From positions 1 to 41,301 of the forward strand of contig DBNY01000020.1 of NCBI GenBank assembly GCA_002299475.1: DNA of 41,301 nt. The letters are read 5' to 3'. Numbering within the stretch: the stretch's first letter is position 1; the number at the start of each line of letters is the position of its first letter. Both the position numbers and the translations under genes were made by a program. Positions 1 to 41,301 of the stretch are shown in pieces. The DNA is from Bacillales bacterium UBA660. GTDB lineage: Bacteria > Bacillota_I > Bacilli_A > RF39 > UBA660. The notes under the pieces are model-generated. The model was not told where the DNA came from, made no database searches, and saw only the letters and a program-made list of their open reading frames with translations.

Positions 1-986
1 TAATTTATGTCAACACTATTGCCTTTTACCGTTTTTTTAATTTCTAATGACACTAACATACCAATTAATTTAGGAAGACCTGTCTGCGCTGATAAAAAAT
101 TACCCATTGAATATATAACTAAAGTATTATTAATCATTTTAATTGGTTGAATTACGTGAGGATGATGGCCAATAATTATATCTACACCAAGACTAGATAA
201 ATAGGTTGCTATTTCTATTTGTTCCTTGTTGGGAACATGAGTATATTCATACCCCCAGTGCATGGAAACTATTAGAATATCTACTTTATCTCTTAATCTC
301 ATTATATCATTTTTTACTTTTTCTTTATCGTATATATTAATATAATAATCTTTACCTAAAGGAGGCTTTAAGCCATTGGTTAAAGTGGTATATGCCAACA
401 AAGTGTAAGAAATATTATTTTTGACTCTAATATCTACTTTTTGCTTTTCTTCATCACTCAGATAGGAACCAGCTGTCATAACATTTTTCGTCTTCCAATA
501 TTTAAGTGAATTAATTATGGCTTTTTCTCCTCTATCTAAAGTATGGTTATTTGCCAAAGACACTAAATTAAATCCAGCATCGACCATTGCATCCCCTATT
601 TCTTCTGGAGAATTAAAACGAGGGTAACTAGATAAGCCAAGTTCTTTGCCGCCGATGATTGTTTCCTGATTATAAAACGCCAAATCATGCTCTATTACAA
701 TAGGTTTAATGTATGTTAGCATTTCAGTAAAATCATACGCCCCATTATTATAAGCATCCGTATATACCGCGCCATGAATTAAAGCATCTCCTGCCATTAT
801 TAAACTAATATTATAATATTCACTAATATCTTCCTCATTAATTGGCAATGGTTCATTGCTAATATTAGTTTTATAACTAGCATATTTAATTAATGCCCCT
901 ACACATATAAATATAAATAAAACTATACAGATAGTTGAATATACTACTACTGACTTTTTACTTTTCTTTTGCCTAATATAGATCAT
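1..986 (-). CDS. CapA/PgsA-family metallophosphatase (poly-gamma-glutamate-synthesis-like), membrane anchored; C-terminus runs off the left edge
   Basis: Absent from the ORF track because it has no in-window stop. My translation from ATG 986-984 gives MIYIRQKKSKKSVVVYSTICIVLFIFICVGALIKY (TM anchor). It continues with LIMAGDALIHG, SLANNHTLDRGEKA, VSMHWGYEYTH and IIGHHPHVIQP, the motif set typical of CapA-type metallophosphatases. The start lies 1 nt from the rnr stop (988-990). Confidence 0.75.
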   Translation of the reverse strand, partial: MIYIRQKKSKKSVVVYSTICIVLFIFICVGALIKYASYKTNISNEPLPINEEDISEYYNISLIMAGDALIHGAVYTDAYNNGAYDFTEMLTYIKPIVIEHDLAFYNQETIIGGKELGLSSYPRFNSPEEIGDAMVDAGFNLVSLANNHTLDRGEKAIINSLKYWKTKNVMTAGSYLSDEEKQKVDIRVKNNISYTLLAYTTLTNGLKPPLGKDYYINIYDKEKVKNDIMRLRDKVDILIVSMHWGYEYTHVPNKEQIEIATYLSSLGVDIIIGHHPHVIQPIKMINNTLVIYSMGNFLSAQTGLPKLIGMLVSLEIKKTVKGNSVDIN

Positions 987-987
987 C

Positions 988-3087
988 CTATCTAACAATT
1001 TCAAAATCAATATTTCGTTCTTCTTTAGAAGCTGATTTAACTCTTACTCTAATATTATCACCAATTCGATACCTTTTTTTAGTTCTTTCGCCAACTAAAC
1101 TTAGAGCATTTTCGTCATATATATAATAATCGCCCTTCATTTCGTTAACGTGGATTAAACCTTCAACTAAATTATCTAATTGAACAAATAATCCGAAATT
1201 CATAACTGATGAAATTATTCCATCATATTCTTCTCCAATATGATCCAACATATATTCAGCCATTTTCATATCCGTTACTTCTCTTTCGCAATCTACAGAA
1301 CTTTTTTCTTTCAAAGAAGAGTGCTCACATAACGGAATAAGTTTTAAGTTCCAGTAATCTCTCGTCTTCATACTAAGATCTTTATTAAACAAATAAGTTC
1401 TTAATAGTCGATGTACTGTTGTATCTGGATATCTTCTAATAGGTGATGTAAAATGCGTATAACATTTGCTAGCTAAGCCATAATGGCCTACATTTTCAGG
1501 TAAATATATAGCTTTTTTCATTGACCTAAGTAAAAGATTAGATAAAATAGGAAATTCCTTTTTATCGCGTAAATAATCTAATATTTTTTGAATACTCTTA
1601 GGGTGAACATCATTTATTTTACCTTTAATTACATATCCTAAACTACCTACAAATGTTAAGAATGATCTTATTTTTTCTTCCTTTGGATATTCATGAATAC
1701 GATATATAAAAGGTAGTTTCATGAAGTATATATAGCTTGCAACCGTTTCATTAGCAGCAATCATAAAATCTTCAATCATTTTTTCCCCAGTGCCATTAAT
1801 ACGTTTTAATATTTCTATTGGCTTACCGCTATCATCAATAATAATCTTTGCTTCATCACTGTCAAATTCGATATATCCTCTTTTTTCCTTGTTTTTTCTT
1901 AAAAGATCAGCCACTACTTTCATATTGTGCAATGCTGGTATGAATTTTTCATATCCTTCTATTACTTTATTTTTCTCTAATATTTCATTAACTGCACTAT
2001 ATGTCATTTTCTTTTTAGAATTTATAACACTCTCATAAACATCATACTTAACAACTTTGCCCTCTTTATCTACTTCCATATCACAAGTCACAGTTAAACG
2101 ATCTACTAGTTCGTTTAACGAGCATATGCCATTAGATAATTTATGTGGGAGCATAGGTATTACTCTGTCCGCTAAGTAAACACTTGTGCCTCTATCATAT
2201 GCTTCTTTATCAATAGCACTGTTTTCTTTAACATAATAGCTAACATCGGCAATATGAACACCCAGTAAATAATTGCCGTTTTCTAAACTTTTTATAGATA
2301 TAGCATCATCTAAATCTTTAGCATCAGCTCCATCAATAGTAAATATTTCTTCTATTCTTAAATCTTTTCTTCTGCTTATTTCATCTTCTAGTACTACAGT
2401 AGAGATTAATTCTGTTTCATCCATTATTTCATTGCTAAATACATCATTGATATTATATTTATGAACAACAGATAAAATGTCAACGCCAGGATCATTTTTA
2501 TGACCTAAAATGCTAACAACTTCACCAAGATATTTATTGTGTCCTAAATCTTTAATAATTTTAACTAATACTTTATGCCCATTAATAGCACCTTTGGCAT
2601 TTTCCTTATCTATGACAATCGTAAGTTTAACTTTTGAATCATCTAATTTTATATAATTGATGTTTCCTTCAGTATAAAACTCTCCGACTAACTTTTCTAG
2701 TTCTCTTTTAAATACTCTAAGGATACGCCCCTCTTGACGCTGTAAATTCTTATTAGTAATTATTTCAACAATTACTAAATCATTATGAATAGCACCATTT
2801 AAATTACTATAATCAATATAAATATCTTCTGTGTTATCAGTGGCTTCAACAAAACCAAATCCTTTTTTATTGATTCTTAATAGCCCTTTTTTAAGATGAC
2901 TTTTCTCAAAAAACATATATTTATCTTTATTAGTATGATAGACAATAGATTCCTTTTTTAATTCTTCTATTATTTGAATTAGGTCTTGATATTCTTGTTT
3001 AGTTTTCAGTCCTATCAAATTATCTATTTCCATTAAACTTAATGCTCTATCACTATTAGTTAATATTTCTATTATTTTATCTTTCAT
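988..3087 (-). CDS. rnr: Ribonuclease R (3'-5' exoribonuclease)
   Basis: 699 aa. It has N-terminal HTH/OB regions, an RNB core (FTIDGADAKDLDDAIS, YLADRVIPMLP) and a C-terminal S1 domain (GIISSVMNFGLFVQL). It is adjacent to secG, as in Bacillus. Confidence 0.95.
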   Translation of the reverse strand: MKDKIIEILTNSDRALSLMEIDNLIGLKTKQEYQDLIQIIEELKKESIVYHTNKDKYMFFEKSHLKKGLLRINKKGFGFVEATDNTEDIYIDYSNLNGAIHNDLVIVEIITNKNLQRQEGRILRVFKRELEKLVGEFYTEGNINYIKLDDSKVKLTIVIDKENAKGAINGHKVLVKIIKDLGHNKYLGEVVSILGHKNDPGVDILSVVHKYNINDVFSNEIMDETELISTVVLEDEISRRKDLRIEEIFTIDGADAKDLDDAISIKSLENGNYLLGVHIADVSYYVKENSAIDKEAYDRGTSVYLADRVIPMLPHKLSNGICSLNELVDRLTVTCDMEVDKEGKVVKYDVYESVINSKKKMTYSAVNEILEKNKVIEGYEKFIPALHNMKVVADLLRKNKEKRGYIEFDSDEAKIIIDDSGKPIEILKRINGTGEKMIEDFMIAANETVASYIYFMKLPFIYRIHEYPKEEKIRSFLTFVGSLGYVIKGKINDVHPKSIQKILDYLRDKKEFPILSNLLLRSMKKAIYLPENVGHYGLASKCYTHFTSPIRRYPDTTVHRLLRTYLFNKDLSMKTRDYWNLKLIPLCEHSSLKEKSSVDCEREVTDMKMAEYMLDHIGEEYDGIISSVMNFGLFVQLDNLVEGLIHVNEMKGDYYIYDENALSLVGERTKKRYRIGDNIRVRVKSASKEERNIDFEIVR

Positions 3088-3162
3088 ATTCTACACCAAC
3101 CTTTATTTTTTTTCGTTACACTTATATTATAAAATAAAAAGGACCTAAATATAAGCCCCAAT

Positions 3163-3405
3163 TTAAAACGACAAAATTAATGATATTATAAAAAATAATA
3201 CCCCTAATATCATAGTTAATCTGCTGATAAATAATTCTGCGCCTCTTTCTTTTCTATTTTGAAACAATTCGGCATGAGCTCCCATCATTATGTTAGACGC
3301 ACTTTCCGCTTTGCCACTTTGTAATAAAACTATTGCAATTAATAAAATTGATACTATCAATAAAATATTAGCCATTATACCATTTATAGATAAAAATAAA
3401 GCCAT
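3163..3405 (-). CDS. secG: Preprotein translocase subunit SecG
   Basis: 80 aa with two TM helices flanking a polar loop (LLQSGKAESASNIMMG). Size, topology and position next to rnr fit SecG. Confidence 0.85.
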   Translation of the reverse strand: MALFLSINGIMANILLIVSILLIAIVLLQSGKAESASNIMMGAHAELFQNRKERGAELFISRLTMILGVLFFIISLILSF

Positions 3406-3560
3406 TCCCTCACATCCTCACCATCATAATTTATCACATTATTTAATTATTTGCAAACATTATATGAGTTTTTAATAGATTGCTTAACAAAATTCATCAC
3501 ATAATTATATATTTTTATAACAATATTAAAAATCTATTTATTTAATTATTTATATTTAAC

Positions 3561-4286
3561 TCACGTTATATTATTAAATATTTCTATAAAATTAATAGCG
3601 TTAATTGATGCCGTAGCAATTAAAACACCATCAATAGCTTCTAAATTAATTATTTGTTTTATATTGTTTTGATCAACACTGCCTCCATATAACACTTTAG
3701 GATTTGCAACTTTATATTTAGTTGTTAATATTTTTTTAATAAAATTAGTCGCATCATTTATCTCATTGCTAGTTGGTATTTTGCCTGTTCCTATTGACCA
3801 TATTGGTTCATAAGCAACAATTATATCTGTTAACATTTCTAGTTCAACATCATTTAATGCCTCTTCGAGCTGTTTTTTTATTATAGGCATCGTTTTATGC
3901 AATAATTTTTCTTCCTTTGTTTCCCCGATACAAATAATAGGTTTAATGTTTTGATTTAAAACATTTTTAATCTTTTTGTTTATTAACATATTGTTCTCAT
4001 TAAAATTTGTTCTTCTTTCACTATGTCCTACAATAATATATTCAACGCCGATGCTTTTTAATTGTATAGGAGATACTTCGCCTGTATAACTGCCCTTATT
4101 TAAATAATAACAATTTTGAGCACCTAACTTAAATTCATTACTTTTAAATAAATAAAGATAAGGAAAAGAAGGGCATATTACAACGTTAAGGTAATTAGGT
4201 ATTTTGCCTTTTATAACGCTTAAATATTCTAAACATTCTTCATATGTTAAATTCATTTTAAAATTGGCTACTATCATTTTTTCCAT
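3561..4286 (-). CDS. tpiA: Triosephosphate isomerase
   Basis: TIM motifs ANFKMN, IVGHSERR and AYEPIWSIGTGK. The ORF track starts at 4298. I prefer ATG 4286 (MEKMIVANFKMN) because GGAG sits 6-7 nt upstream. With this start it overlaps the upstream glycosyltransferase stop (4274-4276) by 13 nt. Confidence 0.93.
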   Translation of the reverse strand: MEKMIVANFKMNLTYEECLEYLSVIKGKIPNYLNVVICPSFPYLYLFKSNEFKLGAQNCYYLNKGSYTGEVSPIQLKSIGVEYIIVGHSERRTNFNENNMLINKKIKNVLNQNIKPIICIGETKEEKLLHKTMPIIKKQLEEALNDVELEMLTDIIVAYEPIWSIGTGKIPTSNEINDATNFIKKILTTKYKVANPKVLYGGSVDQNNIKQIINLEAIDGVLIATASINAINFIEIFNNIT

Positions 4287-5515
4287 AATAAACTCCATTT
4301 CAATACATCTTTTATTCTTTGATAAACAAGGAATGATATTTTTGGATTCTTGTTAATTGCTAATTTATATATTTCAAGCACACTATTTGCAAAATACTTA
4401 GTTGAATGTATTTGAGCACTTTCTATCGCCTTTTCTCCTAATTTATCCAATTCATTTTTATTATTAAATAATTCATTAATAATTTTTAAATATTCTTTTT
4501 TATTTCTAAATATTCTTCCATTAACATTATCTATTATTACATTTTTATAACTATCATCAGCGATGCAAAGAATCGGTTTAGATGATGCTAGGGCTTCAAT
4601 AACTGTTAATCCTTGCGTTTCTGTTTTAGAAGATGTTGCAAATATATCAGTTATTTGATAATAAATCGGCACTACATCCCACTGAACTTTTCCTACAAAA
4701 ATAGTATTTTCATTTATTTTATATTTAATTACTAATTTTTTTAAATGTTTCATTTCTGGCCCATCACCAACAATTAGTAATTTGTATTTTTTGTTTTTTT
4801 TAACAAGATAACGATGGCAATCAATAAGAAAATCAATATTTTTTTCTTTACCTAATCTACCTAAATACAAAATAATAAAGTCGTCGCTATCTAAATTATA
4901 TTTTCTTCTATACGTATTTAAAACGTTCTTTGAAAATTTGTTTTTAGAAAATTTTTCTATTTCTATGCCTGTTGGAATAATATGAATATCTCTTTTAATT
5001 TTATATTTATTTTTAAATAAATCTTTTGTTTTTTGAGTTGGAACAATTAATTCGGAAATAGTCTTGTCGCAATAAAAAGTTGTTAAATATTCCACCATTT
5101 TGTTGCCTAATTCATTTATGTAGCCCTTCGTAATGCAATTTATATATTCTTCATACATTGTATGATATGTATGAACTAATGGAATATTAAATTGTTTGCT
5201 AATAATTCTAGCAAATGTTCCTACTCCAAATTCGGTATGAGTGTGTATTATATCTAAATTCCAATTTTTTATTTTTTTTAAGGCTTTAAGCGGATATATT
5301 TTAGTAAGTACGTAATCATATATACCTGTTTTTAAACCTGGGATACGTAATATTCTATTATTGACATCATAGTTTATATTATTATTTTCAGAATTAACAG
5401 TTACGACATATACTTGATGCCCCTGTTTTTCAAGAGCGTTTTTCAACATTAGAACACTAGTTGCAACACCATTTATATGAGGAGCATAAGTGTCAGTAAA
5501 TAATCCTATTTTCAT
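4274..5515 (-). CDS. GT4-family (GT-B, retaining) glycosyltransferase, resembling diacylglycerol glucosyltransferase / glycolipid synthases
   Basis: 413 aa. The N-terminus MKIGLFTDTYAPHINGVATSV resembles Acholeplasma alMGS-type lipid glycosyltransferases (from memory). An EX7E motif is present (ETQGLTVIE). The substrate cannot be read from the sequence. Confidence 0.7.
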   Translation of the reverse strand: MKIGLFTDTYAPHINGVATSVLMLKNALEKQGHQVYVVTVNSENNNINYDVNNRILRIPGLKTGIYDYVLTKIYPLKALKKIKNWNLDIIHTHTEFGVGTFARIISKQFNIPLVHTYHTMYEEYINCITKGYINELGNKMVEYLTTFYCDKTISELIVPTQKTKDLFKNKYKIKRDIHIIPTGIEIEKFSKNKFSKNVLNTYRRKYNLDSDDFIILYLGRLGKEKNIDFLIDCHRYLVKKNKKYKLLIVGDGPEMKHLKKLVIKYKINENTIFVGKVQWDVVPIYYQITDIFATSSKTETQGLTVIEALASSKPILCIADDSYKNVIIDNVNGRIFRNKKEYLKIINELFNNKNELDKLGEKAIESAQIHSTKYFANSVLEIYKLAINKNPKISFLVYQRIKDVLKWSLLWKK

Positions 5516-5532
5516 TTTATCTGCCTTTCATA

Positions 5533-6717
5533 TTACTTATTAGAAATAATATCAATTCCTGGAAGAGATTTTCCTTCTAATAGTTCTAGTGTAGCACCTC
5601 CACCGGTTGATACATGATAGAATTTGTCCTTAAAACCAAATTTATTAACAAAAGCGGCACTATCACCACCACCAATAATAACTTTAGCATTTTGCTTAAC
5701 TAAAAAATCACATAATTGTTTAGTTCCAATGTTATACTTATCAAATTCAAATACTCCCATAGATCCATTCCAAACAATTGATTTGGCATTTTTCAATGTA
5801 TCCTTAAATAATTGAATTGTTTTAGGTCCAATATCAAGGCCCATCTCATTATAATTTATCATATCTATATCTACTATTTTACTAGTAGCAATTGGTGAAT
5901 ATTCCAAACTTACATTAATATCTAGTGGTAGCACTATTTTATCTTTATAAGACGCTAATAAATCTTTGCAAAAATCAATAGATCCTTCTTCTAATAATGA
6001 TAACCCTATATTATAACCTAATGCCTTTAGAAAAGTGAAACACATTCCACCGCCAATAATTATTTTATCAGCTTTATTTACAAGATTTTTAATAACACAA
6101 ATCTTATCGCTTACTTTAGCACCGCCTAATATAACAACAAATGGTCTTTTAGGATTGTTAATAATGTTGCCTATTCTTTCTATTTCTTTTTCTACCAAAA
6201 ATCCTACTCCACTAGGTAGATTAGAGGCTATCCCAACATTAGAAGCATGGGCTCTATGGCTGGTGCCAAAAGCATCATTAATAAAAACATCACCTAACGA
6301 AGCCCAATACTTGCCTAATTCTACATCATTTGAACTCTCTTTTTCGCCCTCAATATCTTCAAAGCGAGTATTTTCAATCATTACAACTTCACCATTTTTC
6401 ATATTCTTAATAGCGTTCTCAACTTGTTCACCTTGGGTTTGAGGTATAAATTTAATCTCCTTTTGCAATAATTCACTTAATCTTTGAGCAACTGGCAGAA
6501 GAGTGCTGGATGATTTATCAGCTTCGGTTTTAACTCTTCCTAGATGAGACATAACGATAACTTTCCCATCTATCTGCGAAATAAATTTAATTGTTTCTAT
6601 ACTTTCTTTAATTCTATTATCATCTCCAATAACACCATTTTTAATTGGTACATTTAAATCACTTCTAACAATTACTCTTTTGCCCGCTAATTTATAATCA
6701 ATAATAGTCTTTTTCAT
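5533..6717 (-). CDS. pgk: Phosphoglycerate kinase
   Basis: Motifs RSDLNVP, HRAHASN and GGGDSAA. The ORF track starts at 6750. I prefer ATG 6717 (MKKTIIDYKLAGKRV), which is preceded by AAAAGGAGGA. Confidence 0.95.
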   Translation of the reverse strand: MKKTIIDYKLAGKRVIVRSDLNVPIKNGVIGDDNRIKESIETIKFISQIDGKVIVMSHLGRVKTEADKSSSTLLPVAQRLSELLQKEIKFIPQTQGEQVENAIKNMKNGEVVMIENTRFEDIEGEKESSNDVELGKYWASLGDVFINDAFGTSHRAHASNVGIASNLPSGVGFLVEKEIERIGNIINNPKRPFVVILGGAKVSDKICVIKNLVNKADKIIIGGGMCFTFLKALGYNIGLSLLEEGSIDFCKDLLASYKDKIVLPLDINVSLEYSPIATSKIVDIDMINYNEMGLDIGPKTIQLFKDTLKNAKSIVWNGSMGVFEFDKYNIGTKQLCDFLVKQNAKVIIGGGDSAAFVNKFGFKDKFYHVSTGGGATLELLEGKSLPGIDIISNK

Positions 6718-6767
6718 ATATCCTCCTTTTATCTGTATATAGTATACCAAATAATAACAAAAATGAA

Positions 6768-6786
6768 AATGACCAAGCAGGTCATT
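6768..6786 (-). terminator. Hairpin between gap and pgk (partial terminator or processing site)
   Basis: The minus strand reads AATGACC-TGCTT-GGTCATT followed by TTCATTTTTGTTATT, 66 nt after the gap stop. It is a 7-bp stem with one G-C rich core, so it is weak as a full terminator. Confidence 0.45.
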
Positions 6787-6851
6787 TATTCGAAAATTCT
6801 TAGGCTCTTAAGTTTCATCCTTTATAACTAAGGCACTAAAAAGCATATATT

Positions 6852-7862
6852 TTATTTTTTTATTAAATTATATAAATATTTAGCAACTTTAATCATCTGT
6901 GCACTATAACCCATTTCATTGTCATACCATGCTAAAACTTTTACTAACTGTTTTCCATTTACATCTAATACACTGGTAGAAAGGCCATCAATTAATGCTC
7001 CATAATGAGTTCCTATCACATCGCTAGATACAATTGGCTCATCAGTATATACTAATGTTTCATTTGCGTTATTAATAAAAGTTTGATTAATATCTTCTTC
7101 TGTTACCTTTTTAGATAGTTCTAATACCAAGTCTATTACTGAACCATTAGCTATTGGAACGCGAAGTGCTGTGCCATCCATTTTACCTTCTAAACTTGGA
7201 ATAACTAAACCCATAGCACTAGCCGCTCCTGTCGATGTAGGTACTATATTAGCAGCTGCCGCCCTTCCTCTTCTTGAATAAATCCCCTTATTATGTGCTA
7301 TATCTAATGTTGCTTGATCATTAGTATATGCGTGCACCGTGGTCATAAATCCTTTTTCAATACCAAAATTATCGTTTAATACTTTCAAAACTGGCGCTAG
7401 ACAATTCGTTGTACAACTAGCAGCCGAAATAATATCTTCTTCCCCCGTTAATATATCATGATTCACATTATAAACAATAGTCTTAACATCTTTTCCTGCT
7501 GGCGCTGATATAATTACTTTTTTTGCTCCTGCTTTAATGTGTGCGCTCGCTTTATCTTTAGTTGTAAATACACCAGAACATTCTAAAACAATATCTATGC
7601 CTAGTTCTTTCCATGGCAAATTACTTGGATCTTTTTCCGCAAAAACCTTTATATTTTTGTTATCAACAACAATATTTGTGTCATTATTTTTAATGCTATC
7701 TATCTTATATCTTCCATGAATCGTGTCATATTTTAATAGATAAGCCAAATCCAAAGCCTCACTAATATCATTAATTGCTACTATTTCAAATGCAGGGTCA
7801 TCATGCATTAATCTAAATGCTATCCTTCCAATTCTACCAAAACCATTAATTGCTACTTTCAT
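6852..7862 (-). CDS. gap: Glyceraldehyde-3-phosphate dehydrogenase
   Basis: 336 aa with NGFGRIGR (NAD fold) and the catalytic SCTTNCLAP. Confidence 0.96.
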   Translation of the reverse strand: MKVAINGFGRIGRIAFRLMHDDPAFEIVAINDISEALDLAYLLKYDTIHGRYKIDSIKNNDTNIVVDNKNIKVFAEKDPSNLPWKELGIDIVLECSGVFTTKDKASAHIKAGAKKVIISAPAGKDVKTIVYNVNHDILTGEEDIISAASCTTNCLAPVLKVLNDNFGIEKGFMTTVHAYTNDQATLDIAHNKGIYSRRGRAAAANIVPTSTGAASAMGLVIPSLEGKMDGTALRVPIANGSVIDLVLELSKKVTEEDINQTFINNANETLVYTDEPIVSSDVIGTHYGALIDGLSTSVLDVNGKQLVKVLAWYDNEMGYSAQMIKVAKYLYNLIKK

Positions 7863-7877
7863 ATCTAGTCCTCCTTT

Positions 7878-9539
7878 TTATTTTCCAAAACTACTTTCTC
7901 CAATAAATTCTCTAATAATAGAATCCTTTGGAATATCATTAGGTATTATCGGCAAAAAATTATCCAAAAATTTAATTATTTTTCTTGCCTCATCATAATA
8001 TATGGATTCTTCACTTATTGAAAAGAGAAGTGGTTCTGCATAAATTTTTAGTATACTTAATTCATAAATAAGTGCTGTATTAAATATTACATCAGCATCA
8101 TCTTGAAAAGGAAATACATATTTTTCTTCTCCTGCTCTTACTTTCTGCCATTGTTCCATAGTGGCAAGAGCATCAATTCCACGATATTTGAAATCTCTAA
8201 CCATTCTCCTTAATTTCCTAACCAAGGTTGTTGATATACGATTATGGTTGTCAATATTTAAAACTGTTAATGGACTAATATAAATCTTATATTTATTTTC
8301 TCTTGGAATAGATAAAGTTAATCTTTCATTTAATCCATGCAATCCTTCTATTATTAGAATATCATTACTTCCTAATCTCATTTTTTTATTAGTGAATTCT
8401 TTTTCACCAGTTATAAAATTAAATCTAGGTAGCACCACTTCTTCGCCCTTTAGCAAATTAGTTAAATGATTATTAAATAATTTAATATCAATGGCATCAA
8501 GCGATTCATAATCATATTCCCCATTTTCGTCTCTTGGAGTATTAATTCTATCAACATAATAATCGTCAATTCCGATAGCGGTTGGTTTTAATCCTTTACT
8601 TTTAAGATATATTGATAATTTATGTGCAGTAGTTGTTTTGCCCGACGAAGATGGCCCTGCTATCAAAATAACCTTAATTATATCCTTTTTCTTATATATT
8701 TCTTCTGCTATATTATTTAATTTATTGTTTTGATTAATCTCTGAAATTTTAATAATATCAGTTGAATGATTATTAATAATTTTATTATTTAAATCTACAA
8801 CATTATCTACACCTATTATTTTGCACCATTCATCATATTCTCTAAATACATCAAATAATTTTTGATGATGAACATACTTTGGAATACTATCTAAACTATA
8901 AATAGTAGGAAATCTTAGAACTATTCCGCAAGGAGCAATATATGTTAATTCAAACATTTTAATATAACTAGTACTAAGTGGCATTTCCCCAAAGAAATAA
9001 TCATACAGATTATCAAACTTATAGAGGGTAATATTAGTTTGCGTCATAAAATTAAGAATGCCTACTTTATCTAATCTATTACTTTTTTTAAAATAATCAA
9101 TAGCCTCTTTCCTATTTACGCTAAGTCTTTCGAAAGATATATTTTTTAAAACTAACTCTTTCATCTTATTCTCAATCGCTCTAACCAATTCTTCTGTAAG
9201 ACTGTAACTTATTTCACAGTATATACCTTTATCAATAGAATGCTCAATTACTATTTTAGTATTATCTCCTAAAACATCCTTAACAGCCTTAATAAATAGA
9301 TATTTTAAGCCCCTAATATAAACTTGATTTCCATCTGAATTGCTTAGGTCTAAAAATTCAATATTACAGGAAGTAGTAATTTTGGTATTTAATTCAACAA
9401 TTGCATTGTTCATTTTAGCAGCAATAATATCATACCTAAATTGATTTTGATATTCCTTGGCTAATTCTATACACCTTATATTTTTAACAATTTCGCGGTT
9501 ACTTCCATCTTTAAAATTAACCTTAATGATGTTATCCAT
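7878..9539 (-). CDS. TGS-domain / uridine-kinase (PRK-Udk family) fusion protein ('nucleoside kinase')
   Basis: 553 aa. The N-terminal ~60 aa look like a ThrRS/SpoT-type TGS domain (IKVNFKDGSNREIV...IEFLDL). The C-terminal half has a P-loop kinase (LIAGPSSSGKTTTAHKL, GIDDYY, IIEGLHGLN). It sits 15 nt upstream of gap. Confidence 0.65.
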   Translation of the reverse strand: MDNIIKVNFKDGSNREIVKNIRCIELAKEYQNQFRYDIIAAKMNNAIVELNTKITTSCNIEFLDLSNSDGNQVYIRGLKYLFIKAVKDVLGDNTKIVIEHSIDKGIYCEISYSLTEELVRAIENKMKELVLKNISFERLSVNRKEAIDYFKKSNRLDKVGILNFMTQTNITLYKFDNLYDYFFGEMPLSTSYIKMFELTYIAPCGIVLRFPTIYSLDSIPKYVHHQKLFDVFREYDEWCKIIGVDNVVDLNNKIINNHSTDIIKISEINQNNKLNNIAEEIYKKKDIIKVILIAGPSSSGKTTTAHKLSIYLKSKGLKPTAIGIDDYYVDRINTPRDENGEYDYESLDAIDIKLFNNHLTNLLKGEEVVLPRFNFITGEKEFTNKKMRLGSNDILIIEGLHGLNERLTLSIPRENKYKIYISPLTVLNIDNHNRISTTLVRKLRRMVRDFKYRGIDALATMEQWQKVRAGEEKYVFPFQDDADVIFNTALIYELSILKIYAEPLLFSISEESIYYDEARKIIKFLDNFLPIIPNDIPKDSIIREFIGESSFGK

Positions 9540-9651
9540 TTCAGCACTCCTTTAGTATATAATATCATTTTATCATCTCTTAAATATTTTGTCATATATT
9601 TATTATCATATTTTACATAATCTTGAATAATCATATTCATAGGTGATATAA

Positions 9652-10221
9652 ATGAATTTAATTCCAATTGTAGTAGAAAAATCTAATTATGGCGAACGTT
9701 CTTATGATATTTATTCTAGGTTATTGAAGGATAGAATTATTATATTAAGCGGTGAAGTTAATGATTGCTTAGCTAATAGTGTTATAGCTCAATTGCTTTA
9801 TCTTGATTCATTAAATCATGATGACATAAACTTATATATTAATAGTCCTGGCGGTTCTACAACAGCAGGGATGGCAGTATATGACTGCATGAACTATGTT
9901 AAGAGCGATATTTCTACTATATGTATTGGTATAGCAGCAAGTATGGGAGCTTTCCTATTATCAAGCGGGGCAAAAGGAAAAAGATATGCCCTACCAAATT
10001 CAGAAATTATGATTCATCAACCACTTGGTGGAGTGCAAGGCCAGGCAATAGAAATAAAAATTGCTGCTGAAAGAATTTTAAAATTAAGGGATAAGTTAAA
10101 TAAAATACTATCCCTAAACACTAACAGACCCATTGAGGAAATAGATAAAGATACCGATAGGGATAATTTTATGGATGCAGAACATGCTTTAAAATATGGT
10201 ATTATAGATAATATACTGTAA
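9652..10221 (+). CDS. clpP: ATP-dependent Clp protease proteolytic subunit
   Basis: 189 aa with [13 protein letters not shown], Ser in [11 protein letters not shown], His in MIHQPLGG and Asp in DRDNFM. Confidence 0.96.
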
Positions 10222-10240
10222 ATTGTTAATGTATAAGTAC

Positions 10241-10269
10241 TTTACTTTGAAAATATTAATTGATATAAT
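10241..10269 (+). promoter_or_regulatory. Candidate sigma-A promoter for the lipoprotein gene
   Basis: TTTACT (10241-10246), a 17-nt spacer, then TGaTATAAT with TATAAT at 10264-10269 (extended -10). AAAGGAG follows before the ATG at 10300. Confidence 0.45.
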
Positions 10270-10299
10270 TGTTACATACTAAAGGAGTGAGAGTTAGGT

Positions 10300-10644
10300 A
10301 TGAAAAAATATTTATTAATATTTATATCAATTATGGTGTTAGTGGGTTGTGGAAAAAGAGAAGAAAAAAATTATGACGCAGACTATCAGAAATTAGAGGA
10401 TACTTTTTTGAAGGCAGGAGAAGCTTTTATTAACAATGATAATGTTAGTTTAGTTCCAACTGACGGTACTATTTATTCAATTAGATTAGAAAACTTATAT
10501 AATGGCGACTACTTAGAAAAATTAATTGATCCTAAAACAAAGGAAGAATGCAATAAAGAAAATTCATTTATTCATGTACAAAAAATAAATGACACTATTA
10601 CATATACTGTTAACTTAGTATGTGGAGACTACAGCACTAATTAA
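10300..10644 (+). CDS. Small lipoprotein, unknown function
   Basis: 114 aa. Signal peptide MKKYLLIFISIMVLVGC with lipobox LVGC. I recognise no other motif. Confidence 0.6.
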   Translation: MKKYLLIFISIMVLVGCGKREEKNYDADYQKLEDTFLKAGEAFINNDNVSLVPTDGTIYSIRLENLYNGDYLEKLIDPKTKEECNKENSFIHVQKINDTITYTVNLVCGDYSTN

Positions 10645-10652
10645 ATACATAC

Positions 10653-10683
10653 AAAAAATAAGAAACTTTATTTCTTATTTTTT
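10653..10683. terminator. Bidirectional A/T-rich hairpin terminator between the convergent lipoprotein gene and whiA
   Basis: AAAAAATAAGAAA-CTTTA-TTTCTTATTTTTT forms a 13-bp stem (one G-C pair) flanked by A and T runs. The whiA stop codon (10668-10670) lies in the loop. Confidence 0.55.
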
Positions 10684-11600
10684 TCTATTTTCGCCGCTAT
10701 TTTCATAATCTTTTTCAATCTATGATATAACCCAGATTTTGTTATCTTTTTATTGGTTTCAATCGAAATAATTTCACTTAATTCTATTAAGGAAGCCTCT
10801 GGATATTTTAGGCGATATTCGCAGGCTTCTTTTAGTTTATCATCTAATACTTCCAACCCAAGCATTTCTTTTAGTTTAATAATATCATTAATCTGTTTAT
10901 CGGCAGAAAGAATTGACTTATCTATATTAGCTTGCTCACAATTATTAAGACGATTAGTCATGTTTTTATGATCGCGATAAATTCTAATATCCTCAAAATA
11001 TAATACCGCTTGGTAAGCGTTAATTAGTCTTAAAAAATCACTTATTTTTTCTGCTTCTTTTATATATACCATGTAGCCTTTATTACGTCTAAAAATTTTG
11101 CTATTAAGATTATATTCATTTAATAAATTGTCTAAAAAGACAGCCTGTTCTTTACTATTTAAAAAAAATTCTAGATGATATCTCGCCGTTTTAGGATCAT
11201 TAACACTTCCTGTCGAAAGAAACGTTCCTCTTAGGTAGGCTCTTTTTTCTTCCTCATCACTAATTATATAATCCTTAGGAATAAGTAAATAATTATCATA
11301 ATTATCTATAATAGATAAATCTTTCAAAATAAAATCATATTTTTCCTTTATAGAGAGAATATAAATATTATGTTTCTTAAAATTGGCTTTTCTAACTGTT
11401 ATGATGCACGTGATACCGTATAAATCTTTGATTAATTTAAAAATTCTTCTTGCAACTGAAGCATTTTCAGTAGTTATTTTCAATATATTATTATCAATTT
11501 TACTATTATTTCCAATAAAAGCCGAAAGTTCTGCAATATTACCTGACTTGTTATTATTGACTTTAGTTATTTCACTCTTAATTAAAGTAGAAAAAGACAT
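10668..11600 (-). CDS. whiA: DNA-binding protein WhiA
   Basis: 310 aa with a degenerate LAGLIDADG-like core (YLRGTFLSTGSV) and a C-terminal HTH (ITKSGLYHRLKKI). It lies immediately downstream of yvcK, as in other Bacillota. Confidence 0.9.
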   Translation of the reverse strand: MSFSTLIKSEITKVNNNKSGNIAELSAFIGNNSKIDNNILKITTENASVARRIFKLIKDLYGITCIITVRKANFKKHNIYILSIKEKYDFILKDLSIIDNYDNYLLIPKDYIISDEEEKRAYLRGTFLSTGSVNDPKTARYHLEFFLNSKEQAVFLDNLLNEYNLNSKIFRRNKGYMVYIKEAEKISDFLRLINAYQAVLYFEDIRIYRDHKNMTNRLNNCEQANIDKSILSADKQINDIIKLKEMLGLEVLDDKLKEACEYRLKYPEASLIELSEIISIETNKKITKSGLYHRLKKIMKIAAKIEKNKK

Positions 11601-11603
11601 ATA

Positions 11604-12557
11604 TTAATCCTCCTCCTGCTCTATTAAATAAGCAAATATTAAAAAGGCAGTTCGCATTGGATCGTGTCTGACCATTTTATGGGCATTAATTGAAACTAAA
11701 TTATCTTTAACTAGTTTTATACTAATTTTTTCTTCATCAATTAGTACCTGCTCACTTTTTTCTAATTCTTTATATCTTTCTAAAATTTCTTTATCAATAT
11801 TTTTACTATTAGCAATTACTACATCTAAAAATTCTTGCCCTATATAATTATTTAGTACACCAATATAATCACTAACCTTAAAATTATCCGTTTCACCATG
11901 CTCGGTCATTATATTGCAAACATACATTTTTTTTGCTCTTGTTTTAATAATTGCTTCTTTTATTTCATCACACAAAATATTTGGAATAATACTCGTATAT
12001 AAGCTGCCCATTCCAAATATAATCAAATCAGCATCATGAATGACCTTTATTACCTCAGGAACAACTTTTGGTCTTTCTTTATAGTATATTTCTTCTATTT
12101 TTTTCCCTGCTTTAGTAATGTGAGATTCTCCCTCAATGATATTACCATCACTAGTTTTGGCTATCAATGTAACACAATCTTCAGTGAGCGGAAGTACTTT
12201 TCCTTTTATATTTAAAACTTTACTCAGCGAACTAATAGCATCTACTAAATTTCCATTAATATCAAACATTGCAGTTAATAATAAATTGCCTATAGGATGT
12301 CCATTTAAGTCACTAGTCGTGTTGAAGCGATATTGTAATAATTCATTTAAAATAGGTTCTGCTTGCGATAAAGATATCATTACATTTCTTAAATCGCCAA
12401 TAGCTGGCATATTAAATTCTTTTCTAAGTCTTCCGGTTGAATTATCATCATCTGATACAGCCACTATTGCTGTTATATCTAAAGGAAATTCTTTTAATCC
12501 TTTTAATATAACAGATAAGCCAGTCCCACCACCTAATATCACTATTTTCTTATTCAT
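11604..12557 (-). CDS. yvcK: YvcK/CofD-family gluconeogenesis / cell-shape factor
   Basis: 317 aa with N-terminal ILGGGTGLS and the conserved yvcK-whiA pairing. Confidence 0.88.
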   Translation of the reverse strand: MNKKIVILGGGTGLSVILKGLKEFPLDITAIVAVSDDDNSTGRLRKEFNMPAIGDLRNVMISLSQAEPILNELLQYRFNTTSDLNGHPIGNLLLTAMFDINGNLVDAISSLSKVLNIKGKVLPLTEDCVTLIAKTSDGNIIEGESHITKAGKKIEEIYYKERPKVVPEVIKVIHDADLIIFGMGSLYTSIIPNILCDEIKEAIIKTRAKKMYVCNIMTEHGETDNFKVSDYIGVLNNYIGQEFLDVVIANSKNIDKEILERYKELEKSEQVLIDEEKISIKLVKDNLVSINAHKMVRHDPMRTAFLIFAYLIEQEED

Positions 12558-12612
12558 ATGACCACCACTAACTATATTATTCGATATATGGAAATAAAAA
12601 ACTAAAGGCCTT

Positions 12613-13530
12613 TTATTTTGATAGATCTTTTATGGCCGACATTGCAGCCTTAGCGCCTTCTGATGTTGCTGTTACAATTTGATATAATTCTTTTTTAATT
12701 ACATCACCACAGGCATATATATGATTAACCGCCGTTCTTTGATTATCGTCAACAATAATATAACCATATGCATCAGTAATATTTAATCCTTTGGTAAAGG
12801 TAGTTATTGGTTCATAACCTATATAAATAAAAACGCCCGAACACTTTATGTGTTCTTCTTCTTTGGTTATATTATTTATTACTGTAACACTCTCTAATTT
12901 GTTATTTTGTTCATTATATTTTATAAGTTCTGTATTAAATTTTGTTATAATTTTACTATGACTTAATACTTTATCTTGCGCTACTTTATCGCCTGTAAAT
13001 TTATTTGAACGGTGAATAAGTGTTATTTTGTTACAAAATTCAGCTAAGTATACACTTTCTTCTAATGCACTATTTCCTCCGCCTACTACAACTACATCTT
13101 TGTTTCGGTAAAATGGCCCATCGCATATAGCACACCAACTAATTCCACTGCCTGAAAGTCTTTCTTCATTTTCAATACCCAAGCGTTTTGGCTTTCTTCC
13201 TGTCGCTATAATAATAGCTCTGCTTCTTAATTCTTCAACATCGGTTTTAACAATGCAAATATCATCTTCTTTTTTAATTTCTAAAACCTCACCATAGCGA
13301 TATTCAATACCCAAATTCTGCGTTTGTTGAAACATCCTAATAGCTAATTCTGGCCCATCAATCATTTCAGCGCCGGGATAATTTTCTACTTTAGCCGTCT
13401 TATTAATCTGTCCTCCTGGCGCGCTAGACTCTAACATAACAACCTTAATATTAGATCTTTGTAAATATATTGCTGCGCTCATACCAGCTGAACCAGCTCC
13501 GATTACAATAACATCAAAATTTAATTTCAT
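12613..13530 (-). CDS. trxB: Thioredoxin-disulfide reductase
   Basis: GAGSAGMSAA (FAD), redox CAICDG and GGGNSALEE (NADPH). The ORF track starts at 13548. ATG 13530 (MKLNFDVIVIG) has AAAGGGAAAG upstream. Either start overlaps the lgt 3' end. Confidence 0.93.
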   Translation of the reverse strand: MKLNFDVIVIGAGSAGMSAAIYLQRSNIKVVMLESSAPGGQINKTAKVENYPGAEMIDGPELAIRMFQQTQNLGIEYRYGEVLEIKKEDDICIVKTDVEELRSRAIIIATGRKPKRLGIENEERLSGSGISWCAICDGPFYRNKDVVVVGGGNSALEESVYLAEFCNKITLIHRSNKFTGDKVAQDKVLSHSKIITKFNTELIKYNEQNNKLESVTVINNITKEEEHIKCSGVFIYIGYEPITTFTKGLNITDAYGYIIVDDNQRTAVNHIYACGDVIKKELYQIVTATSEGAKAAMSAIKDLSK

Positions 13531-14329
13531 CTTTACTTTCCCTTTCATGATATAAATTAGTTAATCTTGAACCTTTTTTCCCTAAAATGAAGATTATTAA
13601 ACCTACCATAAAAAGAATTACTGACATAATTTGAGCAACTCTAAAATCACCGATCATTAAGCTGTCTGTTCTAAATATTTCTATAAAGAAACGGCCAATA
13701 GAATACCACATTAAATATATAGCGGTTAACTGACCTATTTTTAAATATTTATTTCTTCTGTACAATATTAAAAATATAAATCCGGCAACTGTCCATATTG
13801 ATTCATAAAGAAAAGTTGGATGATAATATTTACCATAAATATTCATGCCTTCAATTATAAAGTTAGGAATGTATAATCTTTCCAAAAAATTTCTAGACAC
13901 TTCATAACCATGTGCCTCTTGATTAAAAAAATTTCCCCATCTTCCAATAGCTTGTCCTAAAAGCAAATTAACTCCAACTATATCCAACATCTTTAAAGCA
14001 TTTAGTTTATATCTGGTTGTGTAAATAATTATCCATAAAGCTCCTACAATAATAGCGCCATGGATAGCAAGGCCGCCTTCCCATATTTTTACAATATCAA
14101 TAATATTATTTTTATAATATGGTAAGTTAAATAATACGTAATAAATTCTTGCACCAACTACAGCAAGAATTACACCCCAAAATAGCATGTTAACAACAAA
14201 ATCATCCAAAATATTATGTTTATAACTTTCTTTAATAATAAGCGTTCCACTAATAAAAATGGCTGTAAATATTATAATAGAATACCAGTATATTTGGATA
14301 AACCCTAAATCTAATGCAATTGAATTCAT
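13514..14329 (-). CDS. lgt: Prolipoprotein diacylglyceryl transferase
   Basis: 271 aa, polytopic, with the Lgt signature GRWGNFFNQEAHG. Confidence 0.92.
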   Translation of the reverse strand: MNSIALDLGFIQIYWYSIIIFTAIFISGTLIIKESYKHNILDDFVVNMLFWGVILAVVGARIYYVLFNLPYYKNNIIDIVKIWEGGLAIHGAIIVGALWIIIYTTRYKLNALKMLDIVGVNLLLGQAIGRWGNFFNQEAHGYEVSRNFLERLYIPNFIIEGMNIYGKYYHPTFLYESIWTVAGFIFLILYRRNKYLKIGQLTAIYLMWYSIGRFFIEIFRTDSLMIGDFRVAQIMSVILFMVGLIIFILGKKGSRLTNLYHERESKDEIKF

Positions 14330-14760
14330 AATATTTCCCCTTTCTTAAGTAATGGTTTTATAATCAAAGAATCCATTAAAATATTCATTATTGATATTAA
14401 AAGCGCTATAAAAAATGCAATCCATATTCCTCTTAATTCAAAATTATTACCTAATAGAAAATCAACAATTTTTAATATAAAAACATTAATAAATGGATAG
14501 AAAAGGCCTAATGTAATTCCTGTGATAGGAAGTGTTAGTAGCACTATAACTGGTTTTATAGTAGCGTTTAATATTGATATCATAATAGTCGCAATTAAGC
14601 CATATAAACCAAAATAAGTATTACTAATATATAATGATTCAAATAATAAAGATACCGATATTAATACAATAGTATGACCAAATAAATACATTAACCATTG
14701 AATAAAATTATCTGCTCTTACTTTATTGCTATTAATAAAAAAAACTTTCAAATTAATCAC
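14326..14760 (-). CDS. Four-TM membrane protein, YvlD / phage-holin-family-4-like
   Basis: 144 aa with a GTG start, four hydrophobic helices and a stop/start ATGA overlap with lgt. The family call comes from size, topology and the uvrA/lgt neighbourhood seen for yvlD in Bacillus. Confidence 0.5.
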   Translation of the reverse strand: MINLKVFFINSNKVRADNFIQWLMYLFGHTIVLISVSLLFESLYISNTYFGLYGLIATIMISILNATIKPVIVLLTLPITGITLGLFYPFINVFILKIVDFLLGNNFELRGIWIAFFIALLISIMNILMDSLIIKPLLKKGEIL

Positions 14761-14767
14761 CTCACAA

Positions 14768-17578
14768 TTATAAAAAATTACTTAAAAACTGTCCAGTGTA
14801 TGATTCATTAACTTTGATAATCTCCTCAGGCGTTCCACAAGCAACCAAATTGCCTCCTAAATCTCCGCCCTCAGGACCTAAATCAATAATGTGATCGCTA
14901 ACTTTAATTACATCTAAATTGTGCTCAATTACTATTACTGTATCCTTATTATCTACTATTTTATTTAAAATTGCAAGCAATCTTTTAATATCATCAGTAT
15001 GCAATCCAGTAGTTGGTTCATCTAATATAAATAAGCTTCTTCCTGTAGGTCTCTTTTGTAATTCTTTCGCCAATTTCACCCGCCCTGCTTCTCCGCCAGA
15101 TAATGTTGGAGCACTTTGGCCACACTTAATATATCCTAAACCTACTTCATGTAATATATCTAATTTTCGCTTTATTGACGGAATATTATTAAAGAACGCA
15201 ATTGCTTCATCTATTCTCATATTTAAAATATCATTAATATTCTTTTCTTTATATTTTATTTCTAACGTTTCTTTATTATATCTAGTTCCATGACAAATTT
15301 CACATGTGACATAAACATCTGGTAGGAAATGCATTTCTATTTTCTTTACTCCATCCCCATTACAAGCTTCACATCTTCCCCCTTTGACATTAAAAGAAAA
15401 CCTTCCTTTATCATATCCTCTAATTTTAGCCTCTTTAGTCGATGCAAAAACAGTTCTAATATCATCAAAAACGCCAGTATAAGTAGCTGGATTACTTCTT
15501 GGAGTTCTTCCAATTGGTTCTTGTGTAATATTAATTACTTTATCAATTTTTTCTAAACCATTAATTTTTTCGTGTTTTCCACATTTTTCTTTATTCAGAT
15601 ATAGTTGATTGGCAAGACCTTTATATAAAATCTCATTAACAAGTGTACTTTTACCACTGCCTGACACACCTGTCACACAAATAAATTTACCTAAAGGGAA
15701 TACCACATTTATCTTCTTAAGATTGTTTTCACAGGCTCCTAATACCTCAATTGCTTCCCCAGTACCCTTTCTTCTTTGAGTAGGCACTTCTATTTTTAAA
15801 GCTCCACTTAAATATTGGCCGGTAATACTATTTTTATTTAACATCACTTCATCAGGCGTCCCAGAAGCCATTACATACCCTCCATTGTCTCCAGCCCCTG
15901 GACCTATATCAATTAAATAATCAGATGATAGCATTGTTTCAGTATCGTGCTCAACAACAATTAAAGTATTACCAAGATCTCGCATATCAAGTAAAGTTTT
16001 AATCAGTTTTTGATTATCTTTTTGGTGCAATCCAATACTTGGCTCATCTAGAACATACAAAACTCCCGTTAATCTAGAACCAATTTGAGTTGCTAATCTT
16101 ATGCGTTGCGATTCTCCTCCAGATAAGGAACCCGAAGTTCTATCTAACGTTAAGTATTCTAGACCAACATTAATTAAAAACATTAATCTTTCCTTTATTT
16201 CCTTTATTATTAATCGAGATATTTCTTCTTGCTCCTTGGTTAAAATCATGCTACTGAAAAAAGCAACCAATTTCCTAATATTTAATTTAGTAGTATCATT
16301 AATATTTTGATTATTTATTAGTACCGATAATACACTATTGGCAAGTCTTGCTCCATTACAAGCAGGGCATACTCCTTCTGTCATATATTGTTCAATCCAA
16401 TCACGAATATATTCACTATTTGTTTCTAAATATCTTCTTTCCAAATTTTTAATTATTCCCTCGTAATAATCGTTACTATTAAAAATATTCCCGCTCTTTG
16501 ATTCAAAATTAAACTTTATTTTATCTTTACTACCATATAAAATGATATCTAATTCCTTACTAGATAATTCTTTTATTTTTTTATTCATACTTATATTATA
16601 ATGCTTACAACAGGCCTCTAATCGCTGATAATAAATACTTAATGTCTCGCTACTATTAAATGGTACTATTGCACCATTATTAATGCTCAAACTTTTATTG
16701 GGTATGATTAAATCTTTATCTATTTCCATTTTGAAACCTAAACCCTTACAAGTATTACAGGCTCCATATGGCGAATTAAATGAAAACATTCTAGGTTCTA
16801 ATTCTGGTAAAGAAAAGTCACAATGAGGACATGCAAATTTTTCGGAAAACAATATTTCTTTCTCTTCTCCAATATCAACTAATACTTTGCCTTTCGATAA
16901 CTTAACAGCGCTTTCAATTGCTTCATAGAGCCTTGATCTAATGCCTTCTTTTAAAATAATTCTATCAATTACAACTTCAATATTGCCTTTCTTATTTTTT
17001 TCTAAATTTATTTCTTCACTTAAATCATATAATTCTTTATTTATACGGACTCTAATGAACCCTTCTTTACGTAAATTTTCTAATAAATCCTTATGTGTCC
17101 CTTTTCCGCCAGTTACTACTGGTGAATAAATAATTATTTTTTTCCCAAATTCATTCTCTAATATTTTATTAACTATTTCTTCAATACTTTGACTTGAAAT
17201 AGGTATTTTATGAATAGGGCAGTATGGAATACCGATACGAGCATAAAGCAATCTTAAATAATCGTATATTTCAGTAACTGTTCCAACTGTTGATCTAGGG
17301 TTTTTACTAGTAGTTTTTTGATCTATACTAATAGCAGGGCTTAACCCCTCAATACTATCAACATTTGGTTTTTCCATTCCACCTAAAAATTGTCTAGCAT
17401 AGGCACTTAAAGACTCAACGTACCTTCTTTGACCTTCTGCATAAATAGTATCAAAAGCAAGACTACTTTTACCACTACCAGAAATCCCTGTCATAACAAC
17501 TAATTTATTCTTAGGGATTTCAATATAAATATTCTTTAAATTATTTTCCCTAGCACCATTTACAATAATTTTATCCAT
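14768..17578 (-). CDS. uvrA: Excinuclease ABC subunit A
   Basis: Two ABC modules (GISGSGKSS and GVSGSGKST; LSGGESQR and LSGGEAGR) plus zinc modules (CPHCDF, CEACNGDG). I prefer the start ATG 17578 (MDKIIVNGARENNLKN). Confidence 0.97.
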   Translation of the reverse strand: MDKIIVNGARENNLKNIYIEIPKNKLVVMTGISGSGKSSLAFDTIYAEGQRRYVESLSAYARQFLGGMEKPNVDSIEGLSPAISIDQKTTSKNPRSTVGTVTEIYDYLRLLYARIGIPYCPIHKIPISSQSIEEIVNKILENEFGKKIIIYSPVVTGGKGTHKDLLENLRKEGFIRVRINKELYDLSEEINLEKNKKGNIEVVIDRIILKEGIRSRLYEAIESAVKLSKGKVLVDIGEEKEILFSEKFACPHCDFSLPELEPRMFSFNSPYGACNTCKGLGFKMEIDKDLIIPNKSLSINNGAIVPFNSSETLSIYYQRLEACCKHYNISMNKKIKELSSKELDIILYGSKDKIKFNFESKSGNIFNSNDYYEGIIKNLERRYLETNSEYIRDWIEQYMTEGVCPACNGARLANSVLSVLINNQNINDTTKLNIRKLVAFFSSMILTKEQEEISRLIIKEIKERLMFLINVGLEYLTLDRTSGSLSGGESQRIRLATQIGSRLTGVLYVLDEPSIGLHQKDNQKLIKTLLDMRDLGNTLIVVEHDTETMLSSDYLIDIGPGAGDNGGYVMASGTPDEVMLNKNSITGQYLSGALKIEVPTQRRKGTGEAIEVLGACENNLKKINVVFPLGKFICVTGVSGSGKSTLVNEILYKGLANQLYLNKEKCGKHEKINGLEKIDKVINITQEPIGRTPRSNPATYTGVFDDIRTVFASTKEAKIRGYDKGRFSFNVKGGRCEACNGDGVKKIEMHFLPDVYVTCEICHGTRYNKETLEIKYKEKNINDILNMRIDEAIAFFNNIPSIKRKLDILHEVGLGYIKCGQSAPTLSGGEAGRVKLAKELQKRPTGRSLFILDEPTTGLHTDDIKRLLAILNKIVDNKDTVIVIEHNLDVIKVSDHIIDLGPEGGDLGGNLVACGTPEEIIKVNESYTGQFLSNFL

Positions 17579-17830
17579 TATTACCACTTCTTTCGTTTTA
17601 ATATTATATCATACTGACTACGTAAATAAATTTCAATAAAATAAGCTATTAGATCGTGTAAAATAGTTTTGGGATTACATAAAAAAAGAAGAGCCTTCTG
17701 TTGAAATATAATTATAAACTAAAATATTTAAGGAAATCCTCCCAAGAAAATCATATCAAATAATTATAATCTTGTGTAAAAAAAATTAATATTTAAATTA
17801 TTAAGCGATAATTTAAGTTAATTGAAAAGT

Positions 17831-17854
17831 AAGTTCCACCATAGAATGGAACTT
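17831..17854 (-). terminator. Hairpin after the 76-aa ORF
   Basis: The minus strand reads AAGTTCCA-TTCTATGG-TGGAACTT followed by ACTTTTC, starting 5 nt after the stop. Confidence 0.45.
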
Positions 17855-17858
17855 AACT

Positions 17859-18089
17859 TTACAAAATGAAAATTATTTTTTCAAGTGAGCATCTTTTTTT
17901 CTTTCTAAATGAATCAAAATCAAAGTTGTATATATCCTTAATTTTTAAAGTAGGATATTCAATATTTTCTTCGTCAACATCTAATTTATAATCATAAATC
18001 ATCGGTAATTTACTTCTAATCGGATTCATTCTTTTCATTAAAAACAGTCCGTCACCAAACTCAAATTTTATAAGCTCATAGCTAGTCAT
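17859..18089 (-). CDS. Orphan 76-aa hypothetical protein (possibly a gene remnant)
   Basis: An ORF with a weak SD (GGTAGGAAA) and no motif I recognise. It lies in an 886-bp otherwise non-coding stretch. The lysine-rich, hydrophobic C-terminal tail looks like read-out into non-coding DNA. Confidence 0.35.
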   Translation of the reverse strand: MTSYELIKFEFGDGLFLMKRMNPIRSKLPMIYDYKLDVDEENIEYPTLKIKDIYNFDFDSFRKKKRCSLEKIIFIL

Positions 18090-18473
18090 TAATTTCCTAC
18101 CGGTTAGCTTCTATCAGAAGAAATATTAAAATCAGAATTGCCTTTTTAAGTAGATAGTAAACTTCTAGGTGTTTCACTTGTATATTTATTTAAATATTTT
18201 CTGAGCGTTATTATTGTGCGCATTTAATAAATACAAACAGTTATTACAATTTGATTTGATTGTGCCCACTTGTTCTCGATACCTTTCTTTTAATTGATTA
18301 AAATATTGTTCCTCATTTATTAAATAAAAAAATTAATAAAACTAGTCGTGATAAAAGTTATAGATGATTATAACTTTTTTGTTAATTCAAATATACAAAC
18401 TAAATAATATTTTTTTATTTAAAGAAAGTGTTGTTTTTCTAATACATTTTCCTATGAACTACAATTCTAGTTC

Positions 18474-18908
18474 TTAATTTTCAACTATTTCTATTAAAGC
18501 ATTATAATCTTCTACTAATGTTATAGAATACTCCTTTATATTTATAAGTCCGATATTTTCGCTCTTCCACACATAAATTGTGGATATTAATTTATCATCA
18601 ATATCATACATGGTAAACTTCCAAGTATATCCTTCTGACGTTACTATTCCAGTTGTTTCGGTTGTACGAGAAAAAATGTTTATTATCTTTTCAATTTCAT
18701 TTTCATCACTGATTGTTCTCTTAATGCTATTAGTTATATAATCTTCAATAATTATCTTTCTCGTTGCAAATAGTTGTTCAATTATTTCTTCGCTAATTGG
18801 AATCAACTCTGCACCTCCATTTTTATTTTTATTTTCTGAATTAATTTTGCATCCACCCAATATAAAAAATACTCCTAAAAGCAAAATTAAGATTAATGTT
18901 TTTTTCAC
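18474..18908 (-). CDS. Lipoprotein, unknown function
   Basis: Signal peptide with lipobox ILGGC. The ORF track starts at TTG 18917, directly abutting the SD. GTG 18908 is 9 nt after AAGGAG and gives MKKTLILILLLGVFFILGGC. Confidence 0.6.
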   Translation of the reverse strand: MKKTLILILLLGVFFILGGCKINSENKNKNGGAELIPISEEIIEQLFATRKIIIEDYITNSIKRTISDENEIEKIINIFSRTTETTGIVTSEGYTWKFTMYDIDDKLISTIYVWKSENIGLINIKEYSITLVEDYNALIEIVEN

Positions 18909-18964
18909 AGAGCTCAACTCCTTCTATATATTGTAGCATTAATTTTATATTATATACAAATCTG

Positions 18965-18991
18965 ACAAAAAACTAGGAGGGCATTCTAGTT
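18965..18991 (-). terminator. Intrinsic terminator after the radical-SAM gene
   Basis: The minus strand reads AACTAG-AATGCCCTC-CTAGTT followed by TTTTG. Confidence 0.5.
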
Positions 18992-19038
18992 GTAGAGATA
19001 TAATACATATGTCACACAATTAGATAATTAAACAGCTA

Positions 19039-19902
19039 TTAACCTTTATTAAAACGATTTTTATAGCTACACTTTTGACATAATTCTTCCACAACTTTAT
19101 TATTTAAAAACGCCTTAATTATCCTTTTAGTTTTTTCTTTAGCAAGTATGCTTTCAAAACTATCTTCGAATATATTTCCTAATTTTATAATTCCCTCACC
19201 ATCAAGGCAACAAGGTACAACCGTTCCATCTACCAATATAGCAATTTGATCTTTTAAGCCATAGCAAAAACCTTTATCACTAATAAATTCACTAGATAAA
19301 GTAGGCCAGCTAAATTGCATATCTTTATTTATATATAAATTACTACAAATTTTAATACTTTTTTCATCAGTTAATTTTTTAGATATTGAATCGTCTAGGC
19401 AAAAGTAATTACCAATAATATTGAATATTTTAGCATTTATATTGTTTTCATTATTTATATTCCAAAAGCGATATGAAATAATAATATTGTTTTTTAGCGC
19501 TTCTTTAGTAAATTCTAAAATATCCTTCATATCGTTTTCAATACCTTCTTTATTAGTTAAACTATGCATCGATATACTTATTTGTCTTACTGCCTTACTA
19601 TTTAATAATATTTCTTTTTTATTATTTAACAGTGTTCCATTCGTTACAATGTTAACTTTTATATTATTATTTTCACATAGTAACAAAATTTTATCTAATT
19701 CTTGGTGCAATAATGGTTCTCCTTTAACATGAATATAAATATAATCCGTATAAGGTTTTATTTCGTTTATTATATGAATAAGTTGACTATAGCTCATACT
19801 CTGTTTGTCTCTTTTAGAAATTAAACAAAAATTACATGATAAATTACAAATATTAGTTATTTCAATATATATTTTCTTAAATCTCTTCATATTAACCTGC
19901 AT
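19039..19902 (-). CDS. Radical SAM enzyme with a C-terminal SPASM/twitch-like Cys cluster
   Basis: CNLSCNFC (CX3CX2C) lies near the N-terminus. The C-terminal region has CYGLKDQIAILVDGTVVPCC (CX12GX4C) plus CQKC. The start is 2 nt after the uvrB stop (19905-19907). Confidence 0.8.
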   Translation of the reverse strand: MQVNMKRFKKIYIEITNICNLSCNFCLISKRDKQSMSYSQLIHIINEIKPYTDYIYIHVKGEPLLHQELDKILLLCENNNIKVNIVTNGTLLNNKKEILLNSKAVRQISISMHSLTNKEGIENDMKDILEFTKEALKNNIIISYRFWNINNENNINAKIFNIIGNYFCLDDSISKKLTDEKSIKICSNLYINKDMQFSWPTLSSEFISDKGFCYGLKDQIAILVDGTVVPCCLDGEGIIKLGNIFEDSFESILAKEKTKRIIKAFLNNKVVEELCQKCSYKNRFNKG

Positions 19903-19904
19903 CT

Positions 19905-21860
19905 CTATTGTTCGCTCTTTAATTCAAATAATATGTCTCTAAGTTCCATTGCTCTTTCAAAATCTAAATTATAAGCGGCATTTTTCATTTCTTCTTCTAC
20001 TTTAATTATCAATTGTTTTCTTTCTTTATCAGTTATTTTAGTAATATCCTCTTTCTTATTTTCTAATTTATTTGATATTAATTCTCTTATTTCTTTAGTT
20101 ATTGTTTTAGGTACAATATTATTTATTTTATTATATTGTTCTTGTATTTGCCTTCTTCTTGATGTTTCGGTTATGGCCATATTCATACTTTTAGTTATTT
20201 TATTGGCATACATAATTACGTGCCCATTAACATTTCTTGCACACCTACCTATAATTTGAATTAAACTACGTTCGCTTCTCAAAAAACCTTCCTTATCGGC
20301 ATCCAAAATAGCAATTAAACTAACCTCTGGTATATCTAGGCCTTCTCTTAATAAATTAATACCAACTAAAACATCGTATTTTCCTATTCTTAAATCTCTT
20401 ATTATTTTTAATCTTTCTAATGTTTTTATTTCATTATGAAGATAACTGACCTTAATATCAATATCCTTTAAATAATTACTTAATTCTTCAGCCATTCTTA
20501 TTGTAAGCGTCGTAACAAGAGTTCGTTCATTTTTCTTAATGCGCATTCTTATTTCATTAATTAAATCATCTATTTGGTTTTCGGTTTTTCTTACTTCAAC
20601 CAATGGGTCTACTAACCATGTAGGCCTTATTATTTGTTCAACTACTTCGTTATTTACTTTAGTTAACTCATAATCACCTGGTGTTGCCGATACATATATT
20701 ACTTGATTAATTTTGTTTTCAAATTCATCAAATTTTAATGGGCGATTATCAAGAGCGCTTGGAAGACGAAACCCATAATTAACTAGAACTTCTTTTCTTG
20801 CTCTGTCCCCATTATACATACCCCTAATTTGGGGAATTGCCACATGCGATTCATCAATTATAAGCAACATTTTTTTAGTAAAAAAGTCCATTAAAGTGGT
20901 TGGCGTCTCCCCTTTTTCTCTTAGTGCTAAATGCCTAGAATAATTTTCGATACCACTACATGCTCCAGTCTCAGATAACATTTCTATATCATAATTGGTT
21001 CTTTGTTCTAACCTTTGTGCCTCTAACAACTTATTATCAGCTCTCAATATTGATAATTGATTACTTAATTCTTTTTTTATTCTTTCAATTGCCTTCAATA
21101 ATTTTTCGTCACTAGTTGTAAAATGGCTAGCTGGAAAAATGCTAATTACTTTTTTATCATTTAGGACTTTGCCTGTTAAAGTATCTATTTCACTAATGCG
21201 TTCTATTTCATCACCAAAAAATTCAATCCTTATACCCTGCGTTCTTTGATAAGTAGGAATAACTTCAATTAAGTCTCCTCTTACTCTAAATGTTCCTCTT
21301 TTAAAATCAATATCATTTCGTTCATAAAACATTTCTACTAACTTTTTTAGAATTTTTTCTCGTTCAATTACATCACCAACTTGAACAGTTAACATTTTGT
21401 TTTTGTATTCTTCTACCTCACCCATTCCATATATGCAAGATACAGATGCAACAACAATAACATCATCCCTACTAAGAAGCGATGATGTTGCTTTATGTCT
21501 TAATTCATCTATTTCATCATTAATAGATGAATCTTTTTCTATATATGTATCTGTTCTTGGAACATATGCTTCTGGTTGATAGTAATCATAATAAGAAACA
21601 AAATATTCAACTCTATTTTCTTTAAATAATTCTTTTAACTCCGCATATAACTGACCAGCTAATGTTTTATTATGAACCATTACCAAAGTAGGCAGTTTAG
21701 TTTCATTTATAACATTAGCAATAGTATATGTTTTACCTGTGCCTGTTGCACCTAGTAAAACTTGATGCTTTTTATTCTTATTAATGCCTTCAACTAATTG
21801 TTTAATAGCTTTAGGTTGATCACCACTTGGAAAATAATTTGATGTTAATTTAAATTCCAT
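19905..21860 (-). CDS. uvrB: Excinuclease ABC subunit B
   Basis: [12 protein letters not shown] and a C-terminal UVR domain (FERAMELRD). I prefer the start ATG 21860 ([16 protein letters not shown]), which follows GGTGATG. Confidence 0.96.
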
Positions 21861-21912
21861 ACTCATCACCATATATATTTTATCATAGAAAAGCTTTTTT
21901 TAACTAACCTTT

Positions 21913-23133
21913 TTATCTGCTAGACCAATTGGTGCCTAATGCTGGAAATTGAATTAAATTACGAGGGTTTATTGATCTACTAGTATAATTATTCCAACCA
22001 CTATAACCGTGTGGAGGCGGGCCTAAATAATGACCCGTTGATATCTGAAAATGCAAATGGGTTCCTGTAGTGCATTGATCATATCCACCTCTTGCTCTAG
22101 AAGTAGACCCTCCACCCATAGTAGCAATAATAGTATTCCTATTTACAATGTCACCAACTTTAGCATTAATTGCTAATAAATGAGCATATGTAGTTGTATA
22201 GGGCACTCCATTAATCATGTGATGAATTATAACCATATTGCCACCACACCTTTGACGTAACAGCGTTGCAGCAACACGCCCATTAGCCGCCGAATATATC
22301 GGGCTACCCTCACCTTGAGAACTAACCATATCAATTCCATAATGGAAACCTCTTATTAAATTACCACTTAAATAAAATTCTCTAAACCCAAAATTAGAGG
22401 ATACTCTACCTGAAATTACTGGTCTTACAAACCTAGTATCAAGTGGAACTCTAGCACAAACACTAATTTGATCGTGTCTTCTACAGCCTAAAACCTCATA
22501 TGATTTTATTAAATCAGATATTGCTTTTATTTCAGCATCAATATCTACACTAGTGTGACTTAAATCACCTAATACTTCATTTAAATCACTTAACTTTGAG
22601 GATAAACCCCTTCTTTGATTTGCTAATCTTTTTTCTTTTTCTCTTAAAGCTTTCTTTTTATTTTCATTTTCAACAATCATATTATGCATCTCTTTTAATA
22701 AATCATTATTATGACTAGTAAGTTGCTCTACTACTGAAATGCGATAAATAAAATCAGTCATGCTTTTTGCTCCAAAAGCATACTCTAAATATTCAGATTC
22801 GCCTTTAGATATTTGTAAAAATCTAATTGTTTCTTTTATTTCATTATTCTTTTCTTCTATTTCAATATTAAGTTGATCTATTTCCTCCTGAGCTTTCATC
22901 ATCTCTTCGTAAGCTTTTTCTATTGCTAATGATGTATTAATAATTTCATTTCTTGTTCTATTTATCTGAGTAGTTGTTTGATTTCTCTTATTAATATTGT
23001 CTTGTTTTTGTTCCTTTAATCTATTTAATTCAATATATATATCATTTAATGTTTTGGCATCTATTCTTTTAATGGGAATAGCAAAAGGAATTAGTAAACA
23101 AATAATTAATACAATATACAAAACTTTTTTCAT
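21913..23133 (-). CDS. Secreted coiled-coil + M23 (LytM) peptidoglycan hydrolase, FtsEX-associated (EnvC/PcsB-analogous)
   Basis: Signal peptide, ~200 aa of heptad-rich coiled coil, then an M23 domain with intact HYGIDM (HxxxD) and THLHFQI (HxH). It has an ATGA overlap with the ftsX stop. Confidence 0.8.
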   Translation of the reverse strand: MKKVLYIVLIICLLIPFAIPIKRIDAKTLNDIYIELNRLKEQKQDNINKRNQTTTQINRTRNEIINTSLAIEKAYEEMMKAQEEIDQLNIEIEEKNNEIKETIRFLQISKGESEYLEYAFGAKSMTDFIYRISVVEQLTSHNNDLLKEMHNMIVENENKKKALREKEKRLANQRRGLSSKLSDLNEVLGDLSHTSVDIDAEIKAISDLIKSYEVLGCRRHDQISVCARVPLDTRFVRPVISGRVSSNFGFREFYLSGNLIRGFHYGIDMVSSQGEGSPIYSAANGRVAATLLRQRCGGNMVIIHHMINGVPYTTTYAHLLAINAKVGDIVNRNTIIATMGGGSTSRARGGYDQCTTGTHLHFQISTGHYLGPPPHGYSGWNNYTSRSINPRNLIQFPALGTNWSSR

Positions 23134-24050
23134 ATTTTCAGGTGCTTTCTAACTGCGCTAGCACTTCCCCACATGCCAATAAACATTCCCATGCCAATTA
23201 ATATTAAAGATATTTGAAAAATAAATGGTTCTGGTTTAACTAATTGAATAAATGGTGAAAAGAATATGCCACCAAATTGTTCAAAAAGAGAATAATAACC
23301 ATATATAGTTATAATAATTGGGATTATAGACCCTAAAAAGCCTAAAAATAAACCTTCTATAATATAAGGCATTTTAATTGTAATATTAGATGCCCCAACC
23401 AAACGCATTATATCAATTTCTCTTTTACGTGAAAAAATAGTTATTTTTATAGTATTTGTTATTAAAAAGAAGGTAACTATTACTAAGCCTAAAATTAGAC
23501 CTATCATAATCTTTTCTATTATGTTAAAGACCACAAGCAATTGTTCTATCATTCCCTCTCCATATTTAACAACGCTAACATTGTCTAGTTTTGATATTTC
23601 ATCAGCTGTAATCTTTATATTTTCAATATCTAACACCTTAATTAAGAAAGCATCTTGTAAAGGGTTCTCTTTTTCATCCCACTCCGTCATTATCTTATTC
23701 AACACTTCAGATGATTCTTGCATTAATTGTTTAGCCTCTTCTTTCGACTGAAATTCATAGCTATCAACATTCACAATTAATCTAATTTGTGTTTCTACAT
23801 CATTAATTTCTTCTTGAGTTATATCTTTATCTAAAAATACTACCATCGTAACATCTTGTTTAATTAATTTAGTAAAGTTATCAACATTATATGAGGCGAT
23901 CATAGATACAGCGACAACAGTAAGAGTTATAGTAATGCACGAAATAGATGCAAAACTTAAATTTAAATTTCTTATTAAACTTCTTGCAGCATCTCTAATA
24001 CTTAATCCAAACATCCTAACTAGCTTCATTATCATAGGTTCCTTTCTCAT
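23130..24050 (-). CDS. ftsX: Cell-division ABC transporter permease-like protein FtsX
   Basis: A TM helix, a large extracellular loop and three TM helices, immediately downstream of ftsE. The real start is probably ATG 24035 or 24029 (SD AAGGAA), within the overlap with ftsE. Confidence 0.88.
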   Translation of the reverse strand: MRKEPMIMKLVRMFGLSIRDAARSLIRNLNLSFASISCITITLTVVAVSMIASYNVDNFTKLIKQDVTMVVFLDKDITQEEINDVETQIRLIVNVDSYEFQSKEEAKQLMQESSEVLNKIMTEWDEKENPLQDAFLIKVLDIENIKITADEISKLDNVSVVKYGEGMIEQLLVVFNIIEKIMIGLILGLVIVTFFLITNTIKITIFSRKREIDIMRLVGASNITIKMPYIIEGLFLGFLGSIIPIIITIYGYYSLFEQFGGIFFSPFIQLVKPEPFIFQISLILIGMGMFIGMWGSASAVRKHLKI

Positions 24051-24711
24051 AATCTTTTACTAATCTTCCAGAATCTAATACAATTACTCTTTTCTGCAAT
24101 CTATCTACTATCTCTTTATCATGAGTGGCCATTATTATAGTAGTACCTAAGTTGTTAATATCACATAATACATTCATTATTTCCATACTTGTTTTTGGGT
24201 CAAGATTTCCCGTTGGCTCGTCACATATAAGTAATTTAGGGTCATTTACAATAGCGCGCGCAATAGAAACTCTTTGTTGTTCTCCTCCTGATAATTGGTC
24301 TGGATAATATTTAGCTTTGTTTTTTAAATTAACTAATTCTAGTGCATGAAATACTTTTTTTCTTATTTCTTGTTTTGTTTCACCCAATACTTCTAAGGCA
24401 AAAGCTACATTTTCATATACAGTTGCTTTCGGTAATAATTTAACGTCTTGAAAAACAATTCCTAGTTTTCTTCTTAATTTATATACTTTTCTATTAACTA
24501 ATTTAGCAACATTAATACCGCCAACAATAATCTCTCCCCTTGTTGGTTTTTCTTCTCTATATAACATTTTTATTAATGTGGATTTCCCACTACCACTACT
24601 ACCTATAAGAAAAACAAAATCACCTTTTTTAATTTTTAAATCTAAATCTTGTATTGCACATACACCATTTTTATATATTTTAGTAACGTTATTTATTCTT
24701 ATTAACTCCAT
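24016..24711 (-). CDS. ftsE: Cell-division ATP-binding protein FtsE
   Basis: Walker [10 protein letters not shown], signature LSGGEQQRV and Walker [13 protein letters not shown]. 231 aa. Confidence 0.93.
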
Positions 24712-24778
24712 TATTTATACCACCTTACTAACTTTTAGTATATCATCATTGTTATTTAATTGCTTTGGAATAATCTGG

Positions 24779-25880
24779 CTATTCTTTACAATGCTTTAAG
24801 TGCTTTTCAATAAAATCATCAATATGCCCATCCATAACCTTATTAACATTACTTGTACTATAATCAGTTCGATGATCTTTTACCATTGCATATGGATGCA
24901 TAATGTAACTTCTAATTTGAGATCCAAATTCAATTTTCATTTGTTTACCTTTAATATTATTCATTTGTTCTTTCTGTTTCTCCAACCCTAATTGATATAA
25001 CTTACTCTTAAGTATTTTGTATGCCATTTCCTTATTTTTTATTTGACTTCTTTCCTTTTGACAGGTAATTATTATCTTCGTTGGAATATGAGTAATCCTT
25101 ACGGCGCTGTCGGTTGTATTTACACTTTGACCACCCGAACCGCCGCTTCTATAAACATCAATTTTTATATCTATATCTTTAATTTCTATATCTATATCAT
25201 TTGCCATTTCCGGAAATATATCAACTGATGCAAATGAAGTGTGCCTTTTGCTATTAGCATCAAAAGGAGATATTCTCACTAAACGATGAACTCCTTTTTC
25301 ATTTTTTAAATAGCCATATGCAAATTCACCTTTGACTAACAAGTAAACACTTTTTAGACCAACTGTATCTCCTGGCTGATAATCTATTTCTTCAACTTTA
25401 TAATCATTATTTTCACACCATCTTGTATACATGCGATATAACATGTTCGCCCAATCACAAGCCTCAGTTCCGCCGGCTCCAGCATGTATCTCTAATATAG
25501 CATTATTTACATCATATGGCTGATTTAATAATAATTTTATTTCTAACTTCTCTACTTCTATCTCAAGTATTTTAACTTCGTCTTCTATCATTTTTAATAT
25601 AGATGAATCATCCTCTGTTAAAACAATCTGTAAAATTTCTAAATTACTCGTAATATTTTTGTTTGTTTTTTCTATTGCATCAATTGTATTTTTTATTTTA
25701 TGATGTTCTTTAATAATTTCATTTGCCACTTCTTTGTCATTCCAAAAAGATACATCACTTATTTTCTCACTTAATTGATACGCTTTTTCATTCTGTTTTT
25801 CTATGTCAAAGAGACCTCCCTAATTCATCTACACGAATATTTAATTTATTCAATATTCTAATTAATTCCTTTATATCCAT
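24779..25880 (-). CDS. prfB: Peptide chain release factor 2, requiring a programmed +1 frameshift
   Basis: Frame 0 runs from ATG 25880: MDIKELIRILNKLNIRVDELGRSL, then TGA (25808-25806). After a +1 shift it continues DIEKQNEKAYQLSEKISDVSFWNDKEVANEII..., joining the 316-aa track ORF. The SPF (RISPFD) and GGQ (SGGSGGQ) motifs are present. Confidence 0.93.
25805..25821 (-). promoter_or_regulatory. prfB: RF2 autoregulatory +1 frameshift site
   Basis: The minus strand reads AGGGAGG TCT CTT TGA C. This is an internal SD-like element 3 nt before the slippery CTT-TGA-C, the canonical prfB recoding signal. Confidence 0.9.
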
Positions 25881-25944
25881 GCTATCCCTCTTTCATATTT
25901 AGATTATTGTTATTATAACATTTATACCATTATTATTCCACATT

Positions 25945-25969
25945 AAAACTCTAGATTATCTAGAGTTTT
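25945..25969 (-). terminator. Perfect 11-bp hairpin 6 nt after the secA stop
   Basis: AAAACTCTAGA-TTA-TCTAGAGTTTT. It is symmetric, so it has a T-run on either strand. Confidence 0.65.
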
Positions 25970-25974
25970 ACACA

Positions 25975-28461
25975 TTACTTTCCACAACAGTGTTTAAATT
26001 TTTTTTCACTCCCACAAGGACACATTTCATTACGTCCTACTTTTTCAACCCTTCTGCTTTTTTTAATTCCCTCTTCTTGATGATTAGCACTACCTTTTAT
26101 TACTTCCTTTCGTTCAATATTCTGTTTTATTTCCGCCTTTAATAAATAAATACTTGTATCTTTATCAATTTTTTGTAACATCATATCAAACAATTCAAAG
26201 CCTTCTGAAGTGTATGCTCGCAGCGGGTTCTCTTGGGCATATCCACGCAAATGAATTCCCTCTCTTAAATGTGCCATTGTATTAATGTGTTCCATCCAAT
26301 AAGTATCAATCACTCTCAAACTTATTGCTTTCTCAAATTCATCTCTTATTTCTAGTGGAATATCTTCTAATTTAGCAAGATATTCCTTCAAAACCTCATC
26401 ATTAATTATCTTAATTACCATTTCTGGACTTTTATTTAATATATCTTCTAAGTTAATTTTGGTTTTCTTAAGCAGATTTTCATTAGCTGCTTCAATTATC
26501 TCACTATAGTCATTCAAAGTTAATTTTTCTTCAACCACATGGCTTACTACTAAATCATTAATATAGTTATATATAGTTTTATGTACAGTTTCATGAATTG
26601 ATTTGCTATCTAATATCTCATTTCTTTTTTCATAAATAATTTCACGTTGTGTATTCATTACATCATCATATTCTAGTAGTTGTTTACGAATATCAAAGTT
26701 ATTACCCTCAACTCTTTTTTGAGCTGATTCTAAAGCATTACTAAAAAGTTTGCTCCTAATTGCTTGATCTTCTTTAAATCCTAGGGATTTCATTAATTTT
26801 TTAATGCGGTCTGAACCAAACCTAACCATTAACTCATCTTCTAGCGAAACGTAGAATTGAGAAAATCCAGGATCTCCTTGTCTTCCAGAACGCCCTCTTA
26901 ACTGATTATCAATTCTTCTTGATTCATGTCGCTCAGTGCCCATTACACATAGACCACCTATTTCTTTTATACCGGTTCCAAGTTTAATATCAGTGCCTCG
27001 TCCTGCCATATTAGTAGCTATTGTAATAGCTCCTTTTTGCCCAGCTTTAGCAATAATTTCTGCCTCGCGCGCATGATTTTTAGCATTTAGAATTTCATGT
27101 TTTATTTTTTTATTCACTAGTTTTCTACTTATTAATTCACTTACTTCTATCGCTATGGTACCAACTAAAATTGGTTGCCCCTCTTTATTTCTTTCTTCTA
27201 TTTCCTTAATAATTGCACTATATTTTCCCTCTTGTGTCGAAAACATTAAATCACTTACATCATTACGCACTATTTCTTTATTAGTAGGTACTGATATAAC
27301 ATACATATTATAAATATTTCTAAATTCTTCTTCTTCTGTTTTAGCAGTGCCGGTCATTCCCGCAAGTTTGCTATACATTCTAAATAAATTTTGCAATGTT
27401 ATTGTAGCAAGTGTTTTAGTCTCTTGTTGTATTTTAACGCCCTCTTTGGCCTCTATTGCTTGATGCAATCCTTCACTAAAAGCCCTGCCTTGCATTAAAC
27501 GCCCTGTAAATTGGTCTACTATGATAATTTCACCATTTTGAACAACATAATCAACATCTATTCTCATTGAATAATTTGCTCTTAAAGCTTGGTTTATGTG
27601 GTGGACTAATGCACTATGATTTATATCATATAAATTGTTAATATTAAAAGCTTTTTCACACTTCCTAGAACCTTCATCAGTTAAATTAACACCTTTAGTT
27701 TTTTCATCATAAATATAATCATCATTTTCTTTTAAATTTTTAACAAAATTATCTGCTTGAATATATAAATTATTACTCTGCATTACTCCGCCCGAAATAA
27801 TAAGTGGAGTCCTCGCCTCATCTATTAATATAGAATCCACTTCATCAATAATAGCAAAGTTTAACTTTCTTTGTACCCTTTCTTCTTTTCTAATAACCAT
27901 ATTATCTCTTAAGTAATCAAAACCAAGTTCATTACTAGTCGTATATAATATGTCACTATTATACGCTTGTTGTTTTTCACTATTGCTTAAACTTCTTAAA
28001 TTTAACCCCACTGTCAAACCAAGCAAACGATAAATATTCCCCATCCATTCTGAATCACGATTAGCAAGATATTCATTTACTGTTATTATATGTACACCAT
28101 TGCCAGTCAACGCATTAAGATAGGCCGGCATTATGGCAGTTAATGTTTTACCTTCTCCTGTTTTCATTTCAGCAATATTGCCATAATGAATAGCAAGAGC
28201 TCCTAATATTTGTACATAAAAGGCAGTTTCTCCAATGACTCTTCTTGCCGCTTCCCGCGCAACAGAAAAAACCTCCACGATTATTTCATCTAAGGAAGTA
28301 CCATTTTCTAAACGTTTTTTAAACTCGTTTGTTTTTTCTCTTAATTCAGCATCCGTTAACCTAGTCATATCGTCTTTTAATAATTCTATTTGATTAGCTA
28401 TTTTTCTAAATTTATTTAATTCTCTATATTCGTGATCTAATAAACTCTTTAAAAATTTCAT
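25975..28461 (-). CDS. secA: Preprotein translocase ATPase SecA
   Basis: MKTGEGKTL, DEVDSILIDEARTPLIISG and a C-terminal zinc motif CPCGSEKKFKHCCG. I prefer the start ATG 28461 (MKFLKSLLD), which follows AGGAGG. Confidence 0.97.
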   Translation of the reverse strand: MKFLKSLLDHEYRELNKFRKIANQIELLKDDMTRLTDAELREKTNEFKKRLENGTSLDEIIVEVFSVAREAARRVIGETAFYVQILGALAIHYGNIAEMKTGEGKTLTAIMPAYLNALTGNGVHIITVNEYLANRDSEWMGNIYRLLGLTVGLNLRSLSNSEKQQAYNSDILYTTSNELGFDYLRDNMVIRKEERVQRKLNFAIIDEVDSILIDEARTPLIISGGVMQSNNLYIQADNFVKNLKENDDYIYDEKTKGVNLTDEGSRKCEKAFNINNLYDINHSALVHHINQALRANYSMRIDVDYVVQNGEIIIVDQFTGRLMQGRAFSEGLHQAIEAKEGVKIQQETKTLATITLQNLFRMYSKLAGMTGTAKTEEEEFRNIYNMYVISVPTNKEIVRNDVSDLMFSTQEGKYSAIIKEIEERNKEGQPILVGTIAIEVSELISRKLVNKKIKHEILNAKNHAREAEIIAKAGQKGAITIATNMAGRGTDIKLGTGIKEIGGLCVMGTERHESRRIDNQLRGRSGRQGDPGFSQFYVSLEDELMVRFGSDRIKKLMKSLGFKEDQAIRSKLFSNALESAQKRVEGNNFDIRKQLLEYDDVMNTQREIIYEKRNEILDSKSIHETVHKTIYNYINDLVVSHVVEEKLTLNDYSEIIEAANENLLKKTKINLEDILNKSPEMVIKIINDEVLKEYLAKLEDIPLEIRDEFEKAISLRVIDTYWMEHINTMAHLREGIHLRGYAQENPLRAYTSEGFELFDMMLQKIDKDTSIYLLKAEIKQNIERKEVIKGSANHQEEGIKKSRRVEKVGRNEMCPCGSEKKFKHCCGK

Positions 28462-28526
28462 AATAATCCTCCTGTAACATTTATAACTATCAGTCAAGCA
28501 ATTTATATCGGCAAATAAATTTTTAG

Positions 28527-29051
28527 TTAACTTTCAATAACCCCATAATTGCCGTCTTTTCTCTTGTATAAAACACAAATAGAATTAGTATCTCTATCCT
28601 TAAATATAAAGAAATCGTGACCTATTAAATTCATTTCCAAAATAGCTTCTTCCTCATCCATAGGTTTCATTTCTATTTTTTTCCTTTTTACAACAGCACA
28701 TTTTTCTTTATTTTTATCATCTTCAATCACACTAAAATCAATAAGTTGATCTTTCGATAATTTCGACAATAATCTAGTCTTATTTTTTCTAATTTGTCCT
28801 TCTAATTTTTCCACAACTAAATCTATAGCAGCATATAAATCATTATGTGTTTCTTCTGCTCGTAATAACATATTTTTTATAGGAATAGTAACTTCTATTA
28901 TTTTTTCATAACCTCGCGTTTTAACCACAACGCGCCCATTAATATCACTAGAATTTTTTATATACTTATCTAGTCGTGACAACTTGGAAAGAATATATTC
29001 CTTCATTGCTTGAGTAATTACTATTTTATCTCCATGAATATTATATTGCAT
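28527..29051 (-). CDS. hpf: Ribosome hibernation-promoting factor (long form)
   Basis: 174 aa with an N-terminal sigma-54-modulation/RaiA fold and a C-terminal dimerisation domain (PMDEEEAILEMNLIGHDFFIFKD). It lies upstream of secA, as in Bacillus (yvyD). Confidence 0.88.
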   Translation of the reverse strand: MQYNIHGDKIVITQAMKEYILSKLSRLDKYIKNSSDINGRVVVKTRGYEKIIEVTIPIKNMLLRAEETHNDLYAAIDLVVEKLEGQIRKNKTRLLSKLSKDQLIDFSVIEDDKNKEKCAVVKRKKIEMKPMDEEEAILEMNLIGHDFFIFKDRDTNSICVLYKRKDGNYGVIES

Positions 29052-29175
29052 TGTGTATCACCATCCTTAATATAAGTATATCACAAAGTAATAAAAAAAC
29101 AATTATAAGGCTTATTTTGATTTTAATTAATTATAGAGAAATCAATCATATGTCACACTATTTATTTATCTTTCA

Positions 29176-29202
29176 AATAGAAAAACTACCTAAGCGGTAG
29201 TT
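29176..29202 (-). terminator. Intrinsic terminator overlapping the csp stop codon
   Basis: The minus strand reads AACTACC-GCTTA-GGTAGTT followed by TTTCTATTT. The TAG stop (29192-29190) straddles the loop/stem junction. Confidence 0.65.
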
Positions 29203-29411
29203 ATAGCTGGCGTTTTTACTTCTTTAACATTTACTGCTTGCAATCCTTTATCGGTTTCAATTAAATCAAATTCAACAATCTGACCTTCTGATAGCGACTT
29301 ATAACCTTCCTGGTTAATGGTAGAATAATGGATAAAAATGTCTTCTTCTTTCATGTAGTCAATAAAGCCATAACCCTTTTCATTATTGAACCATTTTACT
29401 CGACTAATCAA
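29190..29411 (-). CDS. Cold-shock protein (CspA family)
   Basis: [13 protein letters not shown] (RNP1) and IFIHYS (RNP2-like). The track ORF begins at TTG 29432, but GGTGAGGTG lies inside it. TTG 29411, 6 nt after that SD, gives MISRVKWFN. No ATG is available. Confidence 0.85.
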
Positions 29412-29601
29412 TACTAGCACCTCACCTTTCAATAAAATATCTACATTACTAATATAAAATATAACTTGTTTTTTTTCAATTAAATATCATCAACAATTTT
29501 CGATATAAATTTACATTATATTCTACATTTTTGGGATATGCTTCCTGTAGCCCACAAATATGTTATCAAAAAAATATTATACTTTTTTTGATACTCACAC
29601 A

Positions 29602-29631
29602 AATGGTAAAATATATTGCGTTAATGGTCTT
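29602..29631 (+). promoter_or_regulatory. Candidate LytTR (AgrA-like) binding repeats
   Basis: AATGGTAAA (29602-29610) and AATGGTCTT (29623-29631) start exactly 21 bp apart (9-bp repeat plus 12-bp spacer). They lie upstream of a TATAAT with a poor -35. Chance matches are common in AT-rich DNA. Confidence 0.25.
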
Positions 29632-29647
29632 AATATCTAGAAATTTT

Positions 29648-29676
29648 ATTGTGGTCATCATTTTAAGTATTATAAT
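29648..29676 (+). promoter_or_regulatory. Candidate activator-dependent agrBD promoter
   Basis: A perfect TATAAT lies at 29671-29676, with only ATTGTG at the -35 position. A second candidate is the extended -10 TGaTATAAT at 29717-29725. I cannot choose between them from sequence alone. Confidence 0.3.
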
Positions 29677-29756
29677 TGACAATTAATATTAGATTAATTT
29701 AGCACTATACCTCAAATGATATAATTCAATTACATTAAAGACGAGGAAGTATTCTA

Positions 29757-30377
29757 ATGATAAAACAAATATTCATGCAAAAAGCAATGGCTTTAATAAA
29801 ACAACACTATTCTGATTATGAGAATATCAAATTAGAAAAGATATATTATGGTTTAGAGGGCGCTTATCTTACCATATCTAAACTATTAATTATTCTTGTA
29901 TTAGCTTATTTTTTAAATATACTTGAAGAGACATTACTGTTATTATTTTTTTTTAATATCATCAGATTGCCAGCATTTGGAATGCACGCTTCTAAGAGTT
30001 GGATTTGTCTCGTTATTTCTTCCCTTTGGTTTTTAGGCGTTCCATTATTATTAAGCTATATTGAGTTGTCTAATAGTTCGCAAATAATAATATGTCTGCT
30101 TTGTACAATAATATTTTATTTATATGCCCCTGCTGATACCGAGAAAAGACCACTAATAAATATAATTAAAAGACGAAATCTTAAAATTATATCCGTCTCA
30201 ATAACTATAGTCCTTTCTATATTGGCTATTAATATAGATAACATATATATATCTAATATGATTATAGCAGCCATTATAATTGAAAGTATTATGATTATGC
30301 CAATAACATATAAATTGTTTAACCAAGAATATAACAATTATAGAAAATATGTTCTAAAGCCGATATCAATTAATTAA
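29757..30377 (+). CDS. agrB: AgrB-type accessory gene regulator B (AgrD-processing membrane peptidase)
   Basis: 206 aa, polytopic. YYGLEGAYLTISK...RLPAFGMHASKSWIC places His and Cys 7 residues apart, like the catalytic H77/C84 of S. aureus AgrB. Confidence 0.85.
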   Translation: MIKQIFMQKAMALIKQHYSDYENIKLEKIYYGLEGAYLTISKLLIILVLAYFLNILEETLLLLFFFNIIRLPAFGMHASKSWICLVISSLWFLGVPLLLSYIELSNSSQIIICLLCTIIFYLYAPADTEKRPLINIIKRRNLKIISVSITIVLSILAINIDNIYISNMIIAAIIIESIMIMPITYKLFNQEYNNYRKYVLKPISIN

Positions 30378-30433
30378 ATATGGCTATAAATATGTATATA
30401 TATTTAAGCAATTTTGAGCAAGGAGGTGCGATT

Positions 30434-30556
30434 ATGAAAAAAATATGTGCTTTTGCATTATTGAGTATTGGATTATTGGCAGCAAATGCTGCCTCAACTG
30501 CTAGTGCTTGGTTACTTCTTGATGAGCCTGAGATGCCAAAAAGTTTAATCAATTAA
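30434..30556 (+). CDS. agrD: AgrD-type autoinducing-peptide precursor (40 aa; below the ORF-track size cutoff)
   Basis: AGGAGGTG (30421-30428), 5 nt, then ATG. The translation is MKKICAFALLSIGLLAANAASTASAWLLLDEPEMPKSLIN. It has a hydrophobic leader, a short core and the acidic AgrD recognition tail DEPEMPKSL. It starts 56 nt after agrB. Confidence 0.8.
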   Translation: MKKICAFALLSIGLLAANAASTASAWLLLDEPEMPKSLIN

Positions 30557-30578
30557 ATCAAAATATAAGCTAATTAAA

Positions 30579-30597
30579 AAACCCTATAAAAGGGTTT
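30579..30597. repeat. Left copy of the 19-bp target-site duplication
   Basis: AAACCCTATAAAAGGGTTT is identical to 32294-32312. It is itself a hairpin (AAACCCT/AGGGTTT). Confidence 0.85.
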
Positions 30598-32293
30598 CAG
30601 ACTGTTGACAAATAGATTAATATTTCAATCTATTTGTTCAATAGCCTTTTTTATTGATTGATTTATTAAACAAACGCGTGTTGATATTTATTTTTGATGT
30701 ATATCATACAGTTACAGGAGGGTGTAATGCAAATTTCTTCAAATTCATACATGCATAAAGGAGGGTGAGTTCTTGACTAACCCTTTCTTTAGTTCTAAAG
30801 TATGTCTTTCTAAGACCATACTTTTCTTTTCCGTCTGCATATATTCTTTCAATATGCTCAGGTCTCTGCCTGTATATTTTTTGAACATCTAAATGGTGTC
30901 TATAATCATTTGCCATATCCTTATATTCCTCCCAAATGTGTCTTAATACCTGTTTATATTTTGATTTTGTACATTTATTTTTAAATGTACATTTTCGACA
31001 ATCTTTTTCACAAGCTTTATAGATTATATATCCATTTTTGTTTATACCAGTTGGTATTAAATCCTTTTCATTAGGGCAAATATAAATATCGTTCTTTTCA
31101 TCATAAACAAATTCGTATTTCTTAAAATATCCTTTTTTGGTCATTGATCTTTTGTACGGGAATGTTGGCTTCATATTCAAATCTATTAAAGTTTTACATA
31201 TATGAGGGGTTACATAGGCTGCATCTCCTACAAAATATTTAATATTATTTATATCATACTTATTTAATAATTTATCAAACGAAGAATAGAATGCCATTGA
31301 ATCATGCATATTTGAAGGATTAACGTCAACCGTTAATATGTAATTATTGTTATCACATATTACTGAACTATTATACCCAAACATTTTTTCTTTCTCATTT
31401 TTATAAAGCATCCCAGCATCCGAATCAACATCACTTACTATTACTTCTTTTTCGCCCAATAATTCTTCAGTTGGTATTTCTTCATTACAGTTTATAATTT
31501 TTTGTATTTCTTCTAAATATTCTTCGTCACTTAAATCTTCATCCTTCAATCCTTTTAAAGCTATTTCTAATGATAAATCTTTTTGATATTTCTTCGCCTG
31601 TATTTTTACTATTTCCTTGTGATTCTTTTTCCTGTTGGCATATGCTTTAGTATTTGTTGAATCTATATATACGGCCGTCAAATCTAAATAATTATATTCT
31701 TCTAACAAGGCAATTACTTTATCAAATACTTTTTGTAGTATATCGTTCTCTAAGCGACTAAATTTTCTTTTATAATTTTGTGAATATGTTGAATGATCTG
31801 GCATTTCTTCGTTTAATTCATACCCTATAAACCACCTGTACAAATTGTTATATTTTAAAGTCTCATATGTTTTTCTTAAACTGTCTTCATTAAAAAGGAA
31901 CTTTAATATATGAATTTTAAATAGTACAACGGGATCTATACTTGGTCTTCCAAATACAGAGTATTGTTTTTCTACTTCTTCATATATAAAGTCCCAATCA
32001 AAATATTTATTTATTACTCTTAAAAAATGATTTTGAGGTATTATTTCGTCAAGATTTATTATTTCACTTTGATATATTGTTTTTGGTTTTTTGGTCATCA
32101 TATTTATCACTTGCCTTTCTTATATAACCCATATATATTATACCATTTTTTCCCTTATTTTTCAACGGATTACATAAAAAAATGTAAGAACTGCAAGCTT
32201 TAATTTTGGATTATATAAAGCGTTCTTACAATTTAATTATACATTATATCTTTAAAAAAGAAAAGACTATTGACTTACTTTGTCAACAGTCTG
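30598..32293 (-). mobile_element. IS1182-family-like insertion sequence, 1,696 bp
   Basis: Perfect 15-bp terminal inverted repeats: CAGACTGTTGACAAA (30598-30612) and TTTGTCAACAGTCTG (32279-32293). It is flanked by a 19-bp direct repeat and has a single transposase ORF. A subterminal 10-bp hairpin CAAATAGATT/AATCTATTTG lies at 30609-30636. Because the target is palindromic, the exact IR/TSD boundary could shift by up to 6 bp. Confidence 0.85.
30704..32110 (-). CDS. DDE transposase (IS1182/IS5 superfamily)
   Basis: 468 aa with an N-terminal DUF772-type region (FGRPSIDPVVLFKIHILKFLF...SLRKTYETLKYNNLYRWFIG). The C-terminal region has ERIYADGKEKYGLRKTYFRTKERV...ACMNLKKFA. The length fits IS1182 better than IS5. 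Confidence 0.8.
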   Translation of the reverse strand: MINMMTKKPKTIYQSEIINLDEIIPQNHFLRVINKYFDWDFIYEEVEKQYSVFGRPSIDPVVLFKIHILKFLFNEDSLRKTYETLKYNNLYRWFIGYELNEEMPDHSTYSQNYKRKFSRLENDILQKVFDKVIALLEEYNYLDLTAVYIDSTNTKAYANRKKNHKEIVKIQAKKYQKDLSLEIALKGLKDEDLSDEEYLEEIQKIINCNEEIPTEELLGEKEVIVSDVDSDAGMLYKNEKEKMFGYNSSVICDNNNYILTVDVNPSNMHDSMAFYSSFDKLLNKYDINNIKYFVGDAAYVTPHICKTLIDLNMKPTFPYKRSMTKKGYFKKYEFVYDEKNDIYICPNEKDLIPTGINKNGYIIYKACEKDCRKCTFKNKCTKSKYKQVLRHIWEEYKDMANDYRHHLDVQKIYRQRPEHIERIYADGKEKYGLRKTYFRTKERVSQELTLLYACMNLKKFALHPPVTV

Positions 32294-32312
32294 AAACCCT
32301 ATAAAAGGGTTT
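32294..32312. repeat. Right copy of the 19-bp target-site duplication
   Basis: AAACCCTATAAAAGGGTTT. It contains the TAG stop (32299-32301) and the last five codons (K-K-T-L-L) of the agrC-like gene. Confidence 0.85.
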
Positions 32313-33627
32313 TTTTATCGTTTACTTTTATTTCTAAATATTGGATATACAAACCATTAGTAATTTCCCTACTTTGAAAAAACTTTGGGTTTTTCTTGAT
32401 AATTGATTTTACTAAAGATAGCCCATAACCTCTTCCAACACCCTTAGTTGAATAACCACTTTTATCAAATTTATCAACCTTTAATTTGCCAACAAAAGTA
32501 TTGGCTATCGCTATCTTTATATTGTTGTTTTCAAAATAAAATTCAATCCCTATTTGCTTCTTTTGGCAAAGTTGTACCGCCTCTATAGCATTATCTAAAT
32601 AAACACCTAAAACAGTACATAAATCTCTATAATCATTAATATTTATTTTAAGAAATTCTTCTTTCTTCAACTCTTTACTAATATCTAATGATAAATTTAT
32701 ATTCTCATTTCTCATTTGGGCGATTTTATAGTATATAAGTCCTTGTAATCCTCCCTTTGGAATTTTGTTTATTTTAATTAACCACAAATCCTCTAGCACA
32801 GTCGCATTTGATAATATGCCTTGTATATATTCTAATGCCCTCTTATTGCTCTTTGCTATCAAGCTTTTTATTACTATTAACTGATTTTTATTTTCATGAT
32901 TTTTAATTATTTCTCTTTCCATCCAGTCCTCAAAAGTCTTCACGTAATTAACCAATTGTTCATATTTGCATGTTAATTCCTGACTTTTAATATATTCAAA
33001 CATAAATATAAAAAAAATCACTATAAGAGCTACAATTAGTAAAATATTTATAAACAAGCTATTATTTAAGTGAAAATTACTACCCACTTTAGAAAATAAT
33101 ATTCCAAGAATAATAATTTCCATCAAAACGAACAATATGGTTATAGTTTTTCTTTGATTATTAACTATTCTTAATAATTTTACCAATACTTGTCTAATTT
33201 TGCTTATTTGCAAAAGATAAAACGCAATACCACACACTAATGTATTTATTAATGAATAAACTACTGTGCCTCCATCTCTAATATGATTAATATCAAAATT
33301 AAAAACAAATATAATAATCAAAATTAAGATAATCTCAGCAAGTGACTTTAAAATTATTACAATAAATGATAAAACTACTGCTTTTTCAATTGGTATTTTA
33401 AATACATAACCATAACTATAACTGATGATTATAAAAATTATTAAGGTTGTTGTAAAATCATATTGTATTTGGCTGAATAGTGTAATTAATAATGCTGTAA
33501 ATAAAATTATTATTAAATTTTCATTATATAAATTAACTTTTTTATGTGACAATTTAGAAACGATTAAAATCCCTACAATAGTTGTTAATAGACCCCCGAA
33601 TAAAAACTTATTAACAAATTCTAACAT
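32299..33627 (-). CDS. agrC: AgrC-like (HPK10 family) membrane histidine kinase
   Basis: 442 aa with ~6-7 N-terminal TM helices and a candidate H-box IIKNHENKNQL. It also has an N-box YLDNAIEA and a G-box GVGRGYGLSLVKSI. It overlaps the upstream response-regulator gene by 17 nt. Confidence 0.8.
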   Translation of the reverse strand: MLEFVNKFLFGGLLTTIVGILIVSKLSHKKVNLYNENLIIILFTALLITLFSQIQYDFTTTLIIFIIISYSYGYVFKIPIEKAVVLSFIVIILKSLAEIILILIIIFVFNFDINHIRDGGTVVYSLINTLVCGIAFYLLQISKIRQVLVKLLRIVNNQRKTITILFVLMEIIILGILFSKVGSNFHLNNSLFINILLIVALIVIFFIFMFEYIKSQELTCKYEQLVNYVKTFEDWMEREIIKNHENKNQLIVIKSLIAKSNKRALEYIQGILSNATVLEDLWLIKINKIPKGGLQGLIYYKIAQMRNENINLSLDISKELKKEEFLKININDYRDLCTVLGVYLDNAIEAVQLCQKKQIGIEFYFENNNIKIAIANTFVGKLKVDKFDKSGYSTKGVGRGYGLSLVKSIIKKNPKFFQSREITNGLYIQYLEIKVNDKKTLL

Positions 33628-34330
33628 GTTCCTTTAGTCCTTTCTTTTTCCCCCTAGCTAATAAATATAAATGCTCATTATTATTAAAAGTAATTTTCCC
33701 GTCCTTAAAATCGATTTTTTTAATGTAGTCTTTATTTACTATACAACTTCTATGACTTTGAAAAAATCTACTATCTAACTTTTCCATTATACTTGATATA
33801 TTATCACAAACACTATACTCCGCATATATGGTCCTAATAACTGATTTTCGTTCAATAGTATCCTTAATTATATAAATTATATCGTCATATTTTATTTTAT
33901 ATAAAATACTGCCATTTTCAAAAATTAAAGACTTCTTATGTTCTAATATTTTAATAGCTATTTCTAAAGAACTCTTTAATCGTTCTTCAAAATTAATATA
34001 CTTTGAAATAAAATCTAATAGCATTAATCTGCTCTTTATCGCCTCTAATCCCAACTCATAATGAGCGGTCACAATAATTATAATGCTATTCCAATCTTTT
34101 TCCCTTATTTTTCGAGCGATGTCAAGACCTGATCTAGATGACAATTCAATATCTAATATGTAAATTTTTTTTATGTTTGTCTGTTCTATTATTTTTTTTA
34201 CTTTATTATTATAATCATCAAACTCATGAATAATATAATCAAGATCTTGAGGCATCATTGTCTTTGTTATTAAATTCGTTATGTTCTCTTTTATGTTTTT
34301 ATCATCTTCACATACCACAAAATTAAACAT
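33611..34330 (-). CDS. agrA: LytTR-family response regulator (AgrA-like)
   Basis: Receiver domain (FVVCEDD...ILDIELSSRSGLDIARKIRE) plus a LytTR DNA-binding domain (FFQSHRSCIVNKDYIKKID). I prefer the start ATG 34330 (MFNFVVCEDD). The track start at 34342 is a TTG abutting GGGG. Confidence 0.85.
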   Translation of the reverse strand: MFNFVVCEDDKNIKENITNLITKTMMPQDLDYIIHEFDDYNNKVKKIIEQTNIKKIYILDIELSSRSGLDIARKIREKDWNSIIIIVTAHYELGLEAIKSRLMLLDFISKYINFEERLKSSLEIAIKILEHKKSLIFENGSILYKIKYDDIIYIIKDTIERKSVIRTIYAEYSVCDNISSIMEKLDSRFFQSHRSCIVNKDYIKKIDFKDGKITFNNNEHLYLLARGKKKGLKEHVRIC

Positions 34331-34415
34331 TAAATAAATCAACCCCTTTTTGTTTGCTTTACGCTACTATAATAATACCATATTTTTACAATTTGTGCCA
34401 AATAAAAACAACCAC

Positions 34416-35489
34416 TTATTTATGGCTATTTTTATAATTAATTATTTTATTTTTTATATTATTCTTCTCGCTTATTATACTAGTTGTAAAGATGATAATC
34501 AGTACTATTATTAGGATAATCCCATACATTATTTTACCTAAATATGGATTTTTTAAAATGTAAATTACAGATGCTACTGCAAATAAAATATTAATTAAAT
34601 ACATTATTACTACTGTTGAACGATGACTATATTTCATTTTTAATATTTGATGATGCAAATGTTCTTTATCTGGTTTAGAAATAGCTTCTCTTTTTAGAAA
34701 TCTTCTTATAATGGCAAAAATAGTATCCATAATAGGCACTCCAAGAATTAATATAGGGATAATAAATGAGGTTAAAGTTATATTTTTAAATCCTAATAAT
34801 GATATAACCGAAATAATAAAACCTAAAAACATAGAACCTGTGTCACCTAAAAATATTTTAGCTGGATAAAAATTATGCACTAGAAATCCTAGAGTAGAAC
34901 CCAACATAATGAAACTCAATACTACATCTAAACCATTCATTTTTCCCAATATTATTGCTATTATTCCTACCGTTAAAAAGAAAATAGAACTAACGCCTGC
35001 TGCTAACCCATCTAATCCATCAACTAGATTGATAGAATTAATTATCGCCAAAATAAATAGTACCGTAATTGGAAAGCCAAACACACCAAAATTAAGGGTG
35101 ATGTCAAAAGCATTTATTTCAGTTATAATCATTCTTCCATAGAAAACAATAACTAATGCAGCAATAATTTGACCGGCTAATTTGGTTGTTGGTTTTAGCG
35201 ATTTTATATCATCAACAACTCCTGTTAATACAATTATAAAACTACCTATAAGAATTGAATTCATTTGTATACTTTGTTTAGAAAAAAACATATACCCAAT
35301 TAAAAAACCAAAGAAAATAGCAAGACCACCCAGTCTTGGCATTTCTTTTTTGTGTACTTTTCTCTTATTAGGTTTATCAATAGCTCCAATGTGAATAGCA
35401 ATATCTTTAATAAATGGTACCAAAACTGCTGATATTAAGAAGGTTGTTAATACTATATTTAATACCAATAAAATACTGAACTGCCTCAT
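34416..35489 (-). CDS. tagO: Polyprenyl-phosphate N-acetylhexosamine-1-phosphate transferase (MraY/WecA family; TagO-like)
   Basis: 357 aa, ~10-11 TM helices, NLVDGLDGLA and FLGDTGSMFLGF motifs. The specific sugar is not readable from sequence. Confidence 0.8.
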   Translation of the reverse strand: MRQFSILLVLNIVLTTFLISAVLVPFIKDIAIHIGAIDKPNKRKVHKKEMPRLGGLAIFFGFLIGYMFFSKQSIQMNSILIGSFIIVLTGVVDDIKSLKPTTKLAGQIIAALVIVFYGRMIITEINAFDITLNFGVFGFPITVLFILAIINSINLVDGLDGLAAGVSSIFFLTVGIIAIILGKMNGLDVVLSFIMLGSTLGFLVHNFYPAKIFLGDTGSMFLGFIISVISLLGFKNITLTSFIIPILILGVPIMDTIFAIIRRFLKREAISKPDKEHLHHQILKMKYSHRSTVVIMYLINILFAVASVIYILKNPYLGKIMYGIILIIVLIIIFTTSIISEKNNIKNKIINYKNSHK

Positions 35490-35509
35490 AATACTTCCAC
35501 TCCATCATT

Positions 35510-36499
35510 TCATCTATCTATCAAATGTAAATTTTCTAATAATATCCCAGTTCCCTCAGCAACACATGTAAGAGGGCTATCTGCGATAAATACTGGCACT
35601 TTCAATTCGTGCGATAATAGCTTATCAATACCATCAATTAATGCGCCACCACCTGTAATAACAATACCTTTATCAATTATATCAGCTGATAATTCGGGCG
35701 GCGTTTGTTCTAATACGCCTTTTGTCGCATGAATAATAATATATACACTTTCTCTTAATGATTCTTCAACCTCATCAGAAGTAACCGTTATAGTATGAGG
35801 AAGCCCCGTTACTAAATCTCTGCCTCTTACTTCCATTTTTTCCTTTTTAGAACCTGGATAAACAGTACCAATTGTTTTTTTTATTTCTTCTGCCGTTCTT
35901 TCCCCAATTAGTAATTTATATTTATCTTTAATATATTTGGTAATATCATTATCAAACGTATGTCCAGCCACTTTAATCGAAGCACTTGTTACAATACCAC
36001 CCAAAGACAATATAGCTATGTCAGTAGTGCCTCCTCCAATATCTATTACCATATTGCCGCTTGGTTTTGATATATCCATCCCAGCACCAATAGCAGCCAC
36101 TTTAGGCTCCTCTTCTAAAAAAACCTTTCTTGCGCCGGTTCTTTCCGCTGCTTCCTTTATAGCATTTTTTTCTACTTGCGTTATATTAGATGGACAACAA
36201 ATTAATATTCTAGGTCTAGAAAAAAAATTCTTACCATTAACTTTTTTAATAAAATGATTAAGCATTATTTCCGTTATTTCAAAATCAGCAATAACGCCAT
36301 CTTTCATTGGTTTAATCGCCTTTACTTTGCCAGGAGTTCTACCCAACATCTCATGTGCATCAATTCCTACTGCAAGCGGTCTTTTAGTGTCAGAATCTAT
36401 CGCTACTACACTAGGCTCATTCAATACTACCCCTTGACCCTTGATAAAAATTAATACATTAGCAGTACCAAGATCAATTCCTATATCCTTTGCAAACAT
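35510..36499 (-). CDS. mreB: Rod-shape-determining actin homologue MreB/Mbl
   Basis: DIGIDLGTANVLI and IDIGGGTTDIA. I prefer the start ATG 36499, which follows GGGAGA. Its position next to spoIIID matches mbl in Bacillus and Clostridium. Confidence 0.93.
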   Translation of the reverse strand: MFAKDIGIDLGTANVLIFIKGQGVVLNEPSVVAIDSDTKRPLAVGIDAHEMLGRTPGKVKAIKPMKDGVIADFEITEIMLNHFIKKVNGKNFFSRPRILICCPSNITQVEKNAIKEAAERTGARKVFLEEEPKVAAIGAGMDISKPSGNMVIDIGGGTTDIAILSLGGIVTSASIKVAGHTFDNDITKYIKDKYKLLIGERTAEEIKKTIGTVYPGSKKEKMEVRGRDLVTGLPHTITVTSDEVEESLRESVYIIIHATKGVLEQTPPELSADIIDKGIVITGGGALIDGIDKLLSHELKVPVFIADSPLTCVAEGTGILLENLHLIDR

Positions 36500-36569
36500 A
36501 AACGCATCTCCCATCGTTATTACTAATAAATTATAATTATTTTAACATATTTAGGAATATATTGGTAGT

Positions 36570-36824
36570 TTATTTTGCTAAATTCAAATACTTATTTCTA
36601 GTAGATTGTCCACCTCTAATATGTCTTACGTTAATATGATATTTTAATATTTTATCTACTTCGTAATATAATTTTATATCTATTTTTTTTAATCTTTCTT
36701 GTAAATCTTTATGAACAGTACTTTTACTCACCCTATATACTTTAGCTATTTCTCGTATCGTACTACTAGTTTTCAAAATATATAATGTTTCATCTAATAC
36801 TCTTTCCTTTATTTCTCTTTTCAA
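36570..36824 (-). CDS. spoIIID: Sporulation transcriptional regulator SpoIIID
   Basis: 84 aa with a TTG start after GAGGGTGA. IKERV...IREIAKVYRVSKSTVHKDLQERL...HIRGGQSTRNKY aligns along its length with B. subtilis SpoIIID (from memory). Confidence 0.9.
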   Translation of the reverse strand: MKREIKERVLDETLYILKTSSTIREIAKVYRVSKSTVHKDLQERLKKIDIKLYYEVDKILKYHINVRHIRGGQSTRNKYLNLAK

Positions 36825-36875
36825 AAGCTCACCCTCTTCAATAAATTATATTGACTGAAGGTTTTTTTATTCATT

Positions 36876-36896
36876 AAAAAAGGCTTATAACGCCTT
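36876..36896 (-). terminator. Short terminator after the spoIIQ-like gene
   Basis: The minus strand reads AAGGC-GTTATAA-GCCTT followed by TTTTT. Confidence 0.45.
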
Positions 36897-36900
36897 GTAA

Positions 36901-37527
36901 CTATTCTATTTTCTTATCAAAATAATCAAGAGGATTAACTACTTGTCCCTTATAAAAAAGTTCAAAATGTAGATGATCCTTTAAATCCTTAGAAATATTA
37001 GATAATCCACTTTTGCCAATCACCTGGCCTCTAAGAACATTATCTCTTTTTTTGACTTTCATTTCTGACAAGCTCTGATAAACACTAATCATTTCATTAT
37101 TATGCCTTATTTCAATAGTTTTACCTAATAAAGGGTCTTCACTAACATTGATTACCGTTCCATCTAAAATAGCAATAACATCAAAATTTGGTACCCCCCC
37201 AAAATCAATGCCGGAATTTTGCATATACATATTATCATGATATATTAAAGAGTTTTCTTGCTTTTGTTTATCATCTAAATAACTATAAAAGTTTCTAACT
37301 ATCTTAACGTTAGAATCGGTAAAAGGCCTTAACATTGTATTATTTCTGCCCACAACAGGAATCTCATTATCTAATAAATTTTTCATTACATAAATATATA
37401 ACCTATCTTTATCATTAGATTTCCTAGTAAAAGTTCCCTCAATTAAAAATATACTAATTAAAACAACTAAAATTAAACTAAGGTACATGATTGATACTAA
37501 GTTTTTTCTTATCTTTTTCTTTATCAT
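36901..37527 (-). CDS. spoIIQ: SpoIIQ-like membrane-anchored degenerate LytM (M23) domain protein
   Basis: 208 aa with an N-terminal TM helix (LVSIMYLSLILVVLISIFLI). The M23 domain retains HLHFE, but NSGID replaces the HxxxD motif. It lies between spoIID and spoIIID, the arrangement I recall for Clostridioides difficile. Confidence 0.6.
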   Translation of the reverse strand: MIKKKIRKNLVSIMYLSLILVVLISIFLIEGTFTRKSNDKDRLYIYVMKNLLDNEIPVVGRNNTMLRPFTDSNVKIVRNFYSYLDDKQKQENSLIYHDNMYMQNSGIDFGGVPNFDVIAILDGTVINVSEDPLLGKTIEIRHNNEMISVYQSLSEMKVKKRDNVLRGQVIGKSGLSNISKDLKDHLHFELFYKGQVVNPLDYFDKKIE

Positions 37528-37584
37528 ATTTTATTCACCTCTATTAAAAGTTTTAACATAATGAATAAAATATATACATGGTTT

Positions 37585-38511
37585 TTAGTTTTTTTGAATA
37601 AGTACATCTTTATAATAATGCATTAATATTTCTTTATAATTATAACCATTTAAAGCCATTCCATTAGCTCCATATTGGCTCATACCAACGCCATGACCAA
37701 ATCCCAAAGTATCTATGTATACTAATTTTTTATCTTGAACTATATTAAAATCAGTTGACCTAATACCTAATTTTTGACGTATTTCCACACCTTCATATCT
37801 TCGACCGTTAATTTTTATTTCTTGTATTCGCCCAGTTGATGATTTATTTATAATTTCAATATTAATTTTACTTTTATAGGGCAACCCTAATTTATTATAA
37901 AATTCATCAATATTCATTATTAATTGATGATTAAATGCCGAAGATGTTTCCTTATCCCAAATTGATTCAACACTTCTTAGGTAAGGCGATTTAAAAGTAA
38001 AAACATTTTCACTATTTTCTGTAAACCCATTACTTGTTGAAAAATAAAGAGCGTCGATAATTTCTCCATTATAGGTAACAATTTCACCTTTTGTTTCATC
38101 GATTGCTTTTTCTAATTTTGATATTTTACTAGCATAATCTTCTTTCCATTTTTCTTTTAAATAATTATCATCTAAATATACTTGATTTTTTACTGTATCT
38201 ATTACGTCATAATCCATATCGTTATTATTTAATACTCTTCTTAATACATAACTTCTAGCCGCTACCGCTTGCGCCTTCAATGCCTCAATTTCAAAGCTAA
38301 CAGGCATTTCTCCTGCTAACACTCCTACTATATAATCTTCTAAAGGAACAACATCAATTATATTAGTTTCATTCCTTTTTATTCGTACATTAATATTATT
38401 AATAATAAGTTTATATTTATAATCATCTTTCTTATTTATTGTAAATAAAAAATTAACCACCACAACAGTAGTTAATAATACTAAACTAATTAATAATAAA
38501 AGTCTCTTCAT
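37585..38511 (-). CDS. spoIID: Stage II sporulation protein D (lytic transglycosylase)
   Basis: SpoIID/LytB motifs AQAVAARSYVLRR, FSTSNGFTENSENVF and GHGVGMSQYGANGMA. I prefer the start ATG 38511 (MKRLLLLISL), which follows GGGGATGA. Confidence 0.9.
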   Translation of the reverse strand: MKRLLLLISLVLLTTVVVVNFLFTINKKDDYKYKLIINNINVRIKRNETNIIDVVPLEDYIVGVLAGEMPVSFEIEALKAQAVAARSYVLRRVLNNNDMDYDVIDTVKNQVYLDDNYLKEKWKEDYASKISKLEKAIDETKGEIVTYNGEIIDALYFSTSNGFTENSENVFTFKSPYLRSVESIWDKETSSAFNHQLIMNIDEFYNKLGLPYKSKINIEIINKSSTGRIQEIKINGRRYEGVEIRQKLGIRSTDFNIVQDKKLVYIDTLGFGHGVGMSQYGANGMALNGYNYKEILMHYYKDVLIQKN

Positions 38512-38527
38512 AGTATCATCCCCATTA

Positions 38528-38725
38528 TCAGTATATTCTAGATACTTCAAAAAAATCATATAAAAAATTTACTGCTAAATAGGAAACTGATATTGCAATT
38601 AATAAATATATTATTCTCGCCTCCATATATTTACTTTTTTTAAATATAAAATTAATATTTAGTCCATCTAAAGCCCATATTGTTAATGGCGTTATTATTA
38701 AATATAATATTAATTTTATATTCAT
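38528..38725 (-). CDS. Small two-TM membrane protein (DUF1146 / YwzB-like)
   Basis: 65 aa with an ATGA overlap to the rpiB stop. The family call rests on size, topology and spoIID-proximal context. Confidence 0.5.
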   Translation of the reverse strand: MNIKLILYLIITPLTIWALDGLNINFIFKKSKYMEARIIYLLIAISVSYLAVNFLYDFFEVSRIY

Positions 38726-39168
38726 AAATTATCATTTTCTATTTTATTTATTTTATTAATTCTTATAATGTGTCTTTCTTCATTAGAAAAGTCAGTTGTT
38801 AAAAATTTTTCAATCACCTGAATTGCAATTTCAAATTTTAAATCACCATTAATTGCAATCACGTTAGCATTATTATGAAATCTAGATAATTCTGCTTCAA
38901 GAATGTTATTTACTTTTGCACATCTAATGCCTTTTATTTTATTACACGCTATAGATATTCCAATCCCTGTACCACATATTAGAATGCCCATTACTATATT
39001 ATTATCCTTAATTGCATCGCCAATCTTTAATGCATAATCTGGAAAATCAACCATTTCTGTTGAATCAGTGCCATAATTAATAACATTATATCCTAGTTCA
39101 ATTAAAATTTCTGCTATTTTTTGTTTTAATTCGTATCCTTTATGATCGCTTGCAATGCCTACATTCAT
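38722..39168 (-). CDS. rpiB: Ribose-5-phosphate isomerase B
   Basis: 148 aa with MNVGIASDHKGYELK and ILICGTGIGISIACNK. Confidence 0.92.
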   Translation of the reverse strand: MNVGIASDHKGYELKQKIAEILIELGYNVINYGTDSTEMVDFPDYALKIGDAIKDNNIVMGILICGTGIGISIACNKIKGIRCAKVNNILEAELSRFHNNANVIAINGDLKFEIAIQVIEKFLTTDFSNEERHIIRINKINKIENDNL

Positions 39169-39788
39169 AATATGCTTCCTTCCTTTAAACTTAATTTTTT
39201 GCTATATTTTTTGCCAGGGACAACATGATGTTCTCTACATCTAGCCTCATAATGCTCTTTAGCCCCTACTAAAATAATAGGATCATCATATGAGGCAGGT
39301 TTATCAAAAACAATTCTTTGAGTGTAGGCGGCGTCTTTTCCACATTCATTGCAGACAGCCGTTAGTTTAAAAACATTTTCAGCCATACATAACAATTCAG
39401 GCATAGGGCCAAACGGCTCACCTCTAAAATTCATATCAAGTCCAGACGCAATTACATTATAACCTTTTCCTATTAAAAAACTTACCACATCAATTATTAC
39501 ATTATTTAAAAATTGAATTTCATCAATAGCAATATATTCTATTTCCTTGCTACTTTCTAGAAAAGTTAAAATATCAATAGGGTCCTTAATCAATACGCAT
39601 TCTATCATGCTTCCGCTATGCGAACAAATTTTATTTTTATCGTATCTACTATCAATTTGTGGTTTGAATACAATAATCTTCTTATTGCCTATTTTAAGTC
39701 TAGTTGCTAGTCTTATTAATTCTTCTGTTTTGCCCGAAAACATTGGGCCTGCTATTATAGTTAATTTTCCTTTAATTTCTTGTTTCAT
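39165..39788 (-). CDS. tdk: Thymidine kinase
   Basis: GPMFSGKTEELIR P-loop and a zinc lasso (CNECGKDAAYTQR...ARCREHH). Confidence 0.94.
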   Translation of the reverse strand: MKQEIKGKLTIIAGPMFSGKTEELIRLATRLKIGNKKIIVFKPQIDSRYDKNKICSHSGSMIECVLIKDPIDILTFLESSKEIEYIAIDEIQFLNNVIIDVVSFLIGKGYNVIASGLDMNFRGEPFGPMPELLCMAENVFKLTAVCNECGKDAAYTQRIVFDKPASYDDPIILVGAKEHYEARCREHHVVPGKKYSKKLSLKEGSIL

Positions 39789-39953
39789 ATTATTACGTAT
39801 AATCTAATTATGGTTTCCTTAACCATAAAGTAGATCCCTTTCTATTTATATTTTACTAAATTACATAGCAAAAATTCATGTAGCACTTATATTTAAAATT
39901 ATTATACCATAACCTTAATTTATAAAATAAAAAATAAAGAAGAATTCTCTACT

Positions 39954-40160
39954 TTATTTTTTATTTAAACCATACTTTTGATTAAACTTTTCTATACGTC
40001 CTGTTTTAGATGTTCTTCCTTGTTTTCCAGTATAAAAAGGATGACATTGGGAACATACTTCTACATTAATGTTCTCGTTAGTTGATTCTGTATCAAAAGT
40101 TGAACCACATGTACATGTTACTTTAGATTGCTTATAATTTGGATGTATATTCTTTTTCAC
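39954..40160 (-). CDS. rpmE: 50S ribosomal protein L31 (zinc-binding type A)
   Basis: [10 protein letters not shown]...CTCG...[12 protein letters not shown], 68 aa. Confidence 0.95.
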
Positions 40161-40212
40161 TTAATATTCTCCTTTCGCCATGATTTAACATCATAGTAAT
40201 AATTGCTAATAT

Positions 40213-40241
40213 ATTATAGCAATATTAATATTATATATCAA
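40213..40241 (-). promoter_or_regulatory. Sigma-A promoter for rpmE
   Basis: The minus strand has TTGATA (40241-40236), a 17-nt spacer and TATAAT (40218-40213), ~53 nt upstream of the rpmE start. Confidence 0.6.
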
Positions 40242-40315
40242 TAGTTAATTTGCATAAGGTGTTTGGTTTTTCTCATAGAAGAGGTAAAGGGGATAAATAC
40301 AAATTCACTACAGGT

Positions 40316-41301
40316 CTAAAATCCCGAACTCACCACAAGCACTGGACGAAACCCAGTGCGTCCCTCCGCGCTACCCCAAATGGAGTGAAAAAAGAACGGG
40401 CCGGCACCAGAGCCGCCAGCGTACCAGTTTCCGCGAATAAACCACGGTGCGCCAGTTTGTGGCATCAATGTCGAATCGCTAAACCAGCCGAATGCACCCA
40501 TAGTAGCAGCGCTACTTGTTTCCCATACAGCATCGCCTTTTATATTTTCTGTCAGATTGTAATTGTTAGTTTCATTATCTGGCGTACCCATAGTATATAT
40601 GTCTCTATATCGTGGATCAGCATTTATTATTTGCGGGCCATTAGCCATTAAATTAGCATGTCCGTTGTTTACGTACGCAGATGCGAATTCCCAAGTACCA
40701 CCGCTCATATCATACACGCCAGTTATATTGCCATTTGTTGATGCTTGTACTCCGTTTGTTGTATGGTATTGTTCACATGCCAGGGTCGACGTTGCTGATG
40801 CGCTTGTTCCTGCACACCCTGTTGTAGGGAAGATATTTGGATTTACCCATACCTCAACTGTATCTTTTCCTCTATTTGATTTTGATAAGTATGCTACTGC
40901 TCCCCATTCACTATTTTTCATTAAATGAGTATCTATACCAGCTCCCGTTGTTCCCCAGCCATATACGGCATTTGTTTCCATATTACGTGAAACTTGAAAT
41001 GCATTTCCTATATTTATACATCTCCATGGTGTGACATTTGGTACTATTCTTACTGTTTTGGTTGTAACATTGTCTCCGGCTGTTGGGCATGACCAATCAG
41101 GAACATATTCATTAGCTAATCCTTCGGCCGCAGTAGCTTCAAACTTTGCTACCCATATACCTGATACTTTTTGGTTGCCAAAGTTAAATCCAGGATGTTC
41201 AATAAAATTTGTTTGACTACTTCCACTATATGTTGCTGTACTTACTACCGTTGAACCATCTGCTGCTATTTTACTTAATCCTCTTAAAAACCTTATATTT
41301 A
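40316..41301 (-). CDS. FGE-sulfatase (SUMF1)/C-type-lectin-fold domain protein; N-terminus beyond the right edge
   Basis: The track ORF (40316-40981) stays open in the same frame to 41301. My translation of the extension is NIRFLRGLSKIAADGSTVVSTATYSGSSQTNFIEHPGFNFGNQKVSGIWVAKFEAT...VPNVTPWRCINIGNAFQVSRNMETNAVYGW. FGE-fold landmarks are HLMKNSEWGAVAYL, GVYDMSGGTWEF (compare GLYDMxGNVWEW) and the terminal RGNW...GFRPVLVV. Family assignment is from motif memory only. Confidence 0.6.
   Translation of the reverse strand, partial: NIRFLRGLSKIAADGSTVVSTATYSGSSQTNFIEHPGFNFGNQKVSGIWVAKFEATAAEGLANEYVPDWSCPTAGDNVTTKTVRIVPNVTPWRCINIGNAFQVSRNMETNAVYGWGTTGAGIDTHLMKNSEWGAVAYLSKSNRGKDTVEVWVNPNIFPTTGCAGTSASATSTLACEQYHTTNGVQASTNGNITGVYDMSGGTWEFASAYVNNGHANLMANGPQIINADPRYRDIYTMGTPDNETNNYNLTENIKGDAVWETSSAATMGAFGWFSDSTLMPQTGAPWFIRGNWYAGGSGAGPFFFHSIWGSAEGRTGFRPVLVVSSGF
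40319..40540 (-). other. GC-rich, adenine-depleted 3' coding segment (candidate hypervariable / DGR VR-like region)
   Basis: Hand counts give 40321-40500 = 103/180 G+C. There are only 14 coding-strand A in 40321-40440. See findings. Confidence 0.4.
40339..40359 (-). repeat. 7-bp perfect inverted repeat inside the last 15 codons
   Basis: The plus strand reads GCACTGG-ACGAAAC-CCAGTGC. An alternative overlapping stem is GGACG/CGTCC. Confidence 0.7.

Follow-up and report, generated by a model that had tools for sequence, protein, structure and literature searches.

The locus studied here raises the question of whether an AgrD precursor with no cysteine in its core is a working signal gene and, if so, through which residue and over how many residues the ring of its autoinducing peptide (AIP) would be closed. 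The gene lies in a window of 41,301 nucleotides (the whole stretch of DNA that was analyzed), which comes from an uncultured MAG of 59 contigs and 0.89 Mb with a completeness of about 97%.

The agrD gene and the agr locus

Translation of 30434..30556 (+), 40 codons and a stop codon read directly from the sequence, yielded the peptide MKKICAFALLSIGLLAANAASTASAWLLLDEPEMPKSLIN. Comparison of this 40-amino-acid ORF with the NCBIfam model TIGR04223 (quorum_AgrD, "AgrD family cyclic lactone autoinducer peptide") gave a score of 29.1 bits (E = 8.1e-07; cut-off 19). No other match in the genome exceeded this cut-off, and none of the control genomes scanned with the same model produced one that did. 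A profile built from the AgrDs of the family itself also matched the peptide (E = 3.6e-17). The Pfam model of staphylococcal AgrD (PF05931) scored 12.7 bits, under its gathering threshold of 22.7, and was dropped as a basis for membership.

The peptide consists of a signal-peptide-like leader (residues 1–23, MKKICAFALLSIGLLAANAASTA; 30434..30502 (+)) that ends in S-T-A, a predicted core SAWLLL (residues 24–29; 30503..30520 (+)) that begins with the AGT codon of Ser24 (30503..30505 (+)), and the follower DEPEMPKSLIN (residues 30–40; 30521..30553 (+)), the segment recognized by AgrB, in which D30, E31, P32 and P35 show little or no variation across the family alignment. In keeping with membership of the AgrD group, which asks for a Cys or a Ser at a fixed distance before an acidic, Pro-containing follower, Ser24 stands at that distance from DEPE, and the sole Cys of the peptide is residue 5, within the leader. 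agrD begins 56 nt past the stop codon of agrB on the same strand, and a Shine-Dalgarno sequence (AAGGAGGTG; 30420..30428 (+)), likewise read from the sequence, is located 5 nt before its ATG; the AAGGAGG of this element is also present in the locus of a genome of the same genus, hereafter G002. The public gene call is longer (58 amino acids, from an upstream ATG at 30380) and appears as an unnamed entry in the protein collection. Because of the Shine-Dalgarno sequence, and because the orthologue of the same genus has a frame of exactly 40 amino acids, we take 30434 as the true start.

Collectively, 30434..30556 is a real AgrD gene. The original prediction had based its AgrD assignment on the hallmarks of the peptide, the adjacent agrB, a strong Shine-Dalgarno sequence with a start 56 nt after agrB and a single Cys at leader residue 5, and each of these features was found again here, together with the TIGR04223 match. 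It had also described the gene as unannotated, which holds only in part, as the 58-amino-acid version had already been called, without a name, from the upstream ATG.

Upstream of agrD, agrB (29757..30377 (+); PF04647, E = 1.2e-32, 113 bits) encodes a membrane peptidase/cyclase for follower removal and ring closure. Its product of 206 amino acids is the only AgrB in the genome and retains an H-x6-C motif (GMHASKSWIC), with the His/Cys spacing required of an agr-type system, that is also conserved in the AgrB of the same genus and that we take to be the catalytic pair by comparison with His77 and Cys84 of S. aureus AgrB. On the opposite strand, an agrC-like gene (32299..33627 (-); PF14501, E = 1e-13) encodes a polytopic GHKL sensor histidine kinase of 442 amino acids, and an agrA-like gene (33611..34330 (-)) encodes a LytTR response regulator (PF00072, E = 3.4e-10, and PF04397, E = 1.7e-15), which together provide the HPK10-type polytopic GHKL kinase and the LytTR regulator expected of an agr-type system. 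The AgrC model NF046015 aligned with the kinase over its full length with a score under its cut-off; the AgrC and AgrA equivalog models alike gave full-length matches far under their species-level cut-offs. Since the regulator gene overlaps the start of the kinase gene by 17 nt, both are assigned to one operon. agrBD and agrC/agrA are convergent, and all four genes are intact.

Identity to the proteins of G002 was 77% for the regulator, 70% for AgrD, 56% for AgrB and 49% for the kinase, and within the kinase the membrane sensor part was less similar (41%) than the cytoplasmic part (56%). Such a profile, in which the regulator is conserved and the parts that set specificity diverge, is typical of agr systems. 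In the region 5' of agrB, an extended -10 element (TG-n-TATAAT, 29717..29725) is identical in G002, and a pair of AATGGT repeats spaced by 21 bp (29602 and 29623) is only partly conserved there (AAAGGT and AATAGT). A promoter consensus scan produced 15 promoter-like sites against 11.7 expected, a result that is uninformative in DNA of about 27% G+C.

Ring nucleophile and ring size

The AgrD of G002 (MKKLYATALVALGLLAVNAASTACFWLLLDEPEMPESMIK) aligned without gaps to that of the window, with Cys24 (TGT) of the former opposite Ser24 (AGT) of the latter. The DNA around codon 24 was about 79% identical between both genomes, with many synonymous differences, which indicates that they represent separate, diverged species and that the difference is not an assembly slip. 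The codon that follows the nucleophile differed at all three bases (GCT in the window and TTC in G002).

In the family survey, 401 sampled genomes were searched with the family-AgrD profile, and the 156 distinct AgrDs recovered were aligned to it. The column of Ser24 was occupied by Cys in 146 sequences, by Ser in five and by Thr in five. Three of the latter had a Cys in the adjacent position on one side or the other, due to a register shift, and were rejected as Cys-less, so that seven of the 156 AgrDs, from six genera, lack a core Cys (five with Ser and two with Thr). Besides SAWLLL of the window (genome G000; AGT), with Cys in its same-genus relative G002, the Ser cores are SAVYFF in G239 (AGT), from a genus different from that of the window, SWIGWF in G314 and SWLGWF in G124 (both TCT), which belong to one genus, and SLVVIF in G080 (TCT), whose same-genus relative G279 has CIFFII. 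The two Thr cores, both encoded by ACT and with neither Cys nor Ser at the nucleophile column, are TYWWVF in G010 (follower DEPEMP) and TLMWIA in G331 (follower DEPECP); agrB, agrC and agrA are intact in both genomes. Our search of the literature yielded no description of a Thr-closed AIP, which makes these two members the more interesting targets.

The replacement residue was thus a hydroxyl amino acid in seven out of seven Cys-less AgrDs. Within this one column, Cys has changed to Ser at least four times and to Thr twice, and never to any other residue. Only two of the seven missense neighbours of TGT encode Ser, the probability of at least four independent Ser events by chance under neutrality is about 0.007, and a Thr codon is reached from TGT by a second step via Ser. 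In addition, G124 and G314, which are different species of a single genus, have both kept Ser across a speciation, and in all seven Ser or Thr loci a full-length AgrB with H-x6-C is accompanied by AgrC and AgrA, with the convergent arrangement unchanged. The hydroxyl-only replacement, the intact loci and the persistence of Ser across a speciation argue for a retained, working nucleophile, and against decay and sequencing error. On the alignment evidence, Ser24 is the homologue of the ring Cys and lies in its exact column, not in the place of an approximate substitute; the peptide is a candidate member of the Ser-lactone AIP subclass, which asks for a Ser in the ring-Cys column of close relatives, as seen here, and for a chemically demonstrated ester-linked macrocycle. 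The original prediction of a genuine AgrD with a Cys-less core and a lactone-type ring closed through Ser24 was supported in this respect, as the alignment with AgrDs of related taxa, which it had proposed as a check, placed Ser24 opposite Cys24 of G002 and in the column that holds Cys in 146 of the 156 family members.

In the profile alignment of the 156 AgrDs, the nucleophile stood six residues before the acidic follower in 149 sequences, seven in six and five in one. In the original prediction, counting five residues back from DEPE, as applies in staphylococci, led to an Ala; in this family a spacing of six residues is normal, not atypical. The best reading of the core is therefore a putative ring of six residues, SAWLLL, closed through Ser24, and we prefer it because the same layout in Clostridium acetobutylicum gives a six-membered, tail-free AIP confirmed by HRMS (Molloy et al., 2021, PMC8251862). 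In both peptides the nucleophile stands six residues before a [Y/D]EPxxP follower (SAWLLL/DEPEMP in the window and CVLVTL/YEPKMP in C. acetobutylicum), as in the R6T0-type AIPs of solventogenic clostridia.

With regard to the leader, position -1 relative to the nucleophile was A or G in 94% of the 156 family AgrDs, and position -3 was S, T or A in 95%. Small residues at these positions match the (-3, -1) rule of type I signal peptidase. Because [S/T]-x-[A/G] is conserved family-wide, the predicted leader cut lies immediately N-terminal to the nucleophile, in the window immediately before Ser24, and the product is probably tail-free. Two candidate leader proteases are encoded in the genome: a single clear signal peptidase I and a single MroQ-like CPBP/Rce1 protease. 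In S. aureus it is MroQ that removes the leader (PMC9388083).

Cleavage by AgrB after Leu28 would instead give a five-residue Ser-lactone, SAWLL, which together with a leader cut at ANA/AS and an ASTA tail makes a nonapeptide ([M+H]+ 901.478) that resembles the AIP of S. intermedius. This was the ring preferred in the original prediction, which had listed SAWLLL as its second option; the present data reverse that order. Five-residue rings are by far the commonest among characterized AIPs (PMC10301443), the few family members with a spacing of five or seven indicate that the distance is not rigid, and the cleavage site proposed for the leader is common to both species of the genus (ANA/AS and VNA/AS). 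That site, four residues upstream of the nucleophile, is however unconserved outside the genus, in contrast to the [S/T]-x-[A/G] that precedes the nucleophile in about 95% of the family. Together with the spacing of six residues in 149 out of 156 members and with a follower that aligns residue for residue with that of the six-membered, tail-free C. acetobutylicum precursor, this makes the five-residue ring improbable.

The insertion sequence and the state of the locus

An IS1182-family insertion sequence (30598..32293 (-)) with terminal inverted repeats separates agrD from agrC, and contains a transposase ORF at 30704..32110 (NF033551 transpos_IS1182, E = 1.4e-101). It is located 42 nt after agrD, inside the bidirectional terminator hairpin common to agrD and agrC (30579–32312), which was duplicated by the insertion. 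The left copy, AAACCCTATAAAAGGGTTT (19 bp, 30579..30597), was recognized as an inverted-repeat pair, the stop codon of the kinase gene falls within the right-hand copy, and the T-run is missing from both. Since the empty site in G002 has a single bidirectional hairpin, with the ends of agrD and agrC 33 nt apart, we conclude that the element landed in the common terminator without breaking ORFs. A terminator scan detected none after agrD. With the terminator split, no T-run and no terminator detected, expression of agrBD may be disturbed by the insertion. The element was also considered as a sign of decay and set aside in that role, as it is single-copy in the assembly and breaks no ORF.

agr-defective variants are common in staphylococci, and the change from Cys24 to Ser could be a loss of function that leaves AgrB with a precursor it cannot cyclize, the insertion being part of the same relaxed selection. 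The position of IS1182 in the common terminator, 42 nt after agrD, the presence of the AGT allele in one assembly only and the Cys of the nearest relative, which allows for a recent change, would fit with such a signal-dead locus. Yet the four genes are full-length and keep their catalytic motifs, and the insertion has duplicated the hairpin and left every ORF whole. Moreover, six further species, all with complete loci, show the exchange of Cys for Ser or Thr, and in one genus it has persisted in two species. No residue besides Ser and Thr ever takes the place of Cys, as would be expected if the nucleophile is retained but not under neutral decay. We therefore consider a decaying locus unlikely.

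A linear peptide, or a ring larger than SAWLLL closed through Ser21 or Thr22, is a far weaker candidate. Both residues are present, and GBAP of Enterococcus faecalis illustrates that AgrB-like enzymes are able to make larger Ser-lactone rings. It is nevertheless Ser24, not Ser21 or Thr22, that lies in the Cys column, and the upstream Ser/Thr belongs to the conserved [S/T]-x-[A/G], which is present in the Cys-type members too; we regard this reading as very improbable.

Least probable of all is a sequencing or assembly error by which a Cys codon, TGT, appears as AGT at 30503. The two codons are one base apart, and the allele is known from a single assembly, a MAG of 59 contigs. An error would, however, have had to strike precisely this base out of 0.89 Mb; natural Ser or Thr variants occur in seven of 156 AgrDs (AGT in another genus among them), and the neighbouring codon, different at all three positions (GCT against TTC), indicates a genuinely diverged core. 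When a second assembly of the species was sought in a collection of 5.8 billion proteins, only the 58-amino-acid call of the window itself was returned, and a degenerate DNA pattern for WLLLDEPEMP retrieved from metagenome contigs a single contig of a different species with a Cys core (CWWLFL).

Predicted product, family-wide distribution and known systems

For this locus it is established that the peptide belongs to the AgrD family, that Ser24 is homologous to the ring Cys, that the spacing is six residues and that all four genes are intact. On these grounds we consider it probable that a working agrD gives rise to a Ser24-closed six-residue SAWLLL ring that is sensed by the AgrC-like kinase. 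By homology with characterized agr systems, from which we infer cyclization, cleavage sites, rearrangement and signalling, the 40-amino-acid precursor would enter the membrane via its signal-peptide-like leader, and AgrB, with its catalytic His and Cys kept, would remove DEPEMPKSLIN and hold Leu29 as an acyl-enzyme. The hydroxyl of Ser24 would then attack the acyl bond of Leu29 to produce the SAWLLL lactone, and the leader would be removed, most likely right before Ser24 after S-T-A, by signal peptidase I or the CPBP/MroQ-like protease. The resulting tail-free product has a predicted [M+H]+ of 684.408. It would be sensed by the convergently encoded kinase, to which the LytTR regulator would respond.

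In such a product a free amine would lie beside the ester, so that the acyl group could migrate from O to N, which would yield the head-to-tail cyclopeptide cyclo(SAWLLL). Tail-free clostridial thiolactone AIPs undergo an S-to-N shift, the half-life of the thiolactone being 5.4 min, and the fate of a tail-free Ser lactone "remains to be clarified" (PMC8251862). Extended to the whole family, the nucleophile would be only a transient handle, and the thiolactone or lactone would rearrange by an S-to-N or O-to-N shift into a head-to-tail cyclic hexapeptide, here cyclo(SAWLLL). We put this forward tentatively, as a possibility that we find doubtful at present; if true, it would explain why Cys, Ser and Thr, and nothing else, have repeatedly been interchanged at one column, and it would answer the open question of Molloy et al. 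(2021) for Ser and Thr.

An AgrD gene was found in 252 of the 401 sampled family genomes (about 63%), in 148 of 214 genera, with genome sizes of about 0.8–1.5 Mb. Peptide quorum sensing would thus survive strong genome reduction in this group of genomes of about 1 Mb. Our literature search on RF39-type uncultured Bacilli and agr returned no paper linking both. Some genomes carry more than one AgrD-like ORF: G097 has a tandem pair about 470 nt apart (G097:C60:5440-6170), and G126 and G266 also carry multiple ones (two or three), which suggests duplicated signal genes. A class-level relative with a 2.4-Mb genome encodes a second AgrD (G050:C1:1970676-1970750) that ends in ...ANSTSLWFV/HQPKEPKEL, with Ser at the five-residue position; it is an independent Ser-type AgrD outside the family.

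For the window gene alone, little changes. With nucleophile and ring size assigned, the three outcomes considered at first are reduced to a single mass that can be tested, and the swaps between Cys, Ser and Thr in one AgrD column amount to a natural experiment on the chemistry that AgrB tolerates. Most of the interest attaches to this exchange across the family and to the fact that agr persists in genomes of about 1 Mb.

Both a Ser-closed ring and a six-membered ring are already documented among AIPs, and the NCBIfam model covers the window peptide. Ser-closed AIPs are rare but established (PMC8251862), and surveys of gut-microbiome RiPPs give the nucleophile for AgrB as "Cysteine or Serine" (PMC11953309). 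According to the accounts in the papers that cite it (cited in PMC8251862; PMC4774685), the AIP of S. intermedius/pseudintermedius is a rare Ser-lactone nonapeptide. As in the window, Ser occupies the ring position of an ordinary agr system in a genus whose other members use Cys; it differs from the window in a five-residue ring with a four-residue tail, a single agrBDCA operon and an amphipathic leader.

Verbeke et al. (2017, PMC5322536) used targeted LC-MS/MS on supernatants of Clostridium (Acetivibrio) thermocellum and detected a lactone pentapeptide that spans Ser25–Phe29. Its precursor, Clo1313_2818, resembles the window AgrD in the use of Ser for Cys and in a leader cut predicted right before that Ser and after an Ala, and belongs to the Ser-lactone subclass, with a tail-free lactone-type product that was detected there and is predicted for the window. 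Unlike the window AgrD, it has a five-residue ring and is an orphan gene without agrB, agrC or agrA, whereas the window has a full four-gene system.

The AgrD of C. acetobutylicum (CA_C0079, which contains GKCVLVTLYEPKMPEELL), with the core and follower CVLVTL/YEPKMPEEL (PMC10301443 supplement), shares with SAWLLL/DEPEMPKSL a nucleophile six residues before [Y/D]-E-P-x-M-P. As cited in PMC10301443, Steiner et al. (2012) assigned its autoinducer to R6T0, six-membered and tail-free. In both organisms agrBD and agrCA are separate transcription units, and for the window, too, a six-membered ring is predicted that is probably tail-free. The clostridial peptide has Cys where the window has Ser, and a long charged leader in contrast to the short Sec signal-peptide-like leader of the window, where the two units are moreover convergent, no LanM-like gene lies downstream and the host has a 0.89-Mb genome of an uncultured, Bacilli-type organism.

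The window peptide has the same length, leader and [S/T]-x-[A/G] motif as the AgrDs with a DEP(E/K)(M/C)P tail from gut MAGs of uncultured small-genome Bacilli/'Mollicutes'. It also has their six-residue core and follower, its genes are convergent as in these MAGs, and it differs from most of them in its nucleophile: 146 of the 156 members have Cys, the window peptide is one of the five with Ser, and two others have Thr.

Follow-up and report, generated by a model that had tools for sequence, protein, structure and literature searches.

The window, as the whole stretch of 41,301 nt (41.3 kb) analysed here is called, ends within a truncated gene on the minus strand, the target gene, whose features are collected in Table 1. 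Its 5' half is missing because the source contig stops 42 nt past the window end at position 41301. What is present of the ORF runs unbroken up to its stop, and its tip translates as APWFIRGNWYAGGSGAGPFFFHSIWGSAEGRTGFRPVLVVSSGF, followed by the stop codon. Directly downstream, on the same strand, lies rpmE, which occupies the slot that a template repeat (TR), an Avd gene and a reverse transcriptase (RT) gene fill in those relatives that are linked to a diversity-generating retroelement (DGR). Because rpmE follows the gene, the usual order target-TR-avd-RT is excluded at this copy, as a first-pass annotation made from the letters of the DNA had stated. The genes around the window copy (…tdk-rpmE) are those of a core chromosomal neighbourhood, and the copy is a paralogue not adjacent to a DGR.

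Table 1. Features in and around the 3' end of the target gene (positions in the window)
Feature	Position	Strand	Basis or remark
rpmE (ribosomal protein L31)	39954..40160	-	ORF list; in L003 the same gene matches Pfam Ribosomal_L31
Antisense ORF, 133 aa	40250..40651	+	Spurious, opened by the A-poor, G+C-rich VR; not a gene
3' end of the variable region (VR) and downstream flank, GTGCTTG / TGGTGAGTTCGGGATTTTAG / ACCTGTAGTGAATTTG	40300..40342	-	Candidate IMH-like target-recognition end; ~35/39 identical to the VR end of L001
Target gene, 3' 986 nt (C-terminal 327 codons and stop)	40316..41301	-	Predicted pilin-family surface protein with CLec/FGE-type C-terminal domain
VR core, 108 nt	40336..40443	-	Colinear with L001 VR 927-1034 and TR 1277-1384; 12 A in 108 nt, G+C-rich

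The retroelement itself was sought throughout the window. A tblastn search with the RT and Avd of a related DGR over the 41.3 kb gave nothing (best E about 1), and Pfam found no DGR RT or Avd among the main-strand ORFs with a length of 90 aa or more. For a TR, short-word blastn gave nothing, and when the two strands of the window were scanned with tolerance for adenines, the best candidate had 23 non-A mismatches in 108 nt. The earlier observation that neither TR, Avd nor RT is present in the window was thus borne out.

Homologues of the encoded protein number 3,516 in the protein collection, so that the family has 3,500 members or more, and come from uncultured low-GC Bacillota. The full-length homologues start with a type IV prepilin N-terminus, and PF07963 is precomputed for most full-length matches. 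Prepilin class III signals consist of a short leader, the motif G|F(T/S)LxE and a hydrophobic alpha-1 helix; the corresponding N-terminal feature of P0002, a relative with 64% identity to the window protein, is MVKKQGFTLVELLAVIVVLGIIL. Since the N-terminus of the window protein is off the contig, its pilin-like nature is read from these homologues, which suggest a type-IV-pilin-like surface protein with a C-terminal CLec/FGE-type ligand-binding domain. In the alignment of the family, the hypervariable columns are located within the last ~40 residues, with the motif PWFxRGGxYxxGSxAGAFxFxxxxGGxxSxxGFRPVL.

An AF2 model of the C-terminal 327 residues (pLDDT 76.6, pTM 0.83) has TaqVP as its top PDB match in Foldseek (5vf4; E 2e-7, probability 1.0), followed by FGE, TvpA and Mtd. 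The predicted fold therefore backs the first-pass claim that the tip is the end of a C-terminal CLec/FGE fold bearing a DGR variable region. The FGE-sulfatase domain (PF03781) scores 18.6 bits in Pfam, under the cut-off of 23.3 bits (E 0.0015), and covers residues 157-208 only. A resemblance to FGE is thus supported at the level of the predicted fold, which is no evidence of an FGE enzymatic function.

The G+C content and the adenine content of the tip depart from the rest of the window far beyond chance. Per 60-nt block, G+C amounts to 36/60 (40321-40380), 34/60 (40381-40440), 33/60 (40441-40500) and 24/60 (40501-40560), and to 16/60 in a sample of rpmE (39961-40020) whose coding strand has 30 A in 60 nt. 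The coding (minus) strand of 40321-40440 contains 14 A in 120 nt, and 14 of the 15 codons in frame at 40379-40423 are of the type NNY. The counts that the first-pass annotation had given for the G+C blocks, the adenines and the NNY run were all reproduced exactly. The window as a whole has a G+C content of 0.284, and a scan along its full length finds 120-nt segments with at least 50% G+C at starts 40283-40424 only (span 40283-40543), with a peak of 0.61 at 40333 (z = 5.7 against the rest of the window). The lowest coding-strand A per 120 nt, 13-14, is also found in the tip; elsewhere the count averages 47 and never falls below 25. The third positions of the last 42 codons have an A fraction of 0.10 and a G+C fraction of 0.55, compared with 0.45 and 0.23 in the body of the gene, so the composition of the tip is more than an amino-acid effect. 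The anomaly is a depletion of adenine on one strand, rather than an overall shift in G+C. The CCA within GFRPVL contributes the one A of the otherwise A-free 3' terminal segment of the window VR, and TTT outnumbers TTC in this VR; this adenine and the excess of TTT are compatible with some drift after templating.

The closest homologue, P0001 (79% aa identity), is encoded on L001 (Ga0326330_1001251), a contig with a G+C content of 0.31 that is placed in the same metagenome and may belong to the window's genome or to another. On L001 the target is followed by a cassette of TR (1277-1384), bAvd (1651-2028) and RVT_1 (2013-3044), and 11/11 substitutions between VR and TR fall on adenines of the TR. 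A 61-aa antisense ORF, similar to the one in the window, is called over this TR. Five further DGR-linked members have targets with proven TR pairs and 32-46% identity to the window protein, and their mismatches lie on TR adenines in 14/15, 20/21, 10/10, 26/26 and 18/18 cases. The gene order is target-TR-Avd-RT in 6/6 of these DGR-linked relatives, L001 included, and a DGR upstream of the 5' end of the window gene is unlikely for this reason. The first-pass annotation had allowed for a TR and RT beyond position 41301 or acting in trans; that any template must lie elsewhere stands, while the part beyond 41301 refers to unassembled sequence.

The VR core of the window copy stops 20 nt ahead of the stop codon, which places the VR at the 3' end of the ORF, inside the CLec/FGE-type fold. 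TR and VR of L001 part exactly after GTGCTTG. The stretch of the window around this heptamer and its downstream flank is the best-conserved one of the gene's 3' half relative to L001, and would be the counterpart of the L001 VR/TR divergence point, that is, a candidate IMH-like recognition end. In DGRs, a hairpin or cruciform often comes after the IMH. Perfect 8-10-bp stems with 4-nt loops follow the VR in L018, L059 and L065. No hairpin was found after the VR in the window, nor in the proven VR/TR pairs of L001 and L074, and a hairpin at this place was discarded as an uninformative marker of activity, since proven pairs also lack it.

Homology, fold and composition together support the reading that the tip of the window gene was, with high probability, written by a DGR. 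The VRs adjacent to DGRs have G+C contents of 0.51-0.63 and A contents of 0.08-0.17, and the window VR has 0.58 and 0.12. In the mechanism that would apply here, the transcript of a TR would be copied by the RT with wrong bases inserted opposite its adenines, and the mutagenised cDNA would take the place of the VR (mutagenic retrohoming). A functional TR would have to be adenine-free at all scaffold positions, synonymous sites included, and about three quarters of its remaining AAY adenines would be altered in the VR. Because the scaffold of the TR avoids A and the AAY adenines are rewritten, the VR would become poor in A and rich in NNY codons and in G+C, although the genome has only ~28% G+C.

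The candidate DGR variable region of the first-pass annotation is strongly supported by these three lines, although a cognate TR with adenine-only mismatches was not found. Compared with the window VR, the TR of L001 differs at 33 sites, and 15 of these are non-A positions (~18% of the non-A sites), a divergence that resembles the overall divergence of the paralogues. These 15 mismatches rule it out as the trans template of the window VR. The window VR has six adenines absent from the L001 TR, and 4/6 are located at codon positions 1-2 of NNC codons, which is what a TR of its own, with AAC codons elsewhere, would give. The TRs of the nearest RT relatives were compared for L085 and L086, L093 being left out because its contig is too short to include the TR; that of L085 is identical to the TR of L001, that of L086 is different, and neither fits. 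A base-or-A IUPAC pattern, which fits the window VR and any cognate TR and works on local loci, had 0 matches in JGI metagenome contigs, where the window's own sample is absent, and 0 in IMG/VR. The search for a TR differing at adenines only, as proposed in the first-pass annotation, therefore yielded no match in the window, among the TRs of L001, L085 and L086, in the JGI metagenome contigs or in IMG/VR. An exact 26-mer of the target gene had 0 matches in the metagenome collection, and the protein collection holds no strain variants of the target gene and no homologue above 79% identity.

Non-adjacent and remote targets of DGRs are established (PMC5758913), and the window copy may be one of them, still rewritten in trans by a TR, Avd and RT located elsewhere in the genome. 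This proposal is tentative and stands a little below an even chance. A close relative offers a parallel. In GCA_050948845.1, the genome of the 64%-identical relative, the loci L002 and L090 lie among different sets of housekeeping genes, and there is no DGR within 10 kb of either. They are 96-99% identical upstream of the VR. Over the 105 nt of the VR they show 23 differences, of which 20 fall on codon positions 1-2, and are otherwise identical; a third copy, P0123, has the scaffold common to both. In this genome, at least three scattered copies have apparently been written from one template.

It is also quite possible that the window copy is an orphaned (fossil) VR, namely a DGR target that arose by duplication and has ceased to be rewritten, its template having been lost or the target itself having diverged from the genome's one DGR. 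The A-poor, G+C-rich tip would then be the footprint of past templating, not yet eroded. Orphaning agrees with the lack of a TR in the window, among the related TRs and in the collections scanned, and with the failure of the L001 TR at non-adenine positions. It also agrees with the best 80 genome loci of relatives, 76 of which have no RT within 10 kb, the other 4 having an adjacent one. The tips of unlinked family members form a continuum from DGR-like composition to gene-body values, many of them having decayed to the latter, as decay after orphaning predicts. Tips are invariant in 6/9 strain-variant clusters of relatives, though the sequence differs elsewhere, and where a clearly hypervariable cluster could be located, it lies next to a DGR. 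In the MAG CAMOBD, the TR of the DGR locus L074 fits neither L020 nor L024, two paralogues from the same MAG; this is weak evidence, since the MAG may be chimeric.

That such a footprint can persist is indicated by L091, which is unlinked and has a tip identical over four strain variants, yet shows a G+C content of 0.54 and an A content of 0.12-0.13. Since this invariant tip has the same composition, composition is no proof of current activity and was rejected as such. The A-poor, NNY-rich composition that the first-pass annotation had taken as a sign of a DGR consequently keeps its value as a match to DGR-adjacent VRs and says nothing firm about present rewriting.

Several observations speak against orphaning. 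The window tip is undecayed, at the top of the composition range, though third positions in this genome are ~80% A+T. The ORF is intact through its stop, the sequence at the 3' recognition end is the best-conserved within the gene's 3' half, and the close relative described above has remote co-templated copies. In addition, the invariant clusters consist of very close strains and have little bearing on slow or conditional DGR activity. The reading as a remote target still rewritten in trans is therefore narrowly preferred over the orphaned VR and, if it is right, the comparison of sequences indicates that the trans template is other than that of the L001 cassette.

Two explanations that involve no retroelement were rejected. 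Selection at the level of the protein or its codons, whereby a lectin-fold tip rich in Gly, Ala, Arg, Pro and Trp would need G+C-rich codons, is very improbable. In its favour, G, A, R, P, W and F residues abound in the tip, and many family members have the motif without a nearby DGR, but adenine is avoided at synonymous third positions too (0.10 against 0.45), and all six DGR-adjacent members, with proven TR pairs, have the same signature. Furthermore, unlinked members encode the same motif in ordinary A+T-rich codons, with tips of 0.21-0.40 G+C, so the protein does not require such a composition. Least credible is a horizontal-transfer mosaic with a 3' end from a high-G+C donor, an alternative kept by the first-pass annotation, which would account for the abrupt step in composition inside one gene but is contradicted by the best 120 homologues (to ~45% identity), which show the same internal step and come from uncultured Bacillota of low G+C or from unnamed metagenome contigs, by the strand-specific depletion of adenine with no general G+C shift, and by the lack of a near-identical high-GC homologue among the matches, the top one being 79% identical and on a contig of 0.31 G+C.

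Nothing in the mechanism is new, since DGRs, variable proteins with a CLec fold and remote targets have each been established before; the window copy represents a familiar type of system, arranged in a less common way. The DGR of Treponema denticola is likewise cellular and non-phage, with one TR serving several targets far from the RT (PMC5758913, PMC4891356). Its targets carry the VR at an FGE/CLec-type C-terminus, and TvpA (2y3c) is among the fold matches of the window model. However, every remote VR of Treponema matches the TR with adenine-only differences, and for the window copy no such TR was found; at its N-terminus TvpA is a lipoprotein, whereas the N-terminal module of the window family is a type IV prepilin helix. 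TaqVP of Thermus aquaticus (PDB 5vf4), the best structural match, is also a DGR variable protein whose VR ends a CLec/FGE-type fold, but has 15% sequence identity and a TM-score of about 0.4, is not linked to pilins and belongs to a canonical cassette. With Mtd of the Bordetella phage BPP-1, the window copy would share adenine-specific mutagenic retrohoming from a TR to a 3'-terminal VR in a CLec fold. In contrast to BPP-1, it has no cassette and no detectable hairpin after the VR, and its setting is a cell and a pilin-like surface protein instead of a phage and a tail fibre.

Other comparisons concern the pilus. In Bacteroides, DGRs diversify the adhesive part of a pilus protein, also in gut-type anaerobes (bioRxiv 10.1101/2024.11.15.621889), but these type V pilus adhesins (FimA-like) belong to Bacteroidota, and the family described here has a type IV prepilin N-terminus (PF07963) and belongs to low-GC Bacillota. 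The pilE/pilS system of Neisseria also varies the exposed C-terminal part of a type IV pilin and has multiple partial or complete paralogues per genome. Its variation proceeds by RecA-dependent gene conversion from silent cassettes, with no reverse transcription and no adenine signature, and the analogy is functional only.

The locus shows that the footprint in composition alone, that is, the strand-specific depletion of A including synonymous sites together with the NNY run, was enough to flag a DGR-type VR with no retroelement in 41 kb. According to metagenome-scale DGR surveys, non-adjacent VRs are missed because a VR next to the RT is required (PMC8144416). In the literature searched, a type IV prepilin N-terminus on DGR targets is mentioned in passing only (PMC11661182). 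The prepilin-bearing targets suggest that Bacillota of guts and digesters have programmable adhesins at the tips of their pili. The 4/80 loci with an adjacent RT and the range of tip compositions provide a measurable route to target gain, sharing in trans and abandonment.

A wider proposal, put forward as a possibility, is that the members of this large and hardly described family of more than 3,500 are type-IV-pilin-anchored lectin-fold adhesins in which chromosomal DGRs write the tips of several copies dispersed among housekeeping genes, the window copy being an active remote target of a second, unseen TR. If this is true, two or more templates would serve a single pilin family in the community, and the life cycle of the family would lead from duplication to diversification in trans, then to the loss of templating and finally to the compositional decay of the tip.

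The G+C-rich, adenine-poor 3' end of the window gene, its tip, was very probably written by mutagenic retrohoming of a diversity-generating retroelement (DGR). This reading is based on homology to six proven DGR targets, on the fold, on an avoidance of adenine that is strand-specific and extends to synonymous positions, and on a run of NNY codons. The counts with which the first-pass annotation had proposed a variable region (VR) here were identical on recount: G+C is 36, 34 and 33 per 60 nt across 40321-40500 and 24/60 in the next block, compared with 16/60 in the rpmE sample; the coding (minus) strand holds 14 adenines in the 120 nt at 40321-40440, against 30/60 in rpmE; and 14 of 15 codons in frame at 40379-40423 are NNY. 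The encoded C-terminal peptide is …APWFIRGNWYAGGSGAGPFFFHSIWGSAEGRTGFRPVLVVSSGF, followed by the stop. In a window with 28.4% G+C overall, 120-nt stretches of at least 50% start only at 40283-40424, with a maximum of 61% that lies 5.7 standard deviations over the remaining window, and the lowest coding-strand adenine count of the window coincides with this tip. At third codon positions, adenine amounts to 0.10 in the last 42 codons versus 0.45 in the body of the gene, and G+C to 0.55 versus 0.23.

At E <= 0.001, 3,516 homologues of the window fragment were retrieved, and those with names all come from uncultured Bacillota MAGs. Full-length members, of 500-560 aa, open with the signal and helix of a type IV prepilin (…KGFTLxELLAVIVILAII…, PF07963); their usual annotation is "type II secretion system protein" or "PilA". 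At its C-terminal end the family alignment reads PWFxRGGxYxxGSxAGAFxFxxxxGGxxSxxGFRPVL, with hypervariable residues in the x columns. Pfam returns only FGE-sulfatase for the window protein, below threshold. An AlphaFold2 model (pLDDT 76.6, pTM 0.83) finds as its best PDB match TaqVP, the DGR variable protein of Thermus aquaticus (E 2e-7, probability 1.0), with a modest TM-score (~0.4) despite the strong E-value, followed by formylglycine-generating enzymes, Treponema TvpA and Bordetella phage Mtd. These matches to a predicted model support, at fold level, the CLec/FGE assignment made from the sequence.

An exact protein match of the window's thymidine kinase places the window on contig Ga0326330_1000112 (41,375 nt) of JGI metagenome 3300031922. 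The contig stops 42 nt past window position 41301, so the gene is cut off and only its C-terminal 327 codons are present. The tip gene is followed on the same strand by rpmE, tdk, rpiB, spoIID, an M23 peptidase gene, spoIIID and mreB, and the remainder of the window consists of core chromosomal genes (RNase R, tpiA, pgk, gap, clpP, whiA, uvrA, uvrB, ftsEX, prfB, secA, hpf). As reported earlier, the window contains no reverse transcriptase (RT), Avd or template-like repeat. An agr-like quorum-sensing locus is also present, with an insertion sequence between its two halves. Separately, the classical programmed +1 frameshift seems to be present in prfB: ORF0, a short frame from ~25881, ends in AGGGAGGTCTCTTTGAC, a Shine-Dalgarno-like element with CTT TGA C, and the main ORF runs on to 24779 with PCRF and RF-1 domains. 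Long antisense ORFs run across the adenine-poor VR of the window and across the template repeat (TR) of a sister contig, L001; they are probably artefacts of gene calling, of a kind typical for DGR repeats.

Coordinates of features in the window and in loci of related genes
Locus	Feature	Coordinates	Strand
Window	Tip gene (fragment)	40316-41301	-
Window	Stop codon of tip gene	40316-40318	-
Window	VR core	40336-40443	-
Window	Antisense ORF, 133 aa	40250-40651	+
Window	End shared with L001	41180-41301	
Window	agr-like locus	29757-34342	
Window	AgrB	29757-30377	+
Window	IS-type DDE transposase	30704-32110	
Window	GHKL histidine kinase and LytTR regulator	32299-34342	-
Window	prfB ORF0 region	25805-25881	-
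L001	End shared with window	1-180	
L001	VR	927-1034	
L001	TR	1277-1387	
L001	Antisense ORF, called as 61-aa gene	1246-1431	-
L002	VR	11436-11541	
L090	VR	~11440-11545	
L021	3' ends of two family genes	167-326; 3161-3320	
L087	Target-TR-bAvd-RT cassette	10001-13579	

The closest homologue, P0001 (79% aa identity), is encoded on L001, a 9,181-nt contig of the same metagenome; next to it come a 111-nt repeat, a gene for bAvd and one for an RVT_1 reverse transcriptase. All 11 substitutions between VR and repeat fall at repeat adenines and none at other bases; this is a DGR of textbook form, ordered target-TR-Avd-RT. The L001 VR is one codon (3 nt) shorter than the TR, within an AAC AAC AAT run. 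Length is normally unchanged by retrohoming, so slippage or a later deletion is suggested. Five further RT-adjacent members carry the same signature, with mismatches at template adenines in 14/15 (L018), 20/21 (L059), 10/10 (L065), 26/26 (L074, best-aligned 147 nt) and 18/18 cases (L087). Strain variants in the protein cluster of L087 differ mainly within the last 45 residues (14/31 differences), which is direct evidence of diversification in a DGR-linked member. The complete cassette of L087 sits inside the division and cell-wall (dcw) cluster, flanked by mraZ-rsmH-PBP and by PBP-mraY-ftsW-murG.

Rewriting in trans is indicated in the MAG GCA_050948845.1, which encodes P0002 (64% identity with the window protein). 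It has two full-length copies in different housekeeping neighbourhoods, L002 between thrS and sirA-gyrB and L090 between ligA with a beta-lactamase-family gene and camS-gatCAB, with no DGR within 10 kb of either. The two are 96-99% identical over ~1.4 kb. Their 105-nt VRs show 23 differences, of which 20 affect codon positions 1-2, and are otherwise identical; ordinary divergence begins only past the GFRP motif. The same VR scaffold, with other residues in those columns, recurs in P0123, a third copy on the L002 contig, and in P0124, a JGI variant. Such a pattern would be expected from a single TR that serves several remote targets, and the paralogues, at least three, point to a multi-target trans-acting DGR with its cassette presumably elsewhere. 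Remote targets are documented for cellular DGRs (PMC5758913).

Family members very commonly lack a cassette. With one genome per GTDB species scanned, 555 relatives were found; of the best 80 loci, each taken with flanks of up to 10 kb, only 4 contain RT and Avd, and the others contain no TR copy. Over the last 120 nt, DGR-adjacent tips have G+C of 0.51-0.63 and coding-strand adenine of 0.08-0.17, and unlinked tips form a continuum from such values down to those of gene bodies (0.21-0.35 and 0.30-0.42), which would reflect decay after templating is lost. The window tip (0.58 and 0.12) stands at the fresh end. In one of these loci, L021, two family genes share 3' ends that are 93% identical; as the 11 mismatches lack adenine specificity, they suggest a plain duplication or gene conversion and not a TR/VR pair. 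Co-occurrence at MAG level (e.g. L020/L024 with L074) may be affected by binning errors.

Composition of this kind is no proof of current activity. In 6/9 clusters of near-identical strain variants, all invariant ones being close strains, the tip is invariant and changes lie elsewhere. One of the six, the unlinked L091, has an active-like tip (G+C 0.54, A 0.13), yet neither RT nor Avd lies in the 7.4 kb before it or the 10 kb downstream. The hairpin after the VR, present in L018, L059 and L065, is uninformative, since the proven pairs L001 and L074 lack it as the window does.

The TR of L001 was rejected as template of the window VR. Of 33 mismatches in 108 nt, 18 fall on its adenines (18/24, as expected for randomised positions) and 15 on other bases; as retrohoming would erase these 15, the window VR has not been rewritten from this TR since the paralogues diverged. 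TRs beside the nearest RT relatives fail as well: the TR of L085 is identical to that of L001 (RT 100% identical, other sample), that of L086 (RT identity 80%) is different and does not fit, and the contig of L093 is too short to include one. An IUPAC pattern allowing the VR base or A at conserved positions locally recovers the window VR and the L001 TR, and gave no hits in IMG/VR or in the metagenome contigs of JGI; the JGI collection, from which an exact 26-mer taken from the window gene is also absent, therefore lacks the window's own sample. The window contig and L001 break off at nearly the same point of the gene, with DNA identity climbing to 97-98% towards the shared end. This points to a break in the assembly where the 5' half of the gene is repeated, the pilin N-terminal part probably being common to several copies, and is consistent with paralogues in one population, though not necessarily in one genome.

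The window copy has close to an even chance of being an active remote target of an unseen TR, given its undecayed composition, intact ORF and conserved 3' end, a candidate recognition element, the precedent of trans-type copies in GCA_050948845.1, and the position of 4/6 "extra" adenines at codon positions 1-2 of NNC codons. That it is instead a recent orphan, no longer rewritten, is a substantial possibility somewhat short of even: the window, the related cassettes and both collections yielded no matching TR, the one DGR observed in the community is not the source of its template, family members are mostly unlinked and many are static, and slight signs of drift are present (CCA in the normally A-free 3' segment, an excess of TTT over TTC). 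An origin outside DGRs, by codon or amino-acid selection or by transfer from a high-GC donor, is very improbable even with all these taken jointly, and amino-acid content alone is insufficient because synonymous sites are also depleted of adenine.

The tip gene is a mechanistically ordinary DGR target. Its architecture recalls that in Treponema denticola, with a cellular DGR and remote targets, and TaqVP is the structurally closest known system. As a target module, a type IV prepilin N-terminus has rarely been noted; work on pilus-linked DGRs of Bacteroides concerns type V pili (bioRxiv 10.1101/2024.11.15.621889). Metagenome-wide surveys state that non-adjacent targets are missed (PMC8144416), and this case is a worked example of how the compositional footprint alone can flag stand-alone ones. 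The continuum of tips across the 80 genome loci (L005-L084) could be a clock for the time since templating was lost, and the gene offers an entry to a large family of pilin-anchored targets, in which many copies are unlinked.
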